From contig CAYTBN010000027.1 of NCBI GenBank assembly GCA_964436045.1, positions 1,409 to 65,408 on the forward strand: DNA of 64,000 nucleotides, given 5' to 3'. Source of the stretch: an uncultured Rickettsiales bacterium. GTDB lineage: Bacteria > Myxococcota_A > UBA796 > UBA9615 > CAYRNR01. This document shows, piece by piece, positions 1-64,000 of the stretch. Under the pieces are notes generated by a model that did not search any database, had not been told where the DNA came from, and saw only the letters and a list, made by a program, of their open reading frames with translations. Position numbers and translations under genes: made by a program. Every line of letters begins with the position of its first letter. Positions within the stretch are counted from its first letter, which is position 1.

Positions 1-817
1 GGGCCACGGTGATGGCGTGGACATCCTCGTGCCCCACGTCCAGCCCCTCCTCGATCTCGAAGTGGAAGTCCGACTGGTTGTTGAAGTCCACCAGCAGGTA
101 GCTCCCGTCGGGGTACCACAGGTACTCGGCCTCGTAGAGGTTGCCCGAGGGGTCCTCGTAGTGACGGGCAAGGAAGACGTCATCCGGGGTCTCCACGTTC
201 AGGTAGAGACCGTAGGGCTCGCCGTTGACCGTGACCCAGGCGTACCCGGCGCGCGGGGCGGGGATTCCAAGAGCCGCGAACGCCGCAAAGGCCAGCCGCT
301 CCTTGGCGAAGGAGCAGTCGACGACCATGTTGTTCAGGGTCAGCTTCTCCAGGCCGTGGAGGGTCTGGCCGTCGACGAAGCGGTTGATGTCGATCTTGAA
401 CGCGGCCTTGGCGCTCAGGTCCCGGAACGAACCGATGCGTCCCTTGAGGCGGACGCCCACGTCGTCCACCGGCTCGCCGTCGAACACGATGTCGCCCTGC
501 ACGTAGCCGTAGGGGTCGACCCACAGGGAATCGACGGCGGCCGGCTCCAGCTGGATATCGAGGGTGTGGACCGCGTCGAGGGTGAACATCCAGCCCGCTG
601 GATCGTCGACGCCGCCCACGTGCTCCAGCGGCGGCGAGGCGTCGTCGTCGCCGGAGGTGTCGTCGTCGGAGACGTCGTCGTCGGCCGTGTCGTCATCGGC
701 CGGCTCTCCACCCGTGCCGGGGGTGCTCATCACGCCCACCGGGCTGCAGGCGCAGAGCGTCAGCAGCGGGATGGCCAGCGGGGCGATCGGGAGAAGGGAA
801 GCCGGCTCGGGCAGCAT
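1..817 (-). CDS. CotH kinase family lipoprotein (partial; C-terminus lies beyond window start)
   Basis: Minus-strand frame opens at ATG 815-817 and runs to position 1 without a stop. It has a lipoprotein signal (LLTLCAC lipobox) followed by a poly-Asp linker (PADDDTADDDVSDDDTSGDDD). The CotH-like core (LKGRIGSF...AAFKIDINRF...LTLNNMVVDCSFAKERLAF...VTVNGEPYGLYLNVETPDD) is paralogous to the two plus-strand CotH ORFs downstream. Not in the ORF track because no stop falls in the window. Confidence 0.7.
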   Translation of the reverse strand, partial: MLPEPASLLPIAPLAIPLLTLCACSPVGVMSTPGTGGEPADDDTADDDVSDDDTSGDDDASPPLEHVGGVDDPAGWMFTLDAVHTLDIQLEPAAVDSLWVDPYGYVQGDIVFDGEPVDDVGVRLKGRIGSFRDLSAKAAFKIDINRFVDGQTLHGLEKLTLNNMVVDCSFAKERLAFAAFAALGIPAPRAGYAWVTVNGEPYGLYLNVETPDDVFLARHYEDPSGNLYEAEYLWYPDGSYLLVDFNNQSDFHFEIEEGLDVGHEDVHAITVA

Positions 818-916
818 CCGCTCATTCTACCACCGCGCAACCGCCTACCCCCCATTCGCCCGCATCGGGCGATCCTGGTATCTTCAGGTAGGGTAAGTGG
901 GCTGGAGGCGAGACGA

Positions 917-1507
917 ATGGAAAGCTGGACCCTGTTGCGCGGACTGTTGCCCTGGATCGGCATACTCGCCCTGCTGGGCTGCGACGCCGTGATGGACGAC
1001 GACGACGACGCCACGGGCGATGACGACTCTGCGGGTGATGACGACGACGATGACGACGACGACAGCGCGTCGTTCGCCTGGGAGCTGTGCATCAACGAGT
1101 TCATGGCGGCCAACGCGACCACGATCCAGGACGACACCGGCGTTTTCACGGACTGGATCGAGCTGTACAACATGACCGACGAGGACGTGGATCTGGCCGG
1201 GTTCACGATCACGGACAACCTGGACAATCCGGACAAGCACGTGCTGGCCGCGCCCCTGACCGTGCCGGCCCGGGGGCACCTGCTGCTGTGGGCGGACGGT
1301 CTGCCCGATGTGGGCGCCGAGCACCTGGGGTTCCAGCTGGCCCGCGAGGGCGAGGAGCTGGGCCTCTACGACCCGACTGGAACCGTGCTCAACCACCTGG
1401 AGTACGACGAGCAGGCCACCGACTGGTCGGCGGCGCGGATGCCCGACGGCGAGCTGGATGGCTGGGTCATCGACGCCACGCCCACCCCGGGCCTGTCGAA
1501 CGAATGA
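917..1507 (+). CDS. Lamin-tail-domain (LTD) lipoprotein with poly-Asp linker
   Basis: ATG at 917 is preceded by GGAGG. It has a signal peptide with LLGC lipobox, then a DDDDDATGDDDSAGDDDDDDDDD linker. The LTD-like motif is CINEFMAANATT...DWIELYN...ITDN. Its stop overlaps the next start (ATGA). Confidence 0.7.
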   Translation: MESWTLLRGLLPWIGILALLGCDAVMDDDDDATGDDDSAGDDDDDDDDDSASFAWELCINEFMAANATTIQDDTGVFTDWIELYNMTDEDVDLAGFTITDNLDNPDKHVLAAPLTVPARGHLLLWADGLPDVGAEHLGFQLAREGEELGLYDPTGTVLNHLEYDEQATDWSAARMPDGELDGWVIDATPTPGLSNE

Positions 1508-2781
1508 GCGCGCGCATCCCCGTTGCGGTGACGCTCGGCGGTCTGCTCGCCCTCGCGAGCTGCACCCCGGGCGGCCTGGTGCGGCTGGAGGGCATACCCG
1601 AGGATCCACCCGACGCCCCGCTGGAGCACGTGGGCGGCGCGGACCAGCCGGGCGAGCCTCCGCTGGAGGCCGTGGAGGGCGTCGGCGATCTGAGCGCTCC
1701 CATGTTCGCGGGCGACGAGATCCCGACCTTCCACCTGACCCTGTCGACCGCGGCGATGGAGTCCCTGCACCAGGCCTACCTGGACTGGATCTACTCCGGG
1801 ATCGTGTTCACCGAGTACGTCGAGGGTTCGTTCGAGTACGACGGCGTGGTCTACGAGCCGGTGGGGATCCGGCTCAAGGGGCAGGGGTCGGCGCTGGACG
1901 TGTACGACAAGGCCGCGTTCAAGGTGAAGTTCAACGAGTACACCCCCGGCGCGCGCTTCATGGGCCTCGAGTGCCTGACCCTGAACAACATGTCGGTCGA
2001 CTACAGCATGATGCACGAGCGGCTCGCGTACCGGATCTACCGCGAGGCAGGCGTGCCCGCCTCGCGCTCCGGCCACGCGATGGTGACCGTCAACGGTGAG
2101 CTGTACGGGCTGTACGCCAACGTCGAGACCCCGGACATCCACATGATCGAGCGCTGGTTCGAGCGCACCGACGGCACCCTGTTCGAGGGCTGGGACGTGG
2201 ACTTCACCGCCGAGTACATCCCCTACTTCCAGCTGGAGTTCGGGCCGGACGATCGAGACAACCTGTGGGGGCTGGCCGAGGCGCTGGCGACGCCGGGCCC
2301 GCATGCCCTGGAGGTCGCCGAGGAGTACGTCGACCTGCAGGCCTTCCTGCGCTACTGGGCGGTGGGGGCCGTGGTCGGCCAGTTCGACGCCTACCCCTAC
2401 ACCTGGCCCGGCGACGACTTCCACGTCTACGACGATCCCGAGGCGGGCCAGCTGCGCTTCATCCCCTGGGGCGTGGACGAGACGTTCTACTTTCCGACGA
2501 ACTCGGTGGACTACGTCTACGGAGTGCTGGCCGTCCGCTGCCTGGAGTCGGGCACTTGCCGCCAGGCCTGGGAGGCCGAGGTGTGGGCGGTGCACGACAT
2601 GGCGGTAGCCCTGGACTGGGCCGGCGAGTTCGAGACGATCCAGGCCCAGATCGCACCGCTGGTGGCCCAGGACACCATGAAGCCCTACAGCAACTCCGAT
2701 GTGGCGTACTACCAGGCGGTGATGCAAGGCATGATCGAGACCCGCGCGACGGATCTGATCACCCTGATCGGGCCACCGTGA
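1504..2781 (+). CDS. CotH kinase family lipoprotein
   Basis: ATG 1504 overlaps the upstream stop. Lipobox is LALASC. CotH-like motifs include IRLKGQGS, AAFKVKFNEY, LTLNNMSVDYSMMHERLAY, VTVNGELYGLYANVETPD and FIPWGVDETF. Confidence 0.8.
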   Translation: MSARIPVAVTLGGLLALASCTPGGLVRLEGIPEDPPDAPLEHVGGADQPGEPPLEAVEGVGDLSAPMFAGDEIPTFHLTLSTAAMESLHQAYLDWIYSGIVFTEYVEGSFEYDGVVYEPVGIRLKGQGSALDVYDKAAFKVKFNEYTPGARFMGLECLTLNNMSVDYSMMHERLAYRIYREAGVPASRSGHAMVTVNGELYGLYANVETPDIHMIERWFERTDGTLFEGWDVDFTAEYIPYFQLEFGPDDRDNLWGLAEALATPGPHALEVAEEYVDLQAFLRYWAVGAVVGQFDAYPYTWPGDDFHVYDDPEAGQLRFIPWGVDETFYFPTNSVDYVYGVLAVRCLESGTCRQAWEAEVWAVHDMAVALDWAGEFETIQAQIAPLVAQDTMKPYSNSDVAYYQAVMQGMIETRATDLITLIGPP

Positions 2782-4421
2782 CGCCAGCCGTGTCGCGCTT
2801 CGCTTCCCCCCTCCGTTCGCCGATCTGGACCGCCTGCCTGCTGGGTCTGACGAGTTGCATGGGCCCGGGGGGGATCGTGCTGATGCCCGGATCGGGGGCG
2901 GGGGAGCCGCCGCTGGAACAGGTGGGCCCCGCGGCGGTGTCGTCCTGCGATCCGGAGGCCGTGGTCGATCAGCCCTTCCTGACCGAGGGGGACGAGGTCC
3001 AGCTGTCGTTCCACTGCGCATCCGGCGAGCCGGCCGATGCGTTCGAGGCCGACCTGATCAGCTCCGCCGACGGCGCGGAGCTGGACCCGCTGACGTGGTC
3101 CGTGAGCTGGTCGACGGGGTTCGCGGACGGAGGACGCCACGAGTTCCTGCTGTCCGTGCGGCCCGCCGCGGCGGCGGGCGTGGGCCACGACGCCGTACCC
3201 GAGACCGCGGTGGGCACGGTCTGGGTCGCCGACGCCCTCGGCCACCCGGCGAACGAGCCGGTGGTGCCGTCGCTCTACACCGAGGAGTGGGGGCTACCGG
3301 TGCTTCACCTGTTCCCGGGCGGTGAGCTGACCCAGGAACACGTGCCCACCATCATCACGTTCATGGGGCGGACCTACGACGCCGAGATGAAGATCCGCGG
3401 CGCAGCCAGCGTGTACTACCCCAAGAACAGCTACACCCTGCGCTTCGGTGACGAGGATCTGGACACCGGCGAGCTGGGACTCGGCACCAAGGACCACCTG
3501 GTCCTGATCACCAGCTTCGACGACAACAGCTACGTGCGCCAGAAGCTGGCCTACGACCTGTGGGCGGCCATTGCCGATCACTGGCAGCGCGACCGGCTGA
3601 CGCCGCGGACGTTCTTTGCGGTGGTCTATCTGAACGGCGAGTACTGGGGCCTGTTCACCGCCTGCGACCGCATCGACGACCACTTCGCCGAGGAGATGGG
3701 GCTCAGCCGCGAGGGCAACCTCTACAAGGCGATCAACCACGACGCCAACTTCTACAGCACCGGCTACTCGGGCTGGCCCAAGGAGACCCTGCACCAGGGG
3801 TACACCAAGGAGGAGGGGGAGCCGGCGGACGGCGAACCCGGGGCCTTCGACGACCTGGACGAGCTCGTGGCGTGGGCGTCGACCGCCAGCCAGTCCGACT
3901 TCATCGACCAGATGGAGGGCTGGTTCCGGGTGGACGAGTTCATGGACTGGCTGCTGTTCGTCCACTACACGGCGTCCGGCGACTCCGGTGGCAAGAACGC
4001 CTACCTGTACAACGACCTCGAGGCACCGGAGTTCCGCTACGCCCCCTGGGACTTCAACCACTCCTTCGGCCAGGGGTGGACCACCTACCGCATCGAACCC
4101 TACACGTACGACGACTTCACCTGGACCAACGGCATCTTCGCCCACTTCCAGGCCCACCCGGAGACGAGCGACGAGCTGTGGACGCGCTTCGACGAGCTGT
4201 GCGAATCCGGCCCCCTGCACGCGGACTGGTTCACCTCGCGGCTCGACGAGTACTACGCCCGGATCCATCCCTCGGCGCAGCGCGACTGGTCGGTGTGGGG
4301 GGCGTCCTACCTGAGCTACTGGGCAGCCTACAACGACCTGACCTACCCCGAGGAGCGCGCCTACCTCTACGACTGGCTGGCCGAGCGCGACTCCTGGGCC
4401 TGGGCCGATCACCCCCAGTGA
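2778..4421 (+). CDS. CotH kinase family lipoprotein (longer paralog)
   Basis: GTG 2778 overlaps the upstream stop (GTGA). Lipobox is LLGLTSC. The CotH-like core includes KIRGAASVYYPKNSYTLRF, VYLNGEYWGLF, NLYKAINHDANF and APWDFNHSFGQ. Confidence 0.8.
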   Translation: MTPAVSRFASPLRSPIWTACLLGLTSCMGPGGIVLMPGSGAGEPPLEQVGPAAVSSCDPEAVVDQPFLTEGDEVQLSFHCASGEPADAFEADLISSADGAELDPLTWSVSWSTGFADGGRHEFLLSVRPAAAAGVGHDAVPETAVGTVWVADALGHPANEPVVPSLYTEEWGLPVLHLFPGGELTQEHVPTIITFMGRTYDAEMKIRGAASVYYPKNSYTLRFGDEDLDTGELGLGTKDHLVLITSFDDNSYVRQKLAYDLWAAIADHWQRDRLTPRTFFAVVYLNGEYWGLFTACDRIDDHFAEEMGLSREGNLYKAINHDANFYSTGYSGWPKETLHQGYTKEEGEPADGEPGAFDDLDELVAWASTASQSDFIDQMEGWFRVDEFMDWLLFVHYTASGDSGGKNAYLYNDLEAPEFRYAPWDFNHSFGQGWTTYRIEPYTYDDFTWTNGIFAHFQAHPETSDELWTRFDELCESGPLHADWFTSRLDEYYARIHPSAQRDWSVWGASYLSYWAAYNDLTYPEERAYLYDWLAERDSWAWADHPQ

Positions 4422-4461
4422 TCGGTTGCGCTCCGGGTACCGCTATGGGTAGACCCATGGG

Positions 4462-4926
4462 ATGACCGACCCACCCGCCGACATCCTCGAGATCGTGAAT
4501 TCCCGGCTCAGCGGCTTCAACGAGACCCTCGGCCTGCGCTTCACCCGCGCCACCCCCGAGGAATACGCCGCCGAGCTCACCGTCGACGAGCGTCACCTCC
4601 AGCCCTACGGCCTGGTCCACGGCGGTGTCTACGCGTCGATGGTCGAGACCGTCTGCAGTGTGGGCGCTGCGGTCGGCGTGTTCTTCGAGGGCAAGACCGC
4701 GGTCGGCCTGGACAACAGCACGTCGTTCCTGCACGCCGTCCGCGACGGCAAGCTGCGCTGCAGCGCCTCGCCCATCTACCAGGGCCGGCGCACCCAGGTC
4801 TGGGAGGCCCAGATCCACGACGACCGCGACCGGCTGGCCGCCACCGGGCGAGTGCGGCTGCTGGTGCTCGAGTCCGGGGCCAAGGCGGATGGTGAGCGGG
4901 TGGTGCTGATGGGAAAAAAAGACTGA
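4462..4926 (+). CDS. PaaI-family hotdog-fold thioesterase
   Basis: 154 aa. Motifs LQPYGLVHGGVYASMVETV...G and the overall architecture are typical of the PaaI/YbgC 4HBT family. Confidence 0.75.
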   Translation: MTDPPADILEIVNSRLSGFNETLGLRFTRATPEEYAAELTVDERHLQPYGLVHGGVYASMVETVCSVGAAVGVFFEGKTAVGLDNSTSFLHAVRDGKLRCSASPIYQGRRTQVWEAQIHDDRDRLAATGRVRLLVLESGAKADGERVVLMGKKD

Positions 4927-4933
4927 TCCCAGG

Positions 4934-5800
4934 CTACGGAAACTCCACCGGGAAATCCTGCGCTTCCACCCCCAGGTGGACCGTCATCGGCGTGGTCGTC
5001 TCGCCGACCAGGTGGTGCCAGGCGTGGAGGGTGTAGCTGCCGTCCGGGACGCCGCTGAAGTAGTACTTCCCCTCCCAGTCGGTGGTGCCGCAGTAGCCGT
5101 GCTCGCACACCAGCACGAAGGCGATCTCCCAGGGGCGGAGCATGGACTGGATGCGGACGAGGCCGGGCTGGTCGAGGGTCAGCGTGTGGGTGGTGGCCAT
5201 GTAGGTGACGGTGCTCATCTCGTCCAGGGAGACGTGATCGAGCACGGTCTGTTGCCCCTGGTCCAGCAGCGTCACCCGCAGGACCTCGGGGGTGTACAGG
5301 TAGTTCTCGATGGTCAGGGTGGTGCCGATGCCAGCGATGGACACATGGGGCCACAAGGAGCAGCCGCCGTTGGACAGGGAGACCGCGGTCGGGTAGCCGG
5401 CCATGCCCGCGGACACGCCCTCGAGCCAGACCAGGGTGTCCGGGAGGCCCGACATGCCGCCCCCGGAGGTGTAGGGATAGATCGAGTCGCCGCAGACCAT
5501 CCGGTCGCGGAACACGCGGACCTCGGGCGAGACCACGTTCTCGGTCGTGCTGACCACCGCCGTGAAGGAACGGGAGGGGGATGGGTAGGCGTCCGTGAAT
5601 CCGCCCGGGACCGCGATGCCGCTGGGCACCCGGACCGGAGGCGGCGCGAAGCCGGAGGACAGGTGCAGGGTCGAGTGCGCCATCTCGCCCGCGCGGCGAT
5701 CCAGGTCCACCAGGATCCAGATCGCCATGCCCAGCCCGAGGACGGCGAGCAGGATTCGCAGGACGGTACGCAGGGGGCTTCGTTTTTTGTCCGCGCCCAC
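4934..5800 (-). CDS. Membrane-anchored hypothetical protein with carboxypeptidase-regulatory-like C-terminal domain
   Basis: It has an N-terminal TM segment (LRILLAVLGLGMAIWILV). The C-terminus reads YYFSGVPDGSYTLHAWHH, like a CarboxypepD_reg/Cna-B fold. Its start overlaps the upstream UbiB stop. Confidence 0.5.
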   Translation of the reverse strand: MGADKKRSPLRTVLRILLAVLGLGMAIWILVDLDRRAGEMAHSTLHLSSGFAPPPVRVPSGIAVPGGFTDAYPSPSRSFTAVVSTTENVVSPEVRVFRDRMVCGDSIYPYTSGGGMSGLPDTLVWLEGVSAGMAGYPTAVSLSNGGCSLWPHVSIAGIGTTLTIENYLYTPEVLRVTLLDQGQQTVLDHVSLDEMSTVTYMATTHTLTLDQPGLVRIQSMLRPWEIAFVLVCEHGYCGTTDWEGKYYFSGVPDGSYTLHAWHHLVGETTTPMTVHLGVEAQDFPVEFP

Positions 5801-5801
5801 G

Positions 5802-7613
5802 TCAGACCCGCCCGGAGCGCCAGATACCCCACAGCAGGATGCACCATGTGGAGAATGCCAGCCCGAAGCCGAAGATCGAGAGCAACGGGATGTTCCAGAT
5901 GCGCAGGCTCTGGTCCAGCAGGGCCACCGAGGAACCCAGGACCAGGCCGACCACCACCAGCGCCAGGATGATCCGGTTGACCGATCGTTCGCGCAGATCC
6001 AGCTCCTCGCGCGGGGTCTCGATGATCACCGGCACCTTCATCCGGCCGGCCTGGTAGTCGTCCATCGCCTGGTTGACCAGCACGGGCAGCCGGTCCATCA
6101 CGGTGGTGAACGAAGCGAACATCCCCAGCAGATCGCGGCGCACGCGCTCGGGGGCAAACCGGCGCGCCGCGAGCTGCTGGATGTACGGTGTCATCTCCTC
6201 GACCGGGTTCAGCTCGTGCAGGAGGGTCTTGGCCAGCCCCTCGGTGGTCACCAGCGCCTTCATCAGCATCGTGAACCCGGATGCCATCCGGATCCGGTAG
6301 CGGATGCAGCCGGCGGCCAGCTCGCGCAGGAAGCCGCCGAGCTGGATGTCCTGCATCGACTTGCCGACGAAGTAGCGGTCCATCACCTCGAGCACGTCGT
6401 TCTCGAAGGCCACGTAGTTGACGGGCACCTCCTTGATCCCGATCGCGTAGAAGATCCGCGCGATGGTGCGGAAGTCCCGCCGCTGCAGGGCGAAGATGAT
6501 GGCCACGATCTGGTCGATCATCTCCTCGGACAGCCGGCCGATCATGCCGAAGTCCAGCAGCCCCAGGCCGCCCTCCTTCATCACCAGCACGTTGCCCGGG
6601 TGCAGGTCGCCGTGGAAGAACCCGTCGGCGAACAGCATCTTGAACGCCGACTGCAGGTAGGCCCGGCCGACCACGTCCATGTCGTAGCCCGCGGCGCGGG
6701 CGTCGCGGATCGGGATGCCGCCCAGCCGCTCCATGGTCAGCACGCCGGCCTCGGTCAGATCGTCGACCACCTCGGGGATGTGGATGTCCGGCTCGTCGAC
6801 GAAGTTGTCCCGGATCCGCCGCAGGTTGCCCGCCTCGATGGTGAAGTCGGTCTCGGCCCGCACCGACTTGTCGATCTCGCTGAGGATGCCCGGCAGGTCG
6901 ACCATCCGCGCTTCGGGGAACTGGGACTCCACGGAGCGGGCCAGGAAGGCCAGGATCGAGATGTCGGTGGTGATGCGCTTACGCACACCCGGCCGCCGCA
7001 CCTTGATCACCACCTGGCTGCCGTCGTGGAGCTCGGCGGCGTGGACCTGGGCGATGGAGGCGCTGGCCAGGGGCTCGGGCTCCACGCTGCGGTAGAGTTC
7101 GCTGCTGGGCTTGCCGAGGGAGTCGGAGATGCCCTTCTCGATCACCTCCAGCGGCAACGGATCCACCTGGTCCTGCAGGGAGGAGAACTCCTGGCACCAG
7201 TCGTCCGGGATCAGGTCGGGGCGCGTCGAGAGGATCTGGCCAATCTTGACGAAGGTCGGTCCCAGCTCCACCAGGGTGGAGCGGGCCCGGGCCTTCATCG
7301 GCAGGTTGGCTACCTCCTCGTCGTCCTCCTTGCGCTTCCACAGCCCGAAGGTGGACAGCACCGAGGTCACCAGGTCGGCGGCGCTGCCGAAGAACAACAC
7401 CACCGAGCGGCGGGCGCGGGCGAAGAAGCCTTCGGGTCCCGTGTCCACGAGCCCGGCCTGGTAGGCGATGGCGCCGGAGAGCATCACGTGGCCGACCAGG
7501 TGGCCGAACCCGTGCTTGACAAGCACCTGGATGATCTCGCGCAGCCGGTTGATGTCGACCAGCGCGCGGCGGAGGCCGCGGGTGGTGCGCAGAACCTGGC
7601 GGAAGAGACCCAT
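5802..7613 (-). CDS. ABC1/UbiB-family atypical kinase
   Basis: [24 protein letters not shown] and [10 protein letters not shown] motifs are present. Two C-terminal TM helices are present. The start was chosen at MGLFRQV (7613); the track ORF extends to 7709. Confidence 0.85.
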
Positions 7614-7757
7614 GGGCGGGAGTCTACCGCAATCGGGGTTTCGGCTGCCCGCGGCGGTCCATCCCCCTCGACACCGCGGTAGGGTTCCCGCTCCAGCCGG
7701 CCGTGGCATTCGTCCCGATCGTCCGGCACCAGCGCCACCCGCGGATGGGGTCCGGGG

Positions 7758-9761
7758 TCACTTCAGGTGCTCGTCGAACCAGCGGATCATGTGCCGCAGC
7801 CGCTCCCGACGATGGACCGGCGTGCCGCTGCGCGACAGCCCGTGTCCCTCGCCGGGGAAGACCACCAGCTCGGCCTCGACCCCGTGCACGATCAAGGCGG
7901 TGAACAGCTGCTCGGCCTGGTTCAGGGGCACCCGGACGTCGTTCTCGCTGTGGACCAGCATCGTCGGAGTCTTGATCTGCGGCGCGTAGGTCAGCGGCGA
8001 CCAGCGGGCATAACCGTCGGGGTTGGACCAGGGAGTGCCCTCCAGGTCCCACTCGGCGAAGAACTGCTCGTCGCTGGTGCCGTACTCGCTGACCTGCTCG
8101 GTCACGGCCCGGGCCAGAACCGCCGCGCCGAAGCGGTCGGTCTGGCCGATGGCGTAACCGGCCAGGAAGCCTCCGTAGCTGCCGCCCGTGATGCCCAGCC
8201 GGGCCGGGTCGCCCAGGTGGTTGTCCACGGCCCAGTCGACCGCGGCGACCAGATCCTGGTAGGGCGCGCCGCCCCAGTCGCCGCGGATGGCATCGACGAA
8301 CGCCTGGCCGTATCCCAGCGAGCCGGTGAAGTTGACCGCCAGCACCGCGTAGCCCGCACCGGCCAGGGCCTGGATCTCCGGGTCCCACCGCTCGCCGAAG
8401 CACCACTGCGGTCCGCCGTGGAGAGTCACCACCAGCGGTGGCGGCCGCACCTTGGACGTCCAGGCCGGCGGGTAGTACCAGACCTGGATCCGGGCCCCCG
8501 ACGGACTCTCCACCCATGCCCGGCGTGGTGTCGCCCGCCGGACGTCGTCCTCGAAACCCGCGTTGTGCCCGGTGAGGAACCGCTTGCCCGCGGGATCATC
8601 CCAGGCCAGCGGCACCAGCTCACCGCCCAGCTCCAGCTGCCAGAGCTCGGAGGGGCGATCGGCGGCCGTGGCCAGGCCGACGGTGGTGCCGCCGGACGTG
8701 TGGAAGCCCCAGAGCCAGCCCGCACCCGTGGTCAGGGGGGTCATCTGCCCGGGGTGGGCGGGATCGATCTGACCCAGCTGCCAGGTTCCTTCGTGGTCGA
8801 CCAACAGGATCAGGGTTCCGTCGTCGGCCACCTGATAGCGGAAGACGTGGTGGTCCAGGTTGTCGGTGACCTCGGTGGGCTCGCCCCCGCCCGCCGGCCA
8901 GGCCAGCACCCGCCGCCGGCCACTCTCGTAGCCGGCCTCGAGGATCGAGCGGGTGTAGACCACCGCGCCGTCGGGGGACCAGGCCGGGTAGTGGTCCGGG
9001 CCGCCGTTGTCGGTCAGCAACCGGGCCGCGCCCCCAGTCGCCGGCAACAGCCAGACCCCGGTGTCGATGGAAAAATCGCCCTCGTGCTCGGGCTCGCGGA
9101 CCACGGCCACGGTCCCGCCGTCGGGGCTGACCGCAAACTCGCCGTGCTCGTGGTCCCCGTGGGACAGCCGCCGCCCCTCCCCCCCCGCGGCGGGCACCCG
9201 GTAGAGGTGGGCGAAGCGTCCCTGTTCGCGGAAGGCGCCCTTGCGGTACAGCAGGTCCCGGTGGACCGCCACGTCGTCGCCGGCCAGCACGTCGGCCTCG
9301 GCAGCGGGCTCGCCCCGGCTCAGGTAGAGCAACCCACTGCCGTCGGGCAGCCACACCGGGTGCCAGACACCACCCGGCTGGTCGGTCACCTGCCGCGGCT
9401 CGCCGACCATGCCGTCGAAGCACCAGATCTGCATGCCCCCCGAGCGGTTCGACAGGAACGCCAGCGAGGTGCCGTCGGGGGACCAGCGGGGGGCCTGGTC
9501 GCGGCTGGCCGACGTGGTCAGCTGGACCGGACCGGGCGAATCCGGAGCCGTGGACACGTACCAGAGGTCCCGCTGTATCTCGTTGGCCTCCAGCGAGCAG
9601 CTCCGCAGCACGTAACTGACGGCGGTGCCGTCGGGGGAGACCCTGGCCTCCTCGATGGACGCCGGGCCACAGACGTGGTCCGGACGGAACGCGTCCGCCG
9701 CGGCGGGGGTCCAAAGAAGGACTGCGCCCAGCAGGAGCGGAACGATCAGCAACGCGCGCAT
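7758..9761 (-). CDS. S9-family serine peptidase (prolyl oligopeptidase/acylaminoacyl-peptidase-like), secreted
   Basis: Signal peptide is MRALLIVPLLLGAVLLW. It has beta-propeller repeats (SPDG...). The C-terminal alpha/beta hydrolase carries GGSYGG (Ser) and His/Asp residues. Confidence 0.85.
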   Translation of the reverse strand: MRALLIVPLLLGAVLLWTPAAADAFRPDHVCGPASIEEARVSPDGTAVSYVLRSCSLEANEIQRDLWYVSTAPDSPGPVQLTTSASRDQAPRWSPDGTSLAFLSNRSGGMQIWCFDGMVGEPRQVTDQPGGVWHPVWLPDGSGLLYLSRGEPAAEADVLAGDDVAVHRDLLYRKGAFREQGRFAHLYRVPAAGGEGRRLSHGDHEHGEFAVSPDGGTVAVVREPEHEGDFSIDTGVWLLPATGGAARLLTDNGGPDHYPAWSPDGAVVYTRSILEAGYESGRRRVLAWPAGGGEPTEVTDNLDHHVFRYQVADDGTLILLVDHEGTWQLGQIDPAHPGQMTPLTTGAGWLWGFHTSGGTTVGLATAADRPSELWQLELGGELVPLAWDDPAGKRFLTGHNAGFEDDVRRATPRRAWVESPSGARIQVWYYPPAWTSKVRPPPLVVTLHGGPQWCFGERWDPEIQALAGAGYAVLAVNFTGSLGYGQAFVDAIRGDWGGAPYQDLVAAVDWAVDNHLGDPARLGITGGSYGGFLAGYAIGQTDRFGAAVLARAVTEQVSEYGTSDEQFFAEWDLEGTPWSNPDGYARWSPLTYAPQIKTPTMLVHSENDVRVPLNQAEQLFTALIVHGVEAELVVFPGEGHGLSRSGTPVHRRERLRHMIRWFDEHLK

Positions 9762-9911
9762 GCGAACCTCCGACCGGCGACCACACGAGGGCACCTGGCG
9801 GTCACGCCCATGCTACCGCGGGCCCGACGCAAACCCGAACAGGGCGGGCGGGTTTGACCATCGGCCCGCCGATGACCATAGTGTTCCGGCACAGGGAAGG
9901 AAGACGCCAAC

Positions 9912-11819
9912 ATGGCTCTGAAGGTGCTGTACTGGGCCGAGGTCGTGCTGGGCTTCGGGGCCCTGATCTTCGTACACGAGCTGGGACACTTCCTGGCTGC
10001 CAAGTGGAACGGGGTCAAGGTCCTTCGGTTTGCCATCGGCTTCGACTTCTGGGGGATCCGGCTTTTCCGCAAGACCCTCGGTGAGACCGAGTACGTGATC
10101 GGTGCCTTCCCGCTGGGCGGCTACGTCAAGATGCTGGGCCAGGAGGACTTGCCCAAGAAGGGGGAGGAGGAGCCGGTCTATCCCTCCGGCCACTTCATGA
10201 CCCGTTCGGTCTGGGCCAGGACCCAGATCATCTCGGCGGGGGTGATTGCCAACTTCCTGCTGGCGTTCCTCCTGTGCTACGGCGCCTATCTGGTCGGCTA
10301 CCACCGTTACGTGCCCGAGGTGGGTTCGGTGGGCTTCGAGTCGCTGGAAGCCGGGCTGCGCCCGGGCGACGTGGTGGTGAGCATCGGCGGCGATCACGTG
10401 GAGTCGTGGACCGAGTTGTTCATGGCCTACGCGCTGTCGGAAGCGGGCCAGGACGTGGACGTCGTCGTGGATCGGGATGGGGAGCGGGTCGAGCTGCAGC
10501 TCCCCGTGCTGCGGGACCCCGCCGATCCGATCAACTTCCCCGACTTCGAGCGGGCCATCGGCCTGCAGGTGGCCGGCATCGTCAAGGACTCGCCGGCCGA
10601 GGAGCACGGCGTCCTCGGCGGTGACCACCTGGTCGCCCTGGACGGCGAGACGCTGACGGGCTGGAATCACTTCAGCGCCCTCGTCTCGCGCCGCCCGGGG
10701 GAGACCGTCGCCCTGGAGGTCCAGCACGTCGACGACCGGGGACGTCGGGCGGAGCAGGAGGTCATCCAGCTGACCCTGGACGAGGCGGACGACGTCTACG
10801 CCCCCAGCCGCGGCCTGGGGATGGGCCCGGGCGAGGACCCGACCATCGACGCCGTCCTGTCGGACTCGCCGGCCTCACGGGCCGGGCTCCAGTCCGGCGA
10901 CCGGATCACCGCCGTCGACGGCATCAACACACCCTACTGGCGCGATGTCTGGTTGGCGCTCGAGTACGGCGACGGGGGTCAGCCGCGGGCGCTGAGCATG
11001 GAGCGGGGCGGACAGCCCCTCGCACTGTCCGTGGTCCCCGAGGCCGCCCAGCACTGGGGCATCGGGATCTGGGGCCTGCCGGTCCTCGGTGTGGTCCACC
11101 GCTCGCCCGACGCGCCCCGCATCGGCGTCCTCGAGGTCGGCGGACCGGCGGACGCCTCCGGACTGCAGCGCGGCGACAAGCTGGTCAGCCTGGCCTACGA
11201 CGACGACGAGCAAGGTGAGCAGGTCATCGAGCTGTTCAGCTGGAACCACGTCTACGTGGTGCTCTCGCGCCTGCCGGACGACTCCTGGGTTCGCGTCACC
11301 GTCGACCGCGACGGCCTGGAGATGGTCAAGAGCATCCAGGTCACACCCGACTCCAGCGGCAAGCGACGGGGGATGGTGGGCGTCTACGGCAGCCTCATGC
11401 AGGAGAAGGTCCGCATGGGGCCCATCGAGGCGATCGGGCCCTCGTTGGCCAAACCCTTCACCCTGTTCGACGAGTTCCTCAAGGGCTTCCGGGCGATGTT
11501 CACGGGGCGGGTCAGCCCCAAGACCATCTCCGGCCCGGTGGGCATCCTGTCGATGACCTATTCGGCGGCCTCCCAGGGCATGGGGGACCTGCTGCTGCTA
11601 CTGGCGCTGATCTCGGTGAACCTGGCGATCGTCAACTTCCTGCCGATCCCGATCACCGACGGCGGCCACTTCATGTTCCTGCTGTACGAGAAGATCCGCG
11701 GGCGCAGGATGAGTGAGGAGGTCCAGGGCGTCCTGCTGTGGGCCGGACTGGCGTTCCTGCTGGCGGTCTTCGTCCTGGTCACGTGGAACGATCTGGCGCG
11801 AATCATCTTCAAGCAGTGA
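9912..11819 (+). CDS. rseP: RIP zinc metalloprotease RseP (site-2 protease) with multiple PDZ domains
   Basis: HELGH motif lies in the first TM region. Several PDZ-like segments follow. The C-terminal LDGG-like motif is ITDGGHFMF. Confidence 0.85.
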   Translation: MALKVLYWAEVVLGFGALIFVHELGHFLAAKWNGVKVLRFAIGFDFWGIRLFRKTLGETEYVIGAFPLGGYVKMLGQEDLPKKGEEEPVYPSGHFMTRSVWARTQIISAGVIANFLLAFLLCYGAYLVGYHRYVPEVGSVGFESLEAGLRPGDVVVSIGGDHVESWTELFMAYALSEAGQDVDVVVDRDGERVELQLPVLRDPADPINFPDFERAIGLQVAGIVKDSPAEEHGVLGGDHLVALDGETLTGWNHFSALVSRRPGETVALEVQHVDDRGRRAEQEVIQLTLDEADDVYAPSRGLGMGPGEDPTIDAVLSDSPASRAGLQSGDRITAVDGINTPYWRDVWLALEYGDGGQPRALSMERGGQPLALSVVPEAAQHWGIGIWGLPVLGVVHRSPDAPRIGVLEVGGPADASGLQRGDKLVSLAYDDDEQGEQVIELFSWNHVYVVLSRLPDDSWVRVTVDRDGLEMVKSIQVTPDSSGKRRGMVGVYGSLMQEKVRMGPIEAIGPSLAKPFTLFDEFLKGFRAMFTGRVSPKTISGPVGILSMTYSAASQGMGDLLLLLALISVNLAIVNFLPIPITDGGHFMFLLYEKIRGRRMSEEVQGVLLWAGLAFLLAVFVLVTWNDLARIIFKQ

Positions 11820-11822
11820 AGA

Positions 11823-11843
11823 GGCGTCAGGCGTCAGGCGTCG
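11823..11843. repeat. (GGCGTCA)3 tandem heptamer element, copy A
   Basis: It begins 4 nt after the rseP stop. A GC hairpin GGGGAAGC-GG-GCTTCCCC (11853-11870) plus a short T-run follows. Confidence 0.8.
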
Positions 11844-11852
11844 GGCGGAAGA

Positions 11853-11875
11853 GGGGAAGCGGGCTTCCCCGTCAG
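11853..11875 (+). terminator. Candidate intrinsic terminator after rseP
   Basis: Perfect 8-bp GC-rich stem with a 2-nt loop, followed by GTCAGTTTGG. Confidence 0.4.
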
Positions 11876-11888
11876 TTTGGGGTAGACG

Positions 11889-13595
11889 ATGGGCAAACAA
11901 TCCACGAACGAGACCTCGGCGCCCGCCTGGGCCGACACCCTGCGGCGGCGCTACCTGGCCGAGGAGGCGAGCCTCTTCCTGGTTCACGGCAACGTGCGCG
12001 ACCTGGTGCCCGTGGGCGACGGCTACGCCACCTTGGAGGAGTACATCGAACGGCTGCTGGCCAGGACCAAGGAGGTGGTCTGCTTCTACGACTACAGCCG
12101 CGGACTGCGTTTCTCCCGGCGCGGGATGAAGGAGAAGTTCCTGCTGACCGCCAACACCCGTCGCATCCTGCGTGGCCAGGCGGAGATCGACGACGACTTC
12201 CCCAAGGACCCGCTGCGGCTGTTCCCGATCCTCGAGGACTTCGTCACCGATCCTGCGGCCCACGGCGCGCTGGTGATGGACTACGTGGAAACCGTGGTGC
12301 CGGCGGGCGACATCTCGTTCATGGGCGCCGAGGACCGGAGCTCGCTGGTCACCCTGCAGCGCTGGACCGCGGACCCGGCGATCCTGGGCAGCGACAACCT
12401 GATCATCCTGCTGACCGAGAGCCTGCCCGACGTCAATCGCAAGGTGCTGCACTGCCCCCAGCTGTCGACCATCGAGGTCCCGATGCCGGACCTGGACGCG
12501 CGGAAGGCCTTCATCCGCCACCTGCGGGAGGAGTACCCCGCCCCGGGCATCCGCGCCGAGCTGCTGGCCCAGATCACCGCCGGGCTGACCCTGGTCCAGA
12601 TCGAGGGCATCTTCCGCCAGGTGCGACAGGGCGGTGGCAAGATCTCCTTCGATGTGGTCAGCGAGGCCAAGCGGCGGATCATCGAGCAGGAGTGCTTCGG
12701 GTTGATCGAGTTCGTGCGGTCGGACCACGACTTCAAGGCGGTCGGCGGACTCGACGAGAACAAGGCGGTGCTGAACCGCGTGTCGGACAACCTCAAGAAG
12801 GGGCGCAAGGCGCGGGTGCCGATGGGCATCCTCTTCGTCGGGCCGATGGGGACCGGCAAGACCTTCGTGGCCGAGGCGTTCGCCAACGAGTGCGAGCTGA
12901 CCTGCGTCAAGTTCAAGAACTTCCGCGAGAAGTGGGTCGGTTCCACCGAGGGCAACCTGGAGCGGATCCTCAACGTGATCAAGGCCATGGGTTACGTGCT
13001 GGTGATGATCGACGAGGGCGACCGCTCGATGGGCGGCGGCAGCGGGGAGACCGACGGCGGCACCTCGTCCCGGGTCACCGCACGGCTCAAGGAGTTCATG
13101 AGCGACACCAGCCACCGGGGCTCGATCATCTTCATCATGATGACGAACCGCCCGGACAAGCTGGACGCGGACATGAAACGCCCGGGCCGCTTCGACCTCA
13201 AGCTGCCGTTCTTCTTCCCCCAGACCACCGACGAGCGGGCCAACATCACCCGGGCCCTGGCGCACAAGAACAAGATCAACCACGGGATCCGTAGCTTCAA
13301 GAAGGTGGGCGAGGCCACCGACGGCATGAGCGGGGCCGAGATCGAGGCGGTCCTGCTGTCCGCCATCGGTCTGGCCGAGGAAGAGGGCAAGGACAAGATC
13401 ACCGAAAAGCACGTGCGCGACGCCATCGCCGACTACATCCCCAGCCGCGACACGGTGATGCTGGACTACATGGCGATGCTCGCCGTGTTCGAGTGCTCGT
13501 CCCGCCGGCTCCTCCCCGAACGCTACCAGCGGGTCGATACCGACGAACTCAACAACCGCATCCGCTTGATGCGGACTCAGCTGCTTACGCGCTAG
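11889..13595 (+). CDS. AAA+ ATPase with an N-terminal domain of unknown function
   Basis: Walker A is GPMGTGKT, Walker B is VLVMIDEGD. Sensor/arginine-finger residues are present. The N-terminal half of about 300 aa has no recognisable motif. Confidence 0.7.
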
Positions 13596-13696
13596 CGCCA
13601 GGCTCCGGGCGGCCGGAGCCCGGCGATAGCCGAGCAAGGCCTGGTCCGGGAGCGTCGCGTTTGCTTTTCCGCCGCAGCGGCCTACCTTACTCCACC

Positions 13697-15430
13697 ATGG
13701 ACTGGACGCTGAAGCCGCTGCCGAACGCTCCCGGGCGACCGGGACCCGTGGTGGTCGCCATTCTCGACGGCGTCGGCGTCGGCCGCCGCGACGAGGGCGA
13801 CGCCGTTCACCTGGCCCGCACGCCAGTGCTGGACCGGCTGGCGGCCCAGCACCCCTCCCTCACGCTGCGCGCCCATGGCACCGCCGTCGGCATGCCGTCG
13901 GACAAGGACATGGGGAACTCGGAGGTGGGCCACAACGCCCTGGGCTGCGGCCGGGTGTTCGACCAGGGGGCCAAGCTGGTGGACGCGGCCATCGCCAGCG
14001 GCGCGCTGTTCGATGGCGCGGTCTGGCACGCTGCGTTGGAGCGCTGCGCCCGCGGTGGCGCCATACACCTGATCGGGCTGCTCAGCGACGGCAACGTGCA
14101 CAGCCACATCGACCACCTGCTGGCGTTGATCCGCCGCGCGGACCAGGCGGGTGTTTCCACCCTGTACGTGCACCCGCTGCTGGACGGGCGAGATGTGGGC
14201 GAGACCTCTGCGCTGGAGTACGTGGACGCCCTGCAGGCGGTCCTCGACTCCATCGACGGGCGCGCCGGTCGCCGCTACCGGGTGGCCTCGGGCGGCGGCC
14301 GGATGCTGGTGACCATGGACCGCTACGAGGCGGACTGGTCCATCGTCGAGCGCGGCTGGCGAGCCCATGTGCTGGGGGACGCGCGACGTTTCGGGTCGGC
14401 CCGGGCCGCGGTGGAAGGGTTCCGCGCCGAGCAACGCGGTATCGGCGACCAGTTCCTGCCGGCATTCGTCGTCGCCGATGGCGACGGCCCGGTGGGTACG
14501 GTGCAGGACGGCGACACCGTGCTCTTCTTCAACTTCCGCGGCGACCGGGCGCTGGAGATCAGCCGGGCGTTCGAAGCGGACGACTTCCCCCACTTCGACC
14601 GCGTGCGGCGGCCCGACGTGCTCTACGCCGGCATTATGGAGTACGACGGCGATCGCCACATCCCGTCCAGCTACCTGGTGCGGCCGTCGGCCATCGACCG
14701 CACCCTCGGCGAGTACCTGTGCCACAACGGGGTGACCCAGCTCGCGATCTCCGAGACCCAGAAGTACGGGCACGTGACCTACTTCTGGAACGGCAACAAG
14801 GCCGGCCTGTTCGATCCCGCCAGCGGACGGTTTGTCGACGTGACCCCCGATGCACTGGATGCCGAGCTGTACGACGGCCGGGTTCGGCGCTCGGCGCTCG
14901 AGACCTACATCGAGATCCCCAGCGACCGGCTGGCCTTCGAGCTGCGCCCCTGGATGAAGGCCGCCGAGATCACCGACGCCCTGCTCGACGAGCTGCACCG
15001 CGGCGGCCAGCGCTTCGTCCGGGTGAACTTCGCCAACGGGGACATGGTCGGCCACACCGGCGATCGCCACGCCGCCATCGTGGCGATGGAGGTGGTCGAC
15101 CGCTGTCTGGGCCGACTGCTGGACGCGGTGCGCGAGCTCGACGGCGTCGCCCTGATCACCGCCGATCACGGCAACGCGGACGAGATGTACATGCGGGACA
15201 AGAAGACGGGCGAGTTCACCCGCGACGCGGATGGTCAGATCGTGCCCAAGACCAGCCACACCCTCAACCCGGTGCCACTGGTCCTGTTCGACCCCAGGGA
15301 CGGCGGCGGATTGGCCCTGGATCGGGAGCTGGCCGAACCGGGGCTGGCCAACGTCGCCGCGACGATCCTCGCCCTGCTCGGCCTCGAGGCCCCCGACGGC
15401 TACCGGCCCTCTCTGCTGGCCGCGCGCTGA
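13697..15430 (+). CDS. gpmI: 2,3-bisphosphoglycerate-independent phosphoglycerate mutase
   Basis: ILDGVGVG, the MGNSEVGHNALG (catalytic Ser) region and the ADHGNADEM motif. Start set at MDWTLKP. Confidence 0.9.
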   Translation: MDWTLKPLPNAPGRPGPVVVAILDGVGVGRRDEGDAVHLARTPVLDRLAAQHPSLTLRAHGTAVGMPSDKDMGNSEVGHNALGCGRVFDQGAKLVDAAIASGALFDGAVWHAALERCARGGAIHLIGLLSDGNVHSHIDHLLALIRRADQAGVSTLYVHPLLDGRDVGETSALEYVDALQAVLDSIDGRAGRRYRVASGGGRMLVTMDRYEADWSIVERGWRAHVLGDARRFGSARAAVEGFRAEQRGIGDQFLPAFVVADGDGPVGTVQDGDTVLFFNFRGDRALEISRAFEADDFPHFDRVRRPDVLYAGIMEYDGDRHIPSSYLVRPSAIDRTLGEYLCHNGVTQLAISETQKYGHVTYFWNGNKAGLFDPASGRFVDVTPDALDAELYDGRVRRSALETYIEIPSDRLAFELRPWMKAAEITDALLDELHRGGQRFVRVNFANGDMVGHTGDRHAAIVAMEVVDRCLGRLLDAVRELDGVALITADHGNADEMYMRDKKTGEFTRDADGQIVPKTSHTLNPVPLVLFDPRDGGGLALDRELAEPGLANVAATILALLGLEAPDGYRPSLLAAR

Positions 15431-15552
15431 TCCCGCGACGGGGACCGGGCACACAACTTCCTTTGACATCGCCCATCCGTCGGGAGACATTTATGTCCCC
15501 GGGGGCCCAGGAGCGGGCCTCTAAGCTGTTCGAGTAACGGGCGGAGCCGACC

Positions 15553-16284
15553 ATGCACGTCGACGAACTTGTGCGAGATTTGATGATCGGGGGGATCGCG
15601 GCGCCGGCTGCGGTCACCGCGGGAGACGTCCCGATCGCCGTGGGCAGCCTCAAGCAGGCCATCGCCCGCCAGGTCCGCGCCGCGGGTATCCCCCGGGACG
15701 CAGCGGCCCGGCACCTGGGGGTCACCCCCCGCTCGCTGTCGCGCTGGATGCACGGCGAGGAAGACGCCGTCACCAACCCCCGCAACCGGCAACTGCAGGG
15801 GGAGATCATCGGCCTGCTGCGCCGCCGCAGCCCCGAGCCGGTCTCCCGCAGGGACATCGTCTGCCACCTGATCGACCGCGAGATCGACGCCAGCCCCGAG
15901 GAGGTCCAGGGGATCCTCGACCTCTACCTGAAGCTGGGCCAGATCGAACCGGCGGGGAAGTACCGCTACCGCGCGTCGGAGCGGCGGCGGGTCACCCATA
16001 CTCCCGAACGCACCGAGTCACGTGCCCAGGCGATCTACCGCCGTGTGCAGGCCCTTCCCCGGATGGTCCGCTCCTATATTCGCGGCGAGTCAGGGTCTCG
16101 AGCCCCGATCTGCCGGATGAACATCCCGCCGGATCGGGTCGAGGTGGTCGCCCAGAAAGTCACCGACGCGATCATGACGATCTACAACGAGGAGATGGCG
16201 CGCGAGGTCCCCGAGGACAGCCCGCTGGAGCCGATGACCCTGTTCTTCCTGTCCGCCCGTGGATGGCACGGCGAGCCGGAGTAG
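15553..16284 (+). CDS. Hypothetical protein with HTH-like segment
   Basis: 243 aa ORF with good GC3 bias. AARHLGVTPRSLSRWMHGEE resembles a helix-turn-helix. No other family signature. Confidence 0.5.
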   Translation: MHVDELVRDLMIGGIAAPAAVTAGDVPIAVGSLKQAIARQVRAAGIPRDAAARHLGVTPRSLSRWMHGEEDAVTNPRNRQLQGEIIGLLRRRSPEPVSRRDIVCHLIDREIDASPEEVQGILDLYLKLGQIEPAGKYRYRASERRRVTHTPERTESRAQAIYRRVQALPRMVRSYIRGESGSRAPICRMNIPPDRVEVVAQKVTDAIMTIYNEEMAREVPEDSPLEPMTLFFLSARGWHGEPE

Positions 16285-16298
16285 GGAGGGACAAAGCG

Positions 16299-16550
16299 AT
16301 GCATGTGACCAAGAAAATCCTGATCGTCCTGACCCTTTGCCTGGCCTTCGGAGTGGCATCTGGCGTGGCCGCCCCGGCCGCCGCCGGTCCCCAGAACGGC
16401 GAGGTCAACCACGCCAAGGAGAAGGTCCAGTACCGCACGGGCAAGGCACCCGAGTCGTTCTGGAGCCTGCTGTTCCCCTACGTGGACCTCGTGATCGAGA
16501 TGATGCCGCTGGAATTGCTGTTCCCGGACGCCGGCGATCCCGGCGACTGA
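16299..16550 (+). CDS. Small secreted hypothetical protein
   Basis: GGGAGGG RBS is followed by ATG. Signal peptide is ILIVLTLCLAFGVASGVAAPAAA. 83 aa. Confidence 0.45.
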   Translation: MHVTKKILIVLTLCLAFGVASGVAAPAAAGPQNGEVNHAKEKVQYRTGKAPESFWSLLFPYVDLVIEMMPLELLFPDAGDPGD

Positions 16551-16580
16551 ACGGACCGTTCACGCCCCCCGACATCTCTC

Positions 16581-16609
16581 TTGACATCGAGGTACCTGCT
16601 GCGTAAGTT
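16581..16609 (+). promoter_or_regulatory. Sigma70-type promoter (TTGACA-17 nt-TAAGTT) upstream of rplU
   Basis: Perfect -35 TTGACA at 16581-16586. A 17-nt spacer leads to -10 TAAGTT at 16604-16609, about 50 nt upstream of the rplU ATG. Confidence 0.6.
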
Positions 16610-16660
16610 GCGTCGGCCGTTCGTCCAGCGAGGGCGGACCCATGCACCCGGAGAACGTCC

Positions 16661-16969
16661 ATGTACGCCGTGGTCGAAACCAGTGGACATCAGTTCAAGG
16701 TCGAGCAGGGCTCGACGGTTCGCGTCGACCGGCTGAAGGCCGAGGTCGGCGCCGAGATCACCTTCGATCGCGTCCTGCTCGTGGGTGGCGACGAGGTCGC
16801 CATCGGCAAGCCCACCGTGGCCGAAGCCAAGGTGGTCGGGACCGTTGTCCAGCACGGTCGCGGACCGAAGATCGTTGCGCTCAATTTCAAGCGCCGCAAA
16901 GGCTATCACCGGCGCGTCGGATTCCGCGCCCAGTTCACCGACGTCCGCATCGAGCGGATCGAGGCCTGA
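16661..16969 (+). CDS. rplU: 50S ribosomal protein L21
   Basis: MYAVVETSGHQFKV... is the canonical L21 sequence. Confidence 0.95.
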   Translation: MYAVVETSGHQFKVEQGSTVRVDRLKAEVGAEITFDRVLLVGGDEVAIGKPTVAEAKVVGTVVQHGRGPKIVALNFKRRKGYHRRVGFRAQFTDVRIERIEA

Positions 16970-16984
16970 GCAAGGGAGGTCGCC

Positions 16985-17245
16985 ATGGCTCACAAGAAAG
17001 GTCAGGGAAGCTCCCGCAACGGTCGCGACAGCAATGGTCAGCGACGCGGTGTGAAGCGCTTCGACGGTCAGCACGTGCCGGCGGGCAACATCATCGTGCG
17101 GCAGCTCGGCACCCGGATCCATCCGGGACGGAACGTCGGTTGCGGCCGGGACTACACCCTGTTCGCGCTGGTCGAGGGCAAGGTGAAGTTCGGTACCGAC
17201 CGCTTCGGACGCAAGTGCGTGTCGATCCTGTCCGCGGAAGCCTGA
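16985..17245 (+). CDS. rpmA: 50S ribosomal protein L27
   Basis: [16 protein letters not shown]...GNIIVRQ is the canonical L27 sequence. Confidence 0.95.
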
Positions 17246-17298
17246 TCCCCCATCCGGCGCTCCAGCCAGCCGAGCGCTGACGGGTCATCGGTGGACCC

Positions 17299-18324
17299 GT
17301 GAAGTTCCTCGACGAGGTCATCATCGACGTCCGCTCCGGCAAGGGCGGGGACGGCATGGTGCATTTCCACAGGGAGCGTTTTGTCCCCCGGGGCGGGCCC
17401 GACGGCGGCGACGGCGGACGAGGCGGCGACGTGATCCTCGCCGTCGACGAGGGCTGCAACACCCTGCTCCATCTCCGCTTCAACCCCCACCACCGCGCCG
17501 GGAACGGACAGCCGGGCGGCACGGGCAACCGCAACGGCCGCGGGGGGGAGGACGTGGTGATCCGACTGCCCCAGGGCACGACGGTACGTGAGGTGGATGG
17601 GGAGGGCATGCTCGCGGATCTCACCGCGGTGGGCCAGCGGGTCGTGATCGCCGCTGGCGGCAAGGGTGGCCGGGGCAACGCCGCGTTCAAGAGTCCCACG
17701 AACCGCACGCCGACCCAGGCCGGCGTTGGCCAGCCCGGGCTCCAGTTGCGCCTGGCCCTGGAACTCAGGTTGCTGGCCGACGTGGGGCTGGTCGGCCTGC
17801 CGAACGCCGGCAAGTCGACCCTCCTGTCCCGGCTGTCGGCGGCGCGCCCGCGGATCGCGGACTACCCCTTCACGACACTGGAGCCCTCCCTGGGTGTGGT
17901 GCAAACCGACGACTTCGGCTCCTTCGTGATGGCCGACCTGCCCGGCCTGGTGGAGGGCGCCCACGAGGGACGGGGACTCGGCCACCGCTTCCTGAGGCAC
18001 GTGGAACGCACGGCGGTCTTCCTCTACCTGGTCAGCCTGGAGACGGCGGGGGACGAGGGCGACGATCCCGTGGAGCGCTTCCGGTCGGTGTACGATGAAC
18101 TTCGGGCCTACGAATCGTCCCTGGTCGAGCGGCCGGGGATGGTCGGACTGTCCAAGCTGGATACGCTCTACGCTCGAGGAGAGCTGGAGGAGCTGACCAG
18201 GCGGGTCCAGGAGGGCACCGGGCTGCCGACCATGGCGTTCTCGTCGGTGACTGGCGAGGGGCTGGACGAACTGGTGCGTGCCCTGGCACGGGCCACGAAC
18301 CGGGAGCGGGAGAGTCGGACATGA
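17299..18324 (+). CDS. obg: GTPase Obg/CgtA
   Basis: N-terminal Obg fold (MKFLDEVIIDVRSGKGGDG). GTPase motifs are GLPNAGKST, DLPG and SKLD. Start is GTG. Confidence 0.9.
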   Translation: MKFLDEVIIDVRSGKGGDGMVHFHRERFVPRGGPDGGDGGRGGDVILAVDEGCNTLLHLRFNPHHRAGNGQPGGTGNRNGRGGEDVVIRLPQGTTVREVDGEGMLADLTAVGQRVVIAAGGKGGRGNAAFKSPTNRTPTQAGVGQPGLQLRLALELRLLADVGLVGLPNAGKSTLLSRLSAARPRIADYPFTTLEPSLGVVQTDDFGSFVMADLPGLVEGAHEGRGLGHRFLRHVERTAVFLYLVSLETAGDEGDDPVERFRSVYDELRAYESSLVERPGMVGLSKLDTLYARGELEELTRRVQEGTGLPTMAFSSVTGEGLDELVRALARATNRERESRT

Positions 18325-19184
18325 CGGGTCGCGATGAACGGACAGGCGGGCGACGGGCGCTGGTGCTGGCGCTGGCCCTCGCGCTGTTCGGGTGCAAGGC
18401 GGAGGGGGAGGTCGAGGAAGTCGCGGAACAGCTGAGCGGCACGGAGCTGCCCCCGATGAGTGTCGGGACCGCCCAGGCGATCGGCCCCCATCGCCACTTC
18501 GCCCGCGTGGTGGTGGACGTCGAGCCCGGGACCACGACCGACCCCGAGGAGGAGCAGCTGGAGGTCGTCTGGCTGGACCTGACACGCTACTCGATGGCCC
18601 GCCATGTCGACGGACGTCTCAAGTCCCTGGAGATCCGCGAGGGCGATCAGGCCGCAAAGCGGCTCGCCTCGGGGAAATACACCTGGCGGTCTCCCCGACC
18701 GGGCCCCGACGTCCTGCTCAAGACCCTGAGCGCCTTCGACACCCTGATCGCCCGCTTCCGCAGCCGGCTGCGGGTGGAGACGGTCGACCTGCGCCCCGAG
18801 GATCCCGACGGCTGGACGCGCTACTCGCTGTCGCTCATGCCGCCCCCAGCGGTCGCCGAGGGCGAGTCGCCGATGGAGCAGCTCGAGCGCGACACCTGGA
18901 AGGGCGGCCACTCCGCCCTGCCCCTGAGCCTCATCGGCGAGGTAGTGGTCGACGAGTTCGGCAACCGCCGCGACGTGATCCTCGAGGGCAGCTATCGCAA
19001 GCGATCCGGCGCGTCCTTCGAGAGCGGCGCGGTCACCGTCACCCTCGCCGAGACCCGGGTCGCGCTCGGACCCTCCGATGGGCTGGACATCCCCGTCGAG
19101 ATCGCGGTGATGTTCGCCGAGCGTCGCTCCAAGGAGGAGGAAGCCACCCCGGCGCCCGGTTCGGGTGGCGAGACCATCCCGTGA
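18321..19184 (+). CDS. Hypothetical lipoprotein
   Basis: Signal peptide with LALFGC lipobox. No recognisable domain. It sits between obg and rsfS where proA/proB/nadD are often found. Confidence 0.5.
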   Translation: MTGRDERTGGRRALVLALALALFGCKAEGEVEEVAEQLSGTELPPMSVGTAQAIGPHRHFARVVVDVEPGTTTDPEEEQLEVVWLDLTRYSMARHVDGRLKSLEIREGDQAAKRLASGKYTWRSPRPGPDVLLKTLSAFDTLIARFRSRLRVETVDLRPEDPDGWTRYSLSLMPPPAVAEGESPMEQLERDTWKGGHSALPLSLIGEVVVDEFGNRRDVILEGSYRKRSGASFESGAVTVTLAETRVALGPSDGLDIPVEIAVMFAERRSKEEEATPAPGSGGETIP

Positions 19185-19252
19185 CCCGTCGAGATTGCGC
19201 GCTGGGCCAGGCCCCGATACGATCGATCGCGGACGGGGACTCCACACCTCGC

Positions 19253-19648
19253 ATGGAGGAAGACGCCATTCCCATCGAAGAGAAGGCCAACGAACTGGCC
19301 AACGCCATCCTGGACAAGAAGGGCGAGGACGTCGTGCTACTCGGCGTCACCGAACTCGTCCCCTACGCCGATATCTTCATCATCGCCACGGGCAACAGTC
19401 CACCCCACCTCGATGCCATGACCGACGCGGTCGTGCGCACGGTCAAGGAGTTGACGGGGTTGCCGGCGGGGGTCGAAGGCCGTGGCGGCACGAGCTGGGT
19501 GTTGATCGACTGCGGCGATGTGCTCGTGCATCTGTTCTCGCGGGAGGCCCGCGGGTTCTACGATCTGGATGGCCTGTGGTGCGACGCGACGCGCACGGAG
19601 CTCTCCGGCGAGCCGGACGACGTGCCCGGAGCCAAGGCCAACAGCTGA
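19253..19648 (+). CDS. rsfS: Ribosome silencing factor RsfS (Iojap)
   Basis: About 130 aa. The motif ELANAILDKKGEDVVLLGV...DIFIIATGNSPPHLDAM...WVLIDCGDVLVHLF is typical of RsfS. Confidence 0.85.
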   Translation: MEEDAIPIEEKANELANAILDKKGEDVVLLGVTELVPYADIFIIATGNSPPHLDAMTDAVVRTVKELTGLPAGVEGRGGTSWVLIDCGDVLVHLFSREARGFYDLDGLWCDATRTELSGEPDDVPGAKANS

Positions 19649-19675
19649 CCCGGGGGCGGTAGCCACCGACCACCG

Positions 19676-20143
19676 ATGCGAGTGCAGATCCTCACCGTCG
19701 GCCGGCCCCGCGACCGTGGGCTGAGCGGCCTGTGCGAGACATACCTGCGCCGCTGCGCGCCACTGCTCCGCACCGACTGGTCCGTTGTCAGCGCTGGCGA
19801 TCCCCGGGGGAGCAACCGACCCGAGCGCGCGATCGCGGCCGAGGAGCAACGGTTGCTCAAACGATTGGACTCCGACGCGGTGATCGTGGCGCTGGACGAG
19901 GGGGGCAAACGACGTGACTCCCGGGAGCTGGCGCGCTGGCTCGGGCGACTTCGGGACGACGGCCGCCGGATCCAGCTCGTGGTCGGGGGAGCGTTCGGCC
20001 TGGGGCCCGAGCTCCGCCGCCGCTGCCACCAGCAAATCTCCCTCTCGCCCCTCACCCTGCCCCACGAACTGGCCCTGCTGATCCTCACCGAGCAGCTCTA
20101 CCGGGCCAAGACCATCCTCGCCGGTGAGCCGTATCACCATTGA
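19676..20143 (+). CDS. rlmH: 23S rRNA (pseudouridine1915-N3)-methyltransferase RlmH
   Basis: 155 aa with SPOUT-fold motifs (ALDEGGK...LVVGGAFGL...ISLSPLTLPHELA). Confidence 0.9.
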   Translation: MRVQILTVGRPRDRGLSGLCETYLRRCAPLLRTDWSVVSAGDPRGSNRPERAIAAEEQRLLKRLDSDAVIVALDEGGKRRDSRELARWLGRLRDDGRRIQLVVGGAFGLGPELRRRCHQQISLSPLTLPHELALLILTEQLYRAKTILAGEPYHH

Positions 20144-20148
20144 GGATA

Positions 20149-20169
20149 GGCGTCAGGCGTCAGGCGTCA
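20149..20169. repeat. (GGCGTCA)3 tandem heptamer element, copy B
   Basis: It begins 6 nt after the rlmH stop and is followed by GGTAGGAAAGAGG, similar to GGAAGAGGGGAAG after copy A. Confidence 0.8.
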
Positions 20170-20218
20170 GGTAGGAAAGAGGCATGGGAATTGCTGCGCC
20201 TCCGGGAGGAGGTGGGCG

Positions 20219-20932
20219 ATGGGCTGGCGGGCGACTTGGATCGACGCGGGTCTGGGGTGTCTCGCACCGGATCCCTGCTGTGCGTGTGACAGGACGGCCG
20301 GGACGGCGGCGGGGTGGTGTGACGACTGCTTCGCGTCCCTCCCCTGGCAGGGCTCGGATCGCTGCGGCTTCTGTCTGCTGCCGCTGGCGGGGGGCGTGTG
20401 CGCCAGCTGCCGTCGAGAGCCGTGGGACACGGCCCGGGTGGCAGTCGAATACGGCACCCCGGTCCCGGCGATGGTGGGCCGCTGGAAGTTCCGCCCCGAC
20501 GCGGTCCTCTCCCGCTCGCTGGCCGCGGTGGTCGAGGAGGGGATCGCCCGTGACCCCGCACTCGGCCGGATCGACCTGGTGACCTGCGTCCCCCAACCCG
20601 CGGCGGCCTGGGGTCGGCGCGGGTTCTCACCGGCCCTCGATCTCGCCCGGGTGGTGGCACGGGCTACCCGCGCCCCCCTGGGCCATCCGTTGCGCCGGAC
20701 CCGCAGAGCGCCGCCCCAGGTGGGATTGACCGCCCGGGAGCGGGACCGTAATGTACGGCGCTTGTTCCGTGTACCTCCCTGGCGAAGGCACGCCATCGGC
20801 GGCCGGAGCGTGGTGCTGGTGGATGACGTTCTGACCACTGGCTCGACGGTCCGCGCCTGCGCCAGGGCCTTGCGGGCCGCGGGCGCTGCGCGGGTCGATC
20901 TGGTCGCCCTGGCCCGCGCCCATCACGCGTGA
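20219..20932 (+). CDS. ComF-family protein (zinc-finger plus phosphoribosyltransferase domain)
   Basis: N-terminal Cys-rich zinc finger (CCAC...CDDC...CGFC...CASC). C-terminal PRTase motif is VVLVDDVLTTGST. Confidence 0.75.
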   Translation: MGWRATWIDAGLGCLAPDPCCACDRTAGTAAGWCDDCFASLPWQGSDRCGFCLLPLAGGVCASCRREPWDTARVAVEYGTPVPAMVGRWKFRPDAVLSRSLAAVVEEGIARDPALGRIDLVTCVPQPAAAWGRRGFSPALDLARVVARATRAPLGHPLRRTRRAPPQVGLTARERDRNVRRLFRVPPWRRHAIGGRSVVLVDDVLTTGSTVRACARALRAAGAARVDLVALARAHHA

Positions 20933-20933
20933 G

Positions 20934-22214
20934 GTGTCCTTGTACGACGTACTTCGAGAGCGGCTCCCGGGGGGGCTGTCGGTCCTGGTCCTGAGCCGGG
21001 AGGGTCTCAACTCTCTGGACGTATGCCTCACCTTGTCAGCCGGACCGCGCTTCGAGACTGCCGAGACCAGCGGACTCAGCCACCTGGTCGAGCACATGGT
21101 GTTCAGGGGCACGGAGCAGTACCCCGATTCCCACGCGTTCCACTGGGCGCTGGAGAGCCTGGGCGGCACCTTGCAGGGCAGCACGGGCCGCGACCTGTCC
21201 CTGTTTGGCCTCACCGTCAGCCCCCGGGACCTGGACGAGTCCATCGAGCTGCTGGCCGAGGCGACCCTCCGGCCGACCTTCGCCGATCTGGATGTTGAGC
21301 GGAGCCTGGTGCTCGAGGAGTTGCTCCAGGACCGGGACGAGGACGACCGGGAGCTGAACCTCGAGAACCTCAGCCGCAAGCTGCTGTGGCCCAACGATCC
21401 CCTCGGACTGCCGATCGTGGGTAGCCGGAGCAACGTCGAGGGATTCGACGTGGAGGATATCCGCCGCTGGCACCAGCACCTGATGTGCCAGGGCAACGGT
21501 CTGCTGACGGTGGCGGGGCCGGTGGATCCAGGTGACGCCCTCGATCGGGTCCGGCGGACGTTCTCGTCGATGACCGCAGGGGATGCGCTGCCCCGACGGC
21601 GCCTGCGAAATCGCCGACCGGGACCGCACGTCGACCACGTCGACCACGACGCCAGCCAGGTCGAGGTGATGCTCAGTTTCCCGGCACCGGGCCTGCTGGA
21701 TCCGGATCCCCAGGGCGTCGCCCTGCTGCAGATCATCCTCGCAGACGGCGTGACCTCCCGGCTCCAATGGCGGGTCTGCGAACAGAAGGGGCTGGCCTAC
21801 ACCATCGAGGCTCACTACGACGCGCTCGGGGACGCAGGCGCGCTGGACATCGAGGCCGCTGTGGCGCCCGCCAGAGTGGTCCCGCTGATGCGAGAGGTGA
21901 TCCACACCCTCCTCGAGCTGAAGGAGATGGGGCCGAGCGCCGACGAACTCGAGCGAGCGCGACGGCGTTATCGCCTGGCCCTGGAGTTTGCCCTCGACAG
22001 CCCGACCGCGCTGGCCTCCTACCACATCCCGGCGCTGTACGGTGTCGACCGCACCATCGAGGAGCGGCTGCGGGAACTCGAGGCGTGGACGCCCGCCCGG
22101 CTCCGGGTGCTGATCCGCCGGCTGATCACCCGCGCGGGCGCCACGCTGGTCTCCGTCGGACCCGCGGAGACACTCGACCTGCGCAAGATCCGACGCCTGC
22201 TTCGCCAGATCTGA
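20934..22214 (+). CDS. M16-family (pitrilysin/insulinase-like) zinc peptidase
   Basis: Inverted zincin motif HLVEH is followed by a downstream Glu. The two-domain M16 architecture is present. Confidence 0.8.
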   Translation: MSLYDVLRERLPGGLSVLVLSREGLNSLDVCLTLSAGPRFETAETSGLSHLVEHMVFRGTEQYPDSHAFHWALESLGGTLQGSTGRDLSLFGLTVSPRDLDESIELLAEATLRPTFADLDVERSLVLEELLQDRDEDDRELNLENLSRKLLWPNDPLGLPIVGSRSNVEGFDVEDIRRWHQHLMCQGNGLLTVAGPVDPGDALDRVRRTFSSMTAGDALPRRRLRNRRPGPHVDHVDHDASQVEVMLSFPAPGLLDPDPQGVALLQIILADGVTSRLQWRVCEQKGLAYTIEAHYDALGDAGALDIEAAVAPARVVPLMREVIHTLLELKEMGPSADELERARRRYRLALEFALDSPTALASYHIPALYGVDRTIEERLRELEAWTPARLRVLIRRLITRAGATLVSVGPAETLDLRKIRRLLRQI

Positions 22215-22302
22215 GGTCAGCGGGCGGCCACCGTCCGGAAATCGGTCCCGCAGTCCGGATTCCGGACCCCTGGAATCGAACGCGCGCGCGTGCTCGGACC
22301 GT

Positions 22303-22331
22303 TTGACGGGTGCGCGGGCGGACCGTACGAT
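22303..22331 (+). promoter_or_regulatory. Candidate sigma70 promoter (TTGACG-17 nt-TACGAT) upstream of the Hsp70 gene
   Basis: Hexamers 22303-22308 and 22326-22331 have the correct spacing, about 80 nt upstream of ATG 22409. A perfect palindrome GTCCGGATTCCGGAC (22253-22267) lies just upstream. Confidence 0.35.
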
Positions 22332-22408
22332 GATGGACCGCGATTGGCGTCGAAGATCGACCAGCGCCGGTCGCGGACGCGTCGACACGTCGCTGTAAGG
22401 GGGCCTAC

Positions 22409-24007
22409 ATGGCCAGTGCAATCGGAATCGATCTGGGCACCTCCAACTCGGTTGTCTCCGTGGTCCGAGAGGGCGTCCCCGTGGTGATCCCGGACGCCGA
22501 CGGGAACAAGATCCACCCGTCGATCGTGACCTTCGGCTACGGAGAGTCCGTTCTGGTCGGCTCCTCGGCCAAGGCCCAGCTGGTCTACAACCCCACGGAC
22601 ACCGTGTATTCGGCCAAGCGCTTGCTGGGGCGCACGATCTTCTCGGACGAGGTCTCAAAGGCCCAGGACTTCCTGCCGTTCGAGCTGGTGTCCGGCCCCC
22701 ACAACGACGTGCGCGTCCGGGTCCAGGGCAAGACGTACAGCTTGCAGGAGATCTCGGCCTACATCCTGGCCCACCTCAAGAAGGTGGCCGAGGGCTACCT
22801 CGGCGAGAACGTCACCCAGGCGGTGGTCACGGTGCCGGCCTACTTCAACGACCAGCAGCGCCAGGCAACCAAGGACGCGGGCGCCATCGCGGGTCTGGAG
22901 GTGCTGCGCATCATCAACGAGCCGACGGCGGCGGCGCTGGCCTACGGCTTCGGGGCCGGCATCAACCGGACCATCGGCGTCTACGACCTCGGCGGTGGGA
23001 CCTTCGACATCTCCCTGCTGCGCATCATGGGCGACGTGTTCGAAGTGGTCTCCACGGCCGGCGACACGTACCTGGGCGGCGACGACTTCGACCTGAACGT
23101 GATCGAGCACCTTCTGTCGATGTTCAACGAGGACGAGCGCCGGGCGATCGTCACCAACCTGCCGGTGATGCAGCGGCTCAAGAAGGCCGCCGAGGACGCC
23201 AAGATCGCGCTCAGCGGCACCCAAGAGACCGAGATCCATGTCCAGGGCATCCTCAAGGACAACCGGGGCTTCGATCGTGATCTGACCGCTCCCCTCGGTC
23301 GCAACCAGTTCAACGAGCTGGTCTTCCCGCTGGTGAGCCGCACCTTCGGTGTCTGCGACGACGCGCTGCGCGAGGCCAAGCTGAACCCCCACGAGCTCGA
23401 GGCCGTGATCATGGTGGGCGGCATGACGCGCTGCCCGCTGATCATCGAGGCAGTTGCCACCTACTTCGGCCGCACGCCCGAGGCCGGCGTCAACCCGGAT
23501 GAGGTGGTGGCCGTCGGCGCGGCGATCCAGGCCCACAACCTGACCCACTCCGCGGCCGTACGCTCGGGCAGCGGGCGCTCCGGCAGCGCCCCCGAGTCCA
23601 GCGCGCTGCTGATCGATGTCACGCCCCAATCCCTGGGCGTCGGCACGGTCGGCGGCTACGTGGAGCGCCTCATCGAGCGCAACACCCCGATCCCGACGGG
23701 AATCTCCAAGCTGTTCACGACCAGCGTGGACGACCAGATGGAGGTGCGCATCTCGGTGTACCAGGGGGAGAGCCGCATGTCGGACGACAACGAACTCCTG
23801 GGCGAGTTCGTGCTCGGCGGGATCAACCCGGCGCCCCGTGGCGAGGCGCGCATCGACGTGAATTTCGACATCGACGCCAACGGCATCGTGCACGTGACCG
23901 CCGAGGACGTCGAGAGCCGCAAGTCCCGCACCATCGATCTCCAGGCCTCCACCAGCCTGAGCAATGACGAGATCGAGGGCATGAAGTTTGATAACTTGGA
24001 GTTCTAG
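22409..24007 (+). CDS. Short Hsp70-family chaperone (HscC-like, lacks C-terminal lid extension)
   Basis: IGIDLGTSNS, DLGGGTFD and NEPTAAALAYG Hsp70 signatures. Only 532 aa, similar in size to E. coli HscC. Confidence 0.85.
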   Translation: MASAIGIDLGTSNSVVSVVREGVPVVIPDADGNKIHPSIVTFGYGESVLVGSSAKAQLVYNPTDTVYSAKRLLGRTIFSDEVSKAQDFLPFELVSGPHNDVRVRVQGKTYSLQEISAYILAHLKKVAEGYLGENVTQAVVTVPAYFNDQQRQATKDAGAIAGLEVLRIINEPTAAALAYGFGAGINRTIGVYDLGGGTFDISLLRIMGDVFEVVSTAGDTYLGGDDFDLNVIEHLLSMFNEDERRAIVTNLPVMQRLKKAAEDAKIALSGTQETEIHVQGILKDNRGFDRDLTAPLGRNQFNELVFPLVSRTFGVCDDALREAKLNPHELEAVIMVGGMTRCPLIIEAVATYFGRTPEAGVNPDEVVAVGAAIQAHNLTHSAAVRSGSGRSGSAPESSALLIDVTPQSLGVGTVGGYVERLIERNTPIPTGISKLFTTSVDDQMEVRISVYQGESRMSDDNELLGEFVLGGINPAPRGEARIDVNFDIDANGIVHVTAEDVESRKSRTIDLQASTSLSNDEIEGMKFDNLEF

Positions 24008-24018
24008 GAGCCCCACCG

Positions 24019-24585
24019 ATGGCACAGGATCTGGACCTTCGCACCCGGTTCGAGATCGAGACACTGCACGAGGTTCTCGACGAGGTGGACTTCTACGCCC
24101 TGCTCCAGGTGCCGAAGACCGCGGGCCGTCCCGAGATCGAACAGGCCTTCGCCAAGGAGAGCCGGCGCTTCCACCCTGACGCCTACTTCGGCGTTCGCGA
24201 TCCCCACTTCCTGCGCAAGATCACCGCGATCTACCGCAAGTCCAGCGAAGCCTACTCGGTGCTCAAGGACCCGGAGCTCAAGGCCCGCTACGACTCCCAG
24301 ATGGGCATCGCCGGTCCGGACGCCAACAAGAAGGAGCTGGAGGAAGAACTCGAGGAAGCCAAGGCGGCCGAGGAGGAGGTCTGCAAGACCCGGCAGGGCC
24401 GGCGGTACTACGACCTGGCGATGACCTCCAAGCGCAACAACGACTTCAACAGCATGGCGATGAACCTGCACTTCGCCCTCAGCTTCGAGCGGGGCAACGC
24501 GATCATCGAGGAGCAGCTGGCGGAGGCCAAGGCCGTCCTCGAGGAGAAGAAGGCCAAGCAGGCATTCAAGGTGCGCCTGCGTTAG
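24019..24585 (+). CDS. J-domain protein (dedicated co-chaperone of the adjacent Hsp70; DjlC-like arrangement)
   Basis: J-domain core DFYALLQVPKTAGRPEIEQAFAKESRRFHPDAY contains the HPD tripeptide. It lies 11 nt downstream of the hsp70 stop. Confidence 0.75.
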   Translation: MAQDLDLRTRFEIETLHEVLDEVDFYALLQVPKTAGRPEIEQAFAKESRRFHPDAYFGVRDPHFLRKITAIYRKSSEAYSVLKDPELKARYDSQMGIAGPDANKKELEEELEEAKAAEEEVCKTRQGRRYYDLAMTSKRNNDFNSMAMNLHFALSFERGNAIIEEQLAEAKAVLEEKKAKQAFKVRLR

Positions 24586-24587
24586 TC

Positions 24588-25130
24588 TTGCCCCTCCCCG
24601 CCCCCATCCGCCTCCCACTGGCAGCCCTGGCGACCGGCTGCTGTGTGCTGATCGGCGCTTGCCGGCCGGCTCCCGTCGCCGTGGACACCGAGACGGCAAG
24701 CGACGGTGAGGTTCAAGCGATCATCGAGCTGGGGGACGGCGGGGGGATGCCCTTCCTGGCCGAGCGAGAGGTGATCGCCGCCCTCTACCCGACCGCGAGC
24801 GGGGGCGAGCTGGTGGTCCACGCAGGCAGCGACCTGGACCGGATGGCGCTGTCGCTGGTGCTCGATCTGGGCGATCCCGACCTGCCCGGCGCGATCGACC
24901 TCTCACATCACGCCGTGGTGCTGATCCAGCTGGACCGGGCCGGCGAGCCGGGGTTGCTGCTGGACGGCATACCCCAGGGTACGGCCGAGATCCACGGCCG
25001 GGTGGAACCGGGGCAGGAGATCGCCGGCTCCTTCAACCTGCTGCTCCCGGGTACCGACGAGGTGGGCGCCCCGGTCGTGGCCCGCATCGACGGTACCCTC
25101 GCCGCCGTCATCTCCAGCCCCTCTTTCTGA
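24588..25130 (+). CDS. Hypothetical lipoprotein
   Basis: Signal peptide with LIGAC lipobox. 180 aa, no known motif. Confidence 0.5.
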   Translation: MPLPAPIRLPLAALATGCCVLIGACRPAPVAVDTETASDGEVQAIIELGDGGGMPFLAEREVIAALYPTASGGELVVHAGSDLDRMALSLVLDLGDPDLPGAIDLSHHAVVLIQLDRAGEPGLLLDGIPQGTAEIHGRVEPGQEIAGSFNLLLPGTDEVGAPVVARIDGTLAAVISSPSF

Positions 25131-25131
25131 C

Positions 25132-25572
25132 TCAGGGCGAGTCGATCACCAGGGTGACGGGGCCATCGTTGGTCAGCTGGACGGTCATGTGGGCGCCGAA
25201 CTCGCCCCGGGAGACCGGGACACCCCGGGATTCGAGATCATCGGCGACCAGCGTCACCAGCGGGCTCGCGTGTGCCGGTGGCGCGGCCGCGACGAAGGAC
25301 GGTCGGCGCCCCTTGCGGCAGTCCCCCAGCAAGGTGAACTGGCTGACGACCAGGACCGCACCGCCCACGTCGAGGACCGAGCGATTCATCTTGCCGGAGG
25401 CGTCCTCGAACACCCGCAATCCCGCGAGCTTGCCCGCGATCCACCGCGCATCGGACTCGCGGTCGTCGTGGCCGACGCCGATCAACGCCAGCAGGCCGGG
25501 GCCGATCGCCCCCACCTCCCTTCCCTCCACGGTCACCCGCGCCCCGGATACTCGCTGCACGACGGCTCGCAT
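25132..25572 (-). CDS. dtd: D-aminoacyl-tRNA deacylase
   Basis: MRAVVQRV...SQFTL...G motifs (Gly-cisPro region). Size about 146 aa from the internal start. Confidence 0.85.
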
Positions 25573-25724
25573 CGTCACCTCCCGGATCGACCCACGATCG
25601 AGGGCCCATGCCACGCTGTCAACCGATTCCGGCGGAGCCAGCGGCCGTGTCGCGTGTTAGAATGGCGGGGCTTCGCACTGGGGACACGGATCTTCGGCGC
25701 CGCGCGCCGGGAGCCTCGACACGA

Positions 25725-26888
25725 ATGACCGACGTCAAGCCACTCGACGATCTGCTGCAGGAGCTCGACAACCTGCCGGACGTGGACGAACAGGATGCGC
25801 CCCGGCCGTCACCCCTGACGGCCGCCAAGATCGACTACCGCGACTACCCCGTCCTCGTCGTGGACGACGAGGAGGAGAACATCCTCGCGTTCCAGCTCAA
25901 CTTCCGCCACGACTTCACCGTCGACGCCGCGACCAGCGGCGCCGAGGCCCTCGAGCGCCTCGAACAACGAACCTACGCGGTGGTGGTCACCGACCAGCGG
26001 ATGCCGGGCATGAGCGGGGTCGATCTGCTCGAGCGGACCGTCGACATCTACCCCCACCTGATCCGGATCATCGTGACCGGGTACACGGACAACCAGAGTT
26101 TGATCGACGCGATCAACATGGGGCGTATCTACAAGTACGTCACCAAACCCTGGAGCCGTGACGAGATGGCGATGACGATCAAGCGCGCCATCGAGGCCTA
26201 CTCGCTGGCCCTGGAGAACGATCGCCTGCTCCTGGAGCTACAGAGCAAGAACGAGGAGCTCGAGCAGACCGTCGCCGAACGCACTCGCAAGCTGCGTGAG
26301 GCCAACGCGCGGCTCCACCAGCTGGCCATCACCGACGGTCTGACCGGGCTGTTCAACCACCGCTACTTCCACGAGAAATGGCGCGAGGAGATCAAGCGCA
26401 GCGAACGCTACGGCGAACCCGTGTCCCTGCTGATCGCGGACGTGGACTTCTTCAAGAACTACAACGACCGACGGGGTCATCCCCGGGGCGACGTGCTGCT
26501 GCGCGACCTGTCGATGCTGCTCGAGCAGAACTTCCGCGAGGTGGACGTGGTCGCCCGCTACGGCGGCGAGGAGTTCGCGATCATCCTGCCGCGCACCGCC
26601 AAGGCCGATGCCGCCCAGCTGGCCGATCGGATCCGCGAGCAGATCGCCGACTCGAAGTTCCCCGACCGCGAGGTCCAGCCTGGAGGCCGGGTGACCACCT
26701 CGTTCGGCCTGGCGGCCTTCCCGGAGGACGGCGCCACCGCCTCGACCGTGCTCGAGCGGGCCGACCAGGCGCTGTACGCGGCCAAGCAGCAGGGTCGCAA
26801 CCGGGTGGTGATCTTCCAGCCGGGCCTCCCCATGCCCCACCCGGACGCCCCGATCTTCTCCAGCGGCGAGTTCAGCAGCGAAGAGTAG
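25725..26888 (+). CDS. Response regulator receiver fused to GGDEF diguanylate cyclase
   Basis: REC domain (VLVVDDEEEN...D...). The GGDEF domain has an RYGGEEF active-site motif and an RxxD-like I-site region. Confidence 0.85.
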   Translation: MTDVKPLDDLLQELDNLPDVDEQDAPRPSPLTAAKIDYRDYPVLVVDDEEENILAFQLNFRHDFTVDAATSGAEALERLEQRTYAVVVTDQRMPGMSGVDLLERTVDIYPHLIRIIVTGYTDNQSLIDAINMGRIYKYVTKPWSRDEMAMTIKRAIEAYSLALENDRLLLELQSKNEELEQTVAERTRKLREANARLHQLAITDGLTGLFNHRYFHEKWREEIKRSERYGEPVSLLIADVDFFKNYNDRRGHPRGDVLLRDLSMLLEQNFREVDVVARYGGEEFAIILPRTAKADAAQLADRIREQIADSKFPDREVQPGGRVTTSFGLAAFPEDGATASTVLERADQALYAAKQQGRNRVVIFQPGLPMPHPDAPIFSSGEFSSEE

Positions 26889-26939
26889 CCACCTGCTGCG
26901 GTCTGGTGCCCGATTGGGTATGCTGCCGCGCGGGAGGCT

Positions 26940-28334
26940 GTGGTGCCCAGAAGAACGCTGACCTTCGTTGCTATCGCCCTTCTCCTGTCCGCGACGTCGG
27001 CCTGCCAGGAGTACGAGCTGTCGCCCCTGCCCGGGAACTACGTGGGCAAGGTGTTCTACTCGGTGGACCTGAACAACTACGACGGGGATGCCACGAACTC
27101 CTCGGCGGACGCCGCGCCCTACACGCTGACCATCAGCAACCCGGCCAACAATCAGGAGCGCGCCACCGTCGAGGTACAGCAGCTGGGGGGCGAGGAGCTG
27201 TACATCAAGGAGACCATCGAACCCGGTACCCTCGAGACCTTCGACATGCCCCGCTGGGACGCGGAGGACAGCTTCCTGGGCAACCGGTCGGTGAACGTGA
27301 CCAGCAGCGTCGCAGTGGCGATCCACCAGTTCAACCCTGCCAACAACGTGGGGGTCTACTCCAACGACGCCTCGCTGTTGTTGCCGAGGGTGGCCCTGGG
27401 TACGCGCTACCGGGCCGCCTGCTGGCCCCAGGGCACGTATCCCGAGCTGCTCGGTGCGGCCGACTACGTGACCGTGGTCGCGACCGCCGCCGACACCACC
27501 GTGACCGTGACTCCGACCGCCGACATCCGCGCCGGTCTGTCCGTACCCGCGACCACGGCTGGCACGCCGCTGTTGGTGACCCTCGACGCGGGCGAGGTGC
27601 TGCAGATCGAGGGCGACAACGCGGCCAGTGGGGTGAGCGACCTGACCGGCTCGCTGATCGAGGCCAGCGCGGCAGTGGTGGTGTTCTCGGGCAACGAGTG
27701 CGCCGAGATCCCGGCGGATTTCGACGCCTGCGACCACATCGAGGAGCAGCTTCTGCCGGTACAGGCCTGGGGAACTCGCTACGTGGCGGTCAAGTTCGCC
27801 GCCCGCGGAAGCGAGACCGATGTGTACCGGGTGATCGCCGACACCGCCGGCACCACCGTCGAGACCGACCCCCCGCTGGACGGAATCCCCGCGACGCTGG
27901 ATGCCGGTCAGTTTCTGGAGTTCGACACCGACCAGGACTTCGTGCTCACGGCGAGCGCTCCGGTGGCGATGGTGCAGTACATGACCGGCTCCACCTGGGG
28001 CGAGGCGGACGTGGGCGACCCGGCGATGGTCGTGTTGGTGCCGCAGGAGCAGTATCTGACGGAGTACATGTTCCTCACCCCGTCAGGCTACCAGGCGGAT
28101 TACGCCAACATCGTGGCGCGAGCGGGCACCGAGGTCAGCATCGACGAGCAGCAGGTCGCGGACTCACTGTGGACGGATCTCTCGGCGGAGGACTTCATGC
28201 TGGCGCGGGTCCGCCTGGAGCCCGGGATTCACCACCTCACCGCCGATCGGGAGGTCGGGCTGGTGGCATACGGGTATGACCAGGAGGTCAGCTACGCCTA
28301 TCCCGGTGGCGCCAACCTGGGCGGTACGGACTAG
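26940..28334 (+). CDS. Large secreted lipoprotein, hypothetical
   Basis: Lipobox LLSATSAC. 464 aa, Thr/Val-rich beta-like repeats. Its stop overlaps the stop of the convergent gene. Confidence 0.55.
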   Translation: MVPRRTLTFVAIALLLSATSACQEYELSPLPGNYVGKVFYSVDLNNYDGDATNSSADAAPYTLTISNPANNQERATVEVQQLGGEELYIKETIEPGTLETFDMPRWDAEDSFLGNRSVNVTSSVAVAIHQFNPANNVGVYSNDASLLLPRVALGTRYRAACWPQGTYPELLGAADYVTVVATAADTTVTVTPTADIRAGLSVPATTAGTPLLVTLDAGEVLQIEGDNAASGVSDLTGSLIEASAAVVVFSGNECAEIPADFDACDHIEEQLLPVQAWGTRYVAVKFAARGSETDVYRVIADTAGTTVETDPPLDGIPATLDAGQFLEFDTDQDFVLTASAPVAMVQYMTGSTWGEADVGDPAMVVLVPQEQYLTEYMFLTPSGYQADYANIVARAGTEVSIDEQQVADSLWTDLSAEDFMLARVRLEPGIHHLTADREVGLVAYGYDQEVSYAYPGGANLGGTD

Positions 28335-28651
28335 CGCCCCCACAGGCCTGCGAGATCGGAGAAGATCCCGCCGCGGTCCTTGCCTGCCAGCGTCTCGAGC
28401 TCGCCCTTGTCGAGGTAGACCCCCCCGCAGCCGGGACAGCGCTCGATCTCCACGCCGCGGAAGGCCACGGTCTCCATCGTGACACCGCACTTGCAGCAGC
28501 ACATCCAGTGCGCCTCGCGCAGCCGCTCGGCCGCGGCTCGTTTCTCCGCGTCTTTTTTCTTTGCCGCGGCCTTGTAGAGCTTCTCCTGCTCGACCCGCTG
28601 GAAGTAGTCCTGCTCGTCCGTGCCTGGCTTGCGCTTTGAACCGTCCATCAT
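28331..28651 (-). CDS. Zinc-ribbon domain protein (zf-TFIIB-like)
   Basis: A Lys-rich N-terminus is followed by CCKCG...CPGCGGVYLDKGELE, a four-Cys zinc ribbon. Confidence 0.6.
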   Translation of the reverse strand: MMDGSKRKPGTDEQDYFQRVEQEKLYKAAAKKKDAEKRAAAERLREAHWMCCCKCGVTMETVAFRGVEIERCPGCGGVYLDKGELETLAGKDRGGIFSDLAGLWGR

Positions 28652-28690
28652 GTCGTTCGTCCCGTGGCCGGGGCCCTTACAGGCCTCCGA

Positions 28691-31246
28691 TCAGGTGCCC
28701 CCGTCCATTTCCAGTAGACGCCGCAGGAGGATGCGTACCTCCGTGGCTTCGCGGCCGTTGGGAGCCAATCCAATATAGGTCTGATACTCGTTGATCGCCT
28801 GGTCGTTGCGCCCGAGTTGCTCGTAGGCCAGGCCCAGGCCGTAGTGCGACTCGGCGTTCATCGAATCCAGATTCACCGCGCTGCGGAAGTTGTCCGCGGC
28901 CTGCACCGCGCTTCCGATCTCGATGTAGGCCCAGCCGAGCCCCCGCAGCGCGCGAGCGTCCTTGCGGTTGGCATCCAGCGCCTTCTGATAGGACTGGATG
29001 GCCTCGGCGTACTGCCGCTTCGCGGCCAGCGCGTCGCCCTCCTGGGTGTAGTTGACCACCGGGTCCGAGTCCCCGCCCACCGCCACGAGTTCGAACGCCG
29101 GGCTCGGCGTCGGCGGCTCGGGCGTCGGTGGCTCGGGCGTCGGTGGCTCGGGTGTCGGCGGCTCGGGTGTCGGCGGCTCGGGCGTCGGCGGCTCGGGCGT
29201 GGGGTCCTCGACCTCGGCCTCTCCCCCGGTCTCGGCTCCGGTCTCGGCTCCGATCTCGGCCCCGGTCTCGGCTCCGGTCTCGGCTCCAGCCTCGGACCCG
29301 GCCCCCTCCGCGGGCGCTCCCCCTACCCAGACGCTGCTCCCCTCCTCCGGATCGGCCTCCCCGCCGGCGGCCGCCGCGCCGTCCTCGGCCACCCAGTCCA
29401 GCTGCCGATCGGTGCTGCTCTTCATCGAACGGACCACGTAGGTCGTTCCCAGGCCGATGGCGATGATCAGGACCGCGGCGCCGACGAAGTACCCCAGGCG
29501 GCCGCCGCTCCCCTCCTCTTCCTCGTCATCGTCGAAGTCGAATCCTTGATCAAATCCCTGGTCGTACTCCTCGGGCTTCGACTCCTCCCAGAGGTCTCCA
29601 GCAGACGAGGCTGCACCCACCGACGGCTCGTCTTCCGCGTCCATCCCCTCCCGGAACGACCGCTCGAAGCGCTCGAATTCCTGGCCCAGGTGCTCCATCT
29701 TCTCGCCGGGCGTCTCCGGGGACGGCTCGGTCGATGAATCGAAGCCGGCCGCGGTCTCGTCCATCGAGTCCCACATCGCCGTGATCTTCTCGTCGAGCAC
29801 GGGGCCGGAATCGGGCGCCCCGGGATCCGGCTCGGGCGGCGATGGCAAGGAGTCGTCGAGGCCCGGCTCTTCGGGATCGGAGCCGGGCTCGGGTTGGAAT
29901 TCGGGCTCCGGCTCGGGCTCGGGCTCCGGCTCGGGCTCGGGCTCCGGCTCCGCATCGGGCTCCGGCTCGGGCTCGGGCTCGGGCTCCGCCTCGGCCACGG
30001 ACCCGGACTCCGGATGCCCCGTCGCCCCCAGATCGTCCGAACTCCAGTCGATGCCGGACGCGCTGAAGTCCGGGCTCTGGCCCACACCCACGGCGGATTC
30101 GAGGCTGTCGTCCCCGCCGTCCGACGACCAGGCGATGGGCGATCCGTCGACCGGAGGCGGTTCCGGGACGGGCTCGTCGGCGACGCTGTCGTCGTCCGCG
30201 TCACGTCCCACCTCGTCACCCTGCAACGAGGGCTCCACCACCACGCTCTGTGCCGACGGGTCGTAGCGCGGCTCCTCGATCCCCTGGGCCGCCAGCCGCG
30301 ACATGGTCTCCTTGGCCGCCCGGGGGATCGGCCCCTGGAGACCATCTCCGGTCAACGCCTCTTGCAGTTCGGCCTCGGTGGGTGCCTGGGCGGAAACGAC
30401 CTCCGGAGACTCGGCCGTGACCATCTCGGCGGTGTTGGGTTCGAGTTCGCCGGTGAGCGCCATCGACGCCGTGTCGCCCCCGTCCGGCGCGACCTCCCCC
30501 GAGCTGCTGCCGACGATGCGGTGCTCTAGGCTGGCGATCTCGTCCGACTCACCGAACTCCCCGCTGGAGTCGCCGGTGCCGCTGTCGACGACCTCGGAGT
30601 ATCCTCCGCTGCTGGGGGCCGCCCGGAACTCGGCGCTCTCGGGTTCGACCAGATCCTCGGGATCCGGGGTTGCGGTGGGATGGGCGAGGTGGACCAGCTT
30701 TTCCTCACGGCCCCCCTCCACGTGCTGCATCACCTCGCGGGTGGCATGGATCTCGGGCTCGTCGTCGCCGCCAGCGTCCCCGCTCTCGTCGCCGCTCTCG
30801 TCTCCGGAGGCCTGCCGGTGCTCGCCGGTCACGTAACCCCGCAGCCGGTCCCGGGTGTACTGAAGCTCACGCCGCGTCTCGCGCAGCAGACGGATCAGGT
30901 CGAAGAACGGCCGCAGCTCGGCCACCCGTCGCACCCGCTCCCAGCTCTCGCCGTCCACCGAGACCTGGTCGGTGGCCAGCACGCGCTTCTCGACGATCCA
31001 GCGCTGGAGGACCGACAGGTCCCGCACGGGGTAGGTCTTGCCTTCCTGGCGGAAGAACAGGCCAGGACCACCGGTGGCGTCGGCGTCGAGCCGACGCACC
31101 TCGTCACCGTCGTTCCGTGCCCCCTCTGGGTGGAACACGGTGAACACGTGGCTACAGGCGGAGCACTTGACCTTCGTCCCGCCTCCGGAGATGCGGTCGG
31201 GGTCGAAGGCATATTCGCTTCGGCAATCGGGGCAGGTGATACGCAC
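28691..31246 (-). CDS. MJ0042-type zinc-ribbon / GYF-like / acidic low-complexity / TM / TPR protein
   Basis: N-terminus [10 protein letters not shown]...KCSACSHVF (MJ0042 finger). A GYF/DUF4339-like segment ([14 protein letters not shown]) follows. Then a long acidic region with (EP)n and (PTPEP)7 repeats, one TM helix and C-terminal TPR repeats. Confidence 0.7.
29101..29204. repeat. Seven tandem 15-bp repeats (GGCTCGGGCGTCGGY) encoding (PTPEP)7 on the minus strand
   Basis: Near-perfect direct repeats seen directly in the sequence, in-frame within CDS 28691..31246. Confidence 0.85.
29903..29990. repeat. About 15 tandem hexamer repeats (GGCTCS) encoding a poly-(Glu-Pro) tract
   Basis: Seen directly. 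In-frame within CDS 28691..31246 ([25 protein letters not shown]). Confidence 0.85.
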
Positions 31247-31338
31247 GGTTCGATTGTACCCCCGGTGGATGGGTCCGTGGTACGTGGCCCCCTTGGCGTG
31301 CCGCCGGACGCGGCCGGCGGTACGCTGGGCTCCTCCGA

Positions 31339-33078
31339 TTAGGCTCCGTCAGCTCCCTGGATCTGGTCCAGCAGATCCTGGGCAGCCGGGACGGATCCTG
31401 CCGCCTTCTCCAGGTACGGCACCGCCGAGTCCTTCTTTCCGCAGCGGTGGTACGACAGACCCATCTTGTAATTGTAGTTCGCGTTCCCCGGGGCTTTCTT
31501 GAGGGCCTCGCGGAAACTGTTGATTCCACCGTTGCAGTCACCGCCGCCGAGGGCCGAGTCCCCGAGGAAGGCCCAGTCCTCGGCCGTGGTCTCCTCGATC
31601 TCCACGGTCTGGGCATCTCCATCGATGGATGTGTCGCCGTCATCGGTCTCGGCCGGCGTGGTCTCCGCCTCTTCGCGCTCGCGCCGCTCGCGCGCCGCCT
31701 CCGTCCGCGCCTCGCGCGCCTCCTTCCGCCGCTCTCGCTCGGCGGCCTCGGCCTCGGGATCCAGCGGCGCGGGCGGGGGCGTGGGATCCTCGCGGGTCGT
31801 GGCGTCCTCACGCTCGATGGGCTGGGGAGTGGGGTCGACCGCCACGTCCGCGGTACCGCCGTTGGTCTCTTCCTCGGCCAGGATCTTTTCGCGCTGCTTG
31901 TCGAGCTCACGCTGGATCCGCTCGGCTTCTTCCGTGCGGATCTTCTCCAGCTCGGCTTCCGAGATGCTCGATCGGGTGCGGTTGTCCTCACCGTCGCCAT
32001 CGCCGCGCATCGCGCTGCGGACGACGACCCCGATCAACAGGAGTGCCAGCACCACCACGACGCCCACGAGCAAGGGGTTGCCCAGGGGCAGTGACCCGCG
32101 CTTGGTGGCCGCCGCAGGTTTCTTGCGGCGGGGGCGGCGGCGACGGGACAGGTCGACCTTCAGGGCGTCGCCACCCTGGAGCTCGTCGAGGGCCGCCTTG
32201 TTCAGCGCAGCCAGGCTGGCGCTGGAGGCCCCGATCGCGACGGCGGCATTCTGCGGCGCCCCCTCGGCGGGAGCTCCTGCGTCCTCCCCGGAGCCCGACT
32301 CGCTCGCAGGCGGCGTCGGCGCAGACCTGGCTGGGGCGGCGTCCGCCAGATCCTCGGCCGCCTGGATCTGCCCGAAGAGCCGGGCGAGGTAGTCCTCGAG
32401 TTCGTCGTCGTTGCCGATGCGCGACCACTCGCGGCCATCGTGGGATATCTGGTCCTCCGCGTTCACCTTGCCGTTGCGGATCGAGCGGCGCAGGGTCGCG
32501 ATATCGGCGAAGTCGTAGGTCAGGCCGATGGCGACCTTGACCTTCCAACGGTCGATCCCCAGCCCCTGGAAGTCCAGGGCCTCGGAAGCCCGCACCGTCT
32601 GGGATCCGGATGGACCCTCCACGTCGGCGGCGACAACCACCTTCTCGGTCACGACCTGCGGTCCCGACGGGACCTCCTCGGGCGACGGCCGGCCGCGCTG
32701 GACGCCGAAGCTCGGCGGCTCGCGGGAACCACCTGGGACCACGTCGGGCTCGCCGCGCGCATCGGCCTCTTCCGCGTAGTCCGTCGAGAAGAGGTCCTCG
32801 GCGCGGAGCCCGCCGGGGAGCTGGGCCGTCATCGGCGTCGGAGCCGTGCCGGAGACCGAGCCACGGGCCGGTCCGGGCGGCGTCACACGCCGGGAGGCCG
32901 GCTGGATCGCGTCGGTCTCCAGCGACACCACGGAGTGGGGGCCCGTCGCCTCCCGATCCTTGTTGAAGATGACGAACACGTGAGAACAACGGGGACAAGT
33001 GATCTTGGCCCCCCTGCCCTCGAGCTTCTTGCCCGGGAGCTTGTATTTCGCCTGGCAGTTCGGACAGGTGATGACCAT
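31339..33078 (-). CDS. MJ0042-type zinc-ribbon / GYF-like / TM / TPR protein (paralog of upstream gene)
   Basis: Start at [12 protein letters not shown]...CPRCSHVF (33078). A GYF-like segment ([14 protein letters not shown]) follows. Then a K/R-rich segment and TM ([18 protein letters not shown]), an acidic/ER-rich region and C-terminal TPR-like repeats. Confidence 0.7.
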
Positions 33079-33285
33079 TTGTTTCCCGAAACGTCTCCGA
33101 GTGGCCGATCTCGACCCTCTACCGTTGGACTCCCCGTCGCGCCGTTTGTTCCAACCGCCGCTCCGTGCCCTTCCCCCGCGAACCCAGTTCGTAAGATTAC
33201 CACACCCAGCACCGTCCCCACGGCCCCCCGGGGGCGGATTTCGCACTTGGATCCATCGTCCACCGCCAGGCTTCCTTGACCCGAA

Positions 33286-35505
33286 CTACCCGATGATCTC
33301 CAGGTTGGCGAAGCGAGCGACGAGCAACCGCATACCCGCGTTACGGAAGAATACGTTCAGTTTGAGCTGCGGACCCGCGCCCTCGACATGGCGGATCTCA
33401 CCGAGGCCGAACGACGGGTGGCTGACCCGCATCCCCGGGCGGAAGGGCTGATCGCCCTCGGGCTCGTACACGACCACGTAGTCGTCATCCACCCCGTCGT
33501 TGGCCGGTTGCGCCACGGTCGCCGGGGACGCGAACGGAAGGGAGGGCCCGGCGGACGGCGGCATCAGCCAGCGCACGAAGGGCGACGGGCGGGTCGCCTG
33601 CCAGCGTCGGTAGGTCTGCCGGTCGCCCTGGACCATCAACATCCGTCGGCGGGAGCGGTACAGGTACAGCCGGTCCCGGGCCCGGGTCGCGGCCACGTAG
33701 CACAGACGATGCTCCTCCTCGGTGCCCGACTGGGTGGCCGCCGCCCGGCTGTTGGGGAAGATCCCCTCGTCGAGCCCGACCAGGCAGACCACGGGGAACT
33801 CGAGCCCCTTGGCGCAGTGGATGGTCATCAGATGTACACGCTCGGAGGGCGACTTGCCCTCGACCCCTGTGCCCTCGCCGAGGTCGTCGGCGTCCGACCG
33901 CAGTGACGACCGGTCGAGCATCTCGGCGATGGCGTCCAGGCCGACCAGGTGCCCCGGGTTCTCGATGGCCGATCGCACCAGCTCTGCCAGGTTGTCAGCC
34001 CGGCCGAGGGCCTCGTGGGAGCCATCCTCGCGGAAGGCGGCCTCCATCCCGCTGCGCTCGATGACCCGTTCGATCGCCTCGGGCAGGGCCAGCCCCTCGA
34101 CCTCGGCTCGCGTGGCAGCGATCAACTCGCCGAAGGCCGTCAACCGGCCGCCGATCGCCTTGCCGACCTTGCGGTCCGCAACGACCGCTGCCATCGCTTC
34201 TTCCGCGGTCAGGCCGCGTCCGCTCGCGGCGGCGCGAACCTTGGTCACGGTGGTGTCGCCGATGCCCCGCGGCGGGGCGCGGACGGCGCGTTCGAACGAG
34301 ACCAGGTCCCGCGGGTTGATCAGAAGACGCAAGTACGCCAGCGCCTCCTTGATCTCCCGTCGCTCGTAGAACCGCATCCCCCCCACCAGCAAGAAGGGCA
34401 GGTCGGCGTGGTCGAAGGCCTCCTCCAGGGAGCGGGACTGGGCGTTGGTGCGGTAGAGCACGGCGATGTCGGCGGGCGACACGCCGCCCGCGATCTCCTC
34501 GCGCACCCGCCACGCTACCTTGCGCGCCTCGTCGGCTTCGTCCTGGCCCTCCCGCATGCGCGGGGCTTCTCCATCCCCCCGATCGGTCCACAGCTGCTTG
34601 GGATCCTGGCTACCGCCACCGCTGTTGACGACCCGGGCGGCGGCGGCGAGGATCGCCGTGGTCGAACGGTAGTTCTGCTGCAGCTTGACCACCCGCGCCC
34701 CCGGGTAATCGTGGGCAAAACCGCGGATGTTGCCCACGTCGGCGCCGCGGAAGGAGTAGATCGATTGGTCATCGTCGCCGACAGCGCAGAGGTTGTCCTC
34801 GGGCTGGGCGAGCCGTCGGACCAGATCGTACTGCTGTCCGTCGGTGTCCTGGAACTCGTCCACCAGCAGGAAACGGAAGCGTCGCTGGTATCGCTCGAGC
34901 ACGTCGGGGTGCTCGTCGAACAGCTCGACCACCCGCGAGATCAGGTCGGAGAAGTCGACGGCGTTGGCCGCCCGCAGCTCCCGCTCGTAGGCGTCGAAGG
35001 CGTCCTGCAGGGTTCCCCGTAGGCGGCCGCGCTCCGACACGCCGACCTCGCCCCCGCTCCGCTTGGCCTGCTCGATGCGGCTCCGGACCAGCCCCGGCGC
35101 CAGCTTGCGGGAGGGATCGACCTCCTTGAGTACCCGCCGGATCACCTCGCGCTGGTCGCGGTCGTCGTAGATGACGAAGTTGCGCTCCAGGCCAATACGC
35201 TCCCCGTCCATCCGGAGGATCCGCAGGCAGGCCGAGTGGAAGGTCTGGACCCAGGCCTCGCGGGCGGCGGAACCGCAGATGGACTCGACCCGCCGCTTCA
35301 TCTCGCCAGCGGCCTTGTTGGTGAAGGTGACCGCCAGGATCTGCCAGGGTTCCGCGATCCCGTCGTGGATCAGCCGCGCCAACCGGTAGGTGAGCACCCG
35401 GGTCTTGCCCGAGCCCGCGCCCGCGAACACCAGCAGCGGACCCTGGTCGTGTTCGACGGCCTCCCGCTGGGGGTCGTTGAGGGACGACAGGTCGAGGGGC
35501 GTCAC
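33286..35505 (-). CDS. uvrD: ATP-dependent DNA helicase UvrD/PcrA family
   Basis: LNDPQREAV, GAGSGKTRVLTYR and VTFTNKAAGEM motifs, plus the full SF1 motif set. GTG start; 4-nt overlap with glmU stop. Confidence 0.9.
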   Translation of the reverse strand: MTPLDLSSLNDPQREAVEHDQGPLLVFAGAGSGKTRVLTYRLARLIHDGIAEPWQILAVTFTNKAAGEMKRRVESICGSAAREAWVQTFHSACLRILRMDGERIGLERNFVIYDDRDQREVIRRVLKEVDPSRKLAPGLVRSRIEQAKRSGGEVGVSERGRLRGTLQDAFDAYERELRAANAVDFSDLISRVVELFDEHPDVLERYQRRFRFLLVDEFQDTDGQQYDLVRRLAQPEDNLCAVGDDDQSIYSFRGADVGNIRGFAHDYPGARVVKLQQNYRSTTAILAAAARVVNSGGGSQDPKQLWTDRGDGEAPRMREGQDEADEARKVAWRVREEIAGGVSPADIAVLYRTNAQSRSLEEAFDHADLPFLLVGGMRFYERREIKEALAYLRLLINPRDLVSFERAVRAPPRGIGDTTVTKVRAAASGRGLTAEEAMAAVVADRKVGKAIGGRLTAFGELIAATRAEVEGLALPEAIERVIERSGMEAAFREDGSHEALGRADNLAELVRSAIENPGHLVGLDAIAEMLDRSSLRSDADDLGEGTGVEGKSPSERVHLMTIHCAKGLEFPVVCLVGLDEGIFPNSRAAATQSGTEEEHRLCYVAATRARDRLYLYRSRRRMLMVQGDRQTYRRWQATRPSPFVRWLMPPSAGPSLPFASPATVAQPANDGVDDDYVVVYEPEGDQPFRPGMRVSHPSFGLGEIRHVEGAGPQLKLNVFFRNAGMRLLVARFANLEIIG

Positions 35506-37043
35506 TTCCCCCCCCCCTCGACATCCGCACGCCGCGCGGCTCTTGCGGCCAGGATCCGGTCGTGCTTGCGGTCGCCGACCCCCTTGAGCATCTTCTCCTT
35601 GGCCCGGGTCACCACCAGCGCGCCGTCGGGCACCTCCCGGGTGACCGTCGTGCCCGAGCCGACGTAGGCCCGATCGCCAACGCGCACGGGGGCCACCAGC
35701 TGCGAGTCGCTGCCGACGAAGGCGTCCTCACCGATTTCGGTGAGGTTCTTGTCCAGGCCGTCGTAGTTGCAGAAGATGACGCCGGCGCCCACGTTCGAAC
35801 GGGCGCCCACGCGGCCGTCGCCCAGGTAGGCCAGGTGGTTGGCCTTGGCGCCGTCGTCCATCTCGGTGTTCTTGGTCTCGACGAAGTTTCCCAGGTGGAC
35901 CCCGGCGGCCAGCCGGCTCCGCATCCGCAGGTGGGAGAAGGGACCGATGCGGGCGTCTGCCCCCACCCGGACCCGGTCCGCGTCGGTGCTCTCGTGGGGT
36001 TCCTTCTCGTTGATGCCGACCATCAGCGTATAAGGCCGCACCTGGGCGTCCTCGGCCACGTCCGCCGACCGGAGCACCGAGCCGACGCCAATGCGCGCGC
36101 CCTCCCCCACCACCGTATCGCGGAGCACGGCGCCGGTCTCGATCACGGCGCCGGTGGCGATCCGGGTATCCCCTTGCAGCTGGACCCGGGGCTCGAGTAC
36201 CACGTCGGCGGACAGTTCCACCTCCGGATCGACGCGCACGGAATGCGGCGCCTGGATGGTCACTCCGTCGGCCATCCAGGCCGACGCCGTGCGGGCGTAC
36301 AGCAGGTCCTCGACCCGGGCCAACTCCGCCCGGTCGTTGACCCCCAGCACCTCGCTCGGATCGCCGTGGATCCGGGCGCTGGCGCCGGCGCTGGCCGCGG
36401 CGGCCGCGATGATGTCGGTCAGGTAGAGCTCGCCCTGGTCGTTCTCGGGGCTGAGGGAGGCCAGCGCCCCCCCGCTGCCGTCCGCGCCGAACAGGAAGGT
36501 CAGATCCGCGGCGTACAGGCCACTGTTGACCTCCTTGACCGCCAGCTGGGCCGGATCGCAGTCCCGTGCCTCGACGATGGCGCTCACGCGGTCGTCGGTC
36601 CCGCGGACGACCCGCCCGTACCACTTGGGTTCGTCGATCTCCATGCTCAGGACCGTGGCCAGCGCGCCGTCTCGTTCCCGGGCCGCTGCGAGCGCCTCCA
36701 GGGTGGCGGAGCGGATCAGCGGCACATCGCCGGGCAACAGCAGGGCGGTGCCATCGAACCGATCGAGGGCCGGCGCGGCGCAGCGTACGGCGTCGCCCGT
36801 GCCCCGCTGCTCGGCCTGCACCGCGAACCGCACGCCCGGCACGTCGGCCAGGGACCGGCGGACCTGCTCACCCTGGCGCCCGACCACCACGATCACCGGG
36901 TCGCAGCCGGCGCCGCGGGCGGCCTCCACGACGCGCCGGACCATCGGCCGCCCGGCCACCGGGTGCAGGACCTTGATCAAGGACGACTTCATCCGCGTTC
37001 CCTGGCCTGCCGCCAGGACGATCGCGCAGCGCGTTTCGCTCAT
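35502..37043 (-). CDS. glmU: Bifunctional UDP-N-acetylglucosamine pyrophosphorylase / glucosamine-1-phosphate N-acetyltransferase
   Basis: N-terminal LAAGQGTRMKS nucleotidyltransferase motif. C-terminal left-handed beta-helix hexapeptide repeats. Confidence 0.9.
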   Translation of the reverse strand: MSETRCAIVLAAGQGTRMKSSLIKVLHPVAGRPMVRRVVEAARGAGCDPVIVVVGRQGEQVRRSLADVPGVRFAVQAEQRGTGDAVRCAAPALDRFDGTALLLPGDVPLIRSATLEALAAARERDGALATVLSMEIDEPKWYGRVVRGTDDRVSAIVEARDCDPAQLAVKEVNSGLYAADLTFLFGADGSGGALASLSPENDQGELYLTDIIAAAAASAGASARIHGDPSEVLGVNDRAELARVEDLLYARTASAWMADGVTIQAPHSVRVDPEVELSADVVLEPRVQLQGDTRIATGAVIETGAVLRDTVVGEGARIGVGSVLRSADVAEDAQVRPYTLMVGINEKEPHESTDADRVRVGADARIGPFSHLRMRSRLAAGVHLGNFVETKNTEMDDGAKANHLAYLGDGRVGARSNVGAGVIFCNYDGLDKNLTEIGEDAFVGSDSQLVAPVRVGDRAYVGSGTTVTREVPDGALVVTRAKEKMLKGVGDRKHDRILAARAARRADVEGGGK

Positions 37044-37104
37044 CGCAACTCCTCGTGTCGAAGGGGCGGATTGTACCGCCTCAGCCGGGGGATGGCAGGG
37101 AGGT

Positions 37105-37902
37105 TCAGTCTATCAGCAGGACGTAGGTGACGGGGGCGCCGTACGTGCCGGAGACGGCGACGCTGTACGCGCTGCCCCCCTCCAGCGGCGAGGACATGGT
37201 CTCGGGGGGGTAGAGGGTGTACTCGTCGGCTCCGGACTTGAACGCGCCGCTGCCCTCCAGCAGGAACATCCCGAGGTCGTTGTCCTTGGTGGGCCAGTAG
37301 AGGGTGAACGCCCAGGTGCCGCCCTGGATCGGCGCAAACCGGTAGTAGTCCATGTCGCCGTCGTAGTCGCCCTGGCCGTCCATCGCCAGCACGGTCAGGT
37401 CGCCGACGATGGCCATCGGGGTCGTGACGCCCCCCATGTTCTGGGATTCCTGGGGGATATCGTTGGGCTCGACCTCGAAGTAGAACGTGCGCCCCAGGTC
37501 CACCTCTCCGGCCAGGGCGCCGGAGGCGTTGCTGTCGGTGTCGACCAGCACGATCCCGATCTGCACAGAGTCGTTGGTCGCGAAGGGAGTCAAGTCGGTC
37601 TTGACCTCGCCCACGTCCGAGAACATCACCACCGCGGTGTCCGGCAGGTCGTAGACCGCCACTTGTTCGCCGTCCACCGACACCCGCAGCTCGCCCTCGC
37701 GGACGTTCTTCTGGGGATCGGTCCAGGCGAACTGGGCCCGCAACAACCACTTCTCGTAGTCCGGCTCCACCTCGAGCTCGCTGAGCACCGGAGCATTCGC
37801 AGGATCGCCGCCCAGGCCACCGTCCACCGCCACGAATCCCACCTGGCAGCCCGCGAGGGCCGCCGCGAGGGTGAACGTGAGCCCGATGATCGCGACACGC
37901 AT
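37105..37902 (-). CDS. Hypothetical lipoprotein
   Basis: Start at MRVAIIGLTFTLAAALAGC (LAGC lipobox). No known domain. Confidence 0.5.
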   Translation of the reverse strand: MRVAIIGLTFTLAAALAGCQVGFVAVDGGLGGDPANAPVLSELEVEPDYEKWLLRAQFAWTDPQKNVREGELRVSVDGEQVAVYDLPDTAVVMFSDVGEVKTDLTPFATNDSVQIGIVLVDTDSNASGALAGEVDLGRTFYFEVEPNDIPQESQNMGGVTTPMAIVGDLTVLAMDGQGDYDGDMDYYRFAPIQGGTWAFTLYWPTKDNDLGMFLLEGSGAFKSGADEYTLYPPETMSSPLEGGSAYSVAVSGTYGAPVTYVLLID

Positions 37903-38041
37903 GACGGTTCCTCCACGGTGACCGACGGTCCCGTGCATCTACTGAATGGAACCCGCCGCGGGGCAGGCTGTCAAGGGCGAGCCGGTGCGTGACGGCCCCT
38001 GGGAGCGCTGGTAAGATGCGTGCCTCATCGAGGAGGTTGTC

Positions 38042-38659
38042 ATGGCCGGACAGGGCGTAAACAAGGTGTTCCTGCTGGGGAACGTGGGCCGGGATCCGGA
38101 GCTTCGCTACACCGGAAGCGGCAAGGCCGTGGCCAACTTCACGCTGGCGACCTCCGAGGGCAGAGCGGGCGAGGGCGGCGAGGCCCGCACCGAGTGGCAC
38201 CGGATCGTGGTCTGGGACCGGCTGGCAGAGCAGTGCAACAACTACGTCACCAAGGGCCGGCAGGTGTTCATCGAGGGGCGGCTCCAGACCCGCTCGTGGG
38301 AGGACCGCAGTAATCAGAAGCGGCAGACCACCGAGATCGTCGCCCACAACGTGCAGTTCCTCGGCACCGGTCGCGGTGAGGGCGCCAACCGGCCACCTCC
38401 GCACGGAGACGATGAGTACGCGTCCTTCGACGCTCGCAAGGGCGGCGGCAGCGGCGGGTATCGCCAGGCGGGGCCGCAGGGCGGTGACGGCGGTGGCGGT
38501 GATGGCGGTGGCGGTGGCGGTGGCGGTGGCGGTGGATACCGTCAAGGACCGCCCCAGGACCGCGGCGGACCGCCTCCCCAGCGCGAGCAGGCCCCCCCGG
38601 CCCGCAAGGAGCCCGAGATCCCCTACGTGGACGAGGACGACGAGGACATCCCGTTCTAG
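38042..38659 (+). CDS. ssb: Single-stranded DNA-binding protein
   Basis: OB-fold N-terminus (NKVFLLGNVGRDPELRYT...WHRIVVW). Gly-rich linker. Acidic C-terminal tip DEDDEDIPF. Confidence 0.9.
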   Translation: MAGQGVNKVFLLGNVGRDPELRYTGSGKAVANFTLATSEGRAGEGGEARTEWHRIVVWDRLAEQCNNYVTKGRQVFIEGRLQTRSWEDRSNQKRQTTEIVAHNVQFLGTGRGEGANRPPPHGDDEYASFDARKGGGSGGYRQAGPQGGDGGGGDGGGGGGGGGGGYRQGPPQDRGGPPPQREQAPPARKEPEIPYVDEDDEDIPF

Positions 38660-38660
38660 A

Positions 38661-38696
38661 GCCGAGTCCGAGTCCGAGTCCGAGTCCGAGTCCGAG
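38661..38696. repeat. (GAGTCC) hexanucleotide microsatellite, about 5.5 copies
   Basis: Perfect tandem hexamers directly after the ssb stop, between convergent genes. Confidence 0.85.
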
Positions 38697-38704
38697 ACGG
38701 ATCC

Positions 38705-39196
38705 CTACTCGGGTTCCAGAGCCACCACCGGAACCAGGAACCAGTCCTTGGGCAGACTGCGGTCCGACAGGTACCACAGCTGCGTTTCGGTCCGATCCAC
38801 CAGGTTCAGGGTGGTCGATTCCACCTCGCGTAACGAGATGCGTATCTCGGCGCGGGTGTTCTCCTCGTCCACCAGCACGAAGTCGACGACAGCCTCGTCG
38901 ACCGTGGGATGCTGGGCCAGTGGATCCGTCATCCGCTGCAGGAAGGTCACCTGGTCGTTGGTGTCCTCGTAGTACTTGGAGGCCTCCTGGAAGTCGCGCC
39001 AGCGCATGGCGATCAGGTACTCGTCCACGCGCTTGCGGACCGCCTTGATCGCCTTCTCGTGCAGGCGCTGCTTCTTGCGGTACTCGACCTTGGCCTTGCG
39101 CTCCGGGTTGGCGGGCGCGAGGGTCGGGGTGGCCAGGGTCAGCGCGATGGCGGTCGCCAGCCAGCCCAGGTGAATGCGGGCTCTAGATGCCGTCAT
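38705..39196 (-). CDS. Small secreted hypothetical protein
   Basis: Signal peptide is MTASRARIHLGWLATAIALTLATPTLAPA. About 160 aa. It overlaps the upstream gene end by 14 nt. Confidence 0.45.
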   Translation of the reverse strand: MTASRARIHLGWLATAIALTLATPTLAPANPERKAKVEYRKKQRLHEKAIKAVRKRVDEYLIAMRWRDFQEASKYYEDTNDQVTFLQRMTDPLAQHPTVDEAVVDFVLVDEENTRAEIRISLREVESTTLNLVDRTETQLWYLSDRSLPKDWFLVPVVALEPE

Positions 39197-40808
39197 CGAT
39201 GAGGTCCTTTGTGGGCGCCTCGGGGAACCGGGGCATGGTGGGACGGATCTGCAGGCCGATGCGGAACCCCACGTAGCCCGGCTTGGGTAGCGCGGGTGGG
39301 TCCACGTAGGCGTCAAGCAGGGCCGAGTCGGGATAGGGGTCGACGGTGAACACCCGCGCCTGGGGCGGCCGCGCGCTCACCGCGATCGGCAGGTTGGCGG
39401 TGAGCGCGACGTTGGGCGTGAACTCGATCACCACACCTGGCTCGATCACGAAGGTCTGGTCGTTGTAGCGCTCGGACGGGGCCCAGTACCAGGGCCCGCT
39501 GAATTCGTAGCGCTCCGGGTTCCCCAGGTCGGGCCACAGCATCACGCCAAACCCGCCGGCGATGGTGGGTTTCACGCGCCACACCGCCACCGGGTAGAAG
39601 CGTAGCTTCCAGGCCATCCCGTAGGTACGGATCTGGCTGCTGCTCTCGATGGGGATCGGGTACGGCTGGACCGCGCCCGGCTCGTCGCCGAATTCGTATT
39701 TCTGCAGGATCACGTTCAGCCGGCTGAAGGTCATCGTGCCGGTGAACTCGAAGTCCAGGAAGGGCGTGATGCCGAAGCCGAGGGTGGCGCCCATCGAAAA
39801 ACCGCTTCCGCGGCGCGGCTGCAGGGTGGACACGCTGTCGGCCACGTTCCGCGGATCGTCCTGCTCGAAGATATAGCTGCCAGTGAAGTCCAGCTCCAGC
39901 GGTCCGAACAGCGAGCCGAACTCGATGCCGATGATCGGCTGGCCGAAGTGGTTGGCGGCCCGGGTCTTCCAGGTGTCCAGGTCCAGACGCGAGTTGTGCC
40001 AGCGGATGTACTGGCTCTTGGTCAGGCCCGCCTCTTCCCAGACGGTGGAGACCAGCTCGGCATCGTCCTGTTCGGCCAGGTCCTGTTCGCTGATGTGTGT
40101 GCGCCGGACCTCGATGCTGCCCGCCAGGGGCTGGTAGGCGCTGTCCGGGAGCATCAGGTCCAGCACCCGCAGCGCCGCGCGCTCCTTCTGGCGGCGGCGG
40201 CGATCCAGCTCCTGACCGTCGAGGCGCGTCTCGTCGGTGAGCTCGTTGCGGTCGTAGGGATCGGCGAGCTCCTCCAGGGTGAGCTCGACCGCCTCGATCA
40301 GGGTGGCGTCATCCTCGACCCCCAGCTGGACCTCGAAGCTGTACTCGAGCTCGGCGAGGCCCACGCCGAGGAAGGTGATAGTCACGATCCGGCGTTCGCC
40401 GTCCAGTCGCACGGAACCGCTGACCACCCGGTCGGCCTCGGCATTCTCGCCCACGATCAGCTGGCAGCCCAGCTCCTGGTCTGGCGGGCAGCCGCGCATG
40501 TAGAGCGACGCGCCGATGGTGGAGTTGCCGTCGTAGATCGCCGGGACGTCGCTGAGTCGGCGGACCGTCAGGTGATCGCGAAGCTCGAGGCCCTCGATCA
40601 GCACCCGGGTCATGCCGGTGGTCGCGTCGACCGAATCCACGTTGGCGGGGAGCAGCGGCACGACCAGCACCGCCTGGGCGGTCCGATCGCCCCGGGGAAG
40701 GGAGTAGTCTTCGGGGCTGTCCTCGTACGACCGGTCGGCGTCCTGCGCTGCCGCCGGACCGCCGATCAGCAGCCCCACCAGGGGCAGCAACCACCTCAGC
40801 TCACGCAC
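39183..40808 (-). CDS. Secreted/outer-membrane-associated hypothetical protein
   Basis: Signal peptide is MRELRWLLPLVGLLIGGPAAAQ. 541 aa. The C-terminal half is rich in alternating aromatic/Gly beta-strand-like segments, suggesting a possible beta-barrel. Confidence 0.5.
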   Translation of the reverse strand: MRELRWLLPLVGLLIGGPAAAQDADRSYEDSPEDYSLPRGDRTAQAVLVVPLLPANVDSVDATTGMTRVLIEGLELRDHLTVRRLSDVPAIYDGNSTIGASLYMRGCPPDQELGCQLIVGENAEADRVVSGSVRLDGERRIVTITFLGVGLAELEYSFEVQLGVEDDATLIEAVELTLEELADPYDRNELTDETRLDGQELDRRRRQKERAALRVLDLMLPDSAYQPLAGSIEVRRTHISEQDLAEQDDAELVSTVWEEAGLTKSQYIRWHNSRLDLDTWKTRAANHFGQPIIGIEFGSLFGPLELDFTGSYIFEQDDPRNVADSVSTLQPRRGSGFSMGATLGFGITPFLDFEFTGTMTFSRLNVILQKYEFGDEPGAVQPYPIPIESSSQIRTYGMAWKLRFYPVAVWRVKPTIAGGFGVMLWPDLGNPERYEFSGPWYWAPSERYNDQTFVIEPGVVIEFTPNVALTANLPIAVSARPPQARVFTVDPYPDSALLDAYVDPPALPKPGYVGFRIGLQIRPTMPRFPEAPTKDLIDDGI

Positions 40809-40876
40809 TGCACTCCCACAGCCATGTCCACGAACGCTGGCAAGAGCCTAGCACACCCCGGAAACACGCCCCCGGA

Positions 40877-41719
40877 TCAGGGGCTCAGGGCAACCCGGTG
40901 GGCGGAGATGTCCCCGGTCATGACGACGCCCAGGATCTCACCCTCGAAGCTGCCCTCCATCTCGTCGGAGGCCACGAACGAACCGGCGTAAGCGGTCGGC
41001 AGATCGAACCAGCCGAGGACGGAGATGCCGATCTCCCCGTCGATGGAGTCGCCGAGGATGTCGCCGCTGATCACCAGGTCCAGATCCAGATCCAGGTAGC
41101 CCGCGATGCTGGCGATGCAGGCGCCGGTACCGTCCAGCACCTCGCCGTAGGGGTCGACGATGAAGTCCACGGCCCCCACGCAGGCGCCGGAGATCGGGAC
41201 GCCCTGGATATCGAGGGCGATGCCGACGTTGACCGTTCCCGAGTAGACGCCGGCGTACTCGTGCTGGACCAGGATCCCACCGACCGCGTAGGTCAGCCGG
41301 TCCCCGTTGGGCAGCTCGGTCTCGGCCTTGATCACGTGCTCGCCGACCGGGAAGTCCTCGAACTCGCCGCTGGCGCCCACGTACTCGAAGGACTCGTCCT
41401 GATCGGTGGTCCAGAGGATCTCGTCGTAGCCCGTGGGATCGCCGTTCTCGTCCAGCACCTCGGCGTCCAGCAGCATCGGCGTGCCCAGCGGCACGAAGTC
41501 GCCCGACTCGGGCGAGTACACGACCAGCTCCGCGCCGTCCCACATGGAGTCGTCGTCCCCTGTGTCGTCGTCGTCGTCATCGTCATCGTCGGTCGGCGTG
41601 TCGTCGTCGCCGGTGTCGTCGTCATCGGCCGGAGGTGCCACGAGCCCCGTCTCCGAGCATCCCGCCAGTCCGAAGAGCAGCACGACAGCGAACACGAACA
41701 TGGTGTGCCAGCGACTCAT
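40877..41719 (-). CDS. Lipoprotein with poly-Asp linker
   Basis: Start MSRWHTMFVFAVVLLFGLAGC (lipobox). The linker PPADDDDTGDDDTPTDDDDDDDDDTGDDD follows. Then a beta-rich domain. Confidence 0.55.
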   Translation of the reverse strand: MSRWHTMFVFAVVLLFGLAGCSETGLVAPPADDDDTGDDDTPTDDDDDDDDDTGDDDSMWDGAELVVYSPESGDFVPLGTPMLLDAEVLDENGDPTGYDEILWTTDQDESFEYVGASGEFEDFPVGEHVIKAETELPNGDRLTYAVGGILVQHEYAGVYSGTVNVGIALDIQGVPISGACVGAVDFIVDPYGEVLDGTGACIASIAGYLDLDLDLVISGDILGDSIDGEIGISVLGWFDLPTAYAGSFVASDEMEGSFEGEILGVVMTGDISAHRVALSP

Positions 41720-41854
41720 CTTCACCTCCTGGCCCGTGAACCCGGCACGCAGTATGGCCCACCCACCCCCCACCGACAAGGGCGCAGCGTGGCCTGGGGC
41801 GGGCTGAATCAGCCTTTTCCTCTCCCCTCCCGGAGCTGCCGTATACTGCCGCTC

Positions 41855-42112
41855 ATGACGAAAAAAACGATGGAGAAGCTGTCGTTCGAGCAGGCGCTGG
41901 TGCGGCTGGAGGAGATCGTGGGGCAGATGGAGGCCGGCGAGGTGACGCTGGATGCCTCGCTGTCGCTGTTCGAGGAGGGGACCGCGCTGTCGCGCCACTG
42001 CACGGGCAAGCTCGACGCGGCGGAGGAGCGGATCCGGGTCCTGACGGACGATGGCGCGGGCGGTATCGCCGAACAGGATCTGGACGGACCCGCCGACGGC
42101 GGGGGCAGCTGA
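41855..42112 (+). CDS. xseB: Exodeoxyribonuclease VII small subunit
   Basis: 85 aa. SFEQALVRLEEIVGQME...LDASLSLFEEG is the canonical XseB sequence. Confidence 0.85.
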   Translation: MTKKTMEKLSFEQALVRLEEIVGQMEAGEVTLDASLSLFEEGTALSRHCTGKLDAAEERIRVLTDDGAGGIAEQDLDGPADGGGS

Positions 42113-42120
42113 GCCCCCCC

Positions 42121-42867
42121 GTGGCCAGGGATCGGCTGCGACTGGATGCCCTGCTGGTGCAGCGGGGAGACGTGCCGTCGAGGGAGCGGGCCCGGGCACT
42201 GATCATGGCGGGCGACGTGCTGGTGGACGACCGGCCGGTGGACAAGCCGGGGACCCGGATCGCGGCGGACGCCACCATCCGGCTGCGGGTCCCCGACCAT
42301 CCCTACGTAGGCCGCGGCGGCGTCAAGCTGGCCGGGGCCCTCGACGACCTGGACGTCTCGGTGTCAGGCCTGCGCTGCCTGGACGTGGGTGCCAGCACCG
42401 GGGGCTTCACCGACTGCCTGCTACAGCGTGGGGCGATCTCGGTGACCGCGGTGGACGTGGGCACCAATCAGCTGGACTGGCGGCTACGCTCCGATCCGCG
42501 GGTCCGCGTCCTGGAGCGAACCGACATCCGCAAGCTGGACCCCGCCGAGGCCGGCGGGCCCTACCCCCTGATCACCATCGACGTCAGCTTCATCTCCCTG
42601 CGCCTGGTCCTGCCGCCGGTCATCGGCCTGCTGGAGCGGTCCGGGCGCGTGCTGGCGATAATCAAGCCCCAGTTCGAGGTGGGACGGGAGCGGGTGGGCA
42701 AGGGCGGCGTGGTGCGGGACCCGGCCGTCCGTCAGGAAGCCATCGACGCTGTGATCGGTGTCGGCGACTCCCTCGGAATGGCGTTCGTGGGCTCGGCCGA
42801 CGCGCGGATCGCCGGCGCGAAGAAGGGCAATCGCGAACACTTCGCGCTGTGGATCTCGGGGGGGTAG
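42121..42867 (+). CDS. tlyA: TlyA-family rRNA 2'-O-methyltransferase
   Basis: S4-like N-terminus (RLDALLVQRG). FtsJ-like MTase motif is LDVGASTGGFTD. Confidence 0.85.
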   Translation: MARDRLRLDALLVQRGDVPSRERARALIMAGDVLVDDRPVDKPGTRIAADATIRLRVPDHPYVGRGGVKLAGALDDLDVSVSGLRCLDVGASTGGFTDCLLQRGAISVTAVDVGTNQLDWRLRSDPRVRVLERTDIRKLDPAEAGGPYPLITIDVSFISLRLVLPPVIGLLERSGRVLAIIKPQFEVGRERVGKGGVVRDPAVRQEAIDAVIGVGDSLGMAFVGSADARIAGAKKGNREHFALWISGG

Positions 42868-42919
42868 CGGAAGGCGGGGCGGTGGGCGGGGCCCGCCGGG
42901 GCCCGCCCCTACCGGTTCC

Positions 42920-43516
42920 CTACAGGTCTTCCATGGGGTGCATCGTGCACTCCGCGAAGTTCCCATCGTAGAAATCGGTGCAGCAGTACCAGACCTCGAA
43001 GTTGTGGCCCAGATTCTCGCAGACGAACAGGGACTCGTCAACCAGCGGCGGCCAGGTCATCGTGTAGTCCAGGTCCAGCCACCAGCTGTCCCAGAAGCCG
43101 TTCAGGTCGTCCCAGCCGAAGCTGTACTCGTCCGTTACCATCTCCCAACCGGGACGCTCGATGCCGCCGTAGTTGCAGGGATCGCCGGCAACGTCGAACC
43201 CCTCGCAGTAGCCCGGGTCCTCGGTCAGGTCCCACATCTCGACCCAGCAGTCCTCGGCCCAACCGTCCATCTCGACGAAGAAGTCGAACGTGCCGCTGGG
43301 CGGCGGCTCGTCCGACGAGCTCGGCACGTCGACCGTGCAGCCGGTCTCCAGATACGCGTTGCCCATGTCGATGGTGCCCGTGTAATCGGGCCGGTCGTCA
43401 TCCGTCGTGTCGTCGTCGTCACCGGCGGAATCGTCGTCATCCTCGACGGTCGGACAACCCCACATGATCAATCCCAAGCCCAGCATCAGCACGAGGAACA
43501 GGTTCGTGTTCTTCAT
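42920..43516 (-). CDS. Lipoprotein with poly-Asp linker and Trp/Cys-rich C-terminal domain
   Basis: GGGAGAGGA RBS precedes the start MKNTNLFLVLMLGLGLIMWGC. The linker is EDDDDSAGDDDDTTDDD. The C-terminal domain has many W/C/D residues (WDDLNGFWDSWWLDLDYTMTW). Confidence 0.55.
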   Translation of the reverse strand: MKNTNLFLVLMLGLGLIMWGCPTVEDDDDSAGDDDDTTDDDRPDYTGTIDMGNAYLETGCTVDVPSSSDEPPPSGTFDFFVEMDGWAEDCWVEMWDLTEDPGYCEGFDVAGDPCNYGGIERPGWEMVTDEYSFGWDDLNGFWDSWWLDLDYTMTWPPLVDESLFVCENLGHNFEVWYCCTDFYDGNFAECTMHPMEDL

Positions 43517-43672
43517 TTGGTCCTCTCCCTTTTTCTCGTTGGCTTCCCCACCGACCCATGAACGGGTCGATACACGCCTCGTATTTTGCGGCAATTTAGC
43601 ATGGGGTCGAGGGCCCTGAACAGGGCACTTCGTTTCCCCATACCGATTTCAGGTTGCTAACATCGCTGATCG

Positions 43673-44083
43673 ATGATGGCAACCCCCCGCCGCCTCCCCA
43701 CCCTGCTCCCGTTGACAGCGCTGTTGCTGATCTCGACCGCCTCCCTCGGCGGGTGCGCCCACCGCCATACCGAAGAGGGCAAGGCCACCTGGTACGGCCC
43801 GGGCTTCGTGGGCAAGCACACCGCCAACGGCGAACGGTTCTGGCCCTGCCGGCTGACGGCCGCGCACAAGACCCTGCCCTTCGACACCCGGGTCAAGGTC
43901 ACCAACCTGGAGAACGGAAAGGTCGTCCGGGTCCGAATCAACGATCGTGGCCCCTTCGGCGAGGGCAGGATCATCGACCTGTCCCGGGCGGCGGCGGCGG
44001 CGATCAAGATGGTACGAGCGGGGGTAGTGAAGGTGGAGATCGAGGTGATCAAGTGGCCGAAGGGGCACAAACCGGAGTCATGA
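43673..44083 (+). CDS. RlpA-like lipoprotein (double-psi beta-barrel)
   Basis: Lipobox SLGGC, then [21 protein letters not shown]...[26 protein letters not shown] (DPBB). Confidence 0.75.
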
Positions 44084-44122
44084 CTCGGACTCGGCCACCA
44101 GAAGGAGCCAGAAGGAATATGA

Positions 44123-44222
44123 ACCACAGAGGACACAGAGGACACCGAGAGGAGGGATGGGAACGACGATTCCCTACCCCTTCCCAACCCCTCCTCTGTG
44201 CCCTCTGAGCCCTCTGTGGTTA
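44123..44222. repeat. Long imperfect inverted repeat (about 33-nt arms, about 30-nt loop), purine-rich arm / pyrimidine-rich arm
   Basis: Arm 1 is AACCACAGAGGACACAGAGGACACCGAGAGGAGGG. Arm 2 is CCCCTCCTCTGTGCCCTCTGAGCCCTCTGTGGTT. Arms are largely complementary with a few mismatches/bulges, and each is internally built of 9-mer direct repeats. Confidence 0.6.
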
Positions 44223-44246
44223 ACTTCTTTCCGGACTTGGAGAACG

Positions 44247-45170
44247 ATGCGGCTGCTCGCAACCACCTTCCTCCTCCTCGCCCTACCCTCCCCCGCCCAG
44301 GCACAGCTGGCCAACGACAAGGGGCCGTCGCTGGCGGTGGTGGTGGAGCGGTGTTTCCGTGGGACCGGGGACGACGGGAGCTGGCTGGACCAGCTGGACT
44401 GGGCGGTCCTGTGTGACCTGGCCCAGGATGCCTTCGAGGGCGGCGGGCGCTCGGAGCGCGACGGCTCGGGCGACCCGACCTGGGCGTCTCCTGCGCGAGC
44501 TGCCTTCGACGCCCAGTGGCCCACCGAGCCCGAAGACGACATCGCTCTGCTCGCGCGCGAGCGGCAGCGGCGAGCGTTGGACGCCGGCGTCGAGGCGATC
44601 CAGTCGCTGACCGAACCCTGGGACGCCCGCGGCTCCGCCGACACCGTCCGGGGTGCCACGCTGGAGCTCCACCTCTACGCGCGGATCCTGGATGACGCCA
44701 TCGACGAGGGCGGGCGAGTACACCGACAGCAGGCGCTCATGGCCCAGAATCTGCTGTGGCGCTCGTGCACCACCCTGGCGCTGGCCAGCCCCGGCCGGCG
44801 GACCGCCGTCGAGGGGATCATCGCCGAGACCGTGGAGGCCGCCGCCCCGCACTCGGCTGCCGGCAGCGTGGCCCGCTGGGGCAAGAAGAACCACCACCTG
44901 CTGGTCGCCCCGGCGCTGCTGGCGCCGGCGTCCGCGGACTTCGACGGCCTCCGCACGGAGCTCTCGTGGGGCATCTGGGCGCTACAGGTCAGCTCCGAGC
45001 TGCGCGAGCAACTCTCCCCCGCCGACATCGCGGCCATCCGCGACGTGCTCACGGCCCACAATCACCCCGCCCACATCCGCGCGCTGCGCGACGGCGGCTG
45101 GTCACGCCTCTCCGAGGTCTACCTGATCGGCGTCCTGCAGGCCATCGCCGTCGTGCGCGAGAACGAGTAG
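44247..45170 (+). CDS. Secreted hypothetical protein
   Basis: Signal peptide MRLLATTFLLLALPSPAQA. About 307 aa, alpha-helical, no known motif. Confidence 0.45.
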   Translation: MRLLATTFLLLALPSPAQAQLANDKGPSLAVVVERCFRGTGDDGSWLDQLDWAVLCDLAQDAFEGGGRSERDGSGDPTWASPARAAFDAQWPTEPEDDIALLARERQRRALDAGVEAIQSLTEPWDARGSADTVRGATLELHLYARILDDAIDEGGRVHRQQALMAQNLLWRSCTTLALASPGRRTAVEGIIAETVEAAAPHSAAGSVARWGKKNHHLLVAPALLAPASADFDGLRTELSWGIWALQVSSELREQLSPADIAAIRDVLTAHNHPAHIRALRDGGWSRLSEVYLIGVLQAIAVVRENE

Positions 45171-45179
45171 GGAGGTTGA

Positions 45180-45485
45180 CTAGTACTTGACCCGCTGGAA
45201 GATCAAGGTCTCCTCCTTCTGATCGGTCAGGTAGAGGGTGTTGCCCTCCACGCGGTAGGTCATCGTGACCTCCATGCCGTTCCAGCCGTCGATGGTGATG
45301 TTCGACCCGGCGGTCGAATACGAGCCCACCTGTTCCTGGAACATCACGACGCCACCCGCCGAGAACTCGATCCGCAGCATGGCTCCGGTATCGGCGTTCC
45401 CCATCTGCCATTTGCCGATCAGGGTGCCAGCGGCCAGGGCCTGGGTGGAGAAGACCGCCAGCGCGACCAGCGCCAGCACGATCAT
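45180..45485 (-). CDS. Small secreted hypothetical protein
   Basis: Signal peptide MIVLALVALAVFSTQALA. About 100 aa. Confidence 0.4.
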   Translation of the reverse strand: MIVLALVALAVFSTQALAAGTLIGKWQMGNADTGAMLRIEFSAGGVVMFQEQVGSYSTAGSNITIDGWNGMEVTMTYRVEGNTLYLTDQKEETLIFQRVKY

Positions 45486-45620
45486 CCAAGGGCGACGAGG
45501 TGTCACGGAGACCTCCAGAACGACGCGCGAATCCCTTGCTCGGATGGTAGCACATCCGGCTGTGGGGTCTGCAGACACCGATGGTGAAACCGGAGCGCGG
45601 GGTGGGCGGGTGCTAGCGCA

Positions 45621-46001
45621 TCAGAGGCTCGGGCCGGTGGGATCCTCGTCTTCCAGATCCTGGAAGGATGGCTGCTCGGGCAGCTCGAGATCCTCGCAGG
45701 TCGGCGCCGCGGCCACCGAGAGGTTGGCGGTGATACACCAATCGTAGAGCGCGTTGCGATCCTCGGTCCGGGCCACGACGAGGGCGCGCTCGAAGCGGTC
45801 CAGGCACTTGGAGTGGTACTCCTCCGCCGAATCCGCGCCCACGCTCTGCCACGTGAGGTCCTCGGTACCGCTGTCGTCGGGCGGCACCACACACCCATTG
45901 TAGAAGTCAGTGATGCTGTCGCAGTAGGTCTGGCACGGCGTGTTGCAGCCGGCGAGCACCAGTCCGGCCAGCGCCGGGATCCACCACCATCGTATGTTCA
46001 T
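45621..46001 (-). CDS. Hypothetical lipoprotein (last gene of Tad-like locus operon)
   Basis: Start MNIRWWWIPALAGLVLAGC. Cys-rich. Its start overlaps the cpaF2 stop (ATGA). Confidence 0.5.
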   Translation of the reverse strand: MNIRWWWIPALAGLVLAGCNTPCQTYCDSITDFYNGCVVPPDDSGTEDLTWQSVGADSAEEYHSKCLDRFERALVVARTEDRNALYDWCITANLSVAAAPTCEDLELPEQPSFQDLEDEDPTGPSL

Positions 46002-47134
46002 TTTTTCAGATCCTCCTTGCGCCGGGCCGCCTCGGCCATGTCGGCCATGGCCTTGGGGAGCGCGATCCCTTGAAGCCGGATGTCCTCGGCGAACGCGGGT
46101 ACCCCGCGACATTCGAGACGGCCGATGGGGCCATCCTTGCCCCGGGCCACCACGCGGTACCGGTAGATATCTGTCACCTGATACGAGTTGTCCTTGGTAA
46201 GCGTCAGCACCTCGGAGACGTGGGTCACCTTGCGGGTCCCGTCGGGGAAGCGCTGGATCTGAACCAGCAGGTCGATGGACGACGAGATCTGGGACCGCAG
46301 CGCATGGAGCGGCAGTTGCACATCGCTCATCATGCACAGGGTCTCGATTCGGGCCAGGGCATCGTGGGGGTTGTTGGCGTGGGTGGTGCTCATCGAGCCC
46401 CGGTGACCCGATGTCATCGCCTGGACCAGGTCCAGCGCCTCGGGACCGCGCACCTCGCCGATCACGATCCGATCGGGCCGCATCCGCAGGCTCGTGCGCA
46501 GCAGATCGCGCATGGAGACCTCGCCCCTGCCGTCCCGGTCCGGCGGCCGCGTCTCCAGCGTGATCACGTGGGGCTGCTGCAGCTGGAGCTCGCTGCTGTC
46601 CTCGAGCACGAGGATCCGCTGGTCGAGGGGGATGCGCGTCGACAGCACGTTGAGCAGCGAGGTCTTCCCCGAGCCGGTCCCACCGGTGACCAGCAGGTTG
46701 CGGGAGCTCGCGACGCAGACGCCGAGGAACTCCGCCGTCTCCTCCGACAAGGTCTGCAGCTGGACCAGCTTTTCGATGTTCATCACCTCGCGCTGGAACT
46801 TGCGGATCGCCAGGTAGATGCCTTGCCGGGCAACCGGCGGCATGATCACGGTCACCCGGGCACCGTCGGGCAGGCGGGCGTCGAGCAAGGGCTGCTCGGC
46901 ACTGATGCTCTTGCCCACGAACTGGGCGATGTTGCGCACCGCGGAATCCAGCGCGGCCTCGTCGGGGAACCGCAGCTGGGTCTGGTGCAGTCGCCCCGCC
47001 CGCTCGACGTACACCTCGCTGGCGCCGTTCACCAGGATGTCGGAGACCTTGGGATCCGCCAGCGCCTGGGACACCGGTTGGAGGTGGTCCCGCAGGGTCT
47101 GCGCGAAGATCTCGTTCAGGGATACCTGCGCCAC
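45998..47134 (-). CDS. CpaF/TadA-family secretion ATPase (paralog 2, no FHA domain)
   Basis: Walker A is GGTGSGKTSLLNVL. T2SSE motifs are IVIGEVRGPEALD and MTSGHRGSMSTTHAN. GTG start at 47134 is supported by GGGGAG 7 nt upstream; the track ATG at 47191 would overlap the upstream gene by 56 nt. Confidence 0.8.
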   Translation of the reverse strand: MAQVSLNEIFAQTLRDHLQPVSQALADPKVSDILVNGASEVYVERAGRLHQTQLRFPDEAALDSAVRNIAQFVGKSISAEQPLLDARLPDGARVTVIMPPVARQGIYLAIRKFQREVMNIEKLVQLQTLSEETAEFLGVCVASSRNLLVTGGTGSGKTSLLNVLSTRIPLDQRILVLEDSSELQLQQPHVITLETRPPDRDGRGEVSMRDLLRTSLRMRPDRIVIGEVRGPEALDLVQAMTSGHRGSMSTTHANNPHDALARIETLCMMSDVQLPLHALRSQISSSIDLLVQIQRFPDGTRKVTHVSEVLTLTKDNSYQVTDIYRYRVVARGKDGPIGRLECRGVPAFAEDIRLQGIALPKAMADMAEAARRKEDLKK

Positions 47135-47135
47135 G

Positions 47136-49601
47136 TCACAGCTCCCCCAGGCGTGAGGCCGCCTTGTCGTAGTACGTGAACCCGTCGCCACGGGGGGCGA
47201 TCGCCATCACCTGCTCGTACGACTCGCGCGCGGACTCGACGCCCCCGCCGCGTTCGGTCTGGTACCCCTCCAGGTAGATACCCTTGGCGATCTCCTCGAG
47301 CTCCTTGCGTCCGGCCGAGATGCCCTTGTGGCTCGACCACGCCTTGCGCCCCGAGCTCCATTCGAAGTTGGCCTTGGCGTACTTGCCGTTGTCGAAGGCC
47401 TCCCGACCACGCCGGTAGCGGCACTCGGCCAAGCCCTGTCGGATCTCGTCCCGCCGGTTGTTGCTGCCTTCCATCCGCGTGACGTTCTTGTACGAGGACT
47501 CGAAGCGGTCCAACGCCGCGTCCAGCTCACCGCGGTCCATCGCCTTGTTGCCGGCGGCGAAGGCCCGCTCGACGCGGTCGAGGCGGCCGAGCACGTCCTG
47601 CAGCTCGAGCTTCTGCCCGGGATCGGAGGCCGTGTCGATGGCCCGCTCGAGGGTGGATCGCGCCTGCTCGACATCGCCCGCCGTATAGGCCGATATTGCC
47701 TGTTCGGCGACCTTCTCGGCCGAGCTCGAGGAGCGGCGTTCGTCCCGCGACGAGCGATCGCGGTCACGGTCCCGATCGCGGTCACGGTCACGGCCCGCCT
47801 CCTGCGCGGGGGTACTGTCCTCGGTCGCCACCGTTTCGGGGATGCCAGCGGTGTCCAGCTCCCGCCCCAGGTTCTCCTTGTACTGCTCGATCAGCTTCTT
47901 GCGCTTCCGCGGCTTGGCCTCGGCGATGGACCTCAGCTCATCGGGCCCGCTGACCGCGGGGTCGTAGGCCTCCGCCCCGTCCAGCGAAGCGAGGGCGTCG
48001 TCGATGTTGTCGTTCTCGAGGGCCACCACCGCCTCGTCCACCATCCGGCGGGCCACCAGCGGGATCATCGGCTCCACCAGCGACTTGGCCTGGATGAAGT
48101 AGCAGGAGGTGGCCGGAATACTCTTGTAGGCCTCGTAGGCACGGCCGAAGTCCAGATGCACGCTGGACTGGCTGTACAGCTTGACGAACTCCTGGACGTC
48201 CCCCAGCCGGGACAGGTTGTCCCGCTCCTGGGCGATGTTCTGGAGGTAGGCCTGGGCCTCGGTGTAGCGGGGATCGATATCGATCAACTGAACCAGGTAG
48301 CCCTCGGCGGTGTCCCAGTCCTGCTCGTCGTACGAGGCCGCCCCCGCCAGGTACATCGGCTCCATGTCGCGGCGGGTGTTGCCCGCACCGAAGTTGAACA
48401 TGTAGCCGGCGGCCTGGAACAACAGCGCGAGCACGATCACGACGCCGACAGATCCCAGGATCGCCAGCTGCCAGGTGCGGAACTGGAGCCCCCCCACCGC
48501 CACGAGCCCCTTCTTCGCGGGCTTGGCTGCGGTCTGGGCAACCGGCGCGGCCTGACGCGGAGGCGCCGTCTGGGGCCCCAGGGTCGCGCCGGCCTGGACG
48601 CTCGGTGGCAACGCGCTCACTTCGCGCATGGTCGCCGCGGTGCGACCGCTGCGAGAGGGCGGGCCGGGTGTCAGTGCCTGGGTCGGATGGCCGGACGGCG
48701 GCAGCGGCGCCGCCGCACTCATCTGGGCTGCGAGGGACGCTGGCGCAGCCTCGCCTGGCCGCCGGAAGAGCATCAGCACGCCGCCGATCTGCAGGCGCGT
48801 CCCGTTGATCAGCTCCGCCTGGGCGACGTCCTGGCTGTCCACCCGGATTCCGTTGGTGGACCCGGTGTCCTTGACCACGTACCGTCCGCCGTCCAGGTCG
48901 ACCCTGGCGTGCTGGCGGGACACGAACGGGTCGTCCAGTACCAGGTTGTTGCGGCTGCCGGCGCCGATGGTCACACCCCGACTCCCGACCGTGATCATGT
49001 GCCCCTTGCCGTCGCCGTCGACGATCTCGAGATAGGCGTGACCCTCGCGCGCGGTCATTCCACTCTCGGTCGCCCGCACGACGTCGGCCGGCGAGGCCCC
49101 CCCCGGCGCCCGTCCGGCGAGGGGGTCGGTCATGGGCATCGAGCGGGCGAACTGGCCCGGCGGAGTGGCGGGGGGCTGTGCCGGTGCCGCCTCCACGGGA
49201 TCCAGCAGGTCGGAGACATCCGCGTCCGCCGGCGAAGGGGCGCCCGGATCGAAGGCCTCGGGGACCGGCGAGCTGCCCTTGGGCCGCAGGTAGCCCGGCA
49301 GCCCCTCGTCGCCCTCGGCGAACACCAGTTCGTAGGGGCCTACCCGGATCCGGTCGCCGGTGGAGATGGCCACCTCGCCGTCGACCCGGATCCCGTTGAT
49401 CAGGGTGCCGTTGGACGAGTTGAGGTCCTTTGCGGCAAACCCGCCATCCTGCTTGATGATCTGACAATGGAACTTGCTGACCTGGCGGTCGCCGAGCACG
49501 AGGTGGTTGCGACTGTCCCGGCCGACGGCGAACTCGTCCCGGTCGACCGGGCGGGAGAAGCTCCGCCCGTCGGCCGTACTGACGGTGATCTGCGCCGTCA
49601 T
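47136..49601 (-). CDS. Double-FHA-domain membrane protein with C-terminal TPR-like domain
   Basis: Two FHA cores are present: FAVGRDSRNHLVL...SSNGTLINGIRV and ITVGSRGVTIGAGSRNNLVL...STNGIRV. A Pro/Ala-rich linker follows. One TM helix is present (LAILGSVGVVIVLALLF). A (DR)5 low-complexity tract and helical TPR-like repeats follow. Confidence 0.75.
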   Translation of the reverse strand: MTAQITVSTADGRSFSRPVDRDEFAVGRDSRNHLVLGDRQVSKFHCQIIKQDGGFAAKDLNSSNGTLINGIRVDGEVAISTGDRIRVGPYELVFAEGDEGLPGYLRPKGSSPVPEAFDPGAPSPADADVSDLLDPVEAAPAQPPATPPGQFARSMPMTDPLAGRAPGGASPADVVRATESGMTAREGHAYLEIVDGDGKGHMITVGSRGVTIGAGSRNNLVLDDPFVSRQHARVDLDGGRYVVKDTGSTNGIRVDSQDVAQAELINGTRLQIGGVLMLFRRPGEAAPASLAAQMSAAAPLPPSGHPTQALTPGPPSRSGRTAATMREVSALPPSVQAGATLGPQTAPPRQAAPVAQTAAKPAKKGLVAVGGLQFRTWQLAILGSVGVVIVLALLFQAAGYMFNFGAGNTRRDMEPMYLAGAASYDEQDWDTAEGYLVQLIDIDPRYTEAQAYLQNIAQERDNLSRLGDVQEFVKLYSQSSVHLDFGRAYEAYKSIPATSCYFIQAKSLVEPMIPLVARRMVDEAVVALENDNIDDALASLDGAEAYDPAVSGPDELRSIAEAKPRKRKKLIEQYKENLGRELDTAGIPETVATEDSTPAQEAGRDRDRDRDRDRDRSSRDERRSSSSAEKVAEQAISAYTAGDVEQARSTLERAIDTASDPGQKLELQDVLGRLDRVERAFAAGNKAMDRGELDAALDRFESSYKNVTRMEGSNNRRDEIRQGLAECRYRRGREAFDNGKYAKANFEWSSGRKAWSSHKGISAGRKELEEIAKGIYLEGYQTERGGGVESARESYEQVMAIAPRGDGFTYYDKAASRLGEL

Positions 49602-51019
49602 CTACGGGCGTCCTTCATCGCCTGCTCGATCTGCGCAAGCTCGCGGGCGGCGTACTGGAAGCGCTCATCGGTCTCATCGTCGATGAGCCGCATGATGAAT
49701 CCCAGCTCCTCCTGGCCCTCCCGGTAGTTCCCGGCGCGCTTGAGCTTCTGGTAGTGAAACAGCGCGTCCCGATGCTTCTGGTCGCGCAGGTCCTCGGCCT
49801 CCCGCAGCTTGGCCTCCACGTCCGCGACCAGCGAGCCGGGCTCCCCCAGCAGTTGCAGGGTGGCATTGGAGTTTCGCAGCTGCTGGATCGCCTGCGTCAG
49901 GTTCCCGTCCTGGAGGTGGTGCTCCTCGAGCTTCTTGCTGCCCACGTCCAGGTACTTCTGTGCGTCCGCCCGCAATTCGGCGTCCGACCGTCCCGCCCGG
50001 TCGCCCACGATCACCGGTGCCGACGAGCCACCCGCCTCGCCCCGGTCATAGGTCGCGGTGCCGGCGGTGCCGGCTCCCGGCACGATGGCATCCTTCCAGG
50101 CCCAGAGCGCCAGCAGCAGCATCACCAGCAACATCGCGGCGCGCACACCGTTGCTCTGCAGCGGGGACTTCTTGCTCTTCTGGCGGGCGGTGACCCCGTC
50201 GGCCATGCCGTCGGTCGCCTCCTGGATCGCCACCGACAATCGGCGCGGGTCCAGCTCGTCGAGCTCTGCTTGATCCTGGGCCGGTTTGCTGGGATCGGTC
50301 AGGATGACCGCCTGGCTGGGGCCCGGCTGCGCGACCGGCGCGGGCGCGCAGCCGGGCAGCACCCGTGTGTGCTCGTCGTCGCCGCGCCCGGGCACGCCGA
50401 GCTGGGCCGCGCCGCTGGCTGCGGCGGGCTGGGCCACCGGGCTGCCGAGGAGCTGGGGGGCCGCGGGGGCACTCTCCTTGGACCGGCCGCGCGGCAGCAC
50501 CTGGGTGTGCTGGTCGTCGGGCCGTCCGGGATCCTCCAGGTCGTCCGCCGGCTCCAGCGGTGCGTTGGGCACCAGATCCAGCGAGTCCTCGTCGTCGTCG
50601 TCGAGGCCGTCCAGGCTGATCTCGGGCATCGCCGGGCCGGGCGCCAGCGGATCGGGCGCGCTCCTCGCCCCGGCACCCCGGCTGGCGCGGTAATCCAGCG
50701 TCCGCGGCCCGGTCTGCTCCGGCCGGCTCAGATCGGGGTCGAAGCGCAGCTTGTAGTCGCAGACCGTGATCTCGTCGCCGGCCTTCAGCTCGACGTTGCT
50801 GACCTTCTCGCCATTGACGTGGGTCGGGTTGCGGCTGTGGCCCACCACCAGCACCGCCCGGGCGGCCTGGGCGTGGATCGCGCAGTGCACCCGGGAGACC
50901 GACGGGTCGTCGAAGACGATCTCGCAGCCGCGATCCCTGCCGATCCGGATCACCTGGGAGCGGAAGGTCACCAGCGGACCGGTCTCACGCTTGTCCAGGA
51001 TCTGGATCTTCACCGGCAT
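49598..51019 (-). CDS. FHA-domain membrane protein
   Basis: Start MPVKIQILDK. The FHA core is IRIGRDRGCEIVFDDPSVSRVHCAI...NPTHVNGEKV. An acidic disordered region and one TM helix (AAMLLVMLLLALWAW) follow. The C-terminus is coiled-coil-like. Confidence 0.7.
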   Translation of the reverse strand: MPVKIQILDKRETGPLVTFRSQVIRIGRDRGCEIVFDDPSVSRVHCAIHAQAARAVLVVGHSRNPTHVNGEKVSNVELKAGDEITVCDYKLRFDPDLSRPEQTGPRTLDYRASRGAGARSAPDPLAPGPAMPEISLDGLDDDDEDSLDLVPNAPLEPADDLEDPGRPDDQHTQVLPRGRSKESAPAAPQLLGSPVAQPAAASGAAQLGVPGRGDDEHTRVLPGCAPAPVAQPGPSQAVILTDPSKPAQDQAELDELDPRRLSVAIQEATDGMADGVTARQKSKKSPLQSNGVRAAMLLVMLLLALWAWKDAIVPGAGTAGTATYDRGEAGGSSAPVIVGDRAGRSDAELRADAQKYLDVGSKKLEEHHLQDGNLTQAIQQLRNSNATLQLLGEPGSLVADVEAKLREAEDLRDQKHRDALFHYQKLKRAGNYREGQEELGFIMRLIDDETDERFQYAARELAQIEQAMKDARR

Positions 51020-51036
51020 GGGTCCGCGCTGCTCGT

Positions 51037-51945
51037 TCACACCAGGTCCCCGTTCATGTAACGCACGATCAGCGGGCCGAACATGGTCAGGAACACCGCG
51101 ATCAAGATCATCAGGATCGGGAACAGGATCTTGATGGTCGCCTCGGCTGCGATCTTCTCGGCCCGCTGGGTCCGCTTCAACCGGTTGGCCTGGGCCTGCA
51201 CCTGGAGGATCCGGGACAGCGGCGTCCCCATCGCCTCGGCCTGCACCACCGCGCCGACCACGGAGGTGACGTACTCGGACTGGATTCGATCCGACATGTT
51301 CAGCAGGGCCTCGCGCCGGGTCACACCGAGCCGGATCTCCTGCAGCACGTAGTGCAGCTCCTCGATCAGCGGGCCCTTCTGGCTCTCCTTGCTGACCACC
51401 GAGTCCAGGGCGGTGTTGAAGTCCAGCCCGGCCCCCAGGCTCAAGCTCAGCAGGTCGAGCACGAAGGGCAGGTGGCGGTTGACCGCCGACAGCCGGCGAA
51501 TGATCAGATCCTCCATGTAGAGGAAGGGCAGGTAGGCGCTGATCATCCCCGGGATCATCGCCAGCAATGGGCTGGCGCCGCCGAGCCCCACCGCGGTGAA
51601 GGCGATGCCGAACAGCATGCCGCTGATCCCGGCACACACGCAGGTGGCCAGGAACTCGTCGGGGGTGAATCCGCCCGGGTGACCGGCGCGGGCCAGCTTG
51701 ACCTTGAGTCCCGCTCGGACCTTGTCCAGATCCAGCGTCCCGATCCAGTAGGTGGGGATGAAGATCAGGATCCGGAGCATCACGTAGGCCTGGTTGCTGT
51801 CGGCCAGCTGCTGGCGCTTGAAAGCAACGAACCCCTTCTCGGGCGCCTCGCCGTCCCAGTCCTCGTCGGGGGCCATCGCCCGCACGGCCGCGTAGACCGC
51901 CAGGAACAGGACCGCGGATGCGAACAGGCCGTAGATGTACAGCAT
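51037..51945 (-). CDS. TadC/GspF-like inner-membrane platform protein
   Basis: T2SSF-domain features (LGAGLDFNTALDSV...QAEAMGTPLSRIL) and three TM segments. Confidence 0.8.
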   Translation of the reverse strand: MLYIYGLFASAVLFLAVYAAVRAMAPDEDWDGEAPEKGFVAFKRQQLADSNQAYVMLRILIFIPTYWIGTLDLDKVRAGLKVKLARAGHPGGFTPDEFLATCVCAGISGMLFGIAFTAVGLGGASPLLAMIPGMISAYLPFLYMEDLIIRRLSAVNRHLPFVLDLLSLSLGAGLDFNTALDSVVSKESQKGPLIEELHYVLQEIRLGVTRREALLNMSDRIQSEYVTSVVGAVVQAEAMGTPLSRILQVQAQANRLKRTQRAEKIAAEATIKILFPILMILIAVFLTMFGPLIVRYMNGDLV

Positions 51946-52805
51946 CAGATGTCCGCCGCCAGGATCCGCCGGATGAGGAACACGCCGACGGCCTCGAAGG
52001 CCAGGATCAGGAAGATGATCACGTAGCCCTTTGGATCGGTGAACAGCTCGGAGATGTACTCGGGATCGATCAGATAGACGGCGAAGGCGAAGGCGGCCGG
52101 CATGCCACCGATGACCCAGCCCTGGAGCTTACCCTGGGCGGTCATGGTCTTGATCTTCTCCTCCAGGCGGAAGATCTCGCGGATCGCCGACGAGGTGTCC
52201 TCGAACACCTGGGGCACGTTGCCGCCGTGGACCCGGGTGATCAGGATCCCGGTCATCACCATGTCGAAGAACCGGCTGCGCAGCCGGTTGCCCATCTTGA
52301 CCAGCGCCTCCTCCAGGGTCAGCCCCAGCTTGTGCTCCTTGAGCATCAGCCGGAACTCCTGGTTGATGGGCGGCTCCATGGAGTCGGAGACCACGTCCAT
52401 TGCCTGGGTCAGCACCAGGCCGGCGCGCATGGAGTTGGCCATCGACTGCAGGGCGTCGATCAGCTGCTGGTCGAACTTCTCCATCCGCTTCTGGCGGGCG
52501 CGTCGCAGCAGGAAGGTGGGCACGAAGTAGGCCAGCCCGGCGATCACGATGGCCCCGAACCAGCCGATGAAGTTGGCCACACCCAGGAAGACCAGGATCA
52601 TGAAGGCGATGTGGTAGACGAAGAACCGCTTGGGCGAGAACTCGATGTACAGGTCGTCCAGCTGGGAGCCGACCCAGTCCACGTAGCGCGCATAGAAGTC
52701 GTCGAGCTTCTGGGTCACCCAGCGTCCGTTGAGCGCCACCACCAGGAGCATGGTCACCAGGAAGCCCAGCACCACCAGGATCAGGAACGGGGTCGAGGTC
52801 CACAT
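51945..52805 (-). CDS. TadB/GspF-like inner-membrane platform protein
   Basis: T2SSF-domain features (MANSMRAGLVLTQAMD...) and TM segments. Its stop and start are adjacent to the flanking genes. Confidence 0.8.
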   Translation of the reverse strand: MWTSTPFLILVVLGFLVTMLLVVALNGRWVTQKLDDFYARYVDWVGSQLDDLYIEFSPKRFFVYHIAFMILVFLGVANFIGWFGAIVIAGLAYFVPTFLLRRARQKRMEKFDQQLIDALQSMANSMRAGLVLTQAMDVVSDSMEPPINQEFRLMLKEHKLGLTLEEALVKMGNRLRSRFFDMVMTGILITRVHGGNVPQVFEDTSSAIREIFRLEEKIKTMTAQGKLQGWVIGGMPAAFAFAVYLIDPEYISELFTDPKGYVIIFLILAFEAVGVFLIRRILAADI

Positions 52806-54406
52806 CAGAGGAACTCCCCGTCGGTGATGATGCCGCGCGCCACCAGGTCGGGGATGAAGGTCGGGATGTAGCCGGTGGTCTTGGTCTCCCCCATCACCGT
52901 GCCGTCCTCGGCCAGCCCATGCCGCAGGAAACGGAAGATCGGCTCGACCACGAAGTCGCCGTGCTCGTCCAACCGGGTCACCTCGGCGACCTCGGTGACC
53001 TTTCGGCTGCCGTCGCTCAGCCGCTCCTGGTGGACGATCAGATCGATCGCCGACGTGATCTGGTGGCGGACCGCGGAGATGGGCAGATCCATGCCGCTCA
53101 TCAGCACCATGGTCTCCAGCCGCGCGAGCATGTCCGACGTGGAGTTGGAGTGGCCGGTGGTCAGCGAGCCGTCGTGACCGGTGTTCATCGCCTGGAGCAT
53201 GTCCAGGGCCTCACCGCCGCGGCACTCTCCGACGATGATGCGGTCGGGCCGCATGCGCAGGGAGTTCTTGACCAGGTCGCGGATCGTGAATTCGCCCCGG
53301 CCCTCGATGTTGGCCGGCCGCGCCTCCAGGCAGACCACGTGCTCCTGGTCCAGTCGCAGCTCCGCCGAGTCCTCGATGGTGACGATCCGCTCCTTGTCAG
53401 GGATGAAGGTACTCAGCACGTTGAGCAGGGTGGTCTTGCCGCTACCGGTTCCGCCGCTGACCAGCACGTTGCAGCGCCCGCGCACCGCCCGCTGCAGGAA
53501 GCGGGCGATCTGGGGGGTCATCGTGTTGAACCCGATCAGGTCTTTCATCGTCAGCGGGTCGCGGCGGAACTTGCGGATGGTGATGCACGGGCCACGGATC
53601 GCCAGCGGCGGGATGATCGCGTTGACGCGGCTGCCGTCCTTGAGCCGGGCGTCCACCAGCGGCGATGACTCGTCGATCCGCCGGCCCAGCGGGGTGACGA
53701 TCCGCTCGATGACCGCCCGGATGGCATCGTTGCTGGTGAAGGTCTTGTCCGTCAGGGTGATCTTGCCGAGCTTCTCGATGTAGATCAGGTCCTTGCAGAC
53801 CACCATCACCTCGGTGATGTCGTCGTCCTTGAGGAAGTCCTCCAGCGGGCCGAGCCCCAGTGCCTCGTCGAGGATCTCCTTGACCAGCACCGCCCGGTCG
53901 ACGTGCTCCGGGATGGAGACCTTGCCGGCTCCGATGATCTCCTCGAGGGCCTGCTTGGACTGGCGGAAGACCTCCTCCTCGCCCAGGGCCTCGATATCGA
54001 GCCGCTTGAGGTCCAGGTGGTCCAGCAGCGTGTCGTGCATCGTGCGCTTGGTCTGCAGAACCGGGTCGTCCGCGCGCCGTTCGGCGATGGACGGGCCGCC
54101 GACCCGCGCGTCGGCGCTCACCAGGTCGACCTCGACCCGGCAGTCGCCGAGGATCACGTCGTCGCCCTCGCGCAGCATGACGTAGGAGTCGATGGGGGCA
54201 CCGTTGACCAGCGTGCCGTTGACGCTGGCGTCGATCAGCGACACCTCCTCGTCGTTGAAGAACACCCGTGCGTGCTGGCGGGAGACCGCCGGCGAGTTGA
54301 GCACGAGCTCGTTGGCATTGGGATCACGGCCGATGCGCACGGGCGAATTGGCGAACACCCGTTCCTGGACCTGACCATCCGAGCCGAGGTACCGCACTCT
54401 GAGCAT
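52805..54406 (-). CDS. FHA-domain-fused CpaF/TadA-family secretion ATPase
   Basis: The N-terminal FHA is VRIGRDPNANELVLNSPAVSRQHARVFF...SVNGTLVNGAPI. The C-terminal ATPase has Walker A GGTGSGKTTLLNVL, IIVGECRGGEALD and MNTGHDGSLTTGHSNS. Confidence 0.85.
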   Translation of the reverse strand: MLRVRYLGSDGQVQERVFANSPVRIGRDPNANELVLNSPAVSRQHARVFFNDEEVSLIDASVNGTLVNGAPIDSYVMLREGDDVILGDCRVEVDLVSADARVGGPSIAERRADDPVLQTKRTMHDTLLDHLDLKRLDIEALGEEEVFRQSKQALEEIIGAGKVSIPEHVDRAVLVKEILDEALGLGPLEDFLKDDDITEVMVVCKDLIYIEKLGKITLTDKTFTSNDAIRAVIERIVTPLGRRIDESSPLVDARLKDGSRVNAIIPPLAIRGPCITIRKFRRDPLTMKDLIGFNTMTPQIARFLQRAVRGRCNVLVSGGTGSGKTTLLNVLSTFIPDKERIVTIEDSAELRLDQEHVVCLEARPANIEGRGEFTIRDLVKNSLRMRPDRIIVGECRGGEALDMLQAMNTGHDGSLTTGHSNSTSDMLARLETMVLMSGMDLPISAVRHQITSAIDLIVHQERLSDGSRKVTEVAEVTRLDEHGDFVVEPIFRFLRHGLAEDGTVMGETKTTGYIPTFIPDLVARGIITDGEFL

Positions 54407-54443
54407 CGCTAACCGATCCTCCGTTCGTCGCGCCGACGGGCCA

Positions 54444-55613
54444 CTAGGGCCACATCTTCATCTCGCGATACTCCTCGATGTTGCGGTCGATCAGGTCCCG
54501 GTTCTCATCGCCGTCGGGCTCGATCAGGTACGGGGTGATGAAGATCACGCCGTCGGTGTCGTCCTTGCTGAAGTTCCGGGTGCTGAAGAAAGCGCCGAGC
54601 AGTGGGACCTCGGACAGCCAGGGCATGCCCGCGACCTCACGCTTGCTCTTGTGCCGTACCACCCCGGCCAGGGCCAGGCTCTGGCCCTCCTTGAGCAGCA
54701 CGGTGGTCTCCTGCTTCTTGTTGCTCAGGGTGTAGACACCGGACTCGAACGAGGTGATGTCGGAGATCTCGTAGTTGACCTGCAGGTGAACGTTGTCGCG
54801 CCGGTCGATGCGCGGCGTGGCCTCCAGGATGACCCCGAACGGCCGCTCGACCAGGTTGACCGTGCTCTGGGTCTGCACCGGGATCAGCAACACGCCGCCG
54901 TACTCGTAGTGGGTCGTCTCGCCGTGGAGCACCGTGGCCTCGTGGGACTCCCACACCCGGGTGAAGGCCTGCTGGGCGTCGAAGTTGACCAACTGATCCA
55001 GCTGCACGGTCGGGCCGTTTCGGACCACGTCCATCCAGTTGAAGACCATCGTGGCCAGGTTGCCCGACAGGTTCATCCCGTATTCCTTGGCCTTCTCGCG
55101 ATCGACCTCGACGAAGTCGAACGCCAGCCGGAACATGGGCTTGAGGTCCACGGCCTTGGGATCCAGCCGGGCCAGGTTGACCACCACGTCGTAGGCCGCG
55201 GCGATCCCGTTGATGCGCTCCATGTCGTCCGAGGTCAGCACCTCGCCGGAGACCAGCAACCTGCCGCCGACGATGTTGACCGAGATGCCCTCGACGTCGA
55301 TCAGCATGTCCTCGATCGTGTCGCGCAGCTCGTCGAGGCTGTCCTCGGAATAGACCGTGATCTTGTAGGTCGTGTCGCCGACGGTGACCGACGAGTAGCC
55401 GGCCGCAATCGCCTTGAGCACCACCTGATTCCCCTTGGCGATGACCTTGACGATCTTCTCGTTGCCGGGGATCACCGTGGTGCGCTGGGACACAGAGACC
55501 ACGTGGGTGTCCCCGACCTTCATCGAGAGTGTCTCCTCCTCGGCGCTCGCCGTCGCGGCGAGAATCAGCAGGAGGAGGAACAACAGCGGCGCGATTGCGT
55601 TTCGTACCTTCAC
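54444..55613 (-). CDS. Secretin (CpaC/RcpA-like), short form
   Basis: Signal peptide MKVRNAIAPLLFLLLLILAATASA. The C-terminal secretin domain contains GMPWLSEVPLLGAFFS...VIFITP. 389 aa. Confidence 0.8.
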   Translation of the reverse strand: MKVRNAIAPLLFLLLLILAATASAEEETLSMKVGDTHVVSVSQRTTVIPGNEKIVKVIAKGNQVVLKAIAAGYSSVTVGDTTYKITVYSEDSLDELRDTIEDMLIDVEGISVNIVGGRLLVSGEVLTSDDMERINGIAAAYDVVVNLARLDPKAVDLKPMFRLAFDFVEVDREKAKEYGMNLSGNLATMVFNWMDVVRNGPTVQLDQLVNFDAQQAFTRVWESHEATVLHGETTHYEYGGVLLIPVQTQSTVNLVERPFGVILEATPRIDRRDNVHLQVNYEISDITSFESGVYTLSNKKQETTVLLKEGQSLALAGVVRHKSKREVAGMPWLSEVPLLGAFFSTRNFSKDDTDGVIFITPYLIEPDGDENRDLIDRNIEEYREMKMWP

Positions 55614-55620
55614 GTCAACC

Positions 55621-56439
55621 TCAGCGGATGATGTTGATCAGCTCGTTGCGCTTCGTCTGGACCTGGTTGCGCTTCTTCTCGCCGAAGACGTCGCTGAAGT
55701 CCTTGGGCGGCAGCGCCAACTCGGTGGTGATGTCGTTCTCGTTGCGCAGGGACAGCGCGATCTTGCCCTTGTCGACCGAGAAGGTGAGCAGCTCCGCCTC
55801 CTCGGGGGTGACCAGCACGGTCACGGTCTGGTAGCCGCGGCCCGAGGTGGACTCCGACGAGCCCCGCTCCTTGCTGCCCAGGCGGGCACCCACCGCCAGC
55901 ACGGTCACGTTCTGCAGCAGGGTGATGGTGACCCACTCCTTCTTCTCGGGCTTCATGAAGGTGCCGAGGATGTCCACGTGGTCGTTGGGCTGGAGCAGGC
56001 CGCCCATGGAGGAGACCTGGTCGACCGGGATCGACATCGCCCGCCACCCCTCCTTGACCACCTGGTCCAGCTCCACGTCGGAGCGCGGGTCGGAGAAGTC
56101 TGTCCACAGCAGGGTCTGCCCCTCGCGGATGGTATGGGCCACCCGCTGGCCGACGATCCGCTCCCACTCGTTGATGAACACCGACTGCGGGTGCACGTAG
56201 GACTCGGGCACCTCGATCTGCGTCAGCATGTCGTGGGAGATGGGTTTGTCTGCTGCGATGTCGAACTTGGCGGCGACCAGGGTCACCTTCTCACCGGCGA
56301 CGCCGTACTTGGCCGCCAGCTGCTGGGTATAGATGTACAAGAGCAGCACCGCGAGGATCGCCAGACCGAGGGAGACCAGCAACACCTTCCGTCGATTGGA
56401 GGGTACACCGCTGGTCGCATTCTGCTTGTTGTCCGCCAC
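55621..56439 (-). CDS. CpaB/RcpC-like Flp pilus assembly protein
   Basis: N-terminal TM (VLLVSLGLAILAVLLLYIY) and a SAF/CpaB-like periplasmic region. Confidence 0.65.
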   Translation of the reverse strand: MADNKQNATSGVPSNRRKVLLVSLGLAILAVLLLYIYTQQLAAKYGVAGEKVTLVAAKFDIAADKPISHDMLTQIEVPESYVHPQSVFINEWERIVGQRVAHTIREGQTLLWTDFSDPRSDVELDQVVKEGWRAMSIPVDQVSSMGGLLQPNDHVDILGTFMKPEKKEWVTITLLQNVTVLAVGARLGSKERGSSESTSGRGYQTVTVLVTPEEAELLTFSVDKGKIALSLRNENDITTELALPPKDFSDVFGEKKRNQVQTKRNELINIIR

Positions 56440-56503
56440 AGGACCTCCCTGGGGATCGATTCCGGATTCCAGGAGCGCGGGGATTGGGGACGCCCCGAAG
56501 GCG

Positions 56504-57535
56504 TCAGTTCAGCGAGCCCGGCGGGCCGGTGACCACCACGGTGGTCACCGTGGTGCGGGTCTCCGGATCCTCCGTCGCCGTCACATGACACTGCTGCCGT
56601 CCGCGGACGAAGAGTGCCGACGGGGCGGAGCCACCCGCCGCTGCCGCCTCCGCGACCCTGGAATCTTCCGACCAATCGTACTGCGGAAGCTGGGTCGAAT
56701 AGAAGTCCAGGACCGACATTGCGTCGCGCGCGGACTGATACTGGCCCATGTGGACCAGCATCGAGCCGCTGTCCTGGGAGAACGACAGGAGGCGCACGTC
56801 ACCGGGTACGCGGGGTACGTCGGGGGGATCGGAACCGGGGGCGTCGTCCTCGCCATCGGTGGACACGGCGCGCACGTCGAAGTCCTCGGAGGGCCAGGCG
56901 GCCATCACGGTGGTCGAGCGGGCGCCGGGCTGGCGCAGGGCCAGGACGAACTTGGCGTCGCCCAGGTCCGAGATGCGCCCGCTGGCCGCGGCGGCCTCGG
57001 CCCGGCGGTTCATCTCCTCGGCCCAGCCCGGCTCGTCCCAGTCCGGGATCACGGCGGTGCCGTAGATCCCCCAGGTGCCGGCGTCGATGCGGGTCCCGCG
57101 GCGGCCGATGCGCTCGTTCATCTGCTCGCGGAGCCGATCCCAGTCCTCGCCTTCGATGTCGGGGTTCTTCGGGCTGTCCCCTCCCAGTTCGCCGGGAGGT
57201 CCCCCGTAGAGGTCCTCGTAGTAGTCCAGGACCTCGTCGACGGTGCGCCAGTCGTTCTCGAGGGTGTAGTAGATGCGGTTTCCGTTGAGGGTCGCGGCCT
57301 GTACCGAGCCCGGATCGACCTGCAGGTCCCACACCGACGGCACGCCAGCGAACGCGTCTCCCAGGGACTGGAAGACCGTGGCCTCGGCCGGCGGATTCAG
57401 CGGGGAGTTGGCATGACCGAACCAGAACACGGCCAGCGCGAAGGCGACGATCGCCGCCAGCCGCCAGGCCCGGTCCAGGATCGACCTGGACCCGCCCGAA
57501 CTAGAAGCACCAGTCGCAGAGTCCGTAGATCTCAT
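56504..57535 (-). CDS. Hypothetical single-pass membrane protein within Tad-like locus
   Basis: TM (LAAIVAFALAVFWF) then an acidic periplasmic domain of about 290 aa. No known motif. The start may be downstream of the track start, which overlaps tadE by 35 nt. Confidence 0.45.
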   Translation of the reverse strand: MRSTDSATGASSSGGSRSILDRAWRLAAIVAFALAVFWFGHANSPLNPPAEATVFQSLGDAFAGVPSVWDLQVDPGSVQAATLNGNRIYYTLENDWRTVDEVLDYYEDLYGGPPGELGGDSPKNPDIEGEDWDRLREQMNERIGRRGTRIDAGTWGIYGTAVIPDWDEPGWAEEMNRRAEAAAASGRISDLGDAKFVLALRQPGARSTTVMAAWPSEDFDVRAVSTDGEDDAPGSDPPDVPRVPGDVRLLSFSQDSGSMLVHMGQYQSARDAMSVLDFYSTQLPQYDWSEDSRVAEAAAAGGSAPSALFVRGRQQCHVTATEDPETRTTVTTVVVTGPPGSLN

Positions 57536-58121
57536 TGTATGCCCACATGTCCAGGTACGCCTCGTAGCCCCAGAGCACCACGTTGCCCTCGATGTCCTCG
57601 TAGTCCCAGTTCCCGATCGCGATCTTGTGCGTGCGCGTCACGTTGATGTTGCTGGCGTAGGGCAGCAGCGAGTTGCGGATCGGCTGGACCACCGTGGCCT
57701 CGTAGTGAGTGTCGACGGGCGCGATCCCGGTGGCCAGCATGGTGGCGATCTGGCTGTAGTTGATCAGCCCGGTCGGGTTGGTGAGGCCGCCCGGATCGGG
57801 GAATTGCAGAAAGATCGACGGGTCGAAGTCGCTGAGGTTCTCCAGGGTGTCGTTGGAGGCACTGCCGGAGATCGACGCCCCGGCCAGCTTGAAGTCGTTC
57901 TGTGCCTTGGCGGACGCCGCCGACAGGCTGTGGTTCGGGTCGTGGCGCCCGGCCTTCCAGGCCACGTAGCGTACGGCGATCTGGGCGTTCTGCTCCTGAT
58001 AGTAGGCCTTGCCGAAGTGGATGATCCCCATGATCAGGACCAGGAAGATCGGCAGGGTCACGGCGAACTCGACCGTGGCCTGCCCGCGGACGTCTTCGCG
58101 CAGTCGGCGGATGGCTCTCAT
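57501..58121 (-). CDS. TadE-like pseudopilin
   Basis: N-terminus MRAIRRLREDVRGQATVEFAVTLPIFLVLIMGII is the TadE signature. Confidence 0.75.
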   Translation of the reverse strand: MRAIRRLREDVRGQATVEFAVTLPIFLVLIMGIIHFGKAYYQEQNAQIAVRYVAWKAGRHDPNHSLSAASAKAQNDFKLAGASISGSASNDTLENLSDFDPSIFLQFPDPGGLTNPTGLINYSQIATMLATGIAPVDTHYEATVVQPIRNSLLPYASNINVTRTHKIAIGNWDYEDIEGNVVLWGYEAYLDMWAYNEIYGLCDWCF

Positions 58122-59455
58122 CAGTGGGTGATCACGATCTGGGTAAGGTCACTGAGGCCCGCGACCCACAACGATATCCGACCCGCCGCGCCGATGTCCG
58201 GGGGCATCGGCAGCCCCGGCGTCGTCAGCATGTAGTCGGTCATGAACAGGGGCATGTCTCCCAGCTTGGACACGGGCACCAAGTGGGCGTGCCAGCGGGG
58301 GACGAACATGTTGCCGTCTTGGGTGTTGGTGACCTCGGCCTGGGCCACCGTGATCATCCCGAACACCTCGTTGTACGGGTTGTTGAAGTGGTCGGGCAGG
58401 GCGATGACCTCGCCCTGCTCGGGCGAATCGTAGCCGATGGCGACGTACTGGGCGGAGTCCGGGAACTCGTCGTCCAGGATCAGCGGATTGGCCTTGCCGG
58501 TGTCCGTGTAGTCCGACAGGCTCGGGTACCACCACAGCCCCTGGCACTCGACCAGGTAGTACCAGGCCACGTTGGTCTCCCACCACGTGTTGCCCTTGGC
58601 CAGGGGCGCCATCTTGCCGAACAGCATCTGGTAGGGCAGCTGCTGGGTCGGGCTGCCCAGCGGACCGTTGGCCCAGTGGGGATAGGCCGCCAACGCCGGG
58701 GCGTACGCGTCCTCGGGATAGGCCGTGATGGCGTAGTACAACATCGCAGACACGGCGGCGGTCTTGATGCCGGCGTCCTCCCACAGGTCGTAGCCGCCGT
58801 CGTCGCCGTTGGCCATCGTCTCGCACAGATCGGTCATCTCCCCCTCTTTGAGGGGCATCTCGTTGGGCCACACGAAGGCGTAGTCCAGCCCGTTCTCCTG
58901 GGCCAGCATCGTGCCCTCGGTCATCGCCATCGCCTCGAAGCCGTCGCGTACCCCCTCGGCGACGGTCGTCAGATCGTCCATCCGTGTGAAGAGGAACTCG
59001 ATCTGATCGTCCAGCGGTGGCCAGCCGGCCATCAGCAGCTGGATCCCGACCATCGCGCAGTTCCACTCCTCGATGATCGACTGCCAGCAGCGGCCGAAGT
59101 CGAGGTCGCACCAGGGATCGCAGAAGCACGAGGCGTTGGCTGCGGCCATGTCGGCCGACTCCAGCACCGCCCAGGTGATGGACTCGGTGAAGATCGCCTC
59201 GGCGAGCAACATCGACTTCATGATGTTGGTCATCGCGATCAGGTTCATGCCGCGGGCTTCCCAGGTGGCCGCGCTGATGGCGGCCGAGTCGACCGCGTTC
59301 TGCGCCGTCACCTTGTGGGTCAGGTGGCGGCCATTGTTCAGCATCAGGATCACGAACGAACAGATCAGGAACCCGGTCAGGGCCACGAAGGCCATGGTCT
59401 GGCCGTCGCGCCTGTGGTGGAGCGACATCGCCCGGCGAACCAGCGTGCGCATCAC
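58121..59455 (-). CDS. TadG-like (Tad_N) pilus-associated protein
   Basis: N-terminus RRDGQTMAFVALTGFLICSFVILML is the TadG/Tad_N-type hydrophobic start. Large Cys/Trp-rich periplasmic domain. Confidence 0.65.
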   Translation of the reverse strand: MMRTLVRRAMSLHHRRDGQTMAFVALTGFLICSFVILMLNNGRHLTHKVTAQNAVDSAAISAATWEARGMNLIAMTNIMKSMLLAEAIFTESITWAVLESADMAAANASCFCDPWCDLDFGRCWQSIIEEWNCAMVGIQLLMAGWPPLDDQIEFLFTRMDDLTTVAEGVRDGFEAMAMTEGTMLAQENGLDYAFVWPNEMPLKEGEMTDLCETMANGDDGGYDLWEDAGIKTAAVSAMLYYAITAYPEDAYAPALAAYPHWANGPLGSPTQQLPYQMLFGKMAPLAKGNTWWETNVAWYYLVECQGLWWYPSLSDYTDTGKANPLILDDEFPDSAQYVAIGYDSPEQGEVIALPDHFNNPYNEVFGMITVAQAEVTNTQDGNMFVPRWHAHLVPVSKLGDMPLFMTDYMLTTPGLPMPPDIGAAGRISLWVAGLSDLTQIVITH

Positions 59456-60423
59456 GGGGTCTCCAGGGTCAGGGTGCAGGTGGCGTTGATCGCCGTGTAG
59501 CTACCCGGCGCGAACTCCAGCAACGAGAACTCCGAGGGCAGGGTGCCCATCTCGTCGATCAGCTGGGCCGCCAGCGGGATGTTGAGGTGGAAGCAGTGGG
59601 TGACCTGCACGGTGATGTCGTCGTGGGGATTGAAGGTGACCACGTCGCCCGGGGCGGCCACCACCGAGGTGCCGCCTCCGCTGACGGTGACGAACTTCAC
59701 CACGGTGCAGAAGTACGAGTAGGCGAACCGATCCGCATAGTCGAGCACCTGGACCGCGCCCGGGATCACCGACAACATGCTGGTGATGGCGTTGACCACG
59801 TCCATCACCAGCCCTCCCACCAGGGGCAGCCCGGCCAGCACGTGGCTGGCGCGCCGGGAGATCGGCACGCAGGCGATGACCGCGGAGTTCTTGATGTTGG
59901 AGTACTTCTCGTTGCCGGTCGACAGGGTGATCTTGTTGACCTCCTCGTCGGCCTCCATCGGGATCCAGACGATGGCGGAGCGGGCGGCGGCGTAGGCGGC
60001 GTACAGCGTCACGTTCTTGGCGTTGTACATCAGCGACATCTGGGCCACGCCCATCACGACCATCATCAGCGCCCAGAAGATGATCACGAACTCGGTGATC
60101 GCCTGACCGGCCTGGGCCCGTCGCAGCTTGACCAGCCCGCGGAAGGGCGACATCGGGCTGGAGACCAGCAGCGACATCCGCCACACCAGCAGGACCAGCG
60201 ATCCCACGGCCAGGGAGATCCCGATCGCGAGGCCGGTCGGGGCGCCGGTGAACGAGACGTTGGCGATCACCCCCGGTGCCACCGGCCCCGACCCGGAGAG
60301 CAGGCGCGCAGGCGAGGGTGCGAACAGCTGGATGCTCGCGAAGCAGGCGGCGGACACCCCCACGAAGGTCAGCAGGATCCGGAGGACTGTGGTCAAGCGG
60401 TTCGGCATTTTTCCCGCAACCAT
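59452..60423 (-). CDS. TadE-like protein with unusual N-terminal two-TM extension
   Basis: The TadE motif RRAQAGQAITEFVIIFWALMMVVMGV is internal, about 120 aa into the ORF. The preceding in-frame region has strong GC3 coding bias and two TM helices. Start uncertain (candidates 60474, 60423, 60408, 60177, 60153). Confidence 0.55.
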   Translation of the reverse strand: MVAGKMPNRLTTVLRILLTFVGVSAACFASIQLFAPSPARLLSGSGPVAPGVIANVSFTGAPTGLAIGISLAVGSLVLLVWRMSLLVSSPMSPFRGLVKLRRAQAGQAITEFVIIFWALMMVVMGVAQMSLMYNAKNVTLYAAYAAARSAIVWIPMEADEEVNKITLSTGNEKYSNIKNSAVIACVPISRRASHVLAGLPLVGGLVMDVVNAITSMLSVIPGAVQVLDYADRFAYSYFCTVVKFVTVSGGGTSVVAAPGDVVTFNPHDDITVQVTHCFHLNIPLAAQLIDEMGTLPSEFSLLEFAPGSYTAINATCTLTLETP

Positions 60424-60520
60424 CTTATCGGGGCCCTGGCGCTGCCGGGACGGTTTTTTGCAAACTCCTCGCATCCGCGCTGCCCGCGCACGGGGTTGCG
60501 CACGGAGGCGCACACGTTTC

Positions 60521-60540
60521 TTTAATATTTACAGTAACTT
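60521..60540 (-). promoter_or_regulatory. AT-rich island (TTTAATATTTACAGTAACTT) in about 190-nt intergenic gap; candidate promoter for the pseudopilin/secretin operon
   Basis: This is the only strongly AT-rich 20-mer in a >68% GC context. It lies upstream (minus-strand sense) of the 59452..60423 gene. Confidence 0.35.
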
Positions 60541-60616
60541 GGGAGGGGCTGGCCCATAGTGAACTACATACAGAACACCCCTGGGGCCGGCACTGTACGG
60601 GGGCAGATGGCGGGTT

Positions 60617-62155
60617 TCAGCGTTTCCGGGGTGCAACCGAGACCCGGCAGTCGCCCGCAGGCGGCGGGATCCCGGAATCGCGCCGCAGGTAGAGCAACCG
60701 GCCGTAGAGCGGGGTCCGCCCGTAGTCCGGGATCAGGGCGCGGTGCAGCCGGTAATCGCGGCCGAGCCGAGGACCGCCGTGAACCCGGCGTTCGACGCTG
60801 GCGCGCAGATCCTCCGCAGCCACCGTCCCCTCGCAGCCCGGGTCCAGCGGCGGCTCGCGCTCGAGGCGCAGCACGATGGCGTCCGGCGCCCGCTCGTCGA
60901 ACAGATAGTCGAGGTCGAAGCGCTTGGCCAGCCGCCCACCGGGGGCGCGGCCGATGACCGGGTCGGTCAGCCCCCCCAGGTCCGTGATCTCCAGGGTGCC
61001 CCGGAAGCCGATCTCGCCGATGTCGATCAGGGCCACGCTGTCGGCGCCTGCTTCGGCCAGCCACTCCTCGATCCGCCGATCCTCGTGGCGGATCGTGCGG
61101 AGGCTGGCGTCCGCCAGTCCGACCACGCGGCTGGCCTCGAGCGCCCCACCGCCGATACAGAGCATGATCAGGGGTAGCACGATGAGCCGCGGTCTCCGGG
61201 ACCCGGTCAGCAGCGCGGACGATCCCGCAGCAGCGACCGCCAGGGCAGCGTAGCAGGGCAACAGGAAGCGGCCGGCGGGCATCCAGTCGCCGCCCTCGAG
61301 GACCGCCGCGAGGGCCCAGGCCAGGGCCACCGCCAACCACGCCCGGGGCCATTTGCCTCCCACGGCGGCGCCGATCACCGCCAGCGCCAGCAACGGCAGC
61401 GCCCAGGGATCGAGCAGACCATCGAGGAGGTAACGCAGGCCCTCGAGCCGATCTGGCGGCTTGGCAAAGTAGGTATTGGGCAGCCACTCCTCGAACACCG
61501 CGCGGCGGACCACCAGCAGTGCGAGCGCGCTGCCCGCGGCCGCGGTGGCCAGGATCGCCCCCCGCCGGATCACGTCACGCTCCCGGACCACGGTGAGCGC
61601 CGCCGCGAGGGCCACGGGGATCCACATTCCCTCGGGGCGGCACAGGGGCCCGCCCATCGCGGCGGCGGCACCCAGCCAGAGGGGCACGCGGCCCGTCAGC
61701 CCTGCCACCGCCACCAGCGTCAGCGCCACGAACGCCAGGGTCTCCAGCCCGGTCGCGGTGTGGTAGGCCACCGGGCCGCTGATCGCCAGCAACAGACAGG
61801 CGATCCAGGGCGCTGGCCTCCGGGTCTGGTCGGTCACCGCCGCCAGCGCTGCCATCGAGAGCAGCAGGGCCAGACAACCCGCCACGGACGCCGCCCGGGG
61901 GATCGCCTCGACGCCGAAGAACGCGCCAGCGGCCAGATCCAGCGCGAGCCACAGGGGGCTCGAGAACCCCTCGGCGGGCGCGGCCGCCGGCTCGAATGTG
62001 GGTCCATGCCCCGCCAGTACGTTGGCGGCGTAGCGGTGGGTGATGAAGGCGTCATCCAGCTGAAACGGGAGCACCGCCAGTGCCAGCCCGAGACCGCCGA
62101 GCCCGGCCACGAGGGCCGCCAGCATCGCCGTCCGTGTCCCGCGACCGCTGACCAT
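60617..62155 (-). CDS. Multi-pass membrane glycosyltransferase, GT-C fold (PMT_2/ArnT-like)
   Basis: At least 10 predicted TM helices. The first-loop motif FQLDDAFITHRYAANVL resembles the DE/DD-x-x-RYA catalytic loop of GT39/GT83 (PMT/ArnT). A soluble C-terminal domain follows. Start at MVSGRG (62155). Confidence 0.55.
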   Translation of the reverse strand: MVSGRGTRTAMLAALVAGLGGLGLALAVLPFQLDDAFITHRYAANVLAGHGPTFEPAAAPAEGFSSPLWLALDLAAGAFFGVEAIPRAASVAGCLALLLSMAALAAVTDQTRRPAPWIACLLLAISGPVAYHTATGLETLAFVALTLVAVAGLTGRVPLWLGAAAAMGGPLCRPEGMWIPVALAAALTVVRERDVIRRGAILATAAAGSALALLVVRRAVFEEWLPNTYFAKPPDRLEGLRYLLDGLLDPWALPLLALAVIGAAVGGKWPRAWLAVALAWALAAVLEGGDWMPAGRFLLPCYAALAVAAAGSSALLTGSRRPRLIVLPLIMLCIGGGALEASRVVGLADASLRTIRHEDRRIEEWLAEAGADSVALIDIGEIGFRGTLEITDLGGLTDPVIGRAPGGRLAKRFDLDYLFDERAPDAIVLRLEREPPLDPGCEGTVAAEDLRASVERRVHGGPRLGRDYRLHRALIPDYGRTPLYGRLLYLRRDSGIPPPAGDCRVSVAPRKR

Positions 62156-62190
62156 GGCCTCCGCCCGCACCTGCCGCCCAGTGGGGGTTG

Positions 62191-62730
62191 TCAGAACAGG
62201 TCCATGTGTCGCAGCAGGTCCAGGTTCTCCAGGCTGGCCCAGATCGTCCCCACCGCGATCGCCACCCCGAAGGGAACCCGCTGGCTGTTGGCCGGATCCA
62301 GCTTCTGGGTCTGCATCGGCATCGCCCAGGTGACCACGGTCCACAGGGTGTTGCGGATCCCCCGCCACAGCACACCCTTCCACAGCATCACCGACACCGC
62401 GAGCACTCCCCCGACCAGGATCGTGTGGAAGAGTCCGCCCACGATCGCGGGATACCCCACGATCGCCCCCGCAGCTCCCATCAGCTTGACGTCGCCGCCC
62501 CCCATGCCGCCGAACAGGAACACCAGGAAGAAGGGCACGAAGCCCACCGCGAGCCCCAGGCCGTGCTGGCCCAGCTCGGGCAAGCCGCCGGCCACCACGG
62601 CCAGGACGAGCCCCAGCGCCACCGCGGGGTAGGTGATCTGGTTGAAGATCTTGCCGGTCGCCAGGTCGCTCAACGCGCACAGCACCATCACGCCGTACAA
62701 GAGCACCTTTTCGGCGACCTCATAGGGCAT
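62191..62730 (-). CDS. Prepilin peptidase CpaA/TadV (A24 family)
   Basis: 179 aa polytopic protein. Asp-containing motifs (LSDLATGKI...GGGDVKLMGAAGA) are typical of TadV/CpaA. Confidence 0.8.
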   Translation of the reverse strand: MPYEVAEKVLLYGVMVLCALSDLATGKIFNQITYPAVALGLVLAVVAGGLPELGQHGLGLAVGFVPFFLVFLFGGMGGGDVKLMGAAGAIVGYPAIVGGLFHTILVGGVLAVSVMLWKGVLWRGIRNTLWTVVTWAMPMQTQKLDPANSQRVPFGVAIAVGTIWASLENLDLLRHMDLF

Positions 62731-62859
62731 CGGTCGGGCCCGCGCAGCCTATGGTGAAACGAGTAGAGAACAAGAGGACGACTCCGAGAAAACGTGCGCT
62801 GGATCCCCAATGGCCTGTGCTATGGTTCCGCTGCACGGAATAGCGGGAAGGTACCACAG

Positions 62860-63054
62860 GTGCATCCGAGCAGCGACGCAACCGAGCGCCGCCCAGTGAG
62901 GCGACGCGACGAGTCGGGTCAGGCGATGACGGAGTACATCCTCGTCGTCGCGATCGCGGTCGTCGGACTGATCCTGGTCAGCAACGCGCTGACCCGCTCG
63001 GTCCTCGCGTACTTCACGATGCAAGCCCTGTGGATCTCTCTGCCCATCATGTGA
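62860..63054 (+). CDS. Flp-family pilin 1
   Basis: The leader ends ...DESG|QAMTEY, with Glu at +5 and Tyr at +6 of the mature peptide and a hydrophobic stretch ILVVAIAVVGLILV. GGGAAGG RBS precedes the GTG start. Confidence 0.75.
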   Translation: MHPSSDATERRPVRRRDESGQAMTEYILVVAIAVVGLILVSNALTRSVLAYFTMQALWISLPIM

Positions 63055-63076
63055 ACAACGTATGGGAGGTCGATCG

Positions 63077-63262
63077 ATGAACGCGCTGGCCAGGCTCCAC
63101 CGGGACGAGACCGGACAGGGGATGACCGAGTACATCCTGATCGTGGTCTTCATCGCGATCGCGGTACTGATCGTGCTGGGCATCTTCAAGGAGCAGATCA
63201 AGCGACTGTTCCGCGGCACCAACACGGAGCTGCAGAACGTCAACGTCGCGCCGACCTCCTAG
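63077..63262 (+). CDS. Flp-family pilin 2
   Basis: Leader MNALARLHRDETG|QGMTEYILIVVFIAIAVLIVLGIF. GGGAGG RBS 7 nt upstream of ATG. Confidence 0.75.
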   Translation: MNALARLHRDETGQGMTEYILIVVFIAIAVLIVLGIFKEQIKRLFRGTNTELQNVNVAPTS

Positions 63263-63437
63263 TCGGTCCGATCCTCACGCCCGCGCCGATCGCCGGGGTT
63301 TGCCCTGGCGGTCCGCGCGTACCCTAGCGCTGTTGCCCCCGCCCGTTCGGGGGTGAACTGCGACCATTCCGTCAGATTCTTGTCGGTTCCCTGCCGGATC
63401 CCGCGTGGGCTTGCGCTACAATCAATCGGACCTATCT

Positions 63438-63460
63438 CGATGCACAAGGATGCATCGATG
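63438..63460. promoter_or_regulatory. Palindrome TCGATGCA-N6-TGCATCGA upstream of Ser/Thr kinase gene
   Basis: Perfect 8-bp inverted arms, preceded by a TACAAT -10-like hexamer (~63416). Candidate operator. Confidence 0.35.
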
Positions 63461-63702
63461 CCGTACCGTGCGCCGCGCCAGCCGACTGGAGTCCCTTGAA
63501 TCCAGGCCAGCCCAACCACGATCCGCCCGCCGACGGCCGCCTGCCCCAGGCGACACCGGTCGATGACAACCTGTCGACGACGGATGGCGAGCTGGCCGAA
63601 GAGCTGGAGCCCGATCTGGAGCCGGTGGAGCCCGTGCTGCAGGCCACTCCGGTGGACGGCATCCCGGTGGTACCCGGCGGTGGCCCGCCCGACGACGGCG
63701 AG

Positions 63703-64000
63703 ATGATCCCGGCGGCGGTGGTCGAGGGAGTCGCCCGCCAGCATCCGGGGGCGAACACCATCTCCGATGCGGTCTTCCAGTCCGACGAGTTCCTGGCCAA
63801 ACGTTACGACATGATCCGCCGTGTCGGCCGCGGGGGCATGTCGGTGGTCTACCTGGCCCACGATCGCCAGCTCCACCGGAACGTGGCGGTCAAGGTGACG
63901 CGCCCGTTCGGCGCCGAGGAGCTCGACGTCCAGACCGCGCGTTTTGTCAACGAGGCGCGAATCCTCGCCCGGCTGAACCACCCCAACATCGTCCAGGTCT
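63703..64000 (+). CDS. Hanks-type Ser/Thr protein kinase (partial; continues past window end)
   Basis: YDMIRRVGRGGMSVVYLAHDRQLHRNVAVKV contains the Gly-rich loop and the VAVK Lys. The frame is open from 63328. The start is uncertain (ATG 63703; in-frame TTG 63496 / GTG 63625 upstream). Confidence 0.6.
   Translation, partial: MIPAAVVEGVARQHPGANTISDAVFQSDEFLAKRYDMIRRVGRGGMSVVYLAHDRQLHRNVAVKVTRPFGAEELDVQTARFVNEARILARLNHPNIVQV

Follow-up and report, generated by a model that had tools for sequence, protein, structure and literature searches.

CotH proteins that are exported occur widely among bacteria that do not sporulate, and in the literature searched, biochemistry on bacterial CotH kinases was found only for the Bacillus spore-coat enzyme. 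The window, as the whole 64,000-nucleotide stretch of DNA analyzed here is called, opens with three CotH genes and a gene for a lamin-tail domain (LTD) lipoprotein, and it raises the question of what such a set might do in the cell envelope. An earlier note on this DNA had proposed phosphorylation of extracellular or envelope-surface targets, possibly in the coat of myxospores.

The coupled gene set and its host

Four genes were confirmed between positions 1 and 4421, and a third-position GC of 0.91-0.94 identifies all of them as coding. One of them, CotH-A (2..817, minus strand; third-position GC 0.93), is divergent and partial, as the earlier note had it: its ATG lies at 817, its first 272 residues are visible and the rest lies beyond the window start, its orthologues having 434 aa. 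The other three are co-directional, with the LTD gene (917..1507, plus strand; 196 aa) upstream of CotH-B (1504..2781, plus strand; 425 aa) and CotH-C (2778..4421, plus strand; 547 aa, GTG start). With the Pfam gathering scores used as thresholds, all profile matches are far above the cut-off, at 78.9, 112.1 and 181 bits for CotH-A, CotH-B and CotH-C against 23.8 bits for PF08757 (E=6.5e-22, 5.1e-32 and 5.6e-53, respectively), and at 49.7 bits against 34.3 bits for PF00932 in the LTD protein (E=5.4e-13), where the match spans profile positions 7-107 of 109, an essentially whole domain. The three CotH proteins had been called paralogous, which describes CotH-A and CotH-B well (39% identity, E=9e-47) but CotH-C less so, as it belongs to a distant subfamily (23% identity to CotH-B, E=6e-8).

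The translational coupling that had been proposed is borne out by two short overlaps, ATGA at 1504-1507 between the LTD stop codon and the ATG of CotH-B, and GTGA at 2778-2781 between the CotH-B stop codon and the GTG of CotH-C. The second of these 4-bp overlaps is also present in the relatives L001 and L007, in independent gene calls. Judged by these signals, LTD, CotH-B and CotH-C are co-translated, predicted lipoproteins. The gene coordinates leave a divergent intergenic region of 99 bp between CotH-A and LTD (818..916, no strand), in which both promoters are presumed to lie; a sigma-70-like site was not found in 818..916 by a scan that is uninformative at the local G+C of ~66-70%. The window edge splits the cluster, and relatives of 75-85% identity extend the divergent arm, which in them comprises CotH-A, a second LTD protein and a ~690-aa β-helix lipoprotein. 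On the reading favored below, it would make up the right-hand side of a two-part CotH module that is predicted to be anchored in the envelope.

Lipoprotein status is deduced here from sequence, as is the compartment in which the proteins end up (periplasm or cell surface). The lipobox pattern [LVI][ASTVI][GAS]C is matched by LTD (LLGC, Cys22), CotH-B (LASC, Cys20) and CotH-C (LTSC, Cys27), and at least 90% of the sequences in the CotH-B and CotH-C families keep the lipobox Cys. The claim of a lipobox in every member holds for these three, but the N-terminus of CotH-A (LTLCAC, Cys22/24) departs from the canonical pattern and lacks a positively charged n-region, so that CotH-A is at best a probable lipoprotein. 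Among relatives, a crude regular expression detected lipobox-like signals in 58/66 LTD, 58/65 CotH-B, 39/45 β-helix, 14/18 CotH-A and 13/15 CotH-C proteins, and in only 2/25 VTC proteins, which are partners at related loci (see below); the lipobox ‘matches’ in another such partner, DUF4956, resemble internal transmembrane segments.

The Obg protein encoded in the window is 100% identical to an ObgE fragment deposited at NCBI as ‘MAG: Myxococcota bacterium’. Its identity is 64-85% in the nearest relatives and then drops to ~56% in matches named from several phyla. By this marker the host genome is that of an uncultured member of the Myxococcota, from a deep lineage, in agreement with the myxobacterial type that had been guessed.

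Canonical and variant CotH active sites

In B. subtilis CotH, which is described as a distant relative of Fam20C, the DFG-like, Mg-binding residue D251 is essential (PMC7821199). The catalytic residues were mapped on the basis of two mutated B. subtilis residues and an alignment to a transcribed fragment of the B. cereus CotH structure 5JD9. CotH-C matches PDB 5jd9 by sequence (E=2.9e-16), and its AF2 model (pLDDT 90.7) superimposes on it with a target-normalized Foldseek TM-score of 0.87 (E=1e-22). Residues R207, K216, D402, N407, W424 and D425 align with R46, K55, D224, N229, W246 and D247 of the B. cereus protein, the motifs D402-SGGK-N407 and P423-W-D425 being encoded at 3981..4052 (plus strand). 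The mapped catalytic positions are kept in 118-121 of 121 sequences, and D425 and N407 in all 121. In CotH-A the ATP-site Lys is K137; the catalytic Asp lies beyond the window and is found in orthologues, among which those of L001, L007 and L014 have the canonical motifs D..NN and PWDLD, and the DFG-like Asp and the Asn are kept in 11/14 CotH-A-type proteins. CotH-C and, judged by its orthologues, CotH-A share with Bacillus CotH (5JD9/5JDA) the catalytic Asp (B. subtilis D228, B. cereus D224), the Asn, the DFG-like Asp (D251 and D247, respectively) and the Lys. From these residues, both are predicted to be catalytically canonical CotH kinases.

CotH-B departs from this pattern, and the comparison with B. 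cereus CotH that the earlier note had recommended thus gives a split answer. Its AF2 model (pLDDT 88.5) matches 5JD9 with a target-normalized TM-score of 0.83 and an rmsd of 2.8 Å (Foldseek, E=4e-19), and as modeled it has a complete CotH kinase fold with a variant active site. The variant segment, FD295AYPYTWPGD304D305 ... PWG323VD325E326, is encoded at 2383..2481 (plus strand), and the residues K136, D295, D304, D305, G323, D325, E326, C346 and C352 are invariant in the family. The equivalents of D224 (D295) and K55 (K136) are kept in 120-121 of 121 sequences. In contrast, the position of D247, B. subtilis D251, is occupied by Gly323 throughout one alignment (121/121) and in 87/88 sequences of another, and that of N229, which adjoins the invariant PGDD motif and where the aligner is unsure, by Ser/Thr in one alignment and by Asp in the other (77/88). 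The equivalent of D249 is kept in 121/121 sequences and is followed by an invariant Glu. Judged by sequence, CotH-B therefore retains the Asp that serves as catalytic base and the Lys of the ATP site, has lost two residues of CotH kinases, the Mg-binding, DFG-like Asp and the Asn, and has acquired the invariant motifs PGDD and GxDE. Its clade, a large one, reads as a conserved variant, not a product of random decay, and not as a canonical kinase.

Despite the shared PF08757 domain and atypical kinase fold, the cluster proteins are only 16-21% identical to Bacillus CotH. Unlike the latter, a mother-cell cytoplasmic protein, they are predicted to be exported diderm lipoproteins, and they carry extra Ig-like or LTD modules. 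In CotH-C, an N-terminal Ig/cadherin-like domain (2946..3230, plus strand; aa ~57-151) is all-β in the AF2 model and holds an invariant cysteine pair, C57/C80; after CotH itself, Foldseek retrieved Rib, cadherin and dystroglycan Ig-like domains.

Conserved partners of CotH-B

The LTD lipoprotein consists of its lipobox, a poly-Asp linker and the lamin-tail, Ig-like domain, in this order. With the N-terminal LTD of P0159, an LTD-CotH-B fusion protein, it shares 51% identity (E=1e-37). At related loci, LTD is the gene immediately upstream of CotH-B in 32 cases and is fused to it in 23, and the LTD was N-terminal in all nine LTD-CotH fusion proteins tested. The LTD gene and CotH-B thus correspond to a widespread LTD-CotH fusion divided over two genes. 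Their products therefore most probably work together as a single unit, in which the Ig-like LTD would be a targeting or binding module. A similar association is known from the cellulosomal protein Cthe_0239 of C. thermocellum, which has the architecture LTD, LTD, Fn3, CotH (PMC6083626): there too a lamin-tail domain is joined with an extracytoplasmic CotH, but in the present cluster the combination is split over two coupled genes, and the proteins are lipid-anchored and include several paralogues, unlike the dockerin-borne, Gram-positive type.

A census of 79 genome loci related to CotH-B, all in Myxococcota-type MAGs except one Sorangium genome, gave as partners LTD in 63 (80%), a NosD-like β-helix lipoprotein in 39 (49%), a second canonical CotH in 32 (41%), and a cytoplasmic VTC protein of the polyphosphate-polymerase type together with a membrane DUF4956 protein in 23 (29%). 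DUF4832 is also among the conserved partners, and the β-helix protein is NosD/pectinesterase-like. Where the full 10-kb flanks were available (26 loci), LTD was present in 19, the β-helix protein in 12, a second CotH in 13, VTC in 10 and DUF4956 in 11. Across the Myxococcota, CotH-B thus recurs together with LTD, the β-helix lipoprotein and additional canonical CotH genes, and at about a third of the loci this set shares one array with VTC and DUF4956. An obligate CotH-B/CotH-C pair is not general, because many CotH-B loci have no second CotH within 10 kb; in that half of the full-flank loci, CotH-B is usually accompanied by LTD and the β-helix protein.

A conserved accessory set in which CotH occurs with a polyphosphate polymerase, DUF4956 and DUF4832 is also known next to Gram-positive pel exopolysaccharide loci (10.1101/768473; PMC12345266), exemplified by SIR_1592-1594 of S. 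intermedius (PMC12345266). The likeness is that 23/79 related loci likewise bring a secreted CotH together with VTC and DUF4956 (plus DUF4832 or GH114). In one of them, L027, VTC-DUF4956-β-helix-LTD-CotH-B-CotH-C-CotH-A form a single co-directional array that joins these genes to the exact gene set of the present cluster; the VTC and DUF4956 assignments were confirmed with Pfam in L027, L057 and L068. In contrast to the pel-side group, the Myxococcota version adds LTD, the β-helix lipoprotein, several CotH paralogues and the GxDE variant, and there are no adjacent pel genes. Moreover, VTC (PF09359), DUF4956 (PF16316), DUF4832 and polysaccharide-synthesis genes were not found in a Pfam scan of the ~30 larger ORFs of the window, or in the 10-kb left flank of the closest, syntenic relatives L001 and L007. 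At this locus the link to polyphosphate is therefore one of homology between gene sets only.

Possible functions of the module

Taken together, the conserved partners suggest that a polymer of the envelope or matrix is modified, perhaps with polyphosphate as the supply; they do not suggest phosphorylation of a myxospore coat. The reading favored here, tentatively and at somewhat less than an even chance, is that of an envelope-anchored CotH module, composed of the canonical CotH-C and CotH-A and of the variant CotH-B with LTD, that would modify an extracytoplasmic polymer by phosphoryl transfer. Its target beyond the cytoplasmic membrane might be a matrix polysaccharide, an envelope protein or polyphosphate itself. 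CotH-C and CotH-A would be the catalytic subunits, and CotH-B might be an enzyme whose use of metal or donor has changed or else, in the manner of Fam20A, a non-canonical companion of the neighboring canonical kinase. At loci that have them, VTC and DUF4956 would make and export polyphosphate as donor or substrate.

Fam20A activates Fam20C, the two forming a pseudokinase/kinase pair of the secretory pathway. By analogy, CotH-B might be an inert allosteric or scaffolding partner, with LTD as adaptor, of the coupled canonical CotH-C, both pairs being extracytoplasmic kinase-like paralogues of which one, with a non-canonical active site, is encoded or expressed alongside a canonical one. The uniform loss of the DFG-like Asp (121/121), the CotH-B/CotH-C overlap found here and in relatives, the second CotH in half of the full-flank loci, and the LTD-CotH-B-CotH-C triad, kept down to 43-55% identity (L012, L013, L078, L027), are consistent with this idea. 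So is a more degenerate B-like subgroup at seven loci (L075, L079-L084), from which the catalytic Asp is gone too: its gene adjoins a canonical M-type CotH in four of them (L079, L081, L083, L084), which fits kinase/pseudokinase pairing. However, CotH-B often occurs with no canonical partner within 10 kb, and the altered residues differ from those of Fam20A. Moreover, the retained Asp and Lys and the newly gained acidic residues suggest that metal binding and catalysis have been kept and that the site is not dead. Such a pairing of an inert CotH-B with CotH-C is rather unlikely.

The supply of a phosphoryl donor to an extracytoplasmic kinase is a point absent from the earlier note. Bacillus CotH acts in the ATP-containing cytoplasm of the mother cell; exported polyphosphate as a donor would solve the absence of ATP outside the cytoplasm. 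In a bolder version of the favored reading, and a quite unlikely one, polyphosphate exported by VTC/DUF4956, and not ATP, would feed the lipid-anchored CotH enzymes of an undescribed bacterial system for extracytoplasmic phosphorylation acting on matrix polysaccharide or envelope proteins. The canonical CotH and the GxDE variant with its LTD adaptor would then work beside a β-helix polymer-binding protein and phosphorylate or polyphosphorylate their targets, and in the GxDE clade a kinase-fold enzyme would have been adapted to a polyphosphate-metal donor. The recurrent genomic association with VTC/DUF4956 suggests exported polyphosphate as a testable donor hypothesis. If true, it would represent a new bacterial route for extracytoplasmic phosphorylation and would give a function to the CotH/VTC/DUF4956 genes beside streptococcal and clostridial pel biofilm loci; if false, the cluster would be one of ordinary paralogous surface lipoproteins. 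The locus and its relatives place a canonical CotH active site beside a systematically rewired one, which makes for a clean natural comparison, and they offer a fission/fusion link between CotH and the LTD module.

It is distinctly improbable that the CotH domains are non-enzymatic binding modules, which, as reported for the CotH invasins of Mucorales, would serve with the LTD and Ig-like domains for attachment to prey, surfaces or matrix. Predicted exported lipoproteins with Ig-like modules would suit such a role, and fungal CotH proteins are secreted or GPI-anchored at the surface (PMC9973265), but the Lys/Asp/Asn/Asp of the catalytic site vary little or not at all among 121 CotH-C homologues of 44-100% identity and CotH-B carries an invariant acidic set of its own, which argues for selection on the active site.

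The weakest proposal, by which the three CotH lipoproteins would phosphorylate myxospore-coat proteins outside the cell or in the envelope, as Bacillus CotH, a proven coat-protein kinase (PMC7821199), does with CotB and CotG, agrees with family membership and fold, with the canonical residues of CotH-C and the CotH-A orthologues and with a Myxococcota genome, but is highly improbable, and a myxospore-coat role is not indicated: the proteins are predicted to be exported rather than mother-cell cytoplasmic, their conserved partners are β-helix, VTC, DUF4956 and DUF4832 proteins, neither sporulation or developmental genes (in the Pfam-scanned window ORFs and related loci) nor coat-like, CotB/CotG-like Ser-rich substrate genes (near the cluster) were found, and the lineage, a deep and uncultured one, shows no sign of spore formation, Sorangium (35% identity) being the sole cultured genome among the best 80 genome matches of the CotH-B profile.

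Poly-Asp linkers had been noted in two members and are indeed present in LTD (aa 27-52; window 995-1072) and, as read from the translation, in CotH-A, where a poly-Asp/Thr/Gly linker (629..727, minus strand; aa 31-63) is followed by a PPLEHVGG motif. Such linkers also occur at 40877-41719 (minus strand) of the window and in unrelated neighbors in L001; they are therefore a general trait of the lipoproteins of this lineage and are not specific to the cluster.

Gene content and layout of the cluster

Four genes with strongly coding composition, their third-position GC ranging from 0.91 to 0.94, lie within the window's first 4.4 kb. CotH-A starts with an ATG at 817 on the minus strand and runs off the window start, leaving 272 aa visible (PF08757, E=6.5e-22). 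On the plus strand lie the gene of a lamin-tail-domain (LTD) lipoprotein (917-1507, 196 aa; PF00932, 49.7 bits, cut-off 34.3), CotH-B (1504-2781, 425 aa; PF08757, E=5.1e-32) and CotH-C (2778-4421, 547 aa, GTG start; PF08757, E=5.6e-53). The three CotH genes and the LTD gene that an earlier note had proposed are thus all matched by Pfam profiles; the finding is real, and the family-level identification is correct. NCBIfam returned zero matches for the four proteins. With 39% identity (E=9e-47), CotH-A and CotH-B rank as fairly close paralogues, but the proposed paralogy of the trio extends only distantly to CotH-C, which belongs to a remote subfamily with 23% identity to CotH-B.

The translational coupling proposed for the three plus-strand genes can be read directly in the sequence, as the LTD stop codon overlaps the CotH-B start codon in an ATGA at 1504-1507, and the genes of CotH-B and CotH-C meet in the same way, stop on start, in a GTGA at 2778-2781. 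The 4-bp overlap between CotH-B and CotH-C is also present in relatives, according to independent gene calls. Scans of positions 1-5200 for sigma-70 promoters and intrinsic terminators found none, a result that is uninformative at a G+C content of ~66-70%. A downstream 4HBT thioesterase gene (4462-4926) was considered as a further member and rejected, since it adjoins CotH-C in the related locus L007 but not in L001.

Lipoboxes are found in LTD (LLGC), CotH-B (LASC) and CotH-C (LTSC), but the assignment of one to every member is less secure for CotH-A, whose N-terminus (LTLCAC) is less canonical. Poly-Asp linkers do follow the lipobox in two members, LTD (aa 27-52; 995-1072, plus strand) and CotH-A (aa 31-63; 629-727, minus strand). 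They were rejected as a cluster-specific trait because unrelated lipoproteins of the lineage carry them too, and they seem to reflect a tether style of the whole lineage rather than a feature of the CotH cluster. Such long linkers, made of D/T/G/A, recur right after the lipobox Cys, including at L001 1416-2396 and 3826-5916 (both minus strand) and in a third window gene without a Pfam match (40877-41719, minus strand), which reads MSRWHTMFVFAVVLLFGLAGC-SETGLVAPPADDDDTGDDD... Just past the linker, a motif PP(L/V)E(H/Q)V(G/D)G is common to CotH-A (aa 62-69), CotH-B (aa 38-45) and CotH-C (aa 43-50). It is also found in L001, L007 and L014, is absent from the LTD and β-helix proteins, and is confined to the close lineage of the window (5/78 B, 4/13 A and 6/12 C proteins, against a 1.5% background in windows of 110 aa); the three proteins could share it as a site for docking or processing.

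Fold and active sites of the CotH proteins

AlphaFold yielded confident models of CotH-B and CotH-C (pLDDT 88.5 and 90.7), and the best structural match of both is the CotH protein of B. cereus, with target-normalised TM scores of 0.83 (E=4e-19) and 0.87 (E=1e-22), respectively. The next matches of CotH-B are the kinase folds of PI3K, HipA and CtkA, and those of CotH-C are Ig-like domains that cover its N-terminal module (aa ~57-151).

In B. subtilis CotH, D228 and D251 are experimentally essential (PMC7821199). Spacing and alignment match them to D224 and D247 in the B. cereus structure 5JD9, in the motifs 'nfDgfvhN' and 'pWDyD'; the residue roles assigned here rest on these two residues as cited in PMC7821199 and on a motif-anchored alignment to the 5JD9 fragment. 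Conservation of the catalytic residues, which the earlier note had singled out as a check, holds for CotH-C, in which R207, K216, D402, N407, W424 and D425 align with B. cereus R46, K55, D224, N229, W246 and D247, and each of these positions is conserved in 118-121 of the 121 sequences compared (CotH-C and 120 homologues). The catalytic region of CotH-A lies past the window edge, and its orthologues carry the canonical D..NN and PWDLD motifs.

The same does not hold for CotH-B. Its Lys (K136) and catalytic-base Asp (D295) are kept across 121 sequences, but the equivalent of D247, the DFG-like Asp, is a Gly in 121/121, and in place of the Asn one alignment shows Ser/Thr and another Asp. The motifs PGD304D305 and G323-x-D325-E326 contribute new acidic residues, which are invariant. 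This pattern marks the GxDE variant as a conserved alternative to the canonical active site that is under selection, as opposed to the product of erosion. In a distant LTD-fused, CotH-B-like subgroup (L075, L079-L084), both the catalytic and the DFG-like Asp are lost (HWGGWPY...PEGINDAF). The degenerate gene lies beside a canonical CotH gene with a MopE-type motif in four of these seven loci (L079, L081, L083 and L084), and such neighbours look like candidate kinase/pseudokinase pairs.

Conservation of the cassette and its LTD partner

The window belongs to an uncultured, deep lineage of Myxococcota. Its Obg protein matches, at 100% identity, a partial ObgE labelled 'MAG: Myxococcota bacterium' at NCBI; a few metagenomic relatives follow at 64-85% identity, and then matches named after multiple phyla at ~56%. 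The description of the genome as myxobacterial is sound at the level of the phylum, but nothing gives grounds for assuming fruiting bodies or myxospores.

A CotH-B profile search limited to one genome per species gave 79 loci among the best 80 genome matches, all from MAGs except one complete genome, that of Sorangium So ce131, whose match is 35% identical. The MAGs are labelled Myxococcota, Kofleriaceae, Polyangia or Myxococcales, some bear generic Proteobacteria-type names, and some are evidently mislabelled. The Myxococcota-type cassette occurs in MAGs deposited as 'uncultured Rickettsiales', 'Enterobacterales' and even 'Klebsiella pneumoniae' (L061), which are probably mislabelled or chimeric bins. 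A wide taxonomic spread, as the first two of these names would imply, was rejected, since the same gene family is also labelled Myxococcota, Kofleriaceae and Polyangia and the labels were judged unreliable.

All ORFs of the 79 loci were translated and searched with seed proteins, and partners were counted within 10 kb of CotH-B, with a second tally limited to the 26 loci with full flanks. LTD is present at 63/79 loci, as the immediately upstream gene in 32 and fused in 23 (19/26 with full flanks), a β-helix protein at 39/79 (12/26), and a second, non-B CotH at 32/79 (13/26). The polyphosphate-polymerase (VTC) and DUF4956 genes occur together at 23 of the 79 loci, with VTC at 10/26 and DUF4956 at 11/26 of those with full flanks. 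In L027, a single co-directional, Pfam-confirmed array of VTC, DUF4956, β-helix, LTD, CotH-B, CotH-C and CotH-A joins the exact gene set of the window to the VTC pair. The partners divide by predicted topology: lipobox-like signals are present in most LTD, CotH and β-helix proteins, in contrast to 2/25 VTC proteins, and the signal matches of DUF4956 look like internal transmembrane segments.

Past the left window edge, the relatives L001, L007, L011 and L014 (75-85% identity) show that in the divergent arm CotH-A is followed by another LTD lipoprotein and by a lipoprotein of ~690 aa that has NosD/pectinesterase-type β-helix repeats and a very long poly-Asp linker; by synteny, the continuation of the truncated arm corresponds to L007 2830-7273 and L001 3826-5916, both on the minus strand. 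This mirror-image arm accompanies the cluster, and the whole belongs to a cassette conserved in Myxococcota. In L007, the β-helix lipoprotein is followed by a 743-aa protein with TGase_elicitor and HHH_3 (DNA-binding helix-hairpin-helix) domains.

In many homologues of CotH-B and CotH-C, an LTD at the N-terminus and a CotH domain after it form a single protein (9/9 tested). Since the stand-alone LTD protein of the window shares 51% identity (E=1e-37) with the LTD portion of one of these fusions, and CotH-B is 46% identical to its CotH part, LTD and CotH-B appear to be a split version of the fusion protein. No other available evidence speaks as strongly for joint action of the two.

Proposed envelope function and remaining window genes

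Its sequences mark the cluster as a coupled, lipid-anchored set in which LTD is the putative Ig-like adaptor, CotH-B the variant and CotH-C the canonical CotH protein. The CotH/LTD set may modify a polymer beyond the cytoplasmic membrane through phosphoryl transfer, with CotH-C and CotH-A as the presumed catalytic subunits. CotH-B would be an enzyme whose use of metal or donor is altered, or else a partner of the Fam20A kind. The expected lack of ATP beyond the cytoplasm, together with the recurrent VTC/DUF4956 link, suggests that exported polyphosphate might serve as donor or substrate, by way of the cytoplasmic VTC polymerase and the membrane DUF4956 protein. For this window, the polyphosphate step is pure inference without backing from gene content: VTC, DUF4956, DUF4832, GH114 and polysaccharide genes were absent from the ~30 larger ORFs scanned, and VTC and DUF4956 from the left flanks of its closest relatives. 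A purely adhesive role of the CotH proteins is disfavoured, as active-site residues are invariant. Phosphorylation of a myxospore coat, as envisaged in the earlier note, finds no support in context, taxonomy or partners. The functional reading should move from 'spore-coat kinases' to a conserved CotH/LTD module of the envelope, in which one paralogue is rewired and for which a link to polyphosphate is possible.

Bacillus CotH is a coat-protein kinase (PMC7821199), and secreted CotH proteins of non-sporulators are known solely as annotations. A CotH/VTC/DUF4956/DUF4832 group adjoins Gram-positive pel exopolysaccharide loci, where its function is unknown (10.1101/768473; PMC12345266), and a cellulosomal protein of C. 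thermocellum has the architecture LTD-LTD-Fn3-CotH (PMC6083626). Literature searches found no functional study of CotH with LTD, CotH with VTC/DUF4956, DUF4956 or bacterial VTC domains, and no study of the Myxococcota cassette, the GxDE variant or bacterial VTC/DUF4956 proteins.

Besides housekeeping genes and a Tad pilus cluster, the scans of the ~30 larger ORFs revealed only unrelated proteins, including zinc-ribbon/TPR proteins. The Tad/Flp-type cluster (45998-60528, minus strand) encodes two T2SSE ATPases, one of them with an FHA domain, T2SSF, a secretin, RcpC/CpaB and a TadE/G-like protein, as well as an 821-aa double-FHA/TPR protein. Two adjacent large proteins of 885 and 648 aa (28691-33285, minus strand) each begin with a PF13717 zinc ribbon, and one of them additionally carries C-terminal TPR repeats. 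An IgGFc_binding protein (26889-28334, plus strand; full-length PF17517 match, E=2e-83) is encoded directly 3' of a response-regulator diguanylate cyclase gene (25347-26888).

Follow-up and report, generated by a model that had tools for sequence, protein, structure and literature searches.

Poly-Asp tracts next to the predicted lipidation site of four unrelated lipoproteins from an uncultured bacterium labelled as Myxococcota: probable disordered tethers

Bacterial lipoproteins follow an established pathway, in which Sec, Lgt, LspA and Lnt take part. Beyond the Bacteroidota and Neisseria, it is an open question how Gram-negatives select lipoproteins for the surface; for Myxococcota, the sorting rules known to us are just two, Lys at +2 for the inner membrane and Ala at +7 for the matrix. 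Asp-rich or poly-Asp proteins of biomineralisation, as well as calsequestrin-type buffers, are Ca binders; they are soluble matrix or lumenal proteins of eukaryotes. Among the signals described for bacterial lipoproteins, the LES of Bacteroidota has the form K-(D/E)2, or SDDDD in B. fragilis; it is position-critical and occupies 4–5 residues at +2 to +6 (PMC5080379). A T2SS/GspN-dependent motif with more than four G/S or N/D residues in P2'-P8' is required, but not sufficient (PMC12802150). In TraA a disordered region adjoins MYXO-CTERM, and the invariant Cys has been proposed to be lipidated (PMC11980579). About half of the outer membrane (OM) lipoproteins of E. coli possess disordered N-terminal linkers, which are needed for Lol trafficking (bioRxiv 10.1101/2021.01.05.425367). 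A full-text literature search for Asp-rich or poly-Asp lipoprotein linkers yielded no description of the architecture reported here, i.e., long, interrupted Asp runs shortly after the predicted lipidated Cys.

Interrupted Asp runs were located by a six-frame regex search (D{3,}.{1,4}D{3,}) over the window, i.e., the whole 64-kb stretch of DNA which was analysed, and were present at only four loci: in a CotH-family protein, a lamin-tail-domain (LTD) protein, and two proteins designated here as lp3 and lp4. All four ORFs are GC3-supported, and every tract (4/4) closely follows a signal peptide that terminates in a lipobox Cys. The distance from Cys to tract is 4–17 residues, a wider range than the "within about 10 residues" given in a preliminary description of this DNA. 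With a chance model of ~19,000 coding residues and ~12 lipobox Cys in the window, the probability that four out of four random tracts fall within 30 residues of a lipobox Cys is ~1e-7; the window contains two occurrences of the DNA pattern encoding DDDTGDDD, versus 0 in 100 shuffles. The mature domains are unrelated, since Pfam assigned two of them to CotH and LTD and the other two to no family, and BLASTP among the four different families gave a best E value of only 0.87. The lipobox plus Asp-run architecture on four unrelated lipoproteins, as first described, was therefore borne out by regex, Pfam and BLASTP; the long consensus proposed for it (DDDDxTGDDDxxxDDDDDDDDD) fits LTD and lp3 loosely, but not the other two tracts. 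No TSP3, EF-hand-like or RTX Ca-binding families were detected in the four proteins with Pfam and NCBIfam (E 0.01 to 0.1 or better). Searches for a curated family of the tract-bearing N-termini gave nothing in NCBIfam and only sub-threshold DUF7537 in Pfam. A MYXO-CTERM tail (Cys motif, TM helix, Arg cluster) is present in none of the window ORFs. Two further examples of the tract are found directly upstream of the window.

Lipoproteins were predicted with a home-made filter. The lipobox pattern [LVI][ASTVI][GAS]C was assigned to LLGC (LTD), LAGC (lp3) and LCAC (CotH); MWGC of lp4 is atypical. In the signal peptides, R8 (LTD), R3 (lp3) and K2 (lp4) are followed by ~11–16 hydrophobic residues, as judged by eye and by script; that of CotH is the weakest of the four, because its n-region is devoid of Lys and Arg, its h-region being good. 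The four proteins are predicted lipoproteins, i.e., putative substrates of Lgt and LspA. The Asp runs begin at +6 in LTD, +6 in lp4 (with Glu at +5), +12 in lp3 and +18 in CotH. The whole linkers comprise 36 aa in LTD and 38 aa in lp3; for lp4 and CotH ~22 and ~35 aa, respectively, were estimated from the sequence.

The 5' part of the CotH-family gene occupies positions 1–817 of the complementary strand (ATG at 817; Pfam CotH E=6.5e-22; GC3 0.92); the complete gene, encoding 439 aa, was found on contig JAMYFY010094387 (full-length sequence from L001). Its signal peptide, MLPEPASLLPIAPLAIPLLTLCA, precedes Cys24 (746–817, complementary strand; Cys codon 748–746), and the tract DDDTADDDVSDDDTSGDDD (641–697, complementary strand) contains 12 Asp in 19 aa, 16 residues past Cys, with a TRF period of 15 and 3.7 copies. 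Two comparators without a poly-Asp tract are located nearby on the forward strand, namely a CotH paralogue (1504–2781), which shares 34% identity with the CotH that bears the tract and has CTPGGLVRLEGIPEDPPDAPLEHVGG in place of the latter, and a third CotH lipoprotein (2790–4421). The focal gene (917–1507, forward strand) encodes the LTD lipoprotein of 196 aa (Pfam LTD E=5.4e-13). Its signal peptide MESWTLLRGLLPWIGILALLG is followed by Cys22 (917–982, forward strand; Cys codon 980–982) and, 4 residues past Cys, by the tract DDDDDATGDDDSAGDDDDDDDDD (995–1063, forward strand) with 17 Asp in 23 aa, for which TRF reported a period of 12 (GATGACGACGAC x2.2, 100% match) and a period of 18.

The lp3 gene (40877–41719, complementary strand) encodes a lipoprotein of 280 aa without a Pfam family and with a predicted all-beta, two-domain passenger. 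Its signal peptide, MSRWHTMFVFAVVLLFGLAG, ends before Cys21 (41657–41719, complementary strand), which is invariant in 26 homologues; the tract DDDDTGDDDTPTDDDDDDDDDTGDDD (41549–41626, complementary strand) contains 19 Asp in 26 aa and begins 10 residues past Cys. The DUF7537 match extends over signal peptide and tract of lp3 with 22 bits, the cut-off being 31.7. The AF2 model of lp3 has a mean pLDDT of 87, with domains above 90; residues 21–57 are without secondary structure, the blocks covering 21–50 have pLDDT values of 45–53, and residues 22–32 and 34–38 are below 50. The lp4 gene (42920–43516, complementary strand) encodes a Cys- and Trp-rich lipoprotein of 198 aa, likewise without a Pfam family. 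Its signal peptide with the atypical lipobox, MKNTNLFLVLMLGLGLIMWG before Cys21 (43454–43516, complementary strand), has Trp at -2; WGC or FGC lipoboxes are recurrent in lp4 orthologues and in related MAG lipoproteins. The tract DDDDSAGDDDDTTDDD (43394–43441, complementary strand) has 11 Asp in 16 aa, 4 residues past Cys. In the AF2 model of lp4, residues 8–37 are below pLDDT 50, the overall model being mediocre (pLDDT 68, 6 sequences). From this low AF2 confidence, the linkers of lp3 and lp4 are predicted to be disordered.

Species-representative genomes were scanned for DDDTGDDD, which gave at least 116 stretches with at least 120 ORFs. The matches listed stem mainly from uncultured high-GC MAGs of a few groups; some of these MAGs, at least, are Myxococcota, which is also the label of the window organism. 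Among the 120 ORFs listed, the tract follows a lipobox in 66 and precedes a C-terminal Cys motif, MYXO-CTERM-like tails included, in 17 (11 before CxC, TM helix and Arg tail, 6 before a terminal GCGC-like end); 13 are truncated by the locus edge. The C-terminal tails scored 16.5–23.8 bits with TIGR03901 (MYXO-CTERM; cut-off 20), with L013 (23.8) and L009 (21.1) above the cut-off and the lp4 homologue P0036 and three others at 16.5–19.9. Since the motif itself had served to select the MAG sample, enrichment was counted in non-ascertained ORFs only: among the matches listed, the tract is present in 27 of 102 lipoproteins (~26%) versus 23 of 831 other ORFs (<3%; Fisher p=6e-15), and of these 23, four are lipoproteins missed by the filter, while most others adjoin a C-terminal Cys motif. 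The passengers of 64 poly-Asp lipoproteins among the matches listed belong to 50 Pfam families. Among the matches listed, the tract is a lineage-wide habit in this set of uncultured high-GC MAGs. Window proteins gave only two weak matches with tblastn against the 116 listed loci, too few to place the window organism among the motif-rich MAGs. A phmmer search with a 32-aa tract alone as query found no match among 1.84 billion representatives, presumably due to composition filters and the short query.

As to the tract grammar among the matches listed, Asp runs are mostly of 3–4 residues, separated by spacers of mostly 2 aa from T/G/A/S/V; Asp amounts to ~66%, the ratio D:E is 1661:6, and Lys plus Arg account for 2 of 2507 tract residues. 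The tracts start 1–22 residues after Cys and are 16 to >100 residues long. A halophile-type acidic proteome was considered and rejected, since the cytoplasmic ORFs of the window are near neutral and only exported proteins are strongly acidic.

Judged from the sequences, the tracts are probably intrinsically disordered, polyanionic tethers between the lipidated anchor Cys and the folded passenger of exported proteins. Each protein would be exported, lipidated at Cys and cleaved, as its lipobox and the established Sec/Lgt/LspA/Lnt pathway suggest. A short neck of 4–17 residues would lie next to the lipidated Cys, followed by 16–26 residues of the type (Asp3-4 + ~2 small residues)n with a net charge of ~-11 to -19. 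From its composition, such an Asp-rich chain should be unable to collapse or fold, should keep the passenger several nanometres from the anionic membrane and may bind divalent cations loosely. The tract also precedes C-terminal Cys anchors in the MAGs; therefore the key feature would be adjacency to a lipidated Cys and not the N-terminal position. In P0036, which has a plain signal peptide with neither an N-terminal lipobox nor an N-terminal tract, a poly-Asp tract is found at the C-terminus, followed by GGCSCG, a TM segment and a basic tail; the poly-Asp appears to have moved to the C-terminus together with the anchor. The spacer function which had been suggested at the outset is upheld by the predicted disorder (AF2) and by this constant adjacency to the anchor Cys, C-terminal in P0036.

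A close counterpart of such a tether is the linker described by El Rayes et al. for OM lipoproteins in E. coli (RcsF, NlpD, Pal), which is likewise an unstructured segment after the lipidated Cys of unrelated proteins, with length and disorder counting more than sequence. Some 20 or more unstructured residues between Cys and the first domain, as in that work, are indicated by the AF2 models of lp3 and lp4 and by the linker lengths. Linkers occur in about half of the OM set in E. coli, so that a frequency between a minority and half is normal. The E. coli linkers are, in contrast, not polyanionic, periodic or dominated by a single residue, whereas the window-type linker is about two-thirds Asp, almost without basic residues, repeat-generated and unstable in length. 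Several observations speak against a tether: the nearly pure Asp would be needless for a passive spacer, the two CotH comparators (1504, 2790) as well as ~70% of the lipoproteins do without a tract, and the tracts may carry a translation cost (see below). The near-purity points either to mutation, with GAC slippage as the source of the tracts, or to an Asp-specific role, e.g., cation binding or recognition.

A low-affinity, high-capacity polyanion for Ca2+/Mg2+, or for mineral surfaces, which links the protein with LPS or with exopolysaccharide, or else buffers divalent cations of the envelope, would account for the virtual lack of Glu. Binding of Ca and of minerals is classic for poly-Asp and other Asp-rich proteins, and the biomineralisation proteins resemble the tracts in their long Asp runs with small-residue breaks and as disordered polyanions; here, however, a short tether on predicted membrane-anchored bacterial proteins is present. 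A CxDGxDNDGDGxxDC motif stands ahead of the tract in several LTD homologues, as it does in many of the C-terminal cases; it resembles Pfam Cu-binding_MopE, a "putative metal-binding motif" matched in 2 of the 64 listed poly-Asp lipoproteins. Against cation binding as the actual function are the lack of TSP3, EF-hand or RTX matches in the four proteins and the unconstrained length and sequence of the tract; it is, moreover, compatible with the role as a tether. As an explanation of its own, it is considered unlikely.

The origin of the tracts may be sought in their codons. The ratio GAC:GAT is 49:10 in the window tracts and the same in the remainder of these genes (65:18); the longest perfect (GAC)n is 5 units, since GAT and spacer codons break the runs. 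This corrects the preliminary description, in which the runs are encoded by (GAC/GAT)n tracts. TRF periods of the window tracts are 12, 15 and 18 nt, corresponding to tandem duplications of GAC-rich units of 12–18 nt. A shared mobile or duplicated cassette was rejected, since BLASTN of the four N-terminal coding regions aligned GAC-rich tracts only and not signal peptides or flanks; of the "shared module" of the preliminary description, the recurrent architecture remains, and common descent does not. The alignments made here indicate that the tracts arose in place and changed by tandem duplication and slippage of GAC-rich units of 12–21 nt, with no inheritance of a module.

Repeat lengths from short-read assemblies can be wrong, which applies to all of the following length data. 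In 16 near-identical pairs 10 indels were found, every one of them inside the tract. Two alleles (P0035 and P0054) differ from two others (P0052 and P0053) solely by two DDDDSAG units and are otherwise 100% identical, and tract length differences within 90% clusters are +8, +1, -1 and -3 aa; the lp3 allele with 8 additional tract residues is ~95% identical. Between orthologues and paralogues the tract is gained or lost. In LTD homologues the linker comprises 7–79 aa, in the 26 lp3 homologues 21–65 aa, and lp4 homologues have 16 to ~64 aa at the tract site or carry the tract C-terminally. The comparison of linker lengths, which had been proposed earlier for strains, did reveal variation between alleles. 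It had also been asked whether the motif is common to most lipoproteins at fixed length; the tract is neither universal (about 4 of the 12 window lipoproteins, 26% in the listed MAG loci) nor length-fixed, so that this objection does not apply.

The periodic units, the confinement of indels to the tract, its gain and loss and the unchanged Asp codon usage could all be expected of a neutral by-product, i.e., of GAC-rich repeats which expand by slippage in tolerant disordered segments, anchor-proximal linkers being the most tolerant, and without a function beyond that of any linker. Distant homologues have D/T/G/S-rich linkers in place of the tract, and further linkers of periodic, low-complexity sequence, namely (EP)n, (AETG)n and (PEPPT)n, occur in ORF 28691–31348 of the same genome. 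Yet acidity, unlike sequence and length, is conserved in the linkers of orthologues: every lp3 homologue with at least 51% domain identity has 15–28 Asp in its linker, despite full sequence turnover. The near-exclusion of Lys, Arg and Glu, and the near-absence of the tract from linkers away from an anchor Cys, both among the matches listed, also disagree with neutrality. In E. coli, N-proximal acidic runs with small residues destabilise the ribosome unless ~30 residues precede (bioRxiv 10.1101/2021.02.02.429294); the window tracts start at residues 26–41 and therefore may carry a translation cost, which would be unjustified for a neutral spacer. A purely neutral origin and maintenance appears doubtful.

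The pairs which differ by two 7-aa units only, together with the length differences within the clusters, might also suggest a contingency locus, i.e., a hypermutable in-frame repeat by which populations would alter the length of the linker and thereby vary display or evade phages or predators. Such loci differ from what was found here: perfect repeats do not exceed (GAC)5, being broken as described, and variation is seen only between alleles of different contigs or samples. Fifteen contigs, which stem from at least 6 samples, carry the exact focal LTD protein, the sole allele with an identity of at least 90%; its cluster contains just one further allele, which is 88% identical. A trinucleotide period, moreover, is unable to toggle expression on and off. 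A search of JGI metagenome contigs with the exact sequences on both sides of the LTD tract, separated by a variable gap, gave no match, the window allele included. The notion of a hypermutable in-frame repeat is thus sustained as to length variation, and not in the contingency sense, which we consider very unlikely.

Besides serving as a tether, the tract could be a sorting determinant: poly-Asp beside the lipidated Cys would withhold the protein from the Lol route to the periplasmic face and direct it to surface export, via T2SS as for MYXO-CTERM or via another translocon, and thus to display on the surface or matrix, with a secondary role as spacer. In Bacteroidota, acidic residues right after Cys have been proven to signal surface export (PMC5080379), and the tract shares with LES an acidic cluster near the +1 Cys on part of the lipoproteins, with passengers of the extracellular type, here typically GH92, GH88, PNGase F, PKD, LTD and beta-helix proteins. 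However, LES has K/Q/S plus 2–4 Asp/Glu at fixed +2 to +6, a pattern absent here; the tract is 16 to >100 residues long, starts anywhere from +2 to +23 and belongs to a different phylum, and a role in export would be hypothetical. Such floating of the tract start among the matches listed is at odds with the position-critical LES (PMC5080379). In Acinetobacter and Burkholderia, surface lipoproteins which depend on T2SS have N/D- or G/D-rich motifs at P2'-P8' (PMC12802150), to which the many related MAG lipoproteins starting with CGDDDDD or CGGDDDD are similar; that motif is short, though, and the window proteins have CDAVM, CSETG, CPTVE and CSPVG ahead of the Asp run. LTD (CDAVMDDD) and lp4 (CPTVEDDD) possess 3–4 acidic residues each in P2'-P8', and lp3 and CotH do not fit the motif.

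MYXO-CTERM proteins have been proposed to be lipidated at Cys and carried to the surface by T2SS (PMC11980579), and relatives of the window organism have poly-Asp right before CxC, TM and Arg tails matching TIGR03901. The four window proteins differ in their N-terminal lipoboxes, and the disordered region of TraA has not been described as poly-Asp. Among the matches listed, Gly or Pro at +2 is found in 36 of 64 poly-Asp lipoproteins versus 12 of 66 others, and K/R at +2 to +8 in 2 of 64 versus 23 of 66; Lys at +2, the inner-membrane signal of M. xanthus, is found in none of the 64. The best PDB matches of the lp3 model with Foldseek were Neisseria surface lipoproteins (TbpB C-lobe, NHBA, fHbp), albeit weak (E 2e-4, TM 0.33–0.50). 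Slam-dependent lipoproteins of this kind are characterised by a handle, an 8-stranded barrel and an adjacent Slam (DUF560) gene; the conserved 541-aa ORF downstream of lp3 had no Pfam match. Evidence against sorting is given by the introduction of Asp at +7 of M. xanthus FibA, which stopped export to the matrix (PMC3222651), by likely surface proteins in the set without poly-Asp (CotH, MtrC-like cytochromes), and by the neighbours of these genes, which are housekeeping genes, with no export machinery linked. A sorting role is regarded as rather unlikely. A still more speculative and quite improbable version would make poly-Asp beside the lipidated Cys a lineage-specific address label, a myxobacterial counterpart of LES common to N-terminal lipobox and C-terminal MYXO-CTERM proteins, which would be read by T2SS or an unknown translocon for surface placement, while repeat-driven length would tune the stand-off of enzymes and adhesins.

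In these uncultured lineages about a quarter of the lipoproteins, and many MYXO-CTERM-type proteins, carry a poly-Asp tract by the (predicted) lipidated Cys, as judged from the matches listed. Such tracts are masked by gene callers and domain searches, and assemblies may mis-size them; anchored exoproteins of these MAGs could be recognised by them as by a marker in the sequence. A homologue pair in which the tract follows the anchor between the protein ends should provide a clean and testable handle on sorting. If the tracts are only tethers, they would be an extreme natural case of selection on composition, not on sequence.

A pattern of two Asp runs of at least three residues, separated by 1–4 residues, was searched in all six frames of the window and matched only four loci. 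Each is read in the frame of a GC3-supported ORF and closely follows a signal peptide with a terminal lipobox Cys: in a 5'-partial CotH gene (minus strand, ATG at 817, tract 641–697), in the focal gene, which encodes a lamin-tail-domain (LTD) protein (plus strand, 917–1507, tract 995–1063), and in two lipoprotein genes, lp3 (minus strand, 40877–41719, tract 41549–41626) and lp4 (minus strand, 42920–43516, tract 43394–43441). The tracts comprise 16–26 residues, with 11–19 Asp each. A preliminary description had reported this architecture at four places on unrelated lipoproteins; its coordinates and gene calls were correct, and the carriers are mutually unrelated, since Pfam assigned the four mature domains to CotH, LTD, none and none, and BLASTP between different carrier families gave a best E of 0.87 only. 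Its long Asp consensus and its distance of about 10 residues from the Cys were slightly too tight (observed: 4, 4, 10 and 16 residues). The DNA pattern for DDDTGDDD occurred twice in the window versus never in 100 shuffles, and the chance probability of all four tracts adjoining one of about 12 lipobox Cys residues is about 1e-7. About eight further lipoproteins of the window, called like the others with a home-made predictor and including one RlpA-like protein, are without a tract. The finding is genuine, statistically solid and wider than first described.

On the same contigs, two more carriers are situated immediately upstream of the window's first position (L001:283–954, minus strand; L003:2687–3637, minus strand). 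In one of them, an LTD lipoprotein, a CxDGxDNDGDGxxDC motif precedes DDDDDSTGDDDD; in the other, a beta-helix lipoprotein, about 42 Asp stand in a row, a run of uncertain length, as the L003 copy has Ns nearby. Window positions 1–4421 and L001:283–2341 together hold five adjacent genes, every one a predicted lipoprotein, with LTD and CotH on the minus strand followed by LTD and two CotH genes on the plus strand; poly-Asp linkers are present in only some of the five.

The window has 68% GC, its genes recur on metagenome contigs as long as 89 kb, and the NCBI protein cluster of the focal LTD gene is labelled "Myxococcota bacterium" (MAG). A scan for DDDTGDDD-encoding DNA in one genome per GTDB species yielded at least 116 stretches. 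Among the matches listed, isolated ones in Gordonia, Streptomyces, Bifidobacterium and others were in the wrong frame or out of context, and the remainder belonged to a few dozen MAGs of uncultured bacteria, each with numerous matches, a sample ascertained through the motif itself. One group has 65–75% GC and the title "uncultured Rickettsiales bacterium"; the other has about 60% GC, with titles including "Deltaproteobacteria bacterium" FR_14, HK-STAS-FEN-2, "bacterium CTOTU..." and RS363 (Red Sea). A dozen Rickettsiales-titled MAGs with 64–75% GC are represented in loci L009–L119 (CAZITQ01, CAZDDH01, CAZOYV01, CAZXHG01, CAZBPN01 and others); tails matching the C-terminal sorting tag MYXO-CTERM (TIGR03901) were seen in CAZDDH, CAZXHG and CAZOYV, and similar CxC, transmembrane (TM) and Arg tails in others. 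Because of the high GC content and these tails, the Rickettsiales title is almost certainly wrong, and the high-GC MAGs are likely Myxococcota; MYXO-CTERM is said to be universal in, and specific to, that phylum (PMC11980579).

The tracts are adjacent to anchors. Among the matches listed, a hydrophobic stretch and [GAS]C preceded the tract by at most 70 residues in 66 of 120 motif ORFs, whereas 11 carried it ahead of CxC, a TM helix and RRRR, and six ahead of a terminal GCGC-like end; 13 were cut by the locus edge. In the non-ascertained ORFs of the listed loci, tracts occurred in 27/102 predicted lipoproteins versus 23/831 other ORFs (p=6e-15), and these 23 included four lipoproteins missed by the filter, four edge-cut ORFs, at least 12 with the tract adjoining a C-terminal Cys motif, and two in the wrong frame. 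The best match of the CxC tails behind poly-Asp (P0036, L009, L013, L046, L054, L063, L064, L073, L074, L079) was TIGR03901, with 16.5–23.8 bits; two scored above the 20-bit cut-off and four at 16.5–19.9. The four window proteins themselves do not belong to the MYXO-CTERM proteins. In the group of about 60% GC, poly-Asp and a bare GCGC, GCGK or GGCCGC form the end of several large proteins (L110, L060, L067 and L029, minus strand; L025, L095 and L091, plus strand), with a true stop codon immediately after and neither TM helix nor Arg tail; at least some (L110, L095) have a terminator-like hairpin and T run after the stop. Such an end is a possible minimal motif for lipidation or sorting at a C-terminal Cys.

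The most telling orthologue set was that of lp4. In homologue P0035 the tract spans about 64 aa and consists mostly of DDDDSAG-type repeats. P0036 possesses an ordinary signal peptide without lipobox or N-terminal tract; its poly-Asp tract is at the C-terminus, immediately ahead of GGCSCG, a hydrophobic helix and a basic tail, so that lipobox and N-terminal tract were swapped for a C-terminal tract and MYXO-CTERM-like tail. In the syntenic relative L127 (2643–4670, plus strand), lp4 is a tandem triplicate (197, 202 and 213 aa) with a different acidic linker in each copy. The Trp(-2) lipobox of lp4 (43454–43465, minus strand) lies outside the usual consensus [LVI][ASTVI][GAS]C; this L/I/M-W-G-C variant recurs in the lineage (L063, L087, L094, L108).

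Composition is conserved, with sequence and length left free. The 26 lp3 homologues (34–100% identity) all have the Cys, and their linkers measure 21–65 aa; those with at least 51% domain identity contain 15–28 Asp each in differing arrangements, and more distant ones have linkers rich in D/T/G/S. LTD homologues have linkers of 7–79 aa, with long Asp runs mostly in the nearest (at least 72% identity) and in a few more distant exceptions, e.g., P0074 and P0086; others contain a Cys-rich CxDGxDNDGDG motif, D/T/G repeats or nothing. Across 64 carriers the tract begins a median of 6.5 residues after the Cys (range 1–22) and is 4–104 aa long (median 38), with D:E of 1661:6 and Lys plus Arg at 2 of 2507 residues. 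Asp runs are mostly of 3–4 residues, separated mostly by two residues of T/G/A/S/V, a preference partly biased by the TG of the search motif.

These tracts are used lineage-wide on unrelated passengers, which span 50 Pfam families in the 64 carriers, including GH92, GH88, PNGase F, FGE-sulfatase, RCC1, PKD, NHL, beta-helix and LTD. Non-carrier lipoproteins include RlpA-type, amidase, SBP and TPR proteins, but also CotH and MtrC-like cytochromes. A sorting or surface-export signal is an attractive alternative: Bacteroidota lipoproteins are exported by acidic residues after the Cys (PMC5080379), T2SS-dependent surface lipoproteins bear motifs rich in N/D or G/D (PMC12802150), MYXO-CTERM proteins are proposed to reach the surface via T2SS (PMC11980579), and carriers avoid Lys or Arg at +2 to +8 (2/64 versus 23/66 non-carriers) and preferentially have Gly or Pro at +2. 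However, the start of the tract floats, whereas the Bacteroidota lipoprotein export signal (LES) is position-critical (PMC5080379), and Asp at +7 blocked matrix export of Myxococcus xanthus FibA (PMC3222651). Any trafficking role would be conjectural.

The tracts arose independently and by repeats. BLASTN among the four N-terminal coding regions aligned the GAC-rich tracts only, never signal peptides or flanks, which rules out a module shared by descent. GAC:GAT was 49:10 in the tracts and 65:18 in the remainder of the same genes. TRF detected a short tandem unit of period 15 in the CotH tract, and periods 12 (a perfect duplication of GATGACGACGAC) and 18 in the LTD tract. The paralogous CotH at 1504 has the linker CTPGGLVRLEGIPEDPPDAPLEHVGG and the tract-bearing CotH ...GGEPADDDTADDDVSDDDTSGDDDASPPLEHVGG; the CotH tract is therefore an insertion into a pre-existing linker. 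An orthologue (L127:9762–10589, plus strand) of the tract-less window lipoprotein 37105–37938 has a short DDDD-SAG insertion, so tracts are gained and lost between orthologues. The genome builds other repeat-made linkers too, as seen from three periodic arrays, (EP)n, (AETG)n and (PEPPT)n (TRF scores up to 165), in an 885-aa protein (28691–31348, minus strand) with an N-terminal zinc-ribbon-like CxxC...CxxC, one TM helix and C-terminal TPR-like repeats.

Neutral slippage would explain this origin and turnover, but not why charge density persists, why Lys, Arg and Glu are excluded, or why tracts are restricted to anchor-adjacent linkers. A possible translation cost is a mild further argument against it: acidic runs that include small residues and lie near the N-terminus destabilise the ribosome in E. 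coli when fewer than about 30 residues come before them (bioRxiv 10.1101/2021.02.02.429294), and the window tracts begin at residues 26–41. The suggestion of a hypermutable in-frame repeat was borne out for length variation only. In 16 pairs from 90% identity clusters (82–100% identical outside the tract), 10/10 internal indels fell inside the tract and none elsewhere; P0035 and P0054 match P0052 and P0053 throughout except for exactly two DDDDSAG units, and lp3 differs from P0038 by eight residues in the tract, although short-read assemblies may mis-size repeats. A length-switching contingency locus is not supported, as 15 contigs from at least six samples encode one identical focal LTD protein, a single other allele (88% identical, one residue different in length) belongs to its cluster, and the longest perfect repeat among the window tracts is (GAC)5.

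Disorder is predicted for the tracts. In an AlphaFold2 model of lp3, computed from an alignment, two beta domains reached pLDDT >90, residues 21–57 were without secondary structure, and blocks covering residues 21–50 had pLDDT 45–53; the lp4 model was mediocre, with pLDDT <50 for residues 8–37, which include most of the tract. Foldseek of the lp3 model (handle domain and beta-barrel) against the PDB gave the surface lipoproteins TbpB C-lobe, NHBA and fHbp of Neisseria as top hits, a resemblance taken as no more than a lead, since the matches are weak (E 2e-4, TM 0.33–0.50). After lp3 follow conserved ORFs of 541 aa (39183–40808, minus strand) and 163 aa (38705–39196, minus strand), neither with a Pfam match; the trio is syntenic in a relative of 66% identity (L127, L128).

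The best-supported reading is that of a disordered polyanionic tether beside a Cys which is presumably lipidated, at whichever end of the protein it lies. Such a chain would be extended, repelled from the anionic membrane and perhaps loosely bind divalent cations. The near-exclusive use of Asp makes a cation-binding element proper plausible, as do neighbouring CxDGxDNDGDG motifs with their resemblance to the "putative metal-binding motif" of Pfam Cu-binding_MopE (matched in 2/64 carriers). The tether would function as disordered N-terminal tethers do in proteobacterial lipoproteins, for which functional linkers in E. coli are a precedent (bioRxiv 10.1101/2021.01.05.425367), and TraA has a disordered region beside its MYXO-CTERM (PMC11980579); the tract is similar to the LES and to the T2SS lipoprotein motif, but falls outside both definitions. 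It resembles known lipoprotein tethers, yet no earlier description of a poly-Asp version was found in the literature, nor a curated family. Most likely, the tract is not a new system but a habit of linker composition within a lineage.

Follow-up and report, generated by a model that had tools for sequence, protein, structure and literature searches.

Two AGGCGTC arrays just past the rseP and rlmH stop codons of an uncultured Myxococcota bacterium are heptanucleotide simple sequence repeats

The stretch of DNA that we analyzed (64,000 nucleotides, hereafter the window) carries (AGGCGTC)3 at two loci, in both cases on the coding strand and directly after a stop codon. Array A lies in the spacer between an rseP-like gene and an AAA ATPase gene, and array B in the spacer between rlmH and a gene for a ComF-like phosphoribosyltransferase; in both spacers the flanking genes are co-directional. 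The names rseP and rlmH, proposed in the first-pass annotation from the letters alone, hold: the ORF at 9912–11819 encodes Peptidase_M50 and PDZ domains and is therefore called rseP-like, and the product of the ORF at 19676–20143 has a SPOUT_MTase domain and is identical to a protein that NCBI names RlmH and lists under 'Myxococcota bacterium' (a metagenome-assembled genome, MAG). The features at the two loci are as follows.

9912..11819, + strand: rseP-like gene (Peptidase_M50 and PDZ domains), upstream of array A
11820..11867, + strand: extra DNA in the rseP–AAA spacer compared with an 86% relative (approximate; borders inexact)
11822..11842, + strand: array A, (AGGCGTC)3, exact, 2 nt past the rseP stop TGA (11817–11819)
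11843–11849, + strand: degenerate unit GGGCGGA after array A
11847..11854, + strand: purine-rich GGAAGAGG directly 3′ of array A
11853..11870, + strand: GC hairpin GGGGAAGC-GG-GCTTCCCC after copy A (arms 11853–11860 and 11863–11870)
11889..13595, + strand: AAA ATPase gene, downstream of array A
19676..20143, + strand: rlmH, SPOUT methyltransferase (SPOUT_MTase domain), upstream of array B
20146..20182, + strand: 37-nt extra segment ATAGGCGTCAGGCGTCAGGCGTCAGGTAGGAAAGAGG, absent from the 86% relative
20148..20171, + strand: array B, (AGGCGTC)3.4, exact, 4 nt past the rlmH stop TGA (20141–20143)
20174..20182, + strand: purine-rich GGAAAGAGG 3′ of array B
20219..20932, + strand: ComF-like phosphoribosyltransferase gene, downstream of array B

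Tandem Repeats Finder assigned both arrays a period of 7 and the unit AGGCGTC, with 3.7 copies at 94% matches for array A (11822–11847) and 3.4 copies at 100% matches for array B (20148–20171), and it returned no further period-7 array of at least 2.5 copies within the window. The arrays had originally been described as identical triple GGCGTCA heptamers. The repeat is real at both loci, but in that register the 21st base of array A is a G (GGCGTCAGGCGTCAGGCGTCg) and only array B is exact; the exact 21-mer common to the two is AGGCGTCAGGCGTCAGGCGTC, at 11822–11842 and 20148–20168. The spacing of 4–6 nt past the stop also needed correction, to 3 nt (A) and 5 nt (B) in the GGCGTCA register, or 2 and 4 nt in the AGGCGTC register. 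Two other parts of the original description stood: the gene-end contexts are equivalent, with both arrays on the coding strand and starting 2–4 nt past a stop, and chance is an unlikely origin, as 100 dinucleotide-preserving shuffles of the window gave 0 matches even when up to 3 mismatches were permitted. An in-frame TAG (20147–20149), two codons past the rlmH TGA, runs into the first unit of array B.

Both arrays are followed by the purine-rich stretches that had been noted there. A second AAGAGG at 11819–11824 overlaps the rseP stop and the start of array A, which, together with the AAGAGG after the array, leaves array A bracketed by AAGAGG; array B is bracketed by GAGG (20142–20145) before it and AAAGAGG after it. 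On the + strand of the window AAGAGG occurs 8 times, and three of the eight occurrences flank the arrays. This bracketing could be the microhomology or target-duplication signature of a copying step or could, alternatively, be a purine-rich seed context; AAGAGG-type flanks are inconsistent among the sites of the AGGCGTC family described below. We discarded the idea that a purine-rich tail is general to such arrays, having found one downstream of 9 and upstream of 7 of 115 unrelated arrays, with a background of 3%. On these counts the tail is specific to this AGGCGTC family.

The GC hairpin reported after copy A was confirmed, with arms of 8 nt. It lies mostly within the species-specific extra DNA and is followed by GTCAGTTTGGGG, which has no T run. 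An inverted-repeat search detected no inverted partner of either window array, only this separate 8-nt hairpin adjoining copy A. Folded alone, the arrays gave z scores of −1.6 and −2.3 (spacers and arrays together span −1.2 to −2.3), and the opposite strand folded at z of about 0; the sole self-structure of the arrays is the pairing of GGCGUC with a later GGCGUC through G-U pairs, at −8 to −10 kcal/mol. Consensus scans of the two loci, around 11.8 kb and 20.1 kb, detected neither a terminator-like site nor a nearby promoter-like one, and Rfam at the gathering threshold returned no match for the window and five related loci. A GC-rich stem-loop with an immediate T run, the hallmark of an intrinsic terminator, is thus lacking at both loci. 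The suggestion that the repeat is a terminator-associated motif fails on these observations, on the missing T run after the copy A hairpin, and on the position of the arrays inside probable operons. A G-quadruplex is not favored: the four GG tracts in copy B would allow two-tetrad quadruplexes only, and switching on the G-quadruplex option of ViennaRNA left the predicted hairpin structures unchanged. Because AGGCGTC has only GG tracts, a stable G-quadruplex is not expected.

We compared the two spacers with those of a graded series of relatives, obtained from protein searches and with conserved gene order. The rseP–AAA spacer is 69 nt in the window, 23 nt in an 86% relative (L140–142), and 22 nt, by gene coordinates, in a 90% relative (P0242). 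The short spacer of L140–142 reads CCGGACCGTCGCTGGGGTAGACC, and the 69-nt spacer of the window ends in the same ...CCGTCAGTTTGGGGTAGACG; array A is likewise absent from this position in four other loci (L143, L136, L137, and L139). The rlmH–comF spacer is 75 nt in the window and 39 nt in the 86% relative (L129–131), where it begins TGA-GGCACGGAAGTTGCTG and reads TGA-GG-CACGGAAGTTGCTG across the empty site, and array B is also absent in L135 (74%), L132 (71%), and L139. The short, array-free spacers of the relatives indicate that both arrays are species-specific insertions or expansions of about 37–47 nt each. Because the same gene pairs are only 22–39 nt apart in relatives, both arrays most likely lie inside operons and would be carried on polycistronic transcripts. 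Array B may predate array A, because an 88–90% relative (JGI sample 3300072015), represented by gene spacings only, has an rlmH–comF spacer of 85 nt, which fits an array, and an rseP–AAA spacer of only 22 nt. In the more distant L136 and L143, a single proto-unit stands at the rseP stop (TAGGCGTCA and TAGGCGTCC, in the contexts TAGGCGTCAc and TAGGCGTCCgcgggaGACGCC, respectively). To judge from these alignments, the pattern of presence and absence is not that of a conserved regulatory site, and the proposal of a regulator binding site loses its footing with the arrays missing from the orthologous spacers of close relatives.

Within the species, ten independent metagenome contigs with an identical RlmH had an identical spacer including array B, and four with an identical RseP had an identical spacer including array A. 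The arrays are therefore real and stable within a near-clonal population. Copy number did not vary among these 10 (B) and 4 (A) contigs, but because the contigs are 99.7–100% identical to the window, this is a weak test of variation that says little about mutability. A contingency locus switches a gene by copy-number polymorphism. The arrays, identical in near-clonal contigs, do not fit this description, and a site after a stop codon cannot shift a reading frame.

The rlmH–comF spacer also holds a separate feature. Beyond the 37-nt extra segment, positions 20183–20218 of the window carry a sequence that is common to relatives, GGCAyGG.ATTGCTG...CCTCC...GGAGG. This combination of a GGCAyGG..TTGCTG motif and a CCTCC-loop-GGAGG hairpin before the comF-like gene is kept in four diverged relatives (window 20183–20218, L129 10469–10507, L132, and L135), among which the remainder of the spacer changes. 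The GGAGG 3′ arm is Shine-Dalgarno-like, and the hairpin could be one that controls translation of the comF-like gene.

The first-pass annotation was right to regard the two copies as part of a dispersed family, as related genomes also carry AGGCGTC arrays at other gene ends. All period-7 arrays of at least three copies in 278 kb of family DNA consisted of AGGCGTC or a one-base variant of it. The window and its relatives together hold 15 AGGCGTC-type arrays, of which 12 lie 0–35 nt past a stop with AGGCGTC on the coding strand of that gene, so that all 12 of the gene-end arrays are sense. Every array of the family starts in the same phase, AGGCGTC, and AAGAG comes after several of them, as it does in the window. 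Copy number ranges from 2.6 to 7.7 units and differs even at one shared site (3.7/7.7 in L132 and 5.0/2.6 in L135). L135 comes from MAG GCA_964542165.1 (CAZITQ), which a separate pattern scan matched at five loci. The sense-only orientation at gene ends suggests either that the mechanism is directional or that selection acts on the RNA. Five of the 15 arrays overlap a TAG stop (T+AGGCGTC). A T stands immediately before 6 of the 15, and the first unit often supplies or overlaps the TAG stop; sites with TAG or T+AGGCGTC are at 20141–20149 in the window, L132 18676, L135 13173, L071 5013, L097 7645, and L046 5923.

Some arrays in the relatives occur as inverted pairs:

L132 18677–18702 and 18812–18865: inverted pair between convergent genes
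L135 13174–13208 and 13409–13426: inverted pair between convergent genes
L071 5015–5060 and 5150–5181: inverted pair between convergent genes
L030 956–980 and 1073–1105: inverted pair between divergent ORFs

The pairs enclose about 90–200 nt of DNA and fold into a long hairpin; that of L071 reaches −95 kcal/mol (z −4.9), with no shuffle equally stable. A box, GGTCGTCTCGC-N5-GCTCGACRTCGGATCC, recurs within the pairs of L132, L030, L071, and L107, that is, at four loci in two species. The units that bear it span L030 956–1105, L071 5015–5181, L107 7910–8000, and L132 18677–18865, with a core of about 90–110 nt. No copy of the core of the paired elements was found in the window. When metagenomes were scanned for GGTCGTCTCGC-N4-6-GCTCGACRTC, the 44 matches all resembled ordinary coding DNA and none lay beside an array, and local motif searches for the box were likewise unspecific; the box arises by chance in high-GC coding DNA. 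The sister lineages L132 and L135 share paired arrays in the IgGFc_binding / Zn_ribbon spacer, and the sister lineages represented by the window and L129 lack them there (the genes abut). To judge from this pattern, arrays are thus gained, kept, and lost over about 10–15% protein divergence.

Other repeats are also present in the window, some of them at gene ends. A perfect hexamer array, (CCGAGT)5.8 at 38662–38696, fills the 45-nt gap between the convergent stops of ssb (38015–38659, + strand) and a gene at 38705–39376 (− strand), and two units of CTCGGACTCGG, the reverse complement of CCGAGT, lie at 44084–44095 after the stop of a DPBB_1 gene at 44083, which makes CCGAGT a second simple repeat unit recurring at gene ends. 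Between the DPBB_1 gene and the next gene is an imperfect palindrome of about 100 nt (44122–44221) with arms of tandem 9-mers (CACAGAGGA ×2.8 and CCTCTGTGC ×2.9; 28 nt, 86% complementary), the same architecture of tandem repeats as hairpin arms that is found in the paired heptamer arrays of the relatives. A GC-rich near-palindrome at 42920–42965, GGGGCGGGCCCCGGCGGGCCCCGCCC, directly follows the stop of a gene at 42920–43648 (− strand). Long in-frame tandem repeats at 29101–30012 (a 15-mer ×6.7, a 12-mer ×5.8, and a hexamer ×20.7) are a low-complexity coding region within a large gene (28691–31348, − strand) for a zinc-ribbon and TPR protein, and its orthologues in relatives have similar hexamer runs.

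Beyond the family, a 20-mer of the repeat was present at at least 118 loci of species-representative genomes, often several per genome; among the matches listed, none was from the window genome, and the taxa included Actinomycetota, Acidobacteriota, Chloroflexota, Planctomycetota, Verrucomicrobiota, Pseudomonadota, Bacteroidales, and an archaeon. We considered and rejected the notion that the AGGCGTC heptamer stands out among organisms at large: viral contigs contained (GGCGTCA)3 at 11 loci, four heptamers of the same base composition at 4, 12, 1, and 27 loci, and a non-periodic 20-mer of the same composition at 0 loci. Because the control heptamers were about as common, the unit is ordinary and tandem heptamers are common in general. 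Of 103 assessable arrays in unrelated genomes, classified as coding or gene-end by frame composition under a GC1 > GC2 criterion that makes the classes approximate (a test on GC3 alone could not separate sense from antisense frames), 63 lay no more than 60 nt from an inferred gene end and 4 inside coding sequence; the 63 comprised 19 sense, 29 antisense, and 15 between convergent ends.

The arrays are head-to-tail 7-nt repeats of at least about three copies (3.7 at 94% and 3.4 at 100%), located in non-coding DNA near the end of the upstream ORF, built from one characteristic unit (no other heptamer reached three copies in the 278 kb), and variable in presence and length between related genomes. 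As every testable defining feature is present, we classify them as intergenic heptanucleotide simple sequence repeats (SSRs). According to the accounts in PMC4679880 and PMC4692102, heptanucleotide repeats are the most abundant long SSRs in most bacterial genomes, and Mrazek et al. (2007), as cited in those two papers, found them more frequent in the large, high-GC genomes of non-pathogens and proposed polymerase slippage on a 7-nt segment as the cause of the excess. The closest described cases are the G-rich heptamers GGGAATC of Xanthomonas and GGGGA(C/T)T of Nostoc/Anabaena, 89–93% of which are intergenic; a mean of 28 nt separates them from the upstream ORF, to which they lie much closer than to the downstream ORF, and they are on the coding strand, some of them in inverted pairs able to form stem-loops; they differ in length and sequence between close relatives, and were linked to no functional gene class and no identified function (Rehm et al. 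2015, PMC4692102). The AGGCGTC arrays resemble them as intergenic tandem 7-nt repeats near the upstream ORF, on the coding strand, and with some inverted pairs; they differ in their unit, which has only GG tracts. In addition, two Xanthomonas species have 90% of their repeats between the same ORFs (PMC4692102), whereas the site of array A is empty in 86–90% relatives and that of array B in the 86% relative.

Other described repeats match less closely. The TAACTGA direct repeats of marine Beggiatoaceae form sets of 2–6 copies, with many intergenic sets per genome that are strongly oriented to neighboring genes, recur in scattered phyla, point to the downstream start codon, and supply stops in all three forward frames (MacGregor 2015, PMC4679880). 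The AGGCGTC family likewise consists of oriented intergenic sets of one heptamer, but its arrays adjoin the upstream stop and have no stop in the sense frames, with TGA stops on the opposite strand. Cyanobacterial STRR sequences share with it lineage-characteristic 7-nt units in short, mostly intergenic tandem arrays and differ in unit and phylum, the present lineage being uncultured Myxococcota. The REP and BIME sequences of enterobacteria and pseudomonads are also short, multi-copy, and extragenic, and occur after stops and inside operons, and the paired AGGCGTC form of the relatives also makes a hairpin, but the window arrays are direct repeats without a palindrome. A REP is an imperfect palindrome of about 20–40 nt that can form a stem-loop, has a conserved GTAG/CTAC end, and is mobilized by a RAYT transposase. 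The first-pass suggestion that the repeats are REP-like stands only in a loose sense: intergenic, post-stop, multi-copy, and hairpin-pairing in relatives does hold, but the arrays have no palindrome and fold weakly, and neither a RAYT nor any other transposase was found among 45 ORFs scanned in the 64-kb window. Intrinsic terminators resemble copy A in standing after a stop codon with a GC-rich hairpin, and differ from it in their T run and from both arrays in the probable intra-operon position of the latter. As for MITEs, the window copies have no inverted partner, the relatives have inverted pairs around a core, and the short AAGAGG and GAGG direct repeats that flank the window copies are inconsistent across the family. 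A literature search for the AGGCGTC unit found no paper on it, the sole match being an unrelated primer, and AGGCGTC in an uncultured Myxococcota lineage is an addition to an already described repeat class.

Our preferred reading, which we consider probable, is that the two window arrays are solo, recently acquired members of a lineage-specific heptanucleotide SSR family, with little or no function at these sites. The next most probable reading is a functional RNA element of the 3′ UTR or operon spacer, REP-like in action, in which the array and hairpin would slow 3′–5′ exonucleases or partly terminate transcription and so uncouple rseP from the AAA gene and rlmH from comF. The location of the arrays directly after stops on the coding strand, the sense-strand bias across the family, the very stable hairpins made by paired arrays between convergent genes in relatives, the 7–8 bp GC hairpin of copy A, and the ability of GGCGUC to self-pair by G-U are all in keeping with it. 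It sits poorly with the empty orthologous sites of relatives that have 86–90% identical flanking proteins, with solo arrays that fold no better than many shuffles, with the absence of a terminator-like site at either locus, and with the inserted DNA of copy B having no hairpin of its own, and we regard it as unlikely. Less probable again is a tiny non-autonomous mobile element of which the arrays would be a footprint or a solo end. Such an element, when complete, would have an array and its inverted counterpart on either side of a core of about 100 nt and would insert just past stops, with a GAGG-like sequence as its target; each window copy would be a single arm that remained after the palindrome center was lost or after a partial insertion. 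Both copies are clean extra DNA against the empty sites of the relatives, with short direct repeats on both sides (AAGAGG...AAGAGG at A, GAGG...GAGG at B), all family arrays share a starting phase and several an AAGAG flank, and box-bearing array-core-array units occur at four loci in two species, as such an element would predict. Against this count the lack of a transposase or RAYT among the scanned ORFs; direct repeats that are short, purine-rich, and inconsistent at other family sites; a box at chance level in high-GC coding DNA, whose 44 metagenome matches included none with arrays; and the want of a core copy in the window.

Two further readings we find hard to sustain. The arrays could be two independent microsatellites that share a unit because GGCGTC is very common in this GC-rich genome; the window does contain 77 copies of the hexamer on its + strand and 69 on its − strand, and in nature heptamer arrays with many units are frequent. 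However, the two loci agree in unit, phase, strand, distance from the stop, and purine flank, the shuffles produced no match, and this one unit or its one-base variants account for all period-7 arrays of at least three copies in the 278 kb, which leaves independent origin very improbable. A direct-repeat operator or iteron bound by a regulator, with 3 × 7 bp making 21 bp or two helical turns, has in its favor only that the spacing is regular and that the two sites are identical; the arrays are missing from the same spacers in close relatives, they lie after stops inside probable operons and not at promoters (with no promoter-like site near), and the family range of 2.6–7.7 units is unlike a fixed operator, so that we give this reading almost no credence.

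Under the preferred reading of a lineage-specific SSR family, an array that has reached two units would grow or shrink by slipped-strand mispairing at replication, a mechanism that has been proposed for the general excess of 7-nt repeats (as presented in PMC4679880 and PMC4692102). Slippage alone does not account for two sites 8 kb apart with the same unit, phase, strand, and purine flank, which implies some copying or targeting step. New sites might be seeded from a proto-unit at a stop codon, such as the TAGGCGTCA at the rseP stop, or alternatively be copied from an existing member of the family, a route that would account for the common phase and the common AAGAG flank. In the relatives, the paired arrays would probably act as 3′-end hairpins, either ending transcription or shielding the mRNA. 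Arrays A and B, which are unpaired, probably have little or no sequence-specific function and would make the intra-operon spacers longer; the most to be expected is that the small GC hairpin accompanying copy A could protect the rseP transcript.

More speculatively, and in our estimate a long shot, the arrays may be what shows of an insertion system that is peculiar to this Myxococcota group and so far undescribed. Its tiny element, made of an array, a core of some 100 nt, and an inverted array, would be copied in one orientation to positions a few bases past stops, at a GAGG-like target. If so, the hairpins that it builds between convergent genes might act as terminators, and solo arms like the two window arrays would be leftovers inside operons.

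For annotation of the window, the arrays are best labeled as simple repeats, and not as regulator sites or terminators. Short 7-nt tandem repeats cluster just past stops, with each lineage favoring one unit. The uncultured Myxococcota case adds filled and empty sites, a sense-only orientation at gene ends, and both solo and paired forms, and these together make the family a usable comparative system in which copying can be set against local slippage.

Follow-up and report, generated by a model that had tools for sequence, protein, structure and literature searches.

REP and REPIN sequences reportedly exist in partnership with RAYT proteins, and the RAYT transposase has been proposed to mobilise REPINs in trans. 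The 23S rRNA intervening sequences of Leptospira and Coxiella provide another case of a gene carried within a palindrome, here an S23p (four-helix-bundle) ORF located inside a long stem that is removed by RNase III. Among homing endonucleases, I-Ssp6803I is a PD-(D/E)XK enzyme, and the targets of homing are normally single-copy conserved genes. REPs themselves are palindromic units of 20–40 bp, one end of which carries an unpaired tag, GTAG or CGTC (Di Nocera 2013, PMC3733652).

Here we describe a long hairpin found between an rlpA-like gene and its downstream neighbour, orf307, in a 64-kb stretch of DNA from an uncultured Rickettsiales bacterium (64,000 nt in all, referred to below as the window). 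Taking together its sequence, its distribution and the genes found in related elements, we consider that this hairpin probably belongs to a family of selfish DNA palindromes that resemble REPINs and are associated with a nuclease, and that it is a copy without a gene, acquired by insertion in the source lineage.

The rlpA–orf307 spacer

The spacer is 163 nt long, running from the TGA stop codon of the rlpA-like gene (44081–44083) to the ATG of the next gene at 44247. The features of the region, in window coordinates, are:

43673–44083, + strand: upstream rlpA-like gene, encoding a rare lipoprotein A-like protein of 136 aa with a DPBB_1 domain
44084–44094, + strand: left microsatellite remnant CTCGGACTCGG, from the hexamer array that fills the spacer of relatives
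44111–44117, + strand: outer stem extension GAAGGAA (a weak stem), pairing with 44225–44231 and lying inside a 10-mer tandem
44119–44224, no strand assigned: full-length match to the family covariance model (model positions 1–89 of 89)
44122–44149, + strand: 5' arm, AA-CCACAGAGG-ACACAGAGG-ACACCGAG, three tandem units of ~9 nt each
44124–44219: core palindrome, from CCACAGAGG at 44124 to CCTCTGTGG at 44219
44148–44197, + strand: inner stem and apical region, copy-specific, with AGAGGAGGGATGGG pairing with CCAACCCCTCCTCT
44194–44221, + strand: 3' arm, CTCTGTG-CCCTCTGAG-CCCTCTGTGG-TT, the complement of three units
44225–44231, + strand: outer stem extension TTCTTTC, partner of 44111–44117
44233–44246, + strand: right edge CGGACTTGGAGAACG, common to relatives and outside the core hairpin
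44247–45170, + strand: downstream gene orf307, encoding 307 aa with a signal peptide-like N-terminus and no Pfam match

The core of the hairpin begins 40 nt past the rlpA stop codon and the imperfect palindrome as a whole occupies 44111–44231, a span of ~121 nt. Both arms are tandem arrays of 8–9-nt units, the unit type of this copy being CACAGAGGN: on the 5' side there are two copies of CACAGAGGA followed by CACCGAG (44125–44149) and on the 3' side three copies of CCTCTGNGC (44193–44219). Within the arms, the inner stem is formed by pairing of 44148–44161 with 44184–44197. Two further tandem duplications are present, one of 11 nt (TTCCCNACCCC, 44170–44192) in the apical part and one of 10 nt (CCAGAAGGAG, 44098–44116) at the outer edge of the 5' side. 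The ribosome-binding site, GGAG at 44239–44242, lies outside the core stem. On the - strand the apical part is rich in G-tracts and G-quadruplex-like, with 44171–44190 reading GGGGTTGGGAAGGGGTAGGG.

By several measures this is an exceptional structure. It is the top-ranked inverted repeat of the entire window, and an 18-mer array matches four times in the window, all four matches falling within the hairpin (0.08 expected in the window). The original prediction had described a long imperfect hairpin built from 9-mer repeats in this spacer, with few mismatches in its stem; its coordinates and repeats proved correct, and the 28-nt arms (44122–44149 and 44194–44221) show 86% complementarity. The loop, which had been put at ~30 nt, is in fact shorter, with only ~13–17 nt at the apex, because the inner stem pairs. 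Folding of both strands bore out the structure, the minimum free energy of the RNA being -73.2 kcal/mol (z -5.8) for the + strand and -88.6 kcal/mol (z -6.4) for the - strand, with none of 200 shuffled sequences folding equally well. The element had also been thought too long, and too far from a T-run, for a standard terminator and this too holds good, the scan calling no intrinsic terminator at the hairpin and the 3' flank, TTAACTTCTTTCC, having no T-run. A comparison of the spacer with Rfam 15, again on both strands, lent nothing to the idea of a known RNA, the best match reaching 39 bits where the gathering threshold is 96, and every match being to a generic microRNA-precursor hairpin.

The same locus in related lineages

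Ten metagenome contigs encode an identical rlpA protein and the spacer is identical in all of them; they therefore come from the same population and offer no variation to analyse. Beyond these, orf307 has just 15 homologues, which make up a narrow family. The rlpA–orf307 order is kept in six related lineages, with orf307 proteins that are 70–84% identical, and in these the hairpin is replaced by other sequence. In L011 and L012 the spacer consists of 71 nt of uninterrupted (CTCGGT)n microsatellite and in L016 and L017 it is an interrupted (CTCGGT)n array; L014, L015 and L021 have (CTCGGT)n arrays where their contigs end. The spacer of L018 is a G-tract, whilst L013 (1127–1130) and L019 (4001–4004) have no spacer at all, the two genes overlapping by 4 nt (ATGA). 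A search of the relatives' rlpA–orf307 loci with a covariance model of the hairpin family (model R1, below) found no match.

Comparison with these relatives thus shows that the hairpin is present in the source lineage only, the spacer being a microsatellite or absent elsewhere. Since the window retains only the edges of the relatives' spacer, with CTCGGACTCGG next to rlpA and CGGACTTGGAGAACG next to orf307, some ~135 nt (~44095–44232) are lineage-specific. The overlap seen in L013 and L019 suggests that the genes form one operon, with translational coupling where the insertion is absent. As both genes overlap in relatives, rlpA and orf307 are probably co-transcribed, and a bicistronic rlpA–orf307 transcript very probably includes the hairpin.

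A number of other properties of this region were recorded. Hexamer microsatellites of the (CCGAGT / CTCGGT / GGTCTC)n type occur in the intergenic DNA of the source lineage and its relatives, including one at 38662–38696 of the window, directly 3' of the SSB stop codon. In the rlpA–orf307 spacer itself the arrays lie at 3930–3995 in L011, 1–55 in L014, 3897–3995 in L016 and 1–16 in L021, as well as in L012 and L015, and several of the relatives' contigs break within the hexamer array. The spacer of L018 (128–165) reads GGGGTTGGGGGGGACGGGGAACGGGGATGGGGACGGG, with G-quadruplex-like runs of G-tracts. Just downstream in the window (45998–49601, - strand) are Tad-pilus-like genes, one for an ATPase of the T2SSE/CpaF type and one for an FHA/TPR protein of 821 aa, and TadE and RcpC genes are also found near the locus in relatives (L020). 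Upstream, at 40877–43594, there are two small predicted lipoproteins without a Pfam match that carry long runs of aspartate (DDDDTGDDD and DDDDSAGDDDD) past the signal peptide.

A dispersed family of hairpins

We searched for the arms elsewhere using a 22-base pattern, CCACAGAGGRCWCAGAGGRCAC, that fits both of them. In a genome collection of 596 Gb, chance alone should produce ~0.5 matches to it (596e9 × 2 × 8 / 4^22, by our own arithmetic). The pattern was found at no fewer than 120 loci in isolate genomes and MAGs from more than 10 phyla, and in a viral collection on at least 120 contigs. Hosts among the matches listed include members of the Acidobacteriota, Gemmatimonadota, Planctomycetota, Chloroflexota, Verrucomicrobiota and Desulfobacterota, together with Burkholderiales, Cyanobacteria (Microcoleus), Bacteroides, Chryseobacterium, Thioalkalivibrio and Sorangium; several genomes, again among the matches listed, gave more than one locus. 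Complete isolate genomes are found among the hosts, which excludes an assembly artefact. There was no match in 5,426 E. coli genomes, nor in the cultured phages of INPHARED. In Gemmatirosa kalamazoonensis KBS708 a local variant of the hairpin, built from CGCAGAGG units, occurs at ≥39 and ≥34 places on two 1-Mb replicons.

The bacterial loci among the matches listed yielded 62 distinct complete hairpins of 61–253 nt with one common anatomy. The 5' half consists of a T-rich flank and two variable bases followed by CCACAGAGG-RCACAGAGG-RCACAGAG and an unconserved spacer, and the 3' half of CTCTGTG-NY-CTCTGTG-Y-CCTCTGTGG followed by the complementary flank. The number of units per hairpin ranges from two to at least seven. 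A covariance model, R1, built from 33 hairpins, all of them from other genomes, matches the window copy over its full length on both strands, scoring 67.0 bits on the - strand (E 9e-16) and 62.2 bits on the + strand (E 1.8e-14), and the exact 22-mer is present on both strands of the window copy. Because a model derived from foreign genomes matches it from end to end, membership of the window hairpin in the family is secure: it is an ordinary gene-less ('solo') member. There is no second copy in the 64-kb window by the exact pattern, the pattern with three mismatches, a generic regular expression for the unit or the covariance model.

The core of the hairpin is nearly invariant and is therefore uninformative on pairing. 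The pair just outside the core does covary (GC 17, AU 14, GU 1, unpaired 0): it is Watson–Crick in 60 of the 62 hairpins, an R:Y pair with A and G equally frequent, and in the window it is represented by A44123–T44220. The next pair outward covaries as well (AU 13, CG 6, UA 4). Such covariation fits equally well with a hairpin under selection and with a palindrome at the DNA level whose arms are kept alike. Within a single copy the two arms correspond to each other, also when their units are not the same as those of other copies.

As to their surroundings, 46 of the 62 hairpins are intergenic by crude ORF calls, typically located 6–40 nt past a stop codon. Neighbouring genes point in the same direction in 28 cases, converge in eight and diverge in three, and the hairpins themselves show no bias in orientation with respect to these genes. 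A TTTT run within 12 nt downstream is seen in just eight of the 62 copies. No excess of direct repeats indicative of a target-site duplication was detected in the 62 copies at offsets of 0–8 and lengths of 2–8, and we found no clean pair of filled and empty sites with exact junctions, hence no direct evidence of movement.

Pairs of matches separated by 0.45–5 kb were considered as possible transposon ends and rejected, the pair in Bacteroides (L058), for example, being two independent hairpins between housekeeping genes. Among the classes of paired matches, only elements of 467–481 nt hold a gene.

Association with GxxExxY genes

In these 467–481-nt elements (L097, L107, L129 and L137) an ORF of ~120 aa lies between the arms. 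In all four the ORF belongs to the GxxExxY family (TIGR04256, E 1e-42 to 1e-45; PF13366, PDDEXK_3), and an HMM search of 858 kb of loci ascertained with the pattern (among the matches listed) found four GxxExxY genes, every one of them between arms. The same type of search found no GxxExxY gene in the 64-kb window. The ORF caller reads through the arm in L137 (5116–6357), fusing a QueC-like gene to the GxxExxY gene.

We also assembled a sample of GxxExxY loci independently of the pattern, by a metagenome scan with protein alignment in which 545 of 600 candidates were confirmed and the best 80 of these retained. A significant inverted repeat brackets the gene at 60 of the 78 loci with enough flanking sequence, as compared with 1/78 when the downstream flank was shuffled and 18/78 when it was exchanged for that of another locus; the resulting figure of 77% may overstate the association across the family, since the sample consists of the best matches to arm-flanked queries. 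With a strict list of CACAGAGG-type units, both arms were recognised at 20 and at least one arm at 39 of these best 80 loci. Many of the remaining loci are built in the same way from variant units, which are matched between the two arms of one locus, as in the pairs CACGAAGG/CCTTCGTG, CACAAAGG/CCTTTGTG and CAGTGAGG/CCTCACTG, and likewise in CACGGAGG/CCTCCGTG and CGCAGAGG/CCTCTGCG. In the gene-bearing cassettes, mismatches compatible with G.U pairing number 108 in the sense and 96 in the antisense direction, that is, there is no strand bias.

The cassette of Bacteroides finegoldii illustrates how compact these elements can be: the radA stop codon is followed by 5 nt, an arm, the ORF, the second arm and 9 nt before the next ATG. 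The annotation there records the CDS alone. Among 72,556 records of plasmids, the hairpin is found in eight and a GxxExxY gene likewise in eight, two records having both. One of the G. kalamazoonensis replicons has GxxExxY sequences at three places, and one such gene lies between two complete hairpins. These hairpins are located at 205–291 and 791–878 of L343 (G. kalamazoonensis plasmid 1), and the gene is thus flanked by whole hairpins, not by half-arms as in the compact cassette; it is possibly frameshifted, as the tblastn match is in two pieces. The coexistence of many gene-less hairpins with few nuclease genes corresponds to the population structure reported for REPINs and RAYTs.

The GxxExxY family is large, with more than 4,258 homologues at E < 1e-10. 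Its invariant residues, E28, D68, E78 and K80, form a PD-(D/E)XK catalytic pattern, and the predicted nuclease looks active. No relative with a solved structure was found by sequence. An AlphaFold (AF2) model of the protein has a pLDDT of 92.9, and its best fold matches in the PDB, all of them weak, are to Cas4 SSO0001, the lambda exonuclease family and tRNA-splicing endonucleases, with further weak matches to the R2 endonuclease domain and the homing endonuclease I-Bth0305I. To our knowledge, no cleavage activity has been reported for a GxxExxY protein. The one statement on its function that the literature search turned up lists it as 'Unknown', with 'multiple transfers' (Steczkiewicz et al. 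2012, PMC3424549). Neither the repeat nor its association with GxxExxY is described in the searchable full-text literature, a search that does not extend to subscription literature and database comment fields.

Viral contigs and turnover of units

In viral contigs the arms are mostly solitary, 98 of 136 having no partner within 3.5 kb among the matches listed, and solitary arms are also found in bacteria. No GxxExxY gene was present in 1.04 Mb of viral contigs, again among the matches listed. Other small ORFs lie between arms in phage contigs. The viral arms are positioned exactly at gene boundaries: within one phage they are read in frame as the N-terminal sequence M(K/R)(I/L)TTEDTE... on several different genes, and when antisense they are read as a C-terminal ...SSVPSVSSVVK. 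A simple nuclease model does not explain these solitary, read-through arms in viruses. The number of 9-nt units also changes quickly, ranging from two to eight at one phage junction among 16 related contigs.

A group of IMG/VR phages has arrays of arms at the 5' ends of genes that read M(K/R)(I/L)TTEDTE(D/G)TE (for example L189, with three arms, and L153, L156, L174, L199, L230 and L344–L351). Read-through of arms elsewhere gives rise to spurious tails such as HRGHRGHRE, LCPLCPLW and SVSSVSSV (e.g. L188, L217 and L256). Because ORF callers read through the arms in this way, the repeats probably contaminate protein databases.

Origin and function of the hairpin

How might such an element have come to lie between rlpA and orf307? 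Under the selfish-palindrome explanation, the unit arrays would be the recognition sites of the co-travelling GxxExxY nuclease, which may either mobilise gene-less copies in trans, in the manner of RAYT, or home into the arrays in the manner of a homing endonuclease. On this view the gene-less hairpins would represent a non-autonomous or 'empty' state of the element, and the family would spread by horizontal transfer. On the rlpA–orf307 transcript the element is probably a passive passenger, and any effect that so stable a stem-loop might have on mRNA processing or downstream expression would be a plausible but secondary side effect. The absence of target-site duplications, of G.U asymmetry and of orientation bias, together with retention of the unit sequence, favours selection at the DNA level and a sequence-specific protein. 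The original prediction had offered a protein-binding site as one of three possibilities, and this comes closest: recognition by the GxxExxY nuclease is the most plausible form of it, although this step is one that we infer. Conservation beyond this genome, named there as a check, turned out to be divided, there being none at the locus and strong conservation as a dispersed repeat.

The main rival, though an unlikely one, is that the hairpin is instead an RNA element on the rlpA–orf307 transcript, perhaps co-opted as REPs have been. It would impede 3'-to-5' decay, act as a substrate for RNase III or attenuate read-through, with unequal expression of the two genes as the result. The + strand fold of -73 kcal/mol, the probable co-transcription of two genes that overlap in relatives and the covarying pairs outside the conserved core would all suit such a role. 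So would the excess of same-direction and convergent over divergent neighbours and the usual location 6–40 nt past a stop codon, REPs being similarly distributed and a role as RNA having been suggested for them (PMC3733652). The region just past a stop codon is, however, also the least harmful site for a selfish insertion, and such a position fits both explanations equally well. Any stable hairpin would serve as an RNA element, yet the unit sequence is kept across phyla; G.U pairs are not in excess on the transcribed strand (108 vs 96) and the hairpins have no preferred orientation; T-runs follow only eight of the 62; and at this locus the hairpin is missing from all orthologous spacers and leaves the ribosome-binding site outside its core stem.

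A further idea, rather improbable in our view, is that a DNA-binding protein of the host, nucleoid-associated or regulatory and unrelated to GxxExxY, binds the arms as an array of sites, into which GxxExxY genes merely prefer to insert. The units are indeed conserved in sequence, tandem and set in inverted arrays, solitary arrays without a partner arm exist, and GxxExxY genes could home into palindromes that were already there. A host protein would nevertheless have to be common to all the phyla and phages involved, and there is no such factor; moreover, units that differ between loci and match within a locus are better accounted for by a protein that travels with them.

The suggestion of a locus-specific small RNA, or of a riboregulator of the downstream secreted protein, was also made in the original prediction and is now largely refuted, so that we regard it as very improbable. 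The structure is significant on both strands and lies in the 5' region of orf307, but the hairpin is kept in no relative with the same gene pair, being missing from this spacer in all related lineages sampled; a consensus scan found no promoter-like or terminator-like site around it; the Rfam matches are sub-threshold and generic; and the same element adjoins unrelated genes in many phyla. Almost no credence can be given to an origin on the spot, in which slippage during replication, together with template switching, would have built tandem units and an inverted duplication, without function, in a spacer prone to repeats; this explanation is refuted. In its favour, the spacer is hypervariable, with microsatellites in relatives, the window copy has extra local duplications (the 10-mer and 11-mer) and unit number varies from two to eight among related phage contigs at a single junction. 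Slippage nevertheless accounts for differences in the number of copies and not for origin, and it leaves unaccounted for both the full-length 62–67-bit match to a foreign-genome model and an exact 22-mer common to at least 240 loci elsewhere.

Returning to the selfish palindrome, a broader proposal can be put forward, more tentatively and with the balance of our own judgement slightly against it. GxxExxY proteins and palindromic arms of 8–9-mers may together constitute a class of selfish or mobile element not described before, where a minimal PD-(D/E)XK nuclease recognises the arrays, mobilising gene-less hairpins or homing into them, and which would be found across most bacterial phyla and phages, the window hairpin being a non-autonomous copy.

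GxxExxY (PF13366 / TIGR04256) is a large family of no known function. Its genes are habitually set between complementary arrays of 8–9-nt units, arrays that are also abundant as gene-less hairpins, and the family thereby gains a concrete, testable substrate. The results also point to a second partnership of nuclease and palindrome beside REPIN–RAYT, with a different enzyme fold and a reach across phyla. For genome annotation, the hairpins are at present unannotated and are read as spurious N- or C-terminal extensions (TTEDTEDTE, SVSSVSSV), and they vary in unit number between close relatives. For the window itself, the practical consequence is that its hairpin is not to be taken for a regulator devoted to the secreted protein encoded next to it.

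Comparison with known systems

Certain better-known elements can be set aside quickly. Integron attC sites were dropped on inspection of the sequence, there being no RYYYAAC/GTTRRRY ends, as were CRISPR and Tn7- or Mu-type ends. Intrinsic terminators and stabilising intercistronic stem-loops share with the present element a stable hairpin shortly past a stop codon, but here there is no T-run, the stem is far longer than needed and sequence is conserved besides structure.

The 23S rRNA intervening sequences resemble the gene-bearing cassettes in having a small, sporadic, horizontally spread ORF in the loop of a long inverted-repeat stem. They differ in that the present elements lie between protein-coding genes and encode an ORF of a different family. 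Free-standing homing endonuclease genes offer a parallel of another kind, with a compact nuclease gene inside its presumed recognition sequence and gene-less sites also in existence, although the presumed target here, unlike that of a homing endonuclease, is a multi-copy palindromic repeat.

Like MITEs, the hairpins are small, non-coding and dispersed, with inverted-repeat ends, vary in presence from one relative to another and are matched by larger forms that carry a gene. Unlike MITEs, they have no target-site duplication at any offset, a partner of the DDE transposase type was not seen, and their 'terminal repeats' are internally tandem-repetitive with a variable number of units. Elements in which such ends enclose a gene do exist; the protein encoded there is of the PD-(D/E)XK type and not a known transposase.

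It is REPIN–RAYT that the element most resembles in the way it works. REPs and REPINs, too, are short palindromes that lie between genes and number many copies in a genome, mostly after coding regions and between same-direction or convergent neighbours, with inverted copies that bracket a small nuclease or transposase gene and with most copies being gene-less hairpins. Against this, the hairpins described here end in CCAC...GTGG, have arms of tandem 8–9-mers and carry no GTAG or CGTC tag. Among the ORFs between paired arms that were compared with a family library, GxxExxY / PDDEXK_3 is the only recognisable protein family, so that where RAYT is an HUH tyrosine transposase the partner here is a 120-aa PD-(D/E)XK protein. 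And whereas REPs are mostly species-specific, the unit sequence of these hairpins is common to phyla and to viral contigs alike.
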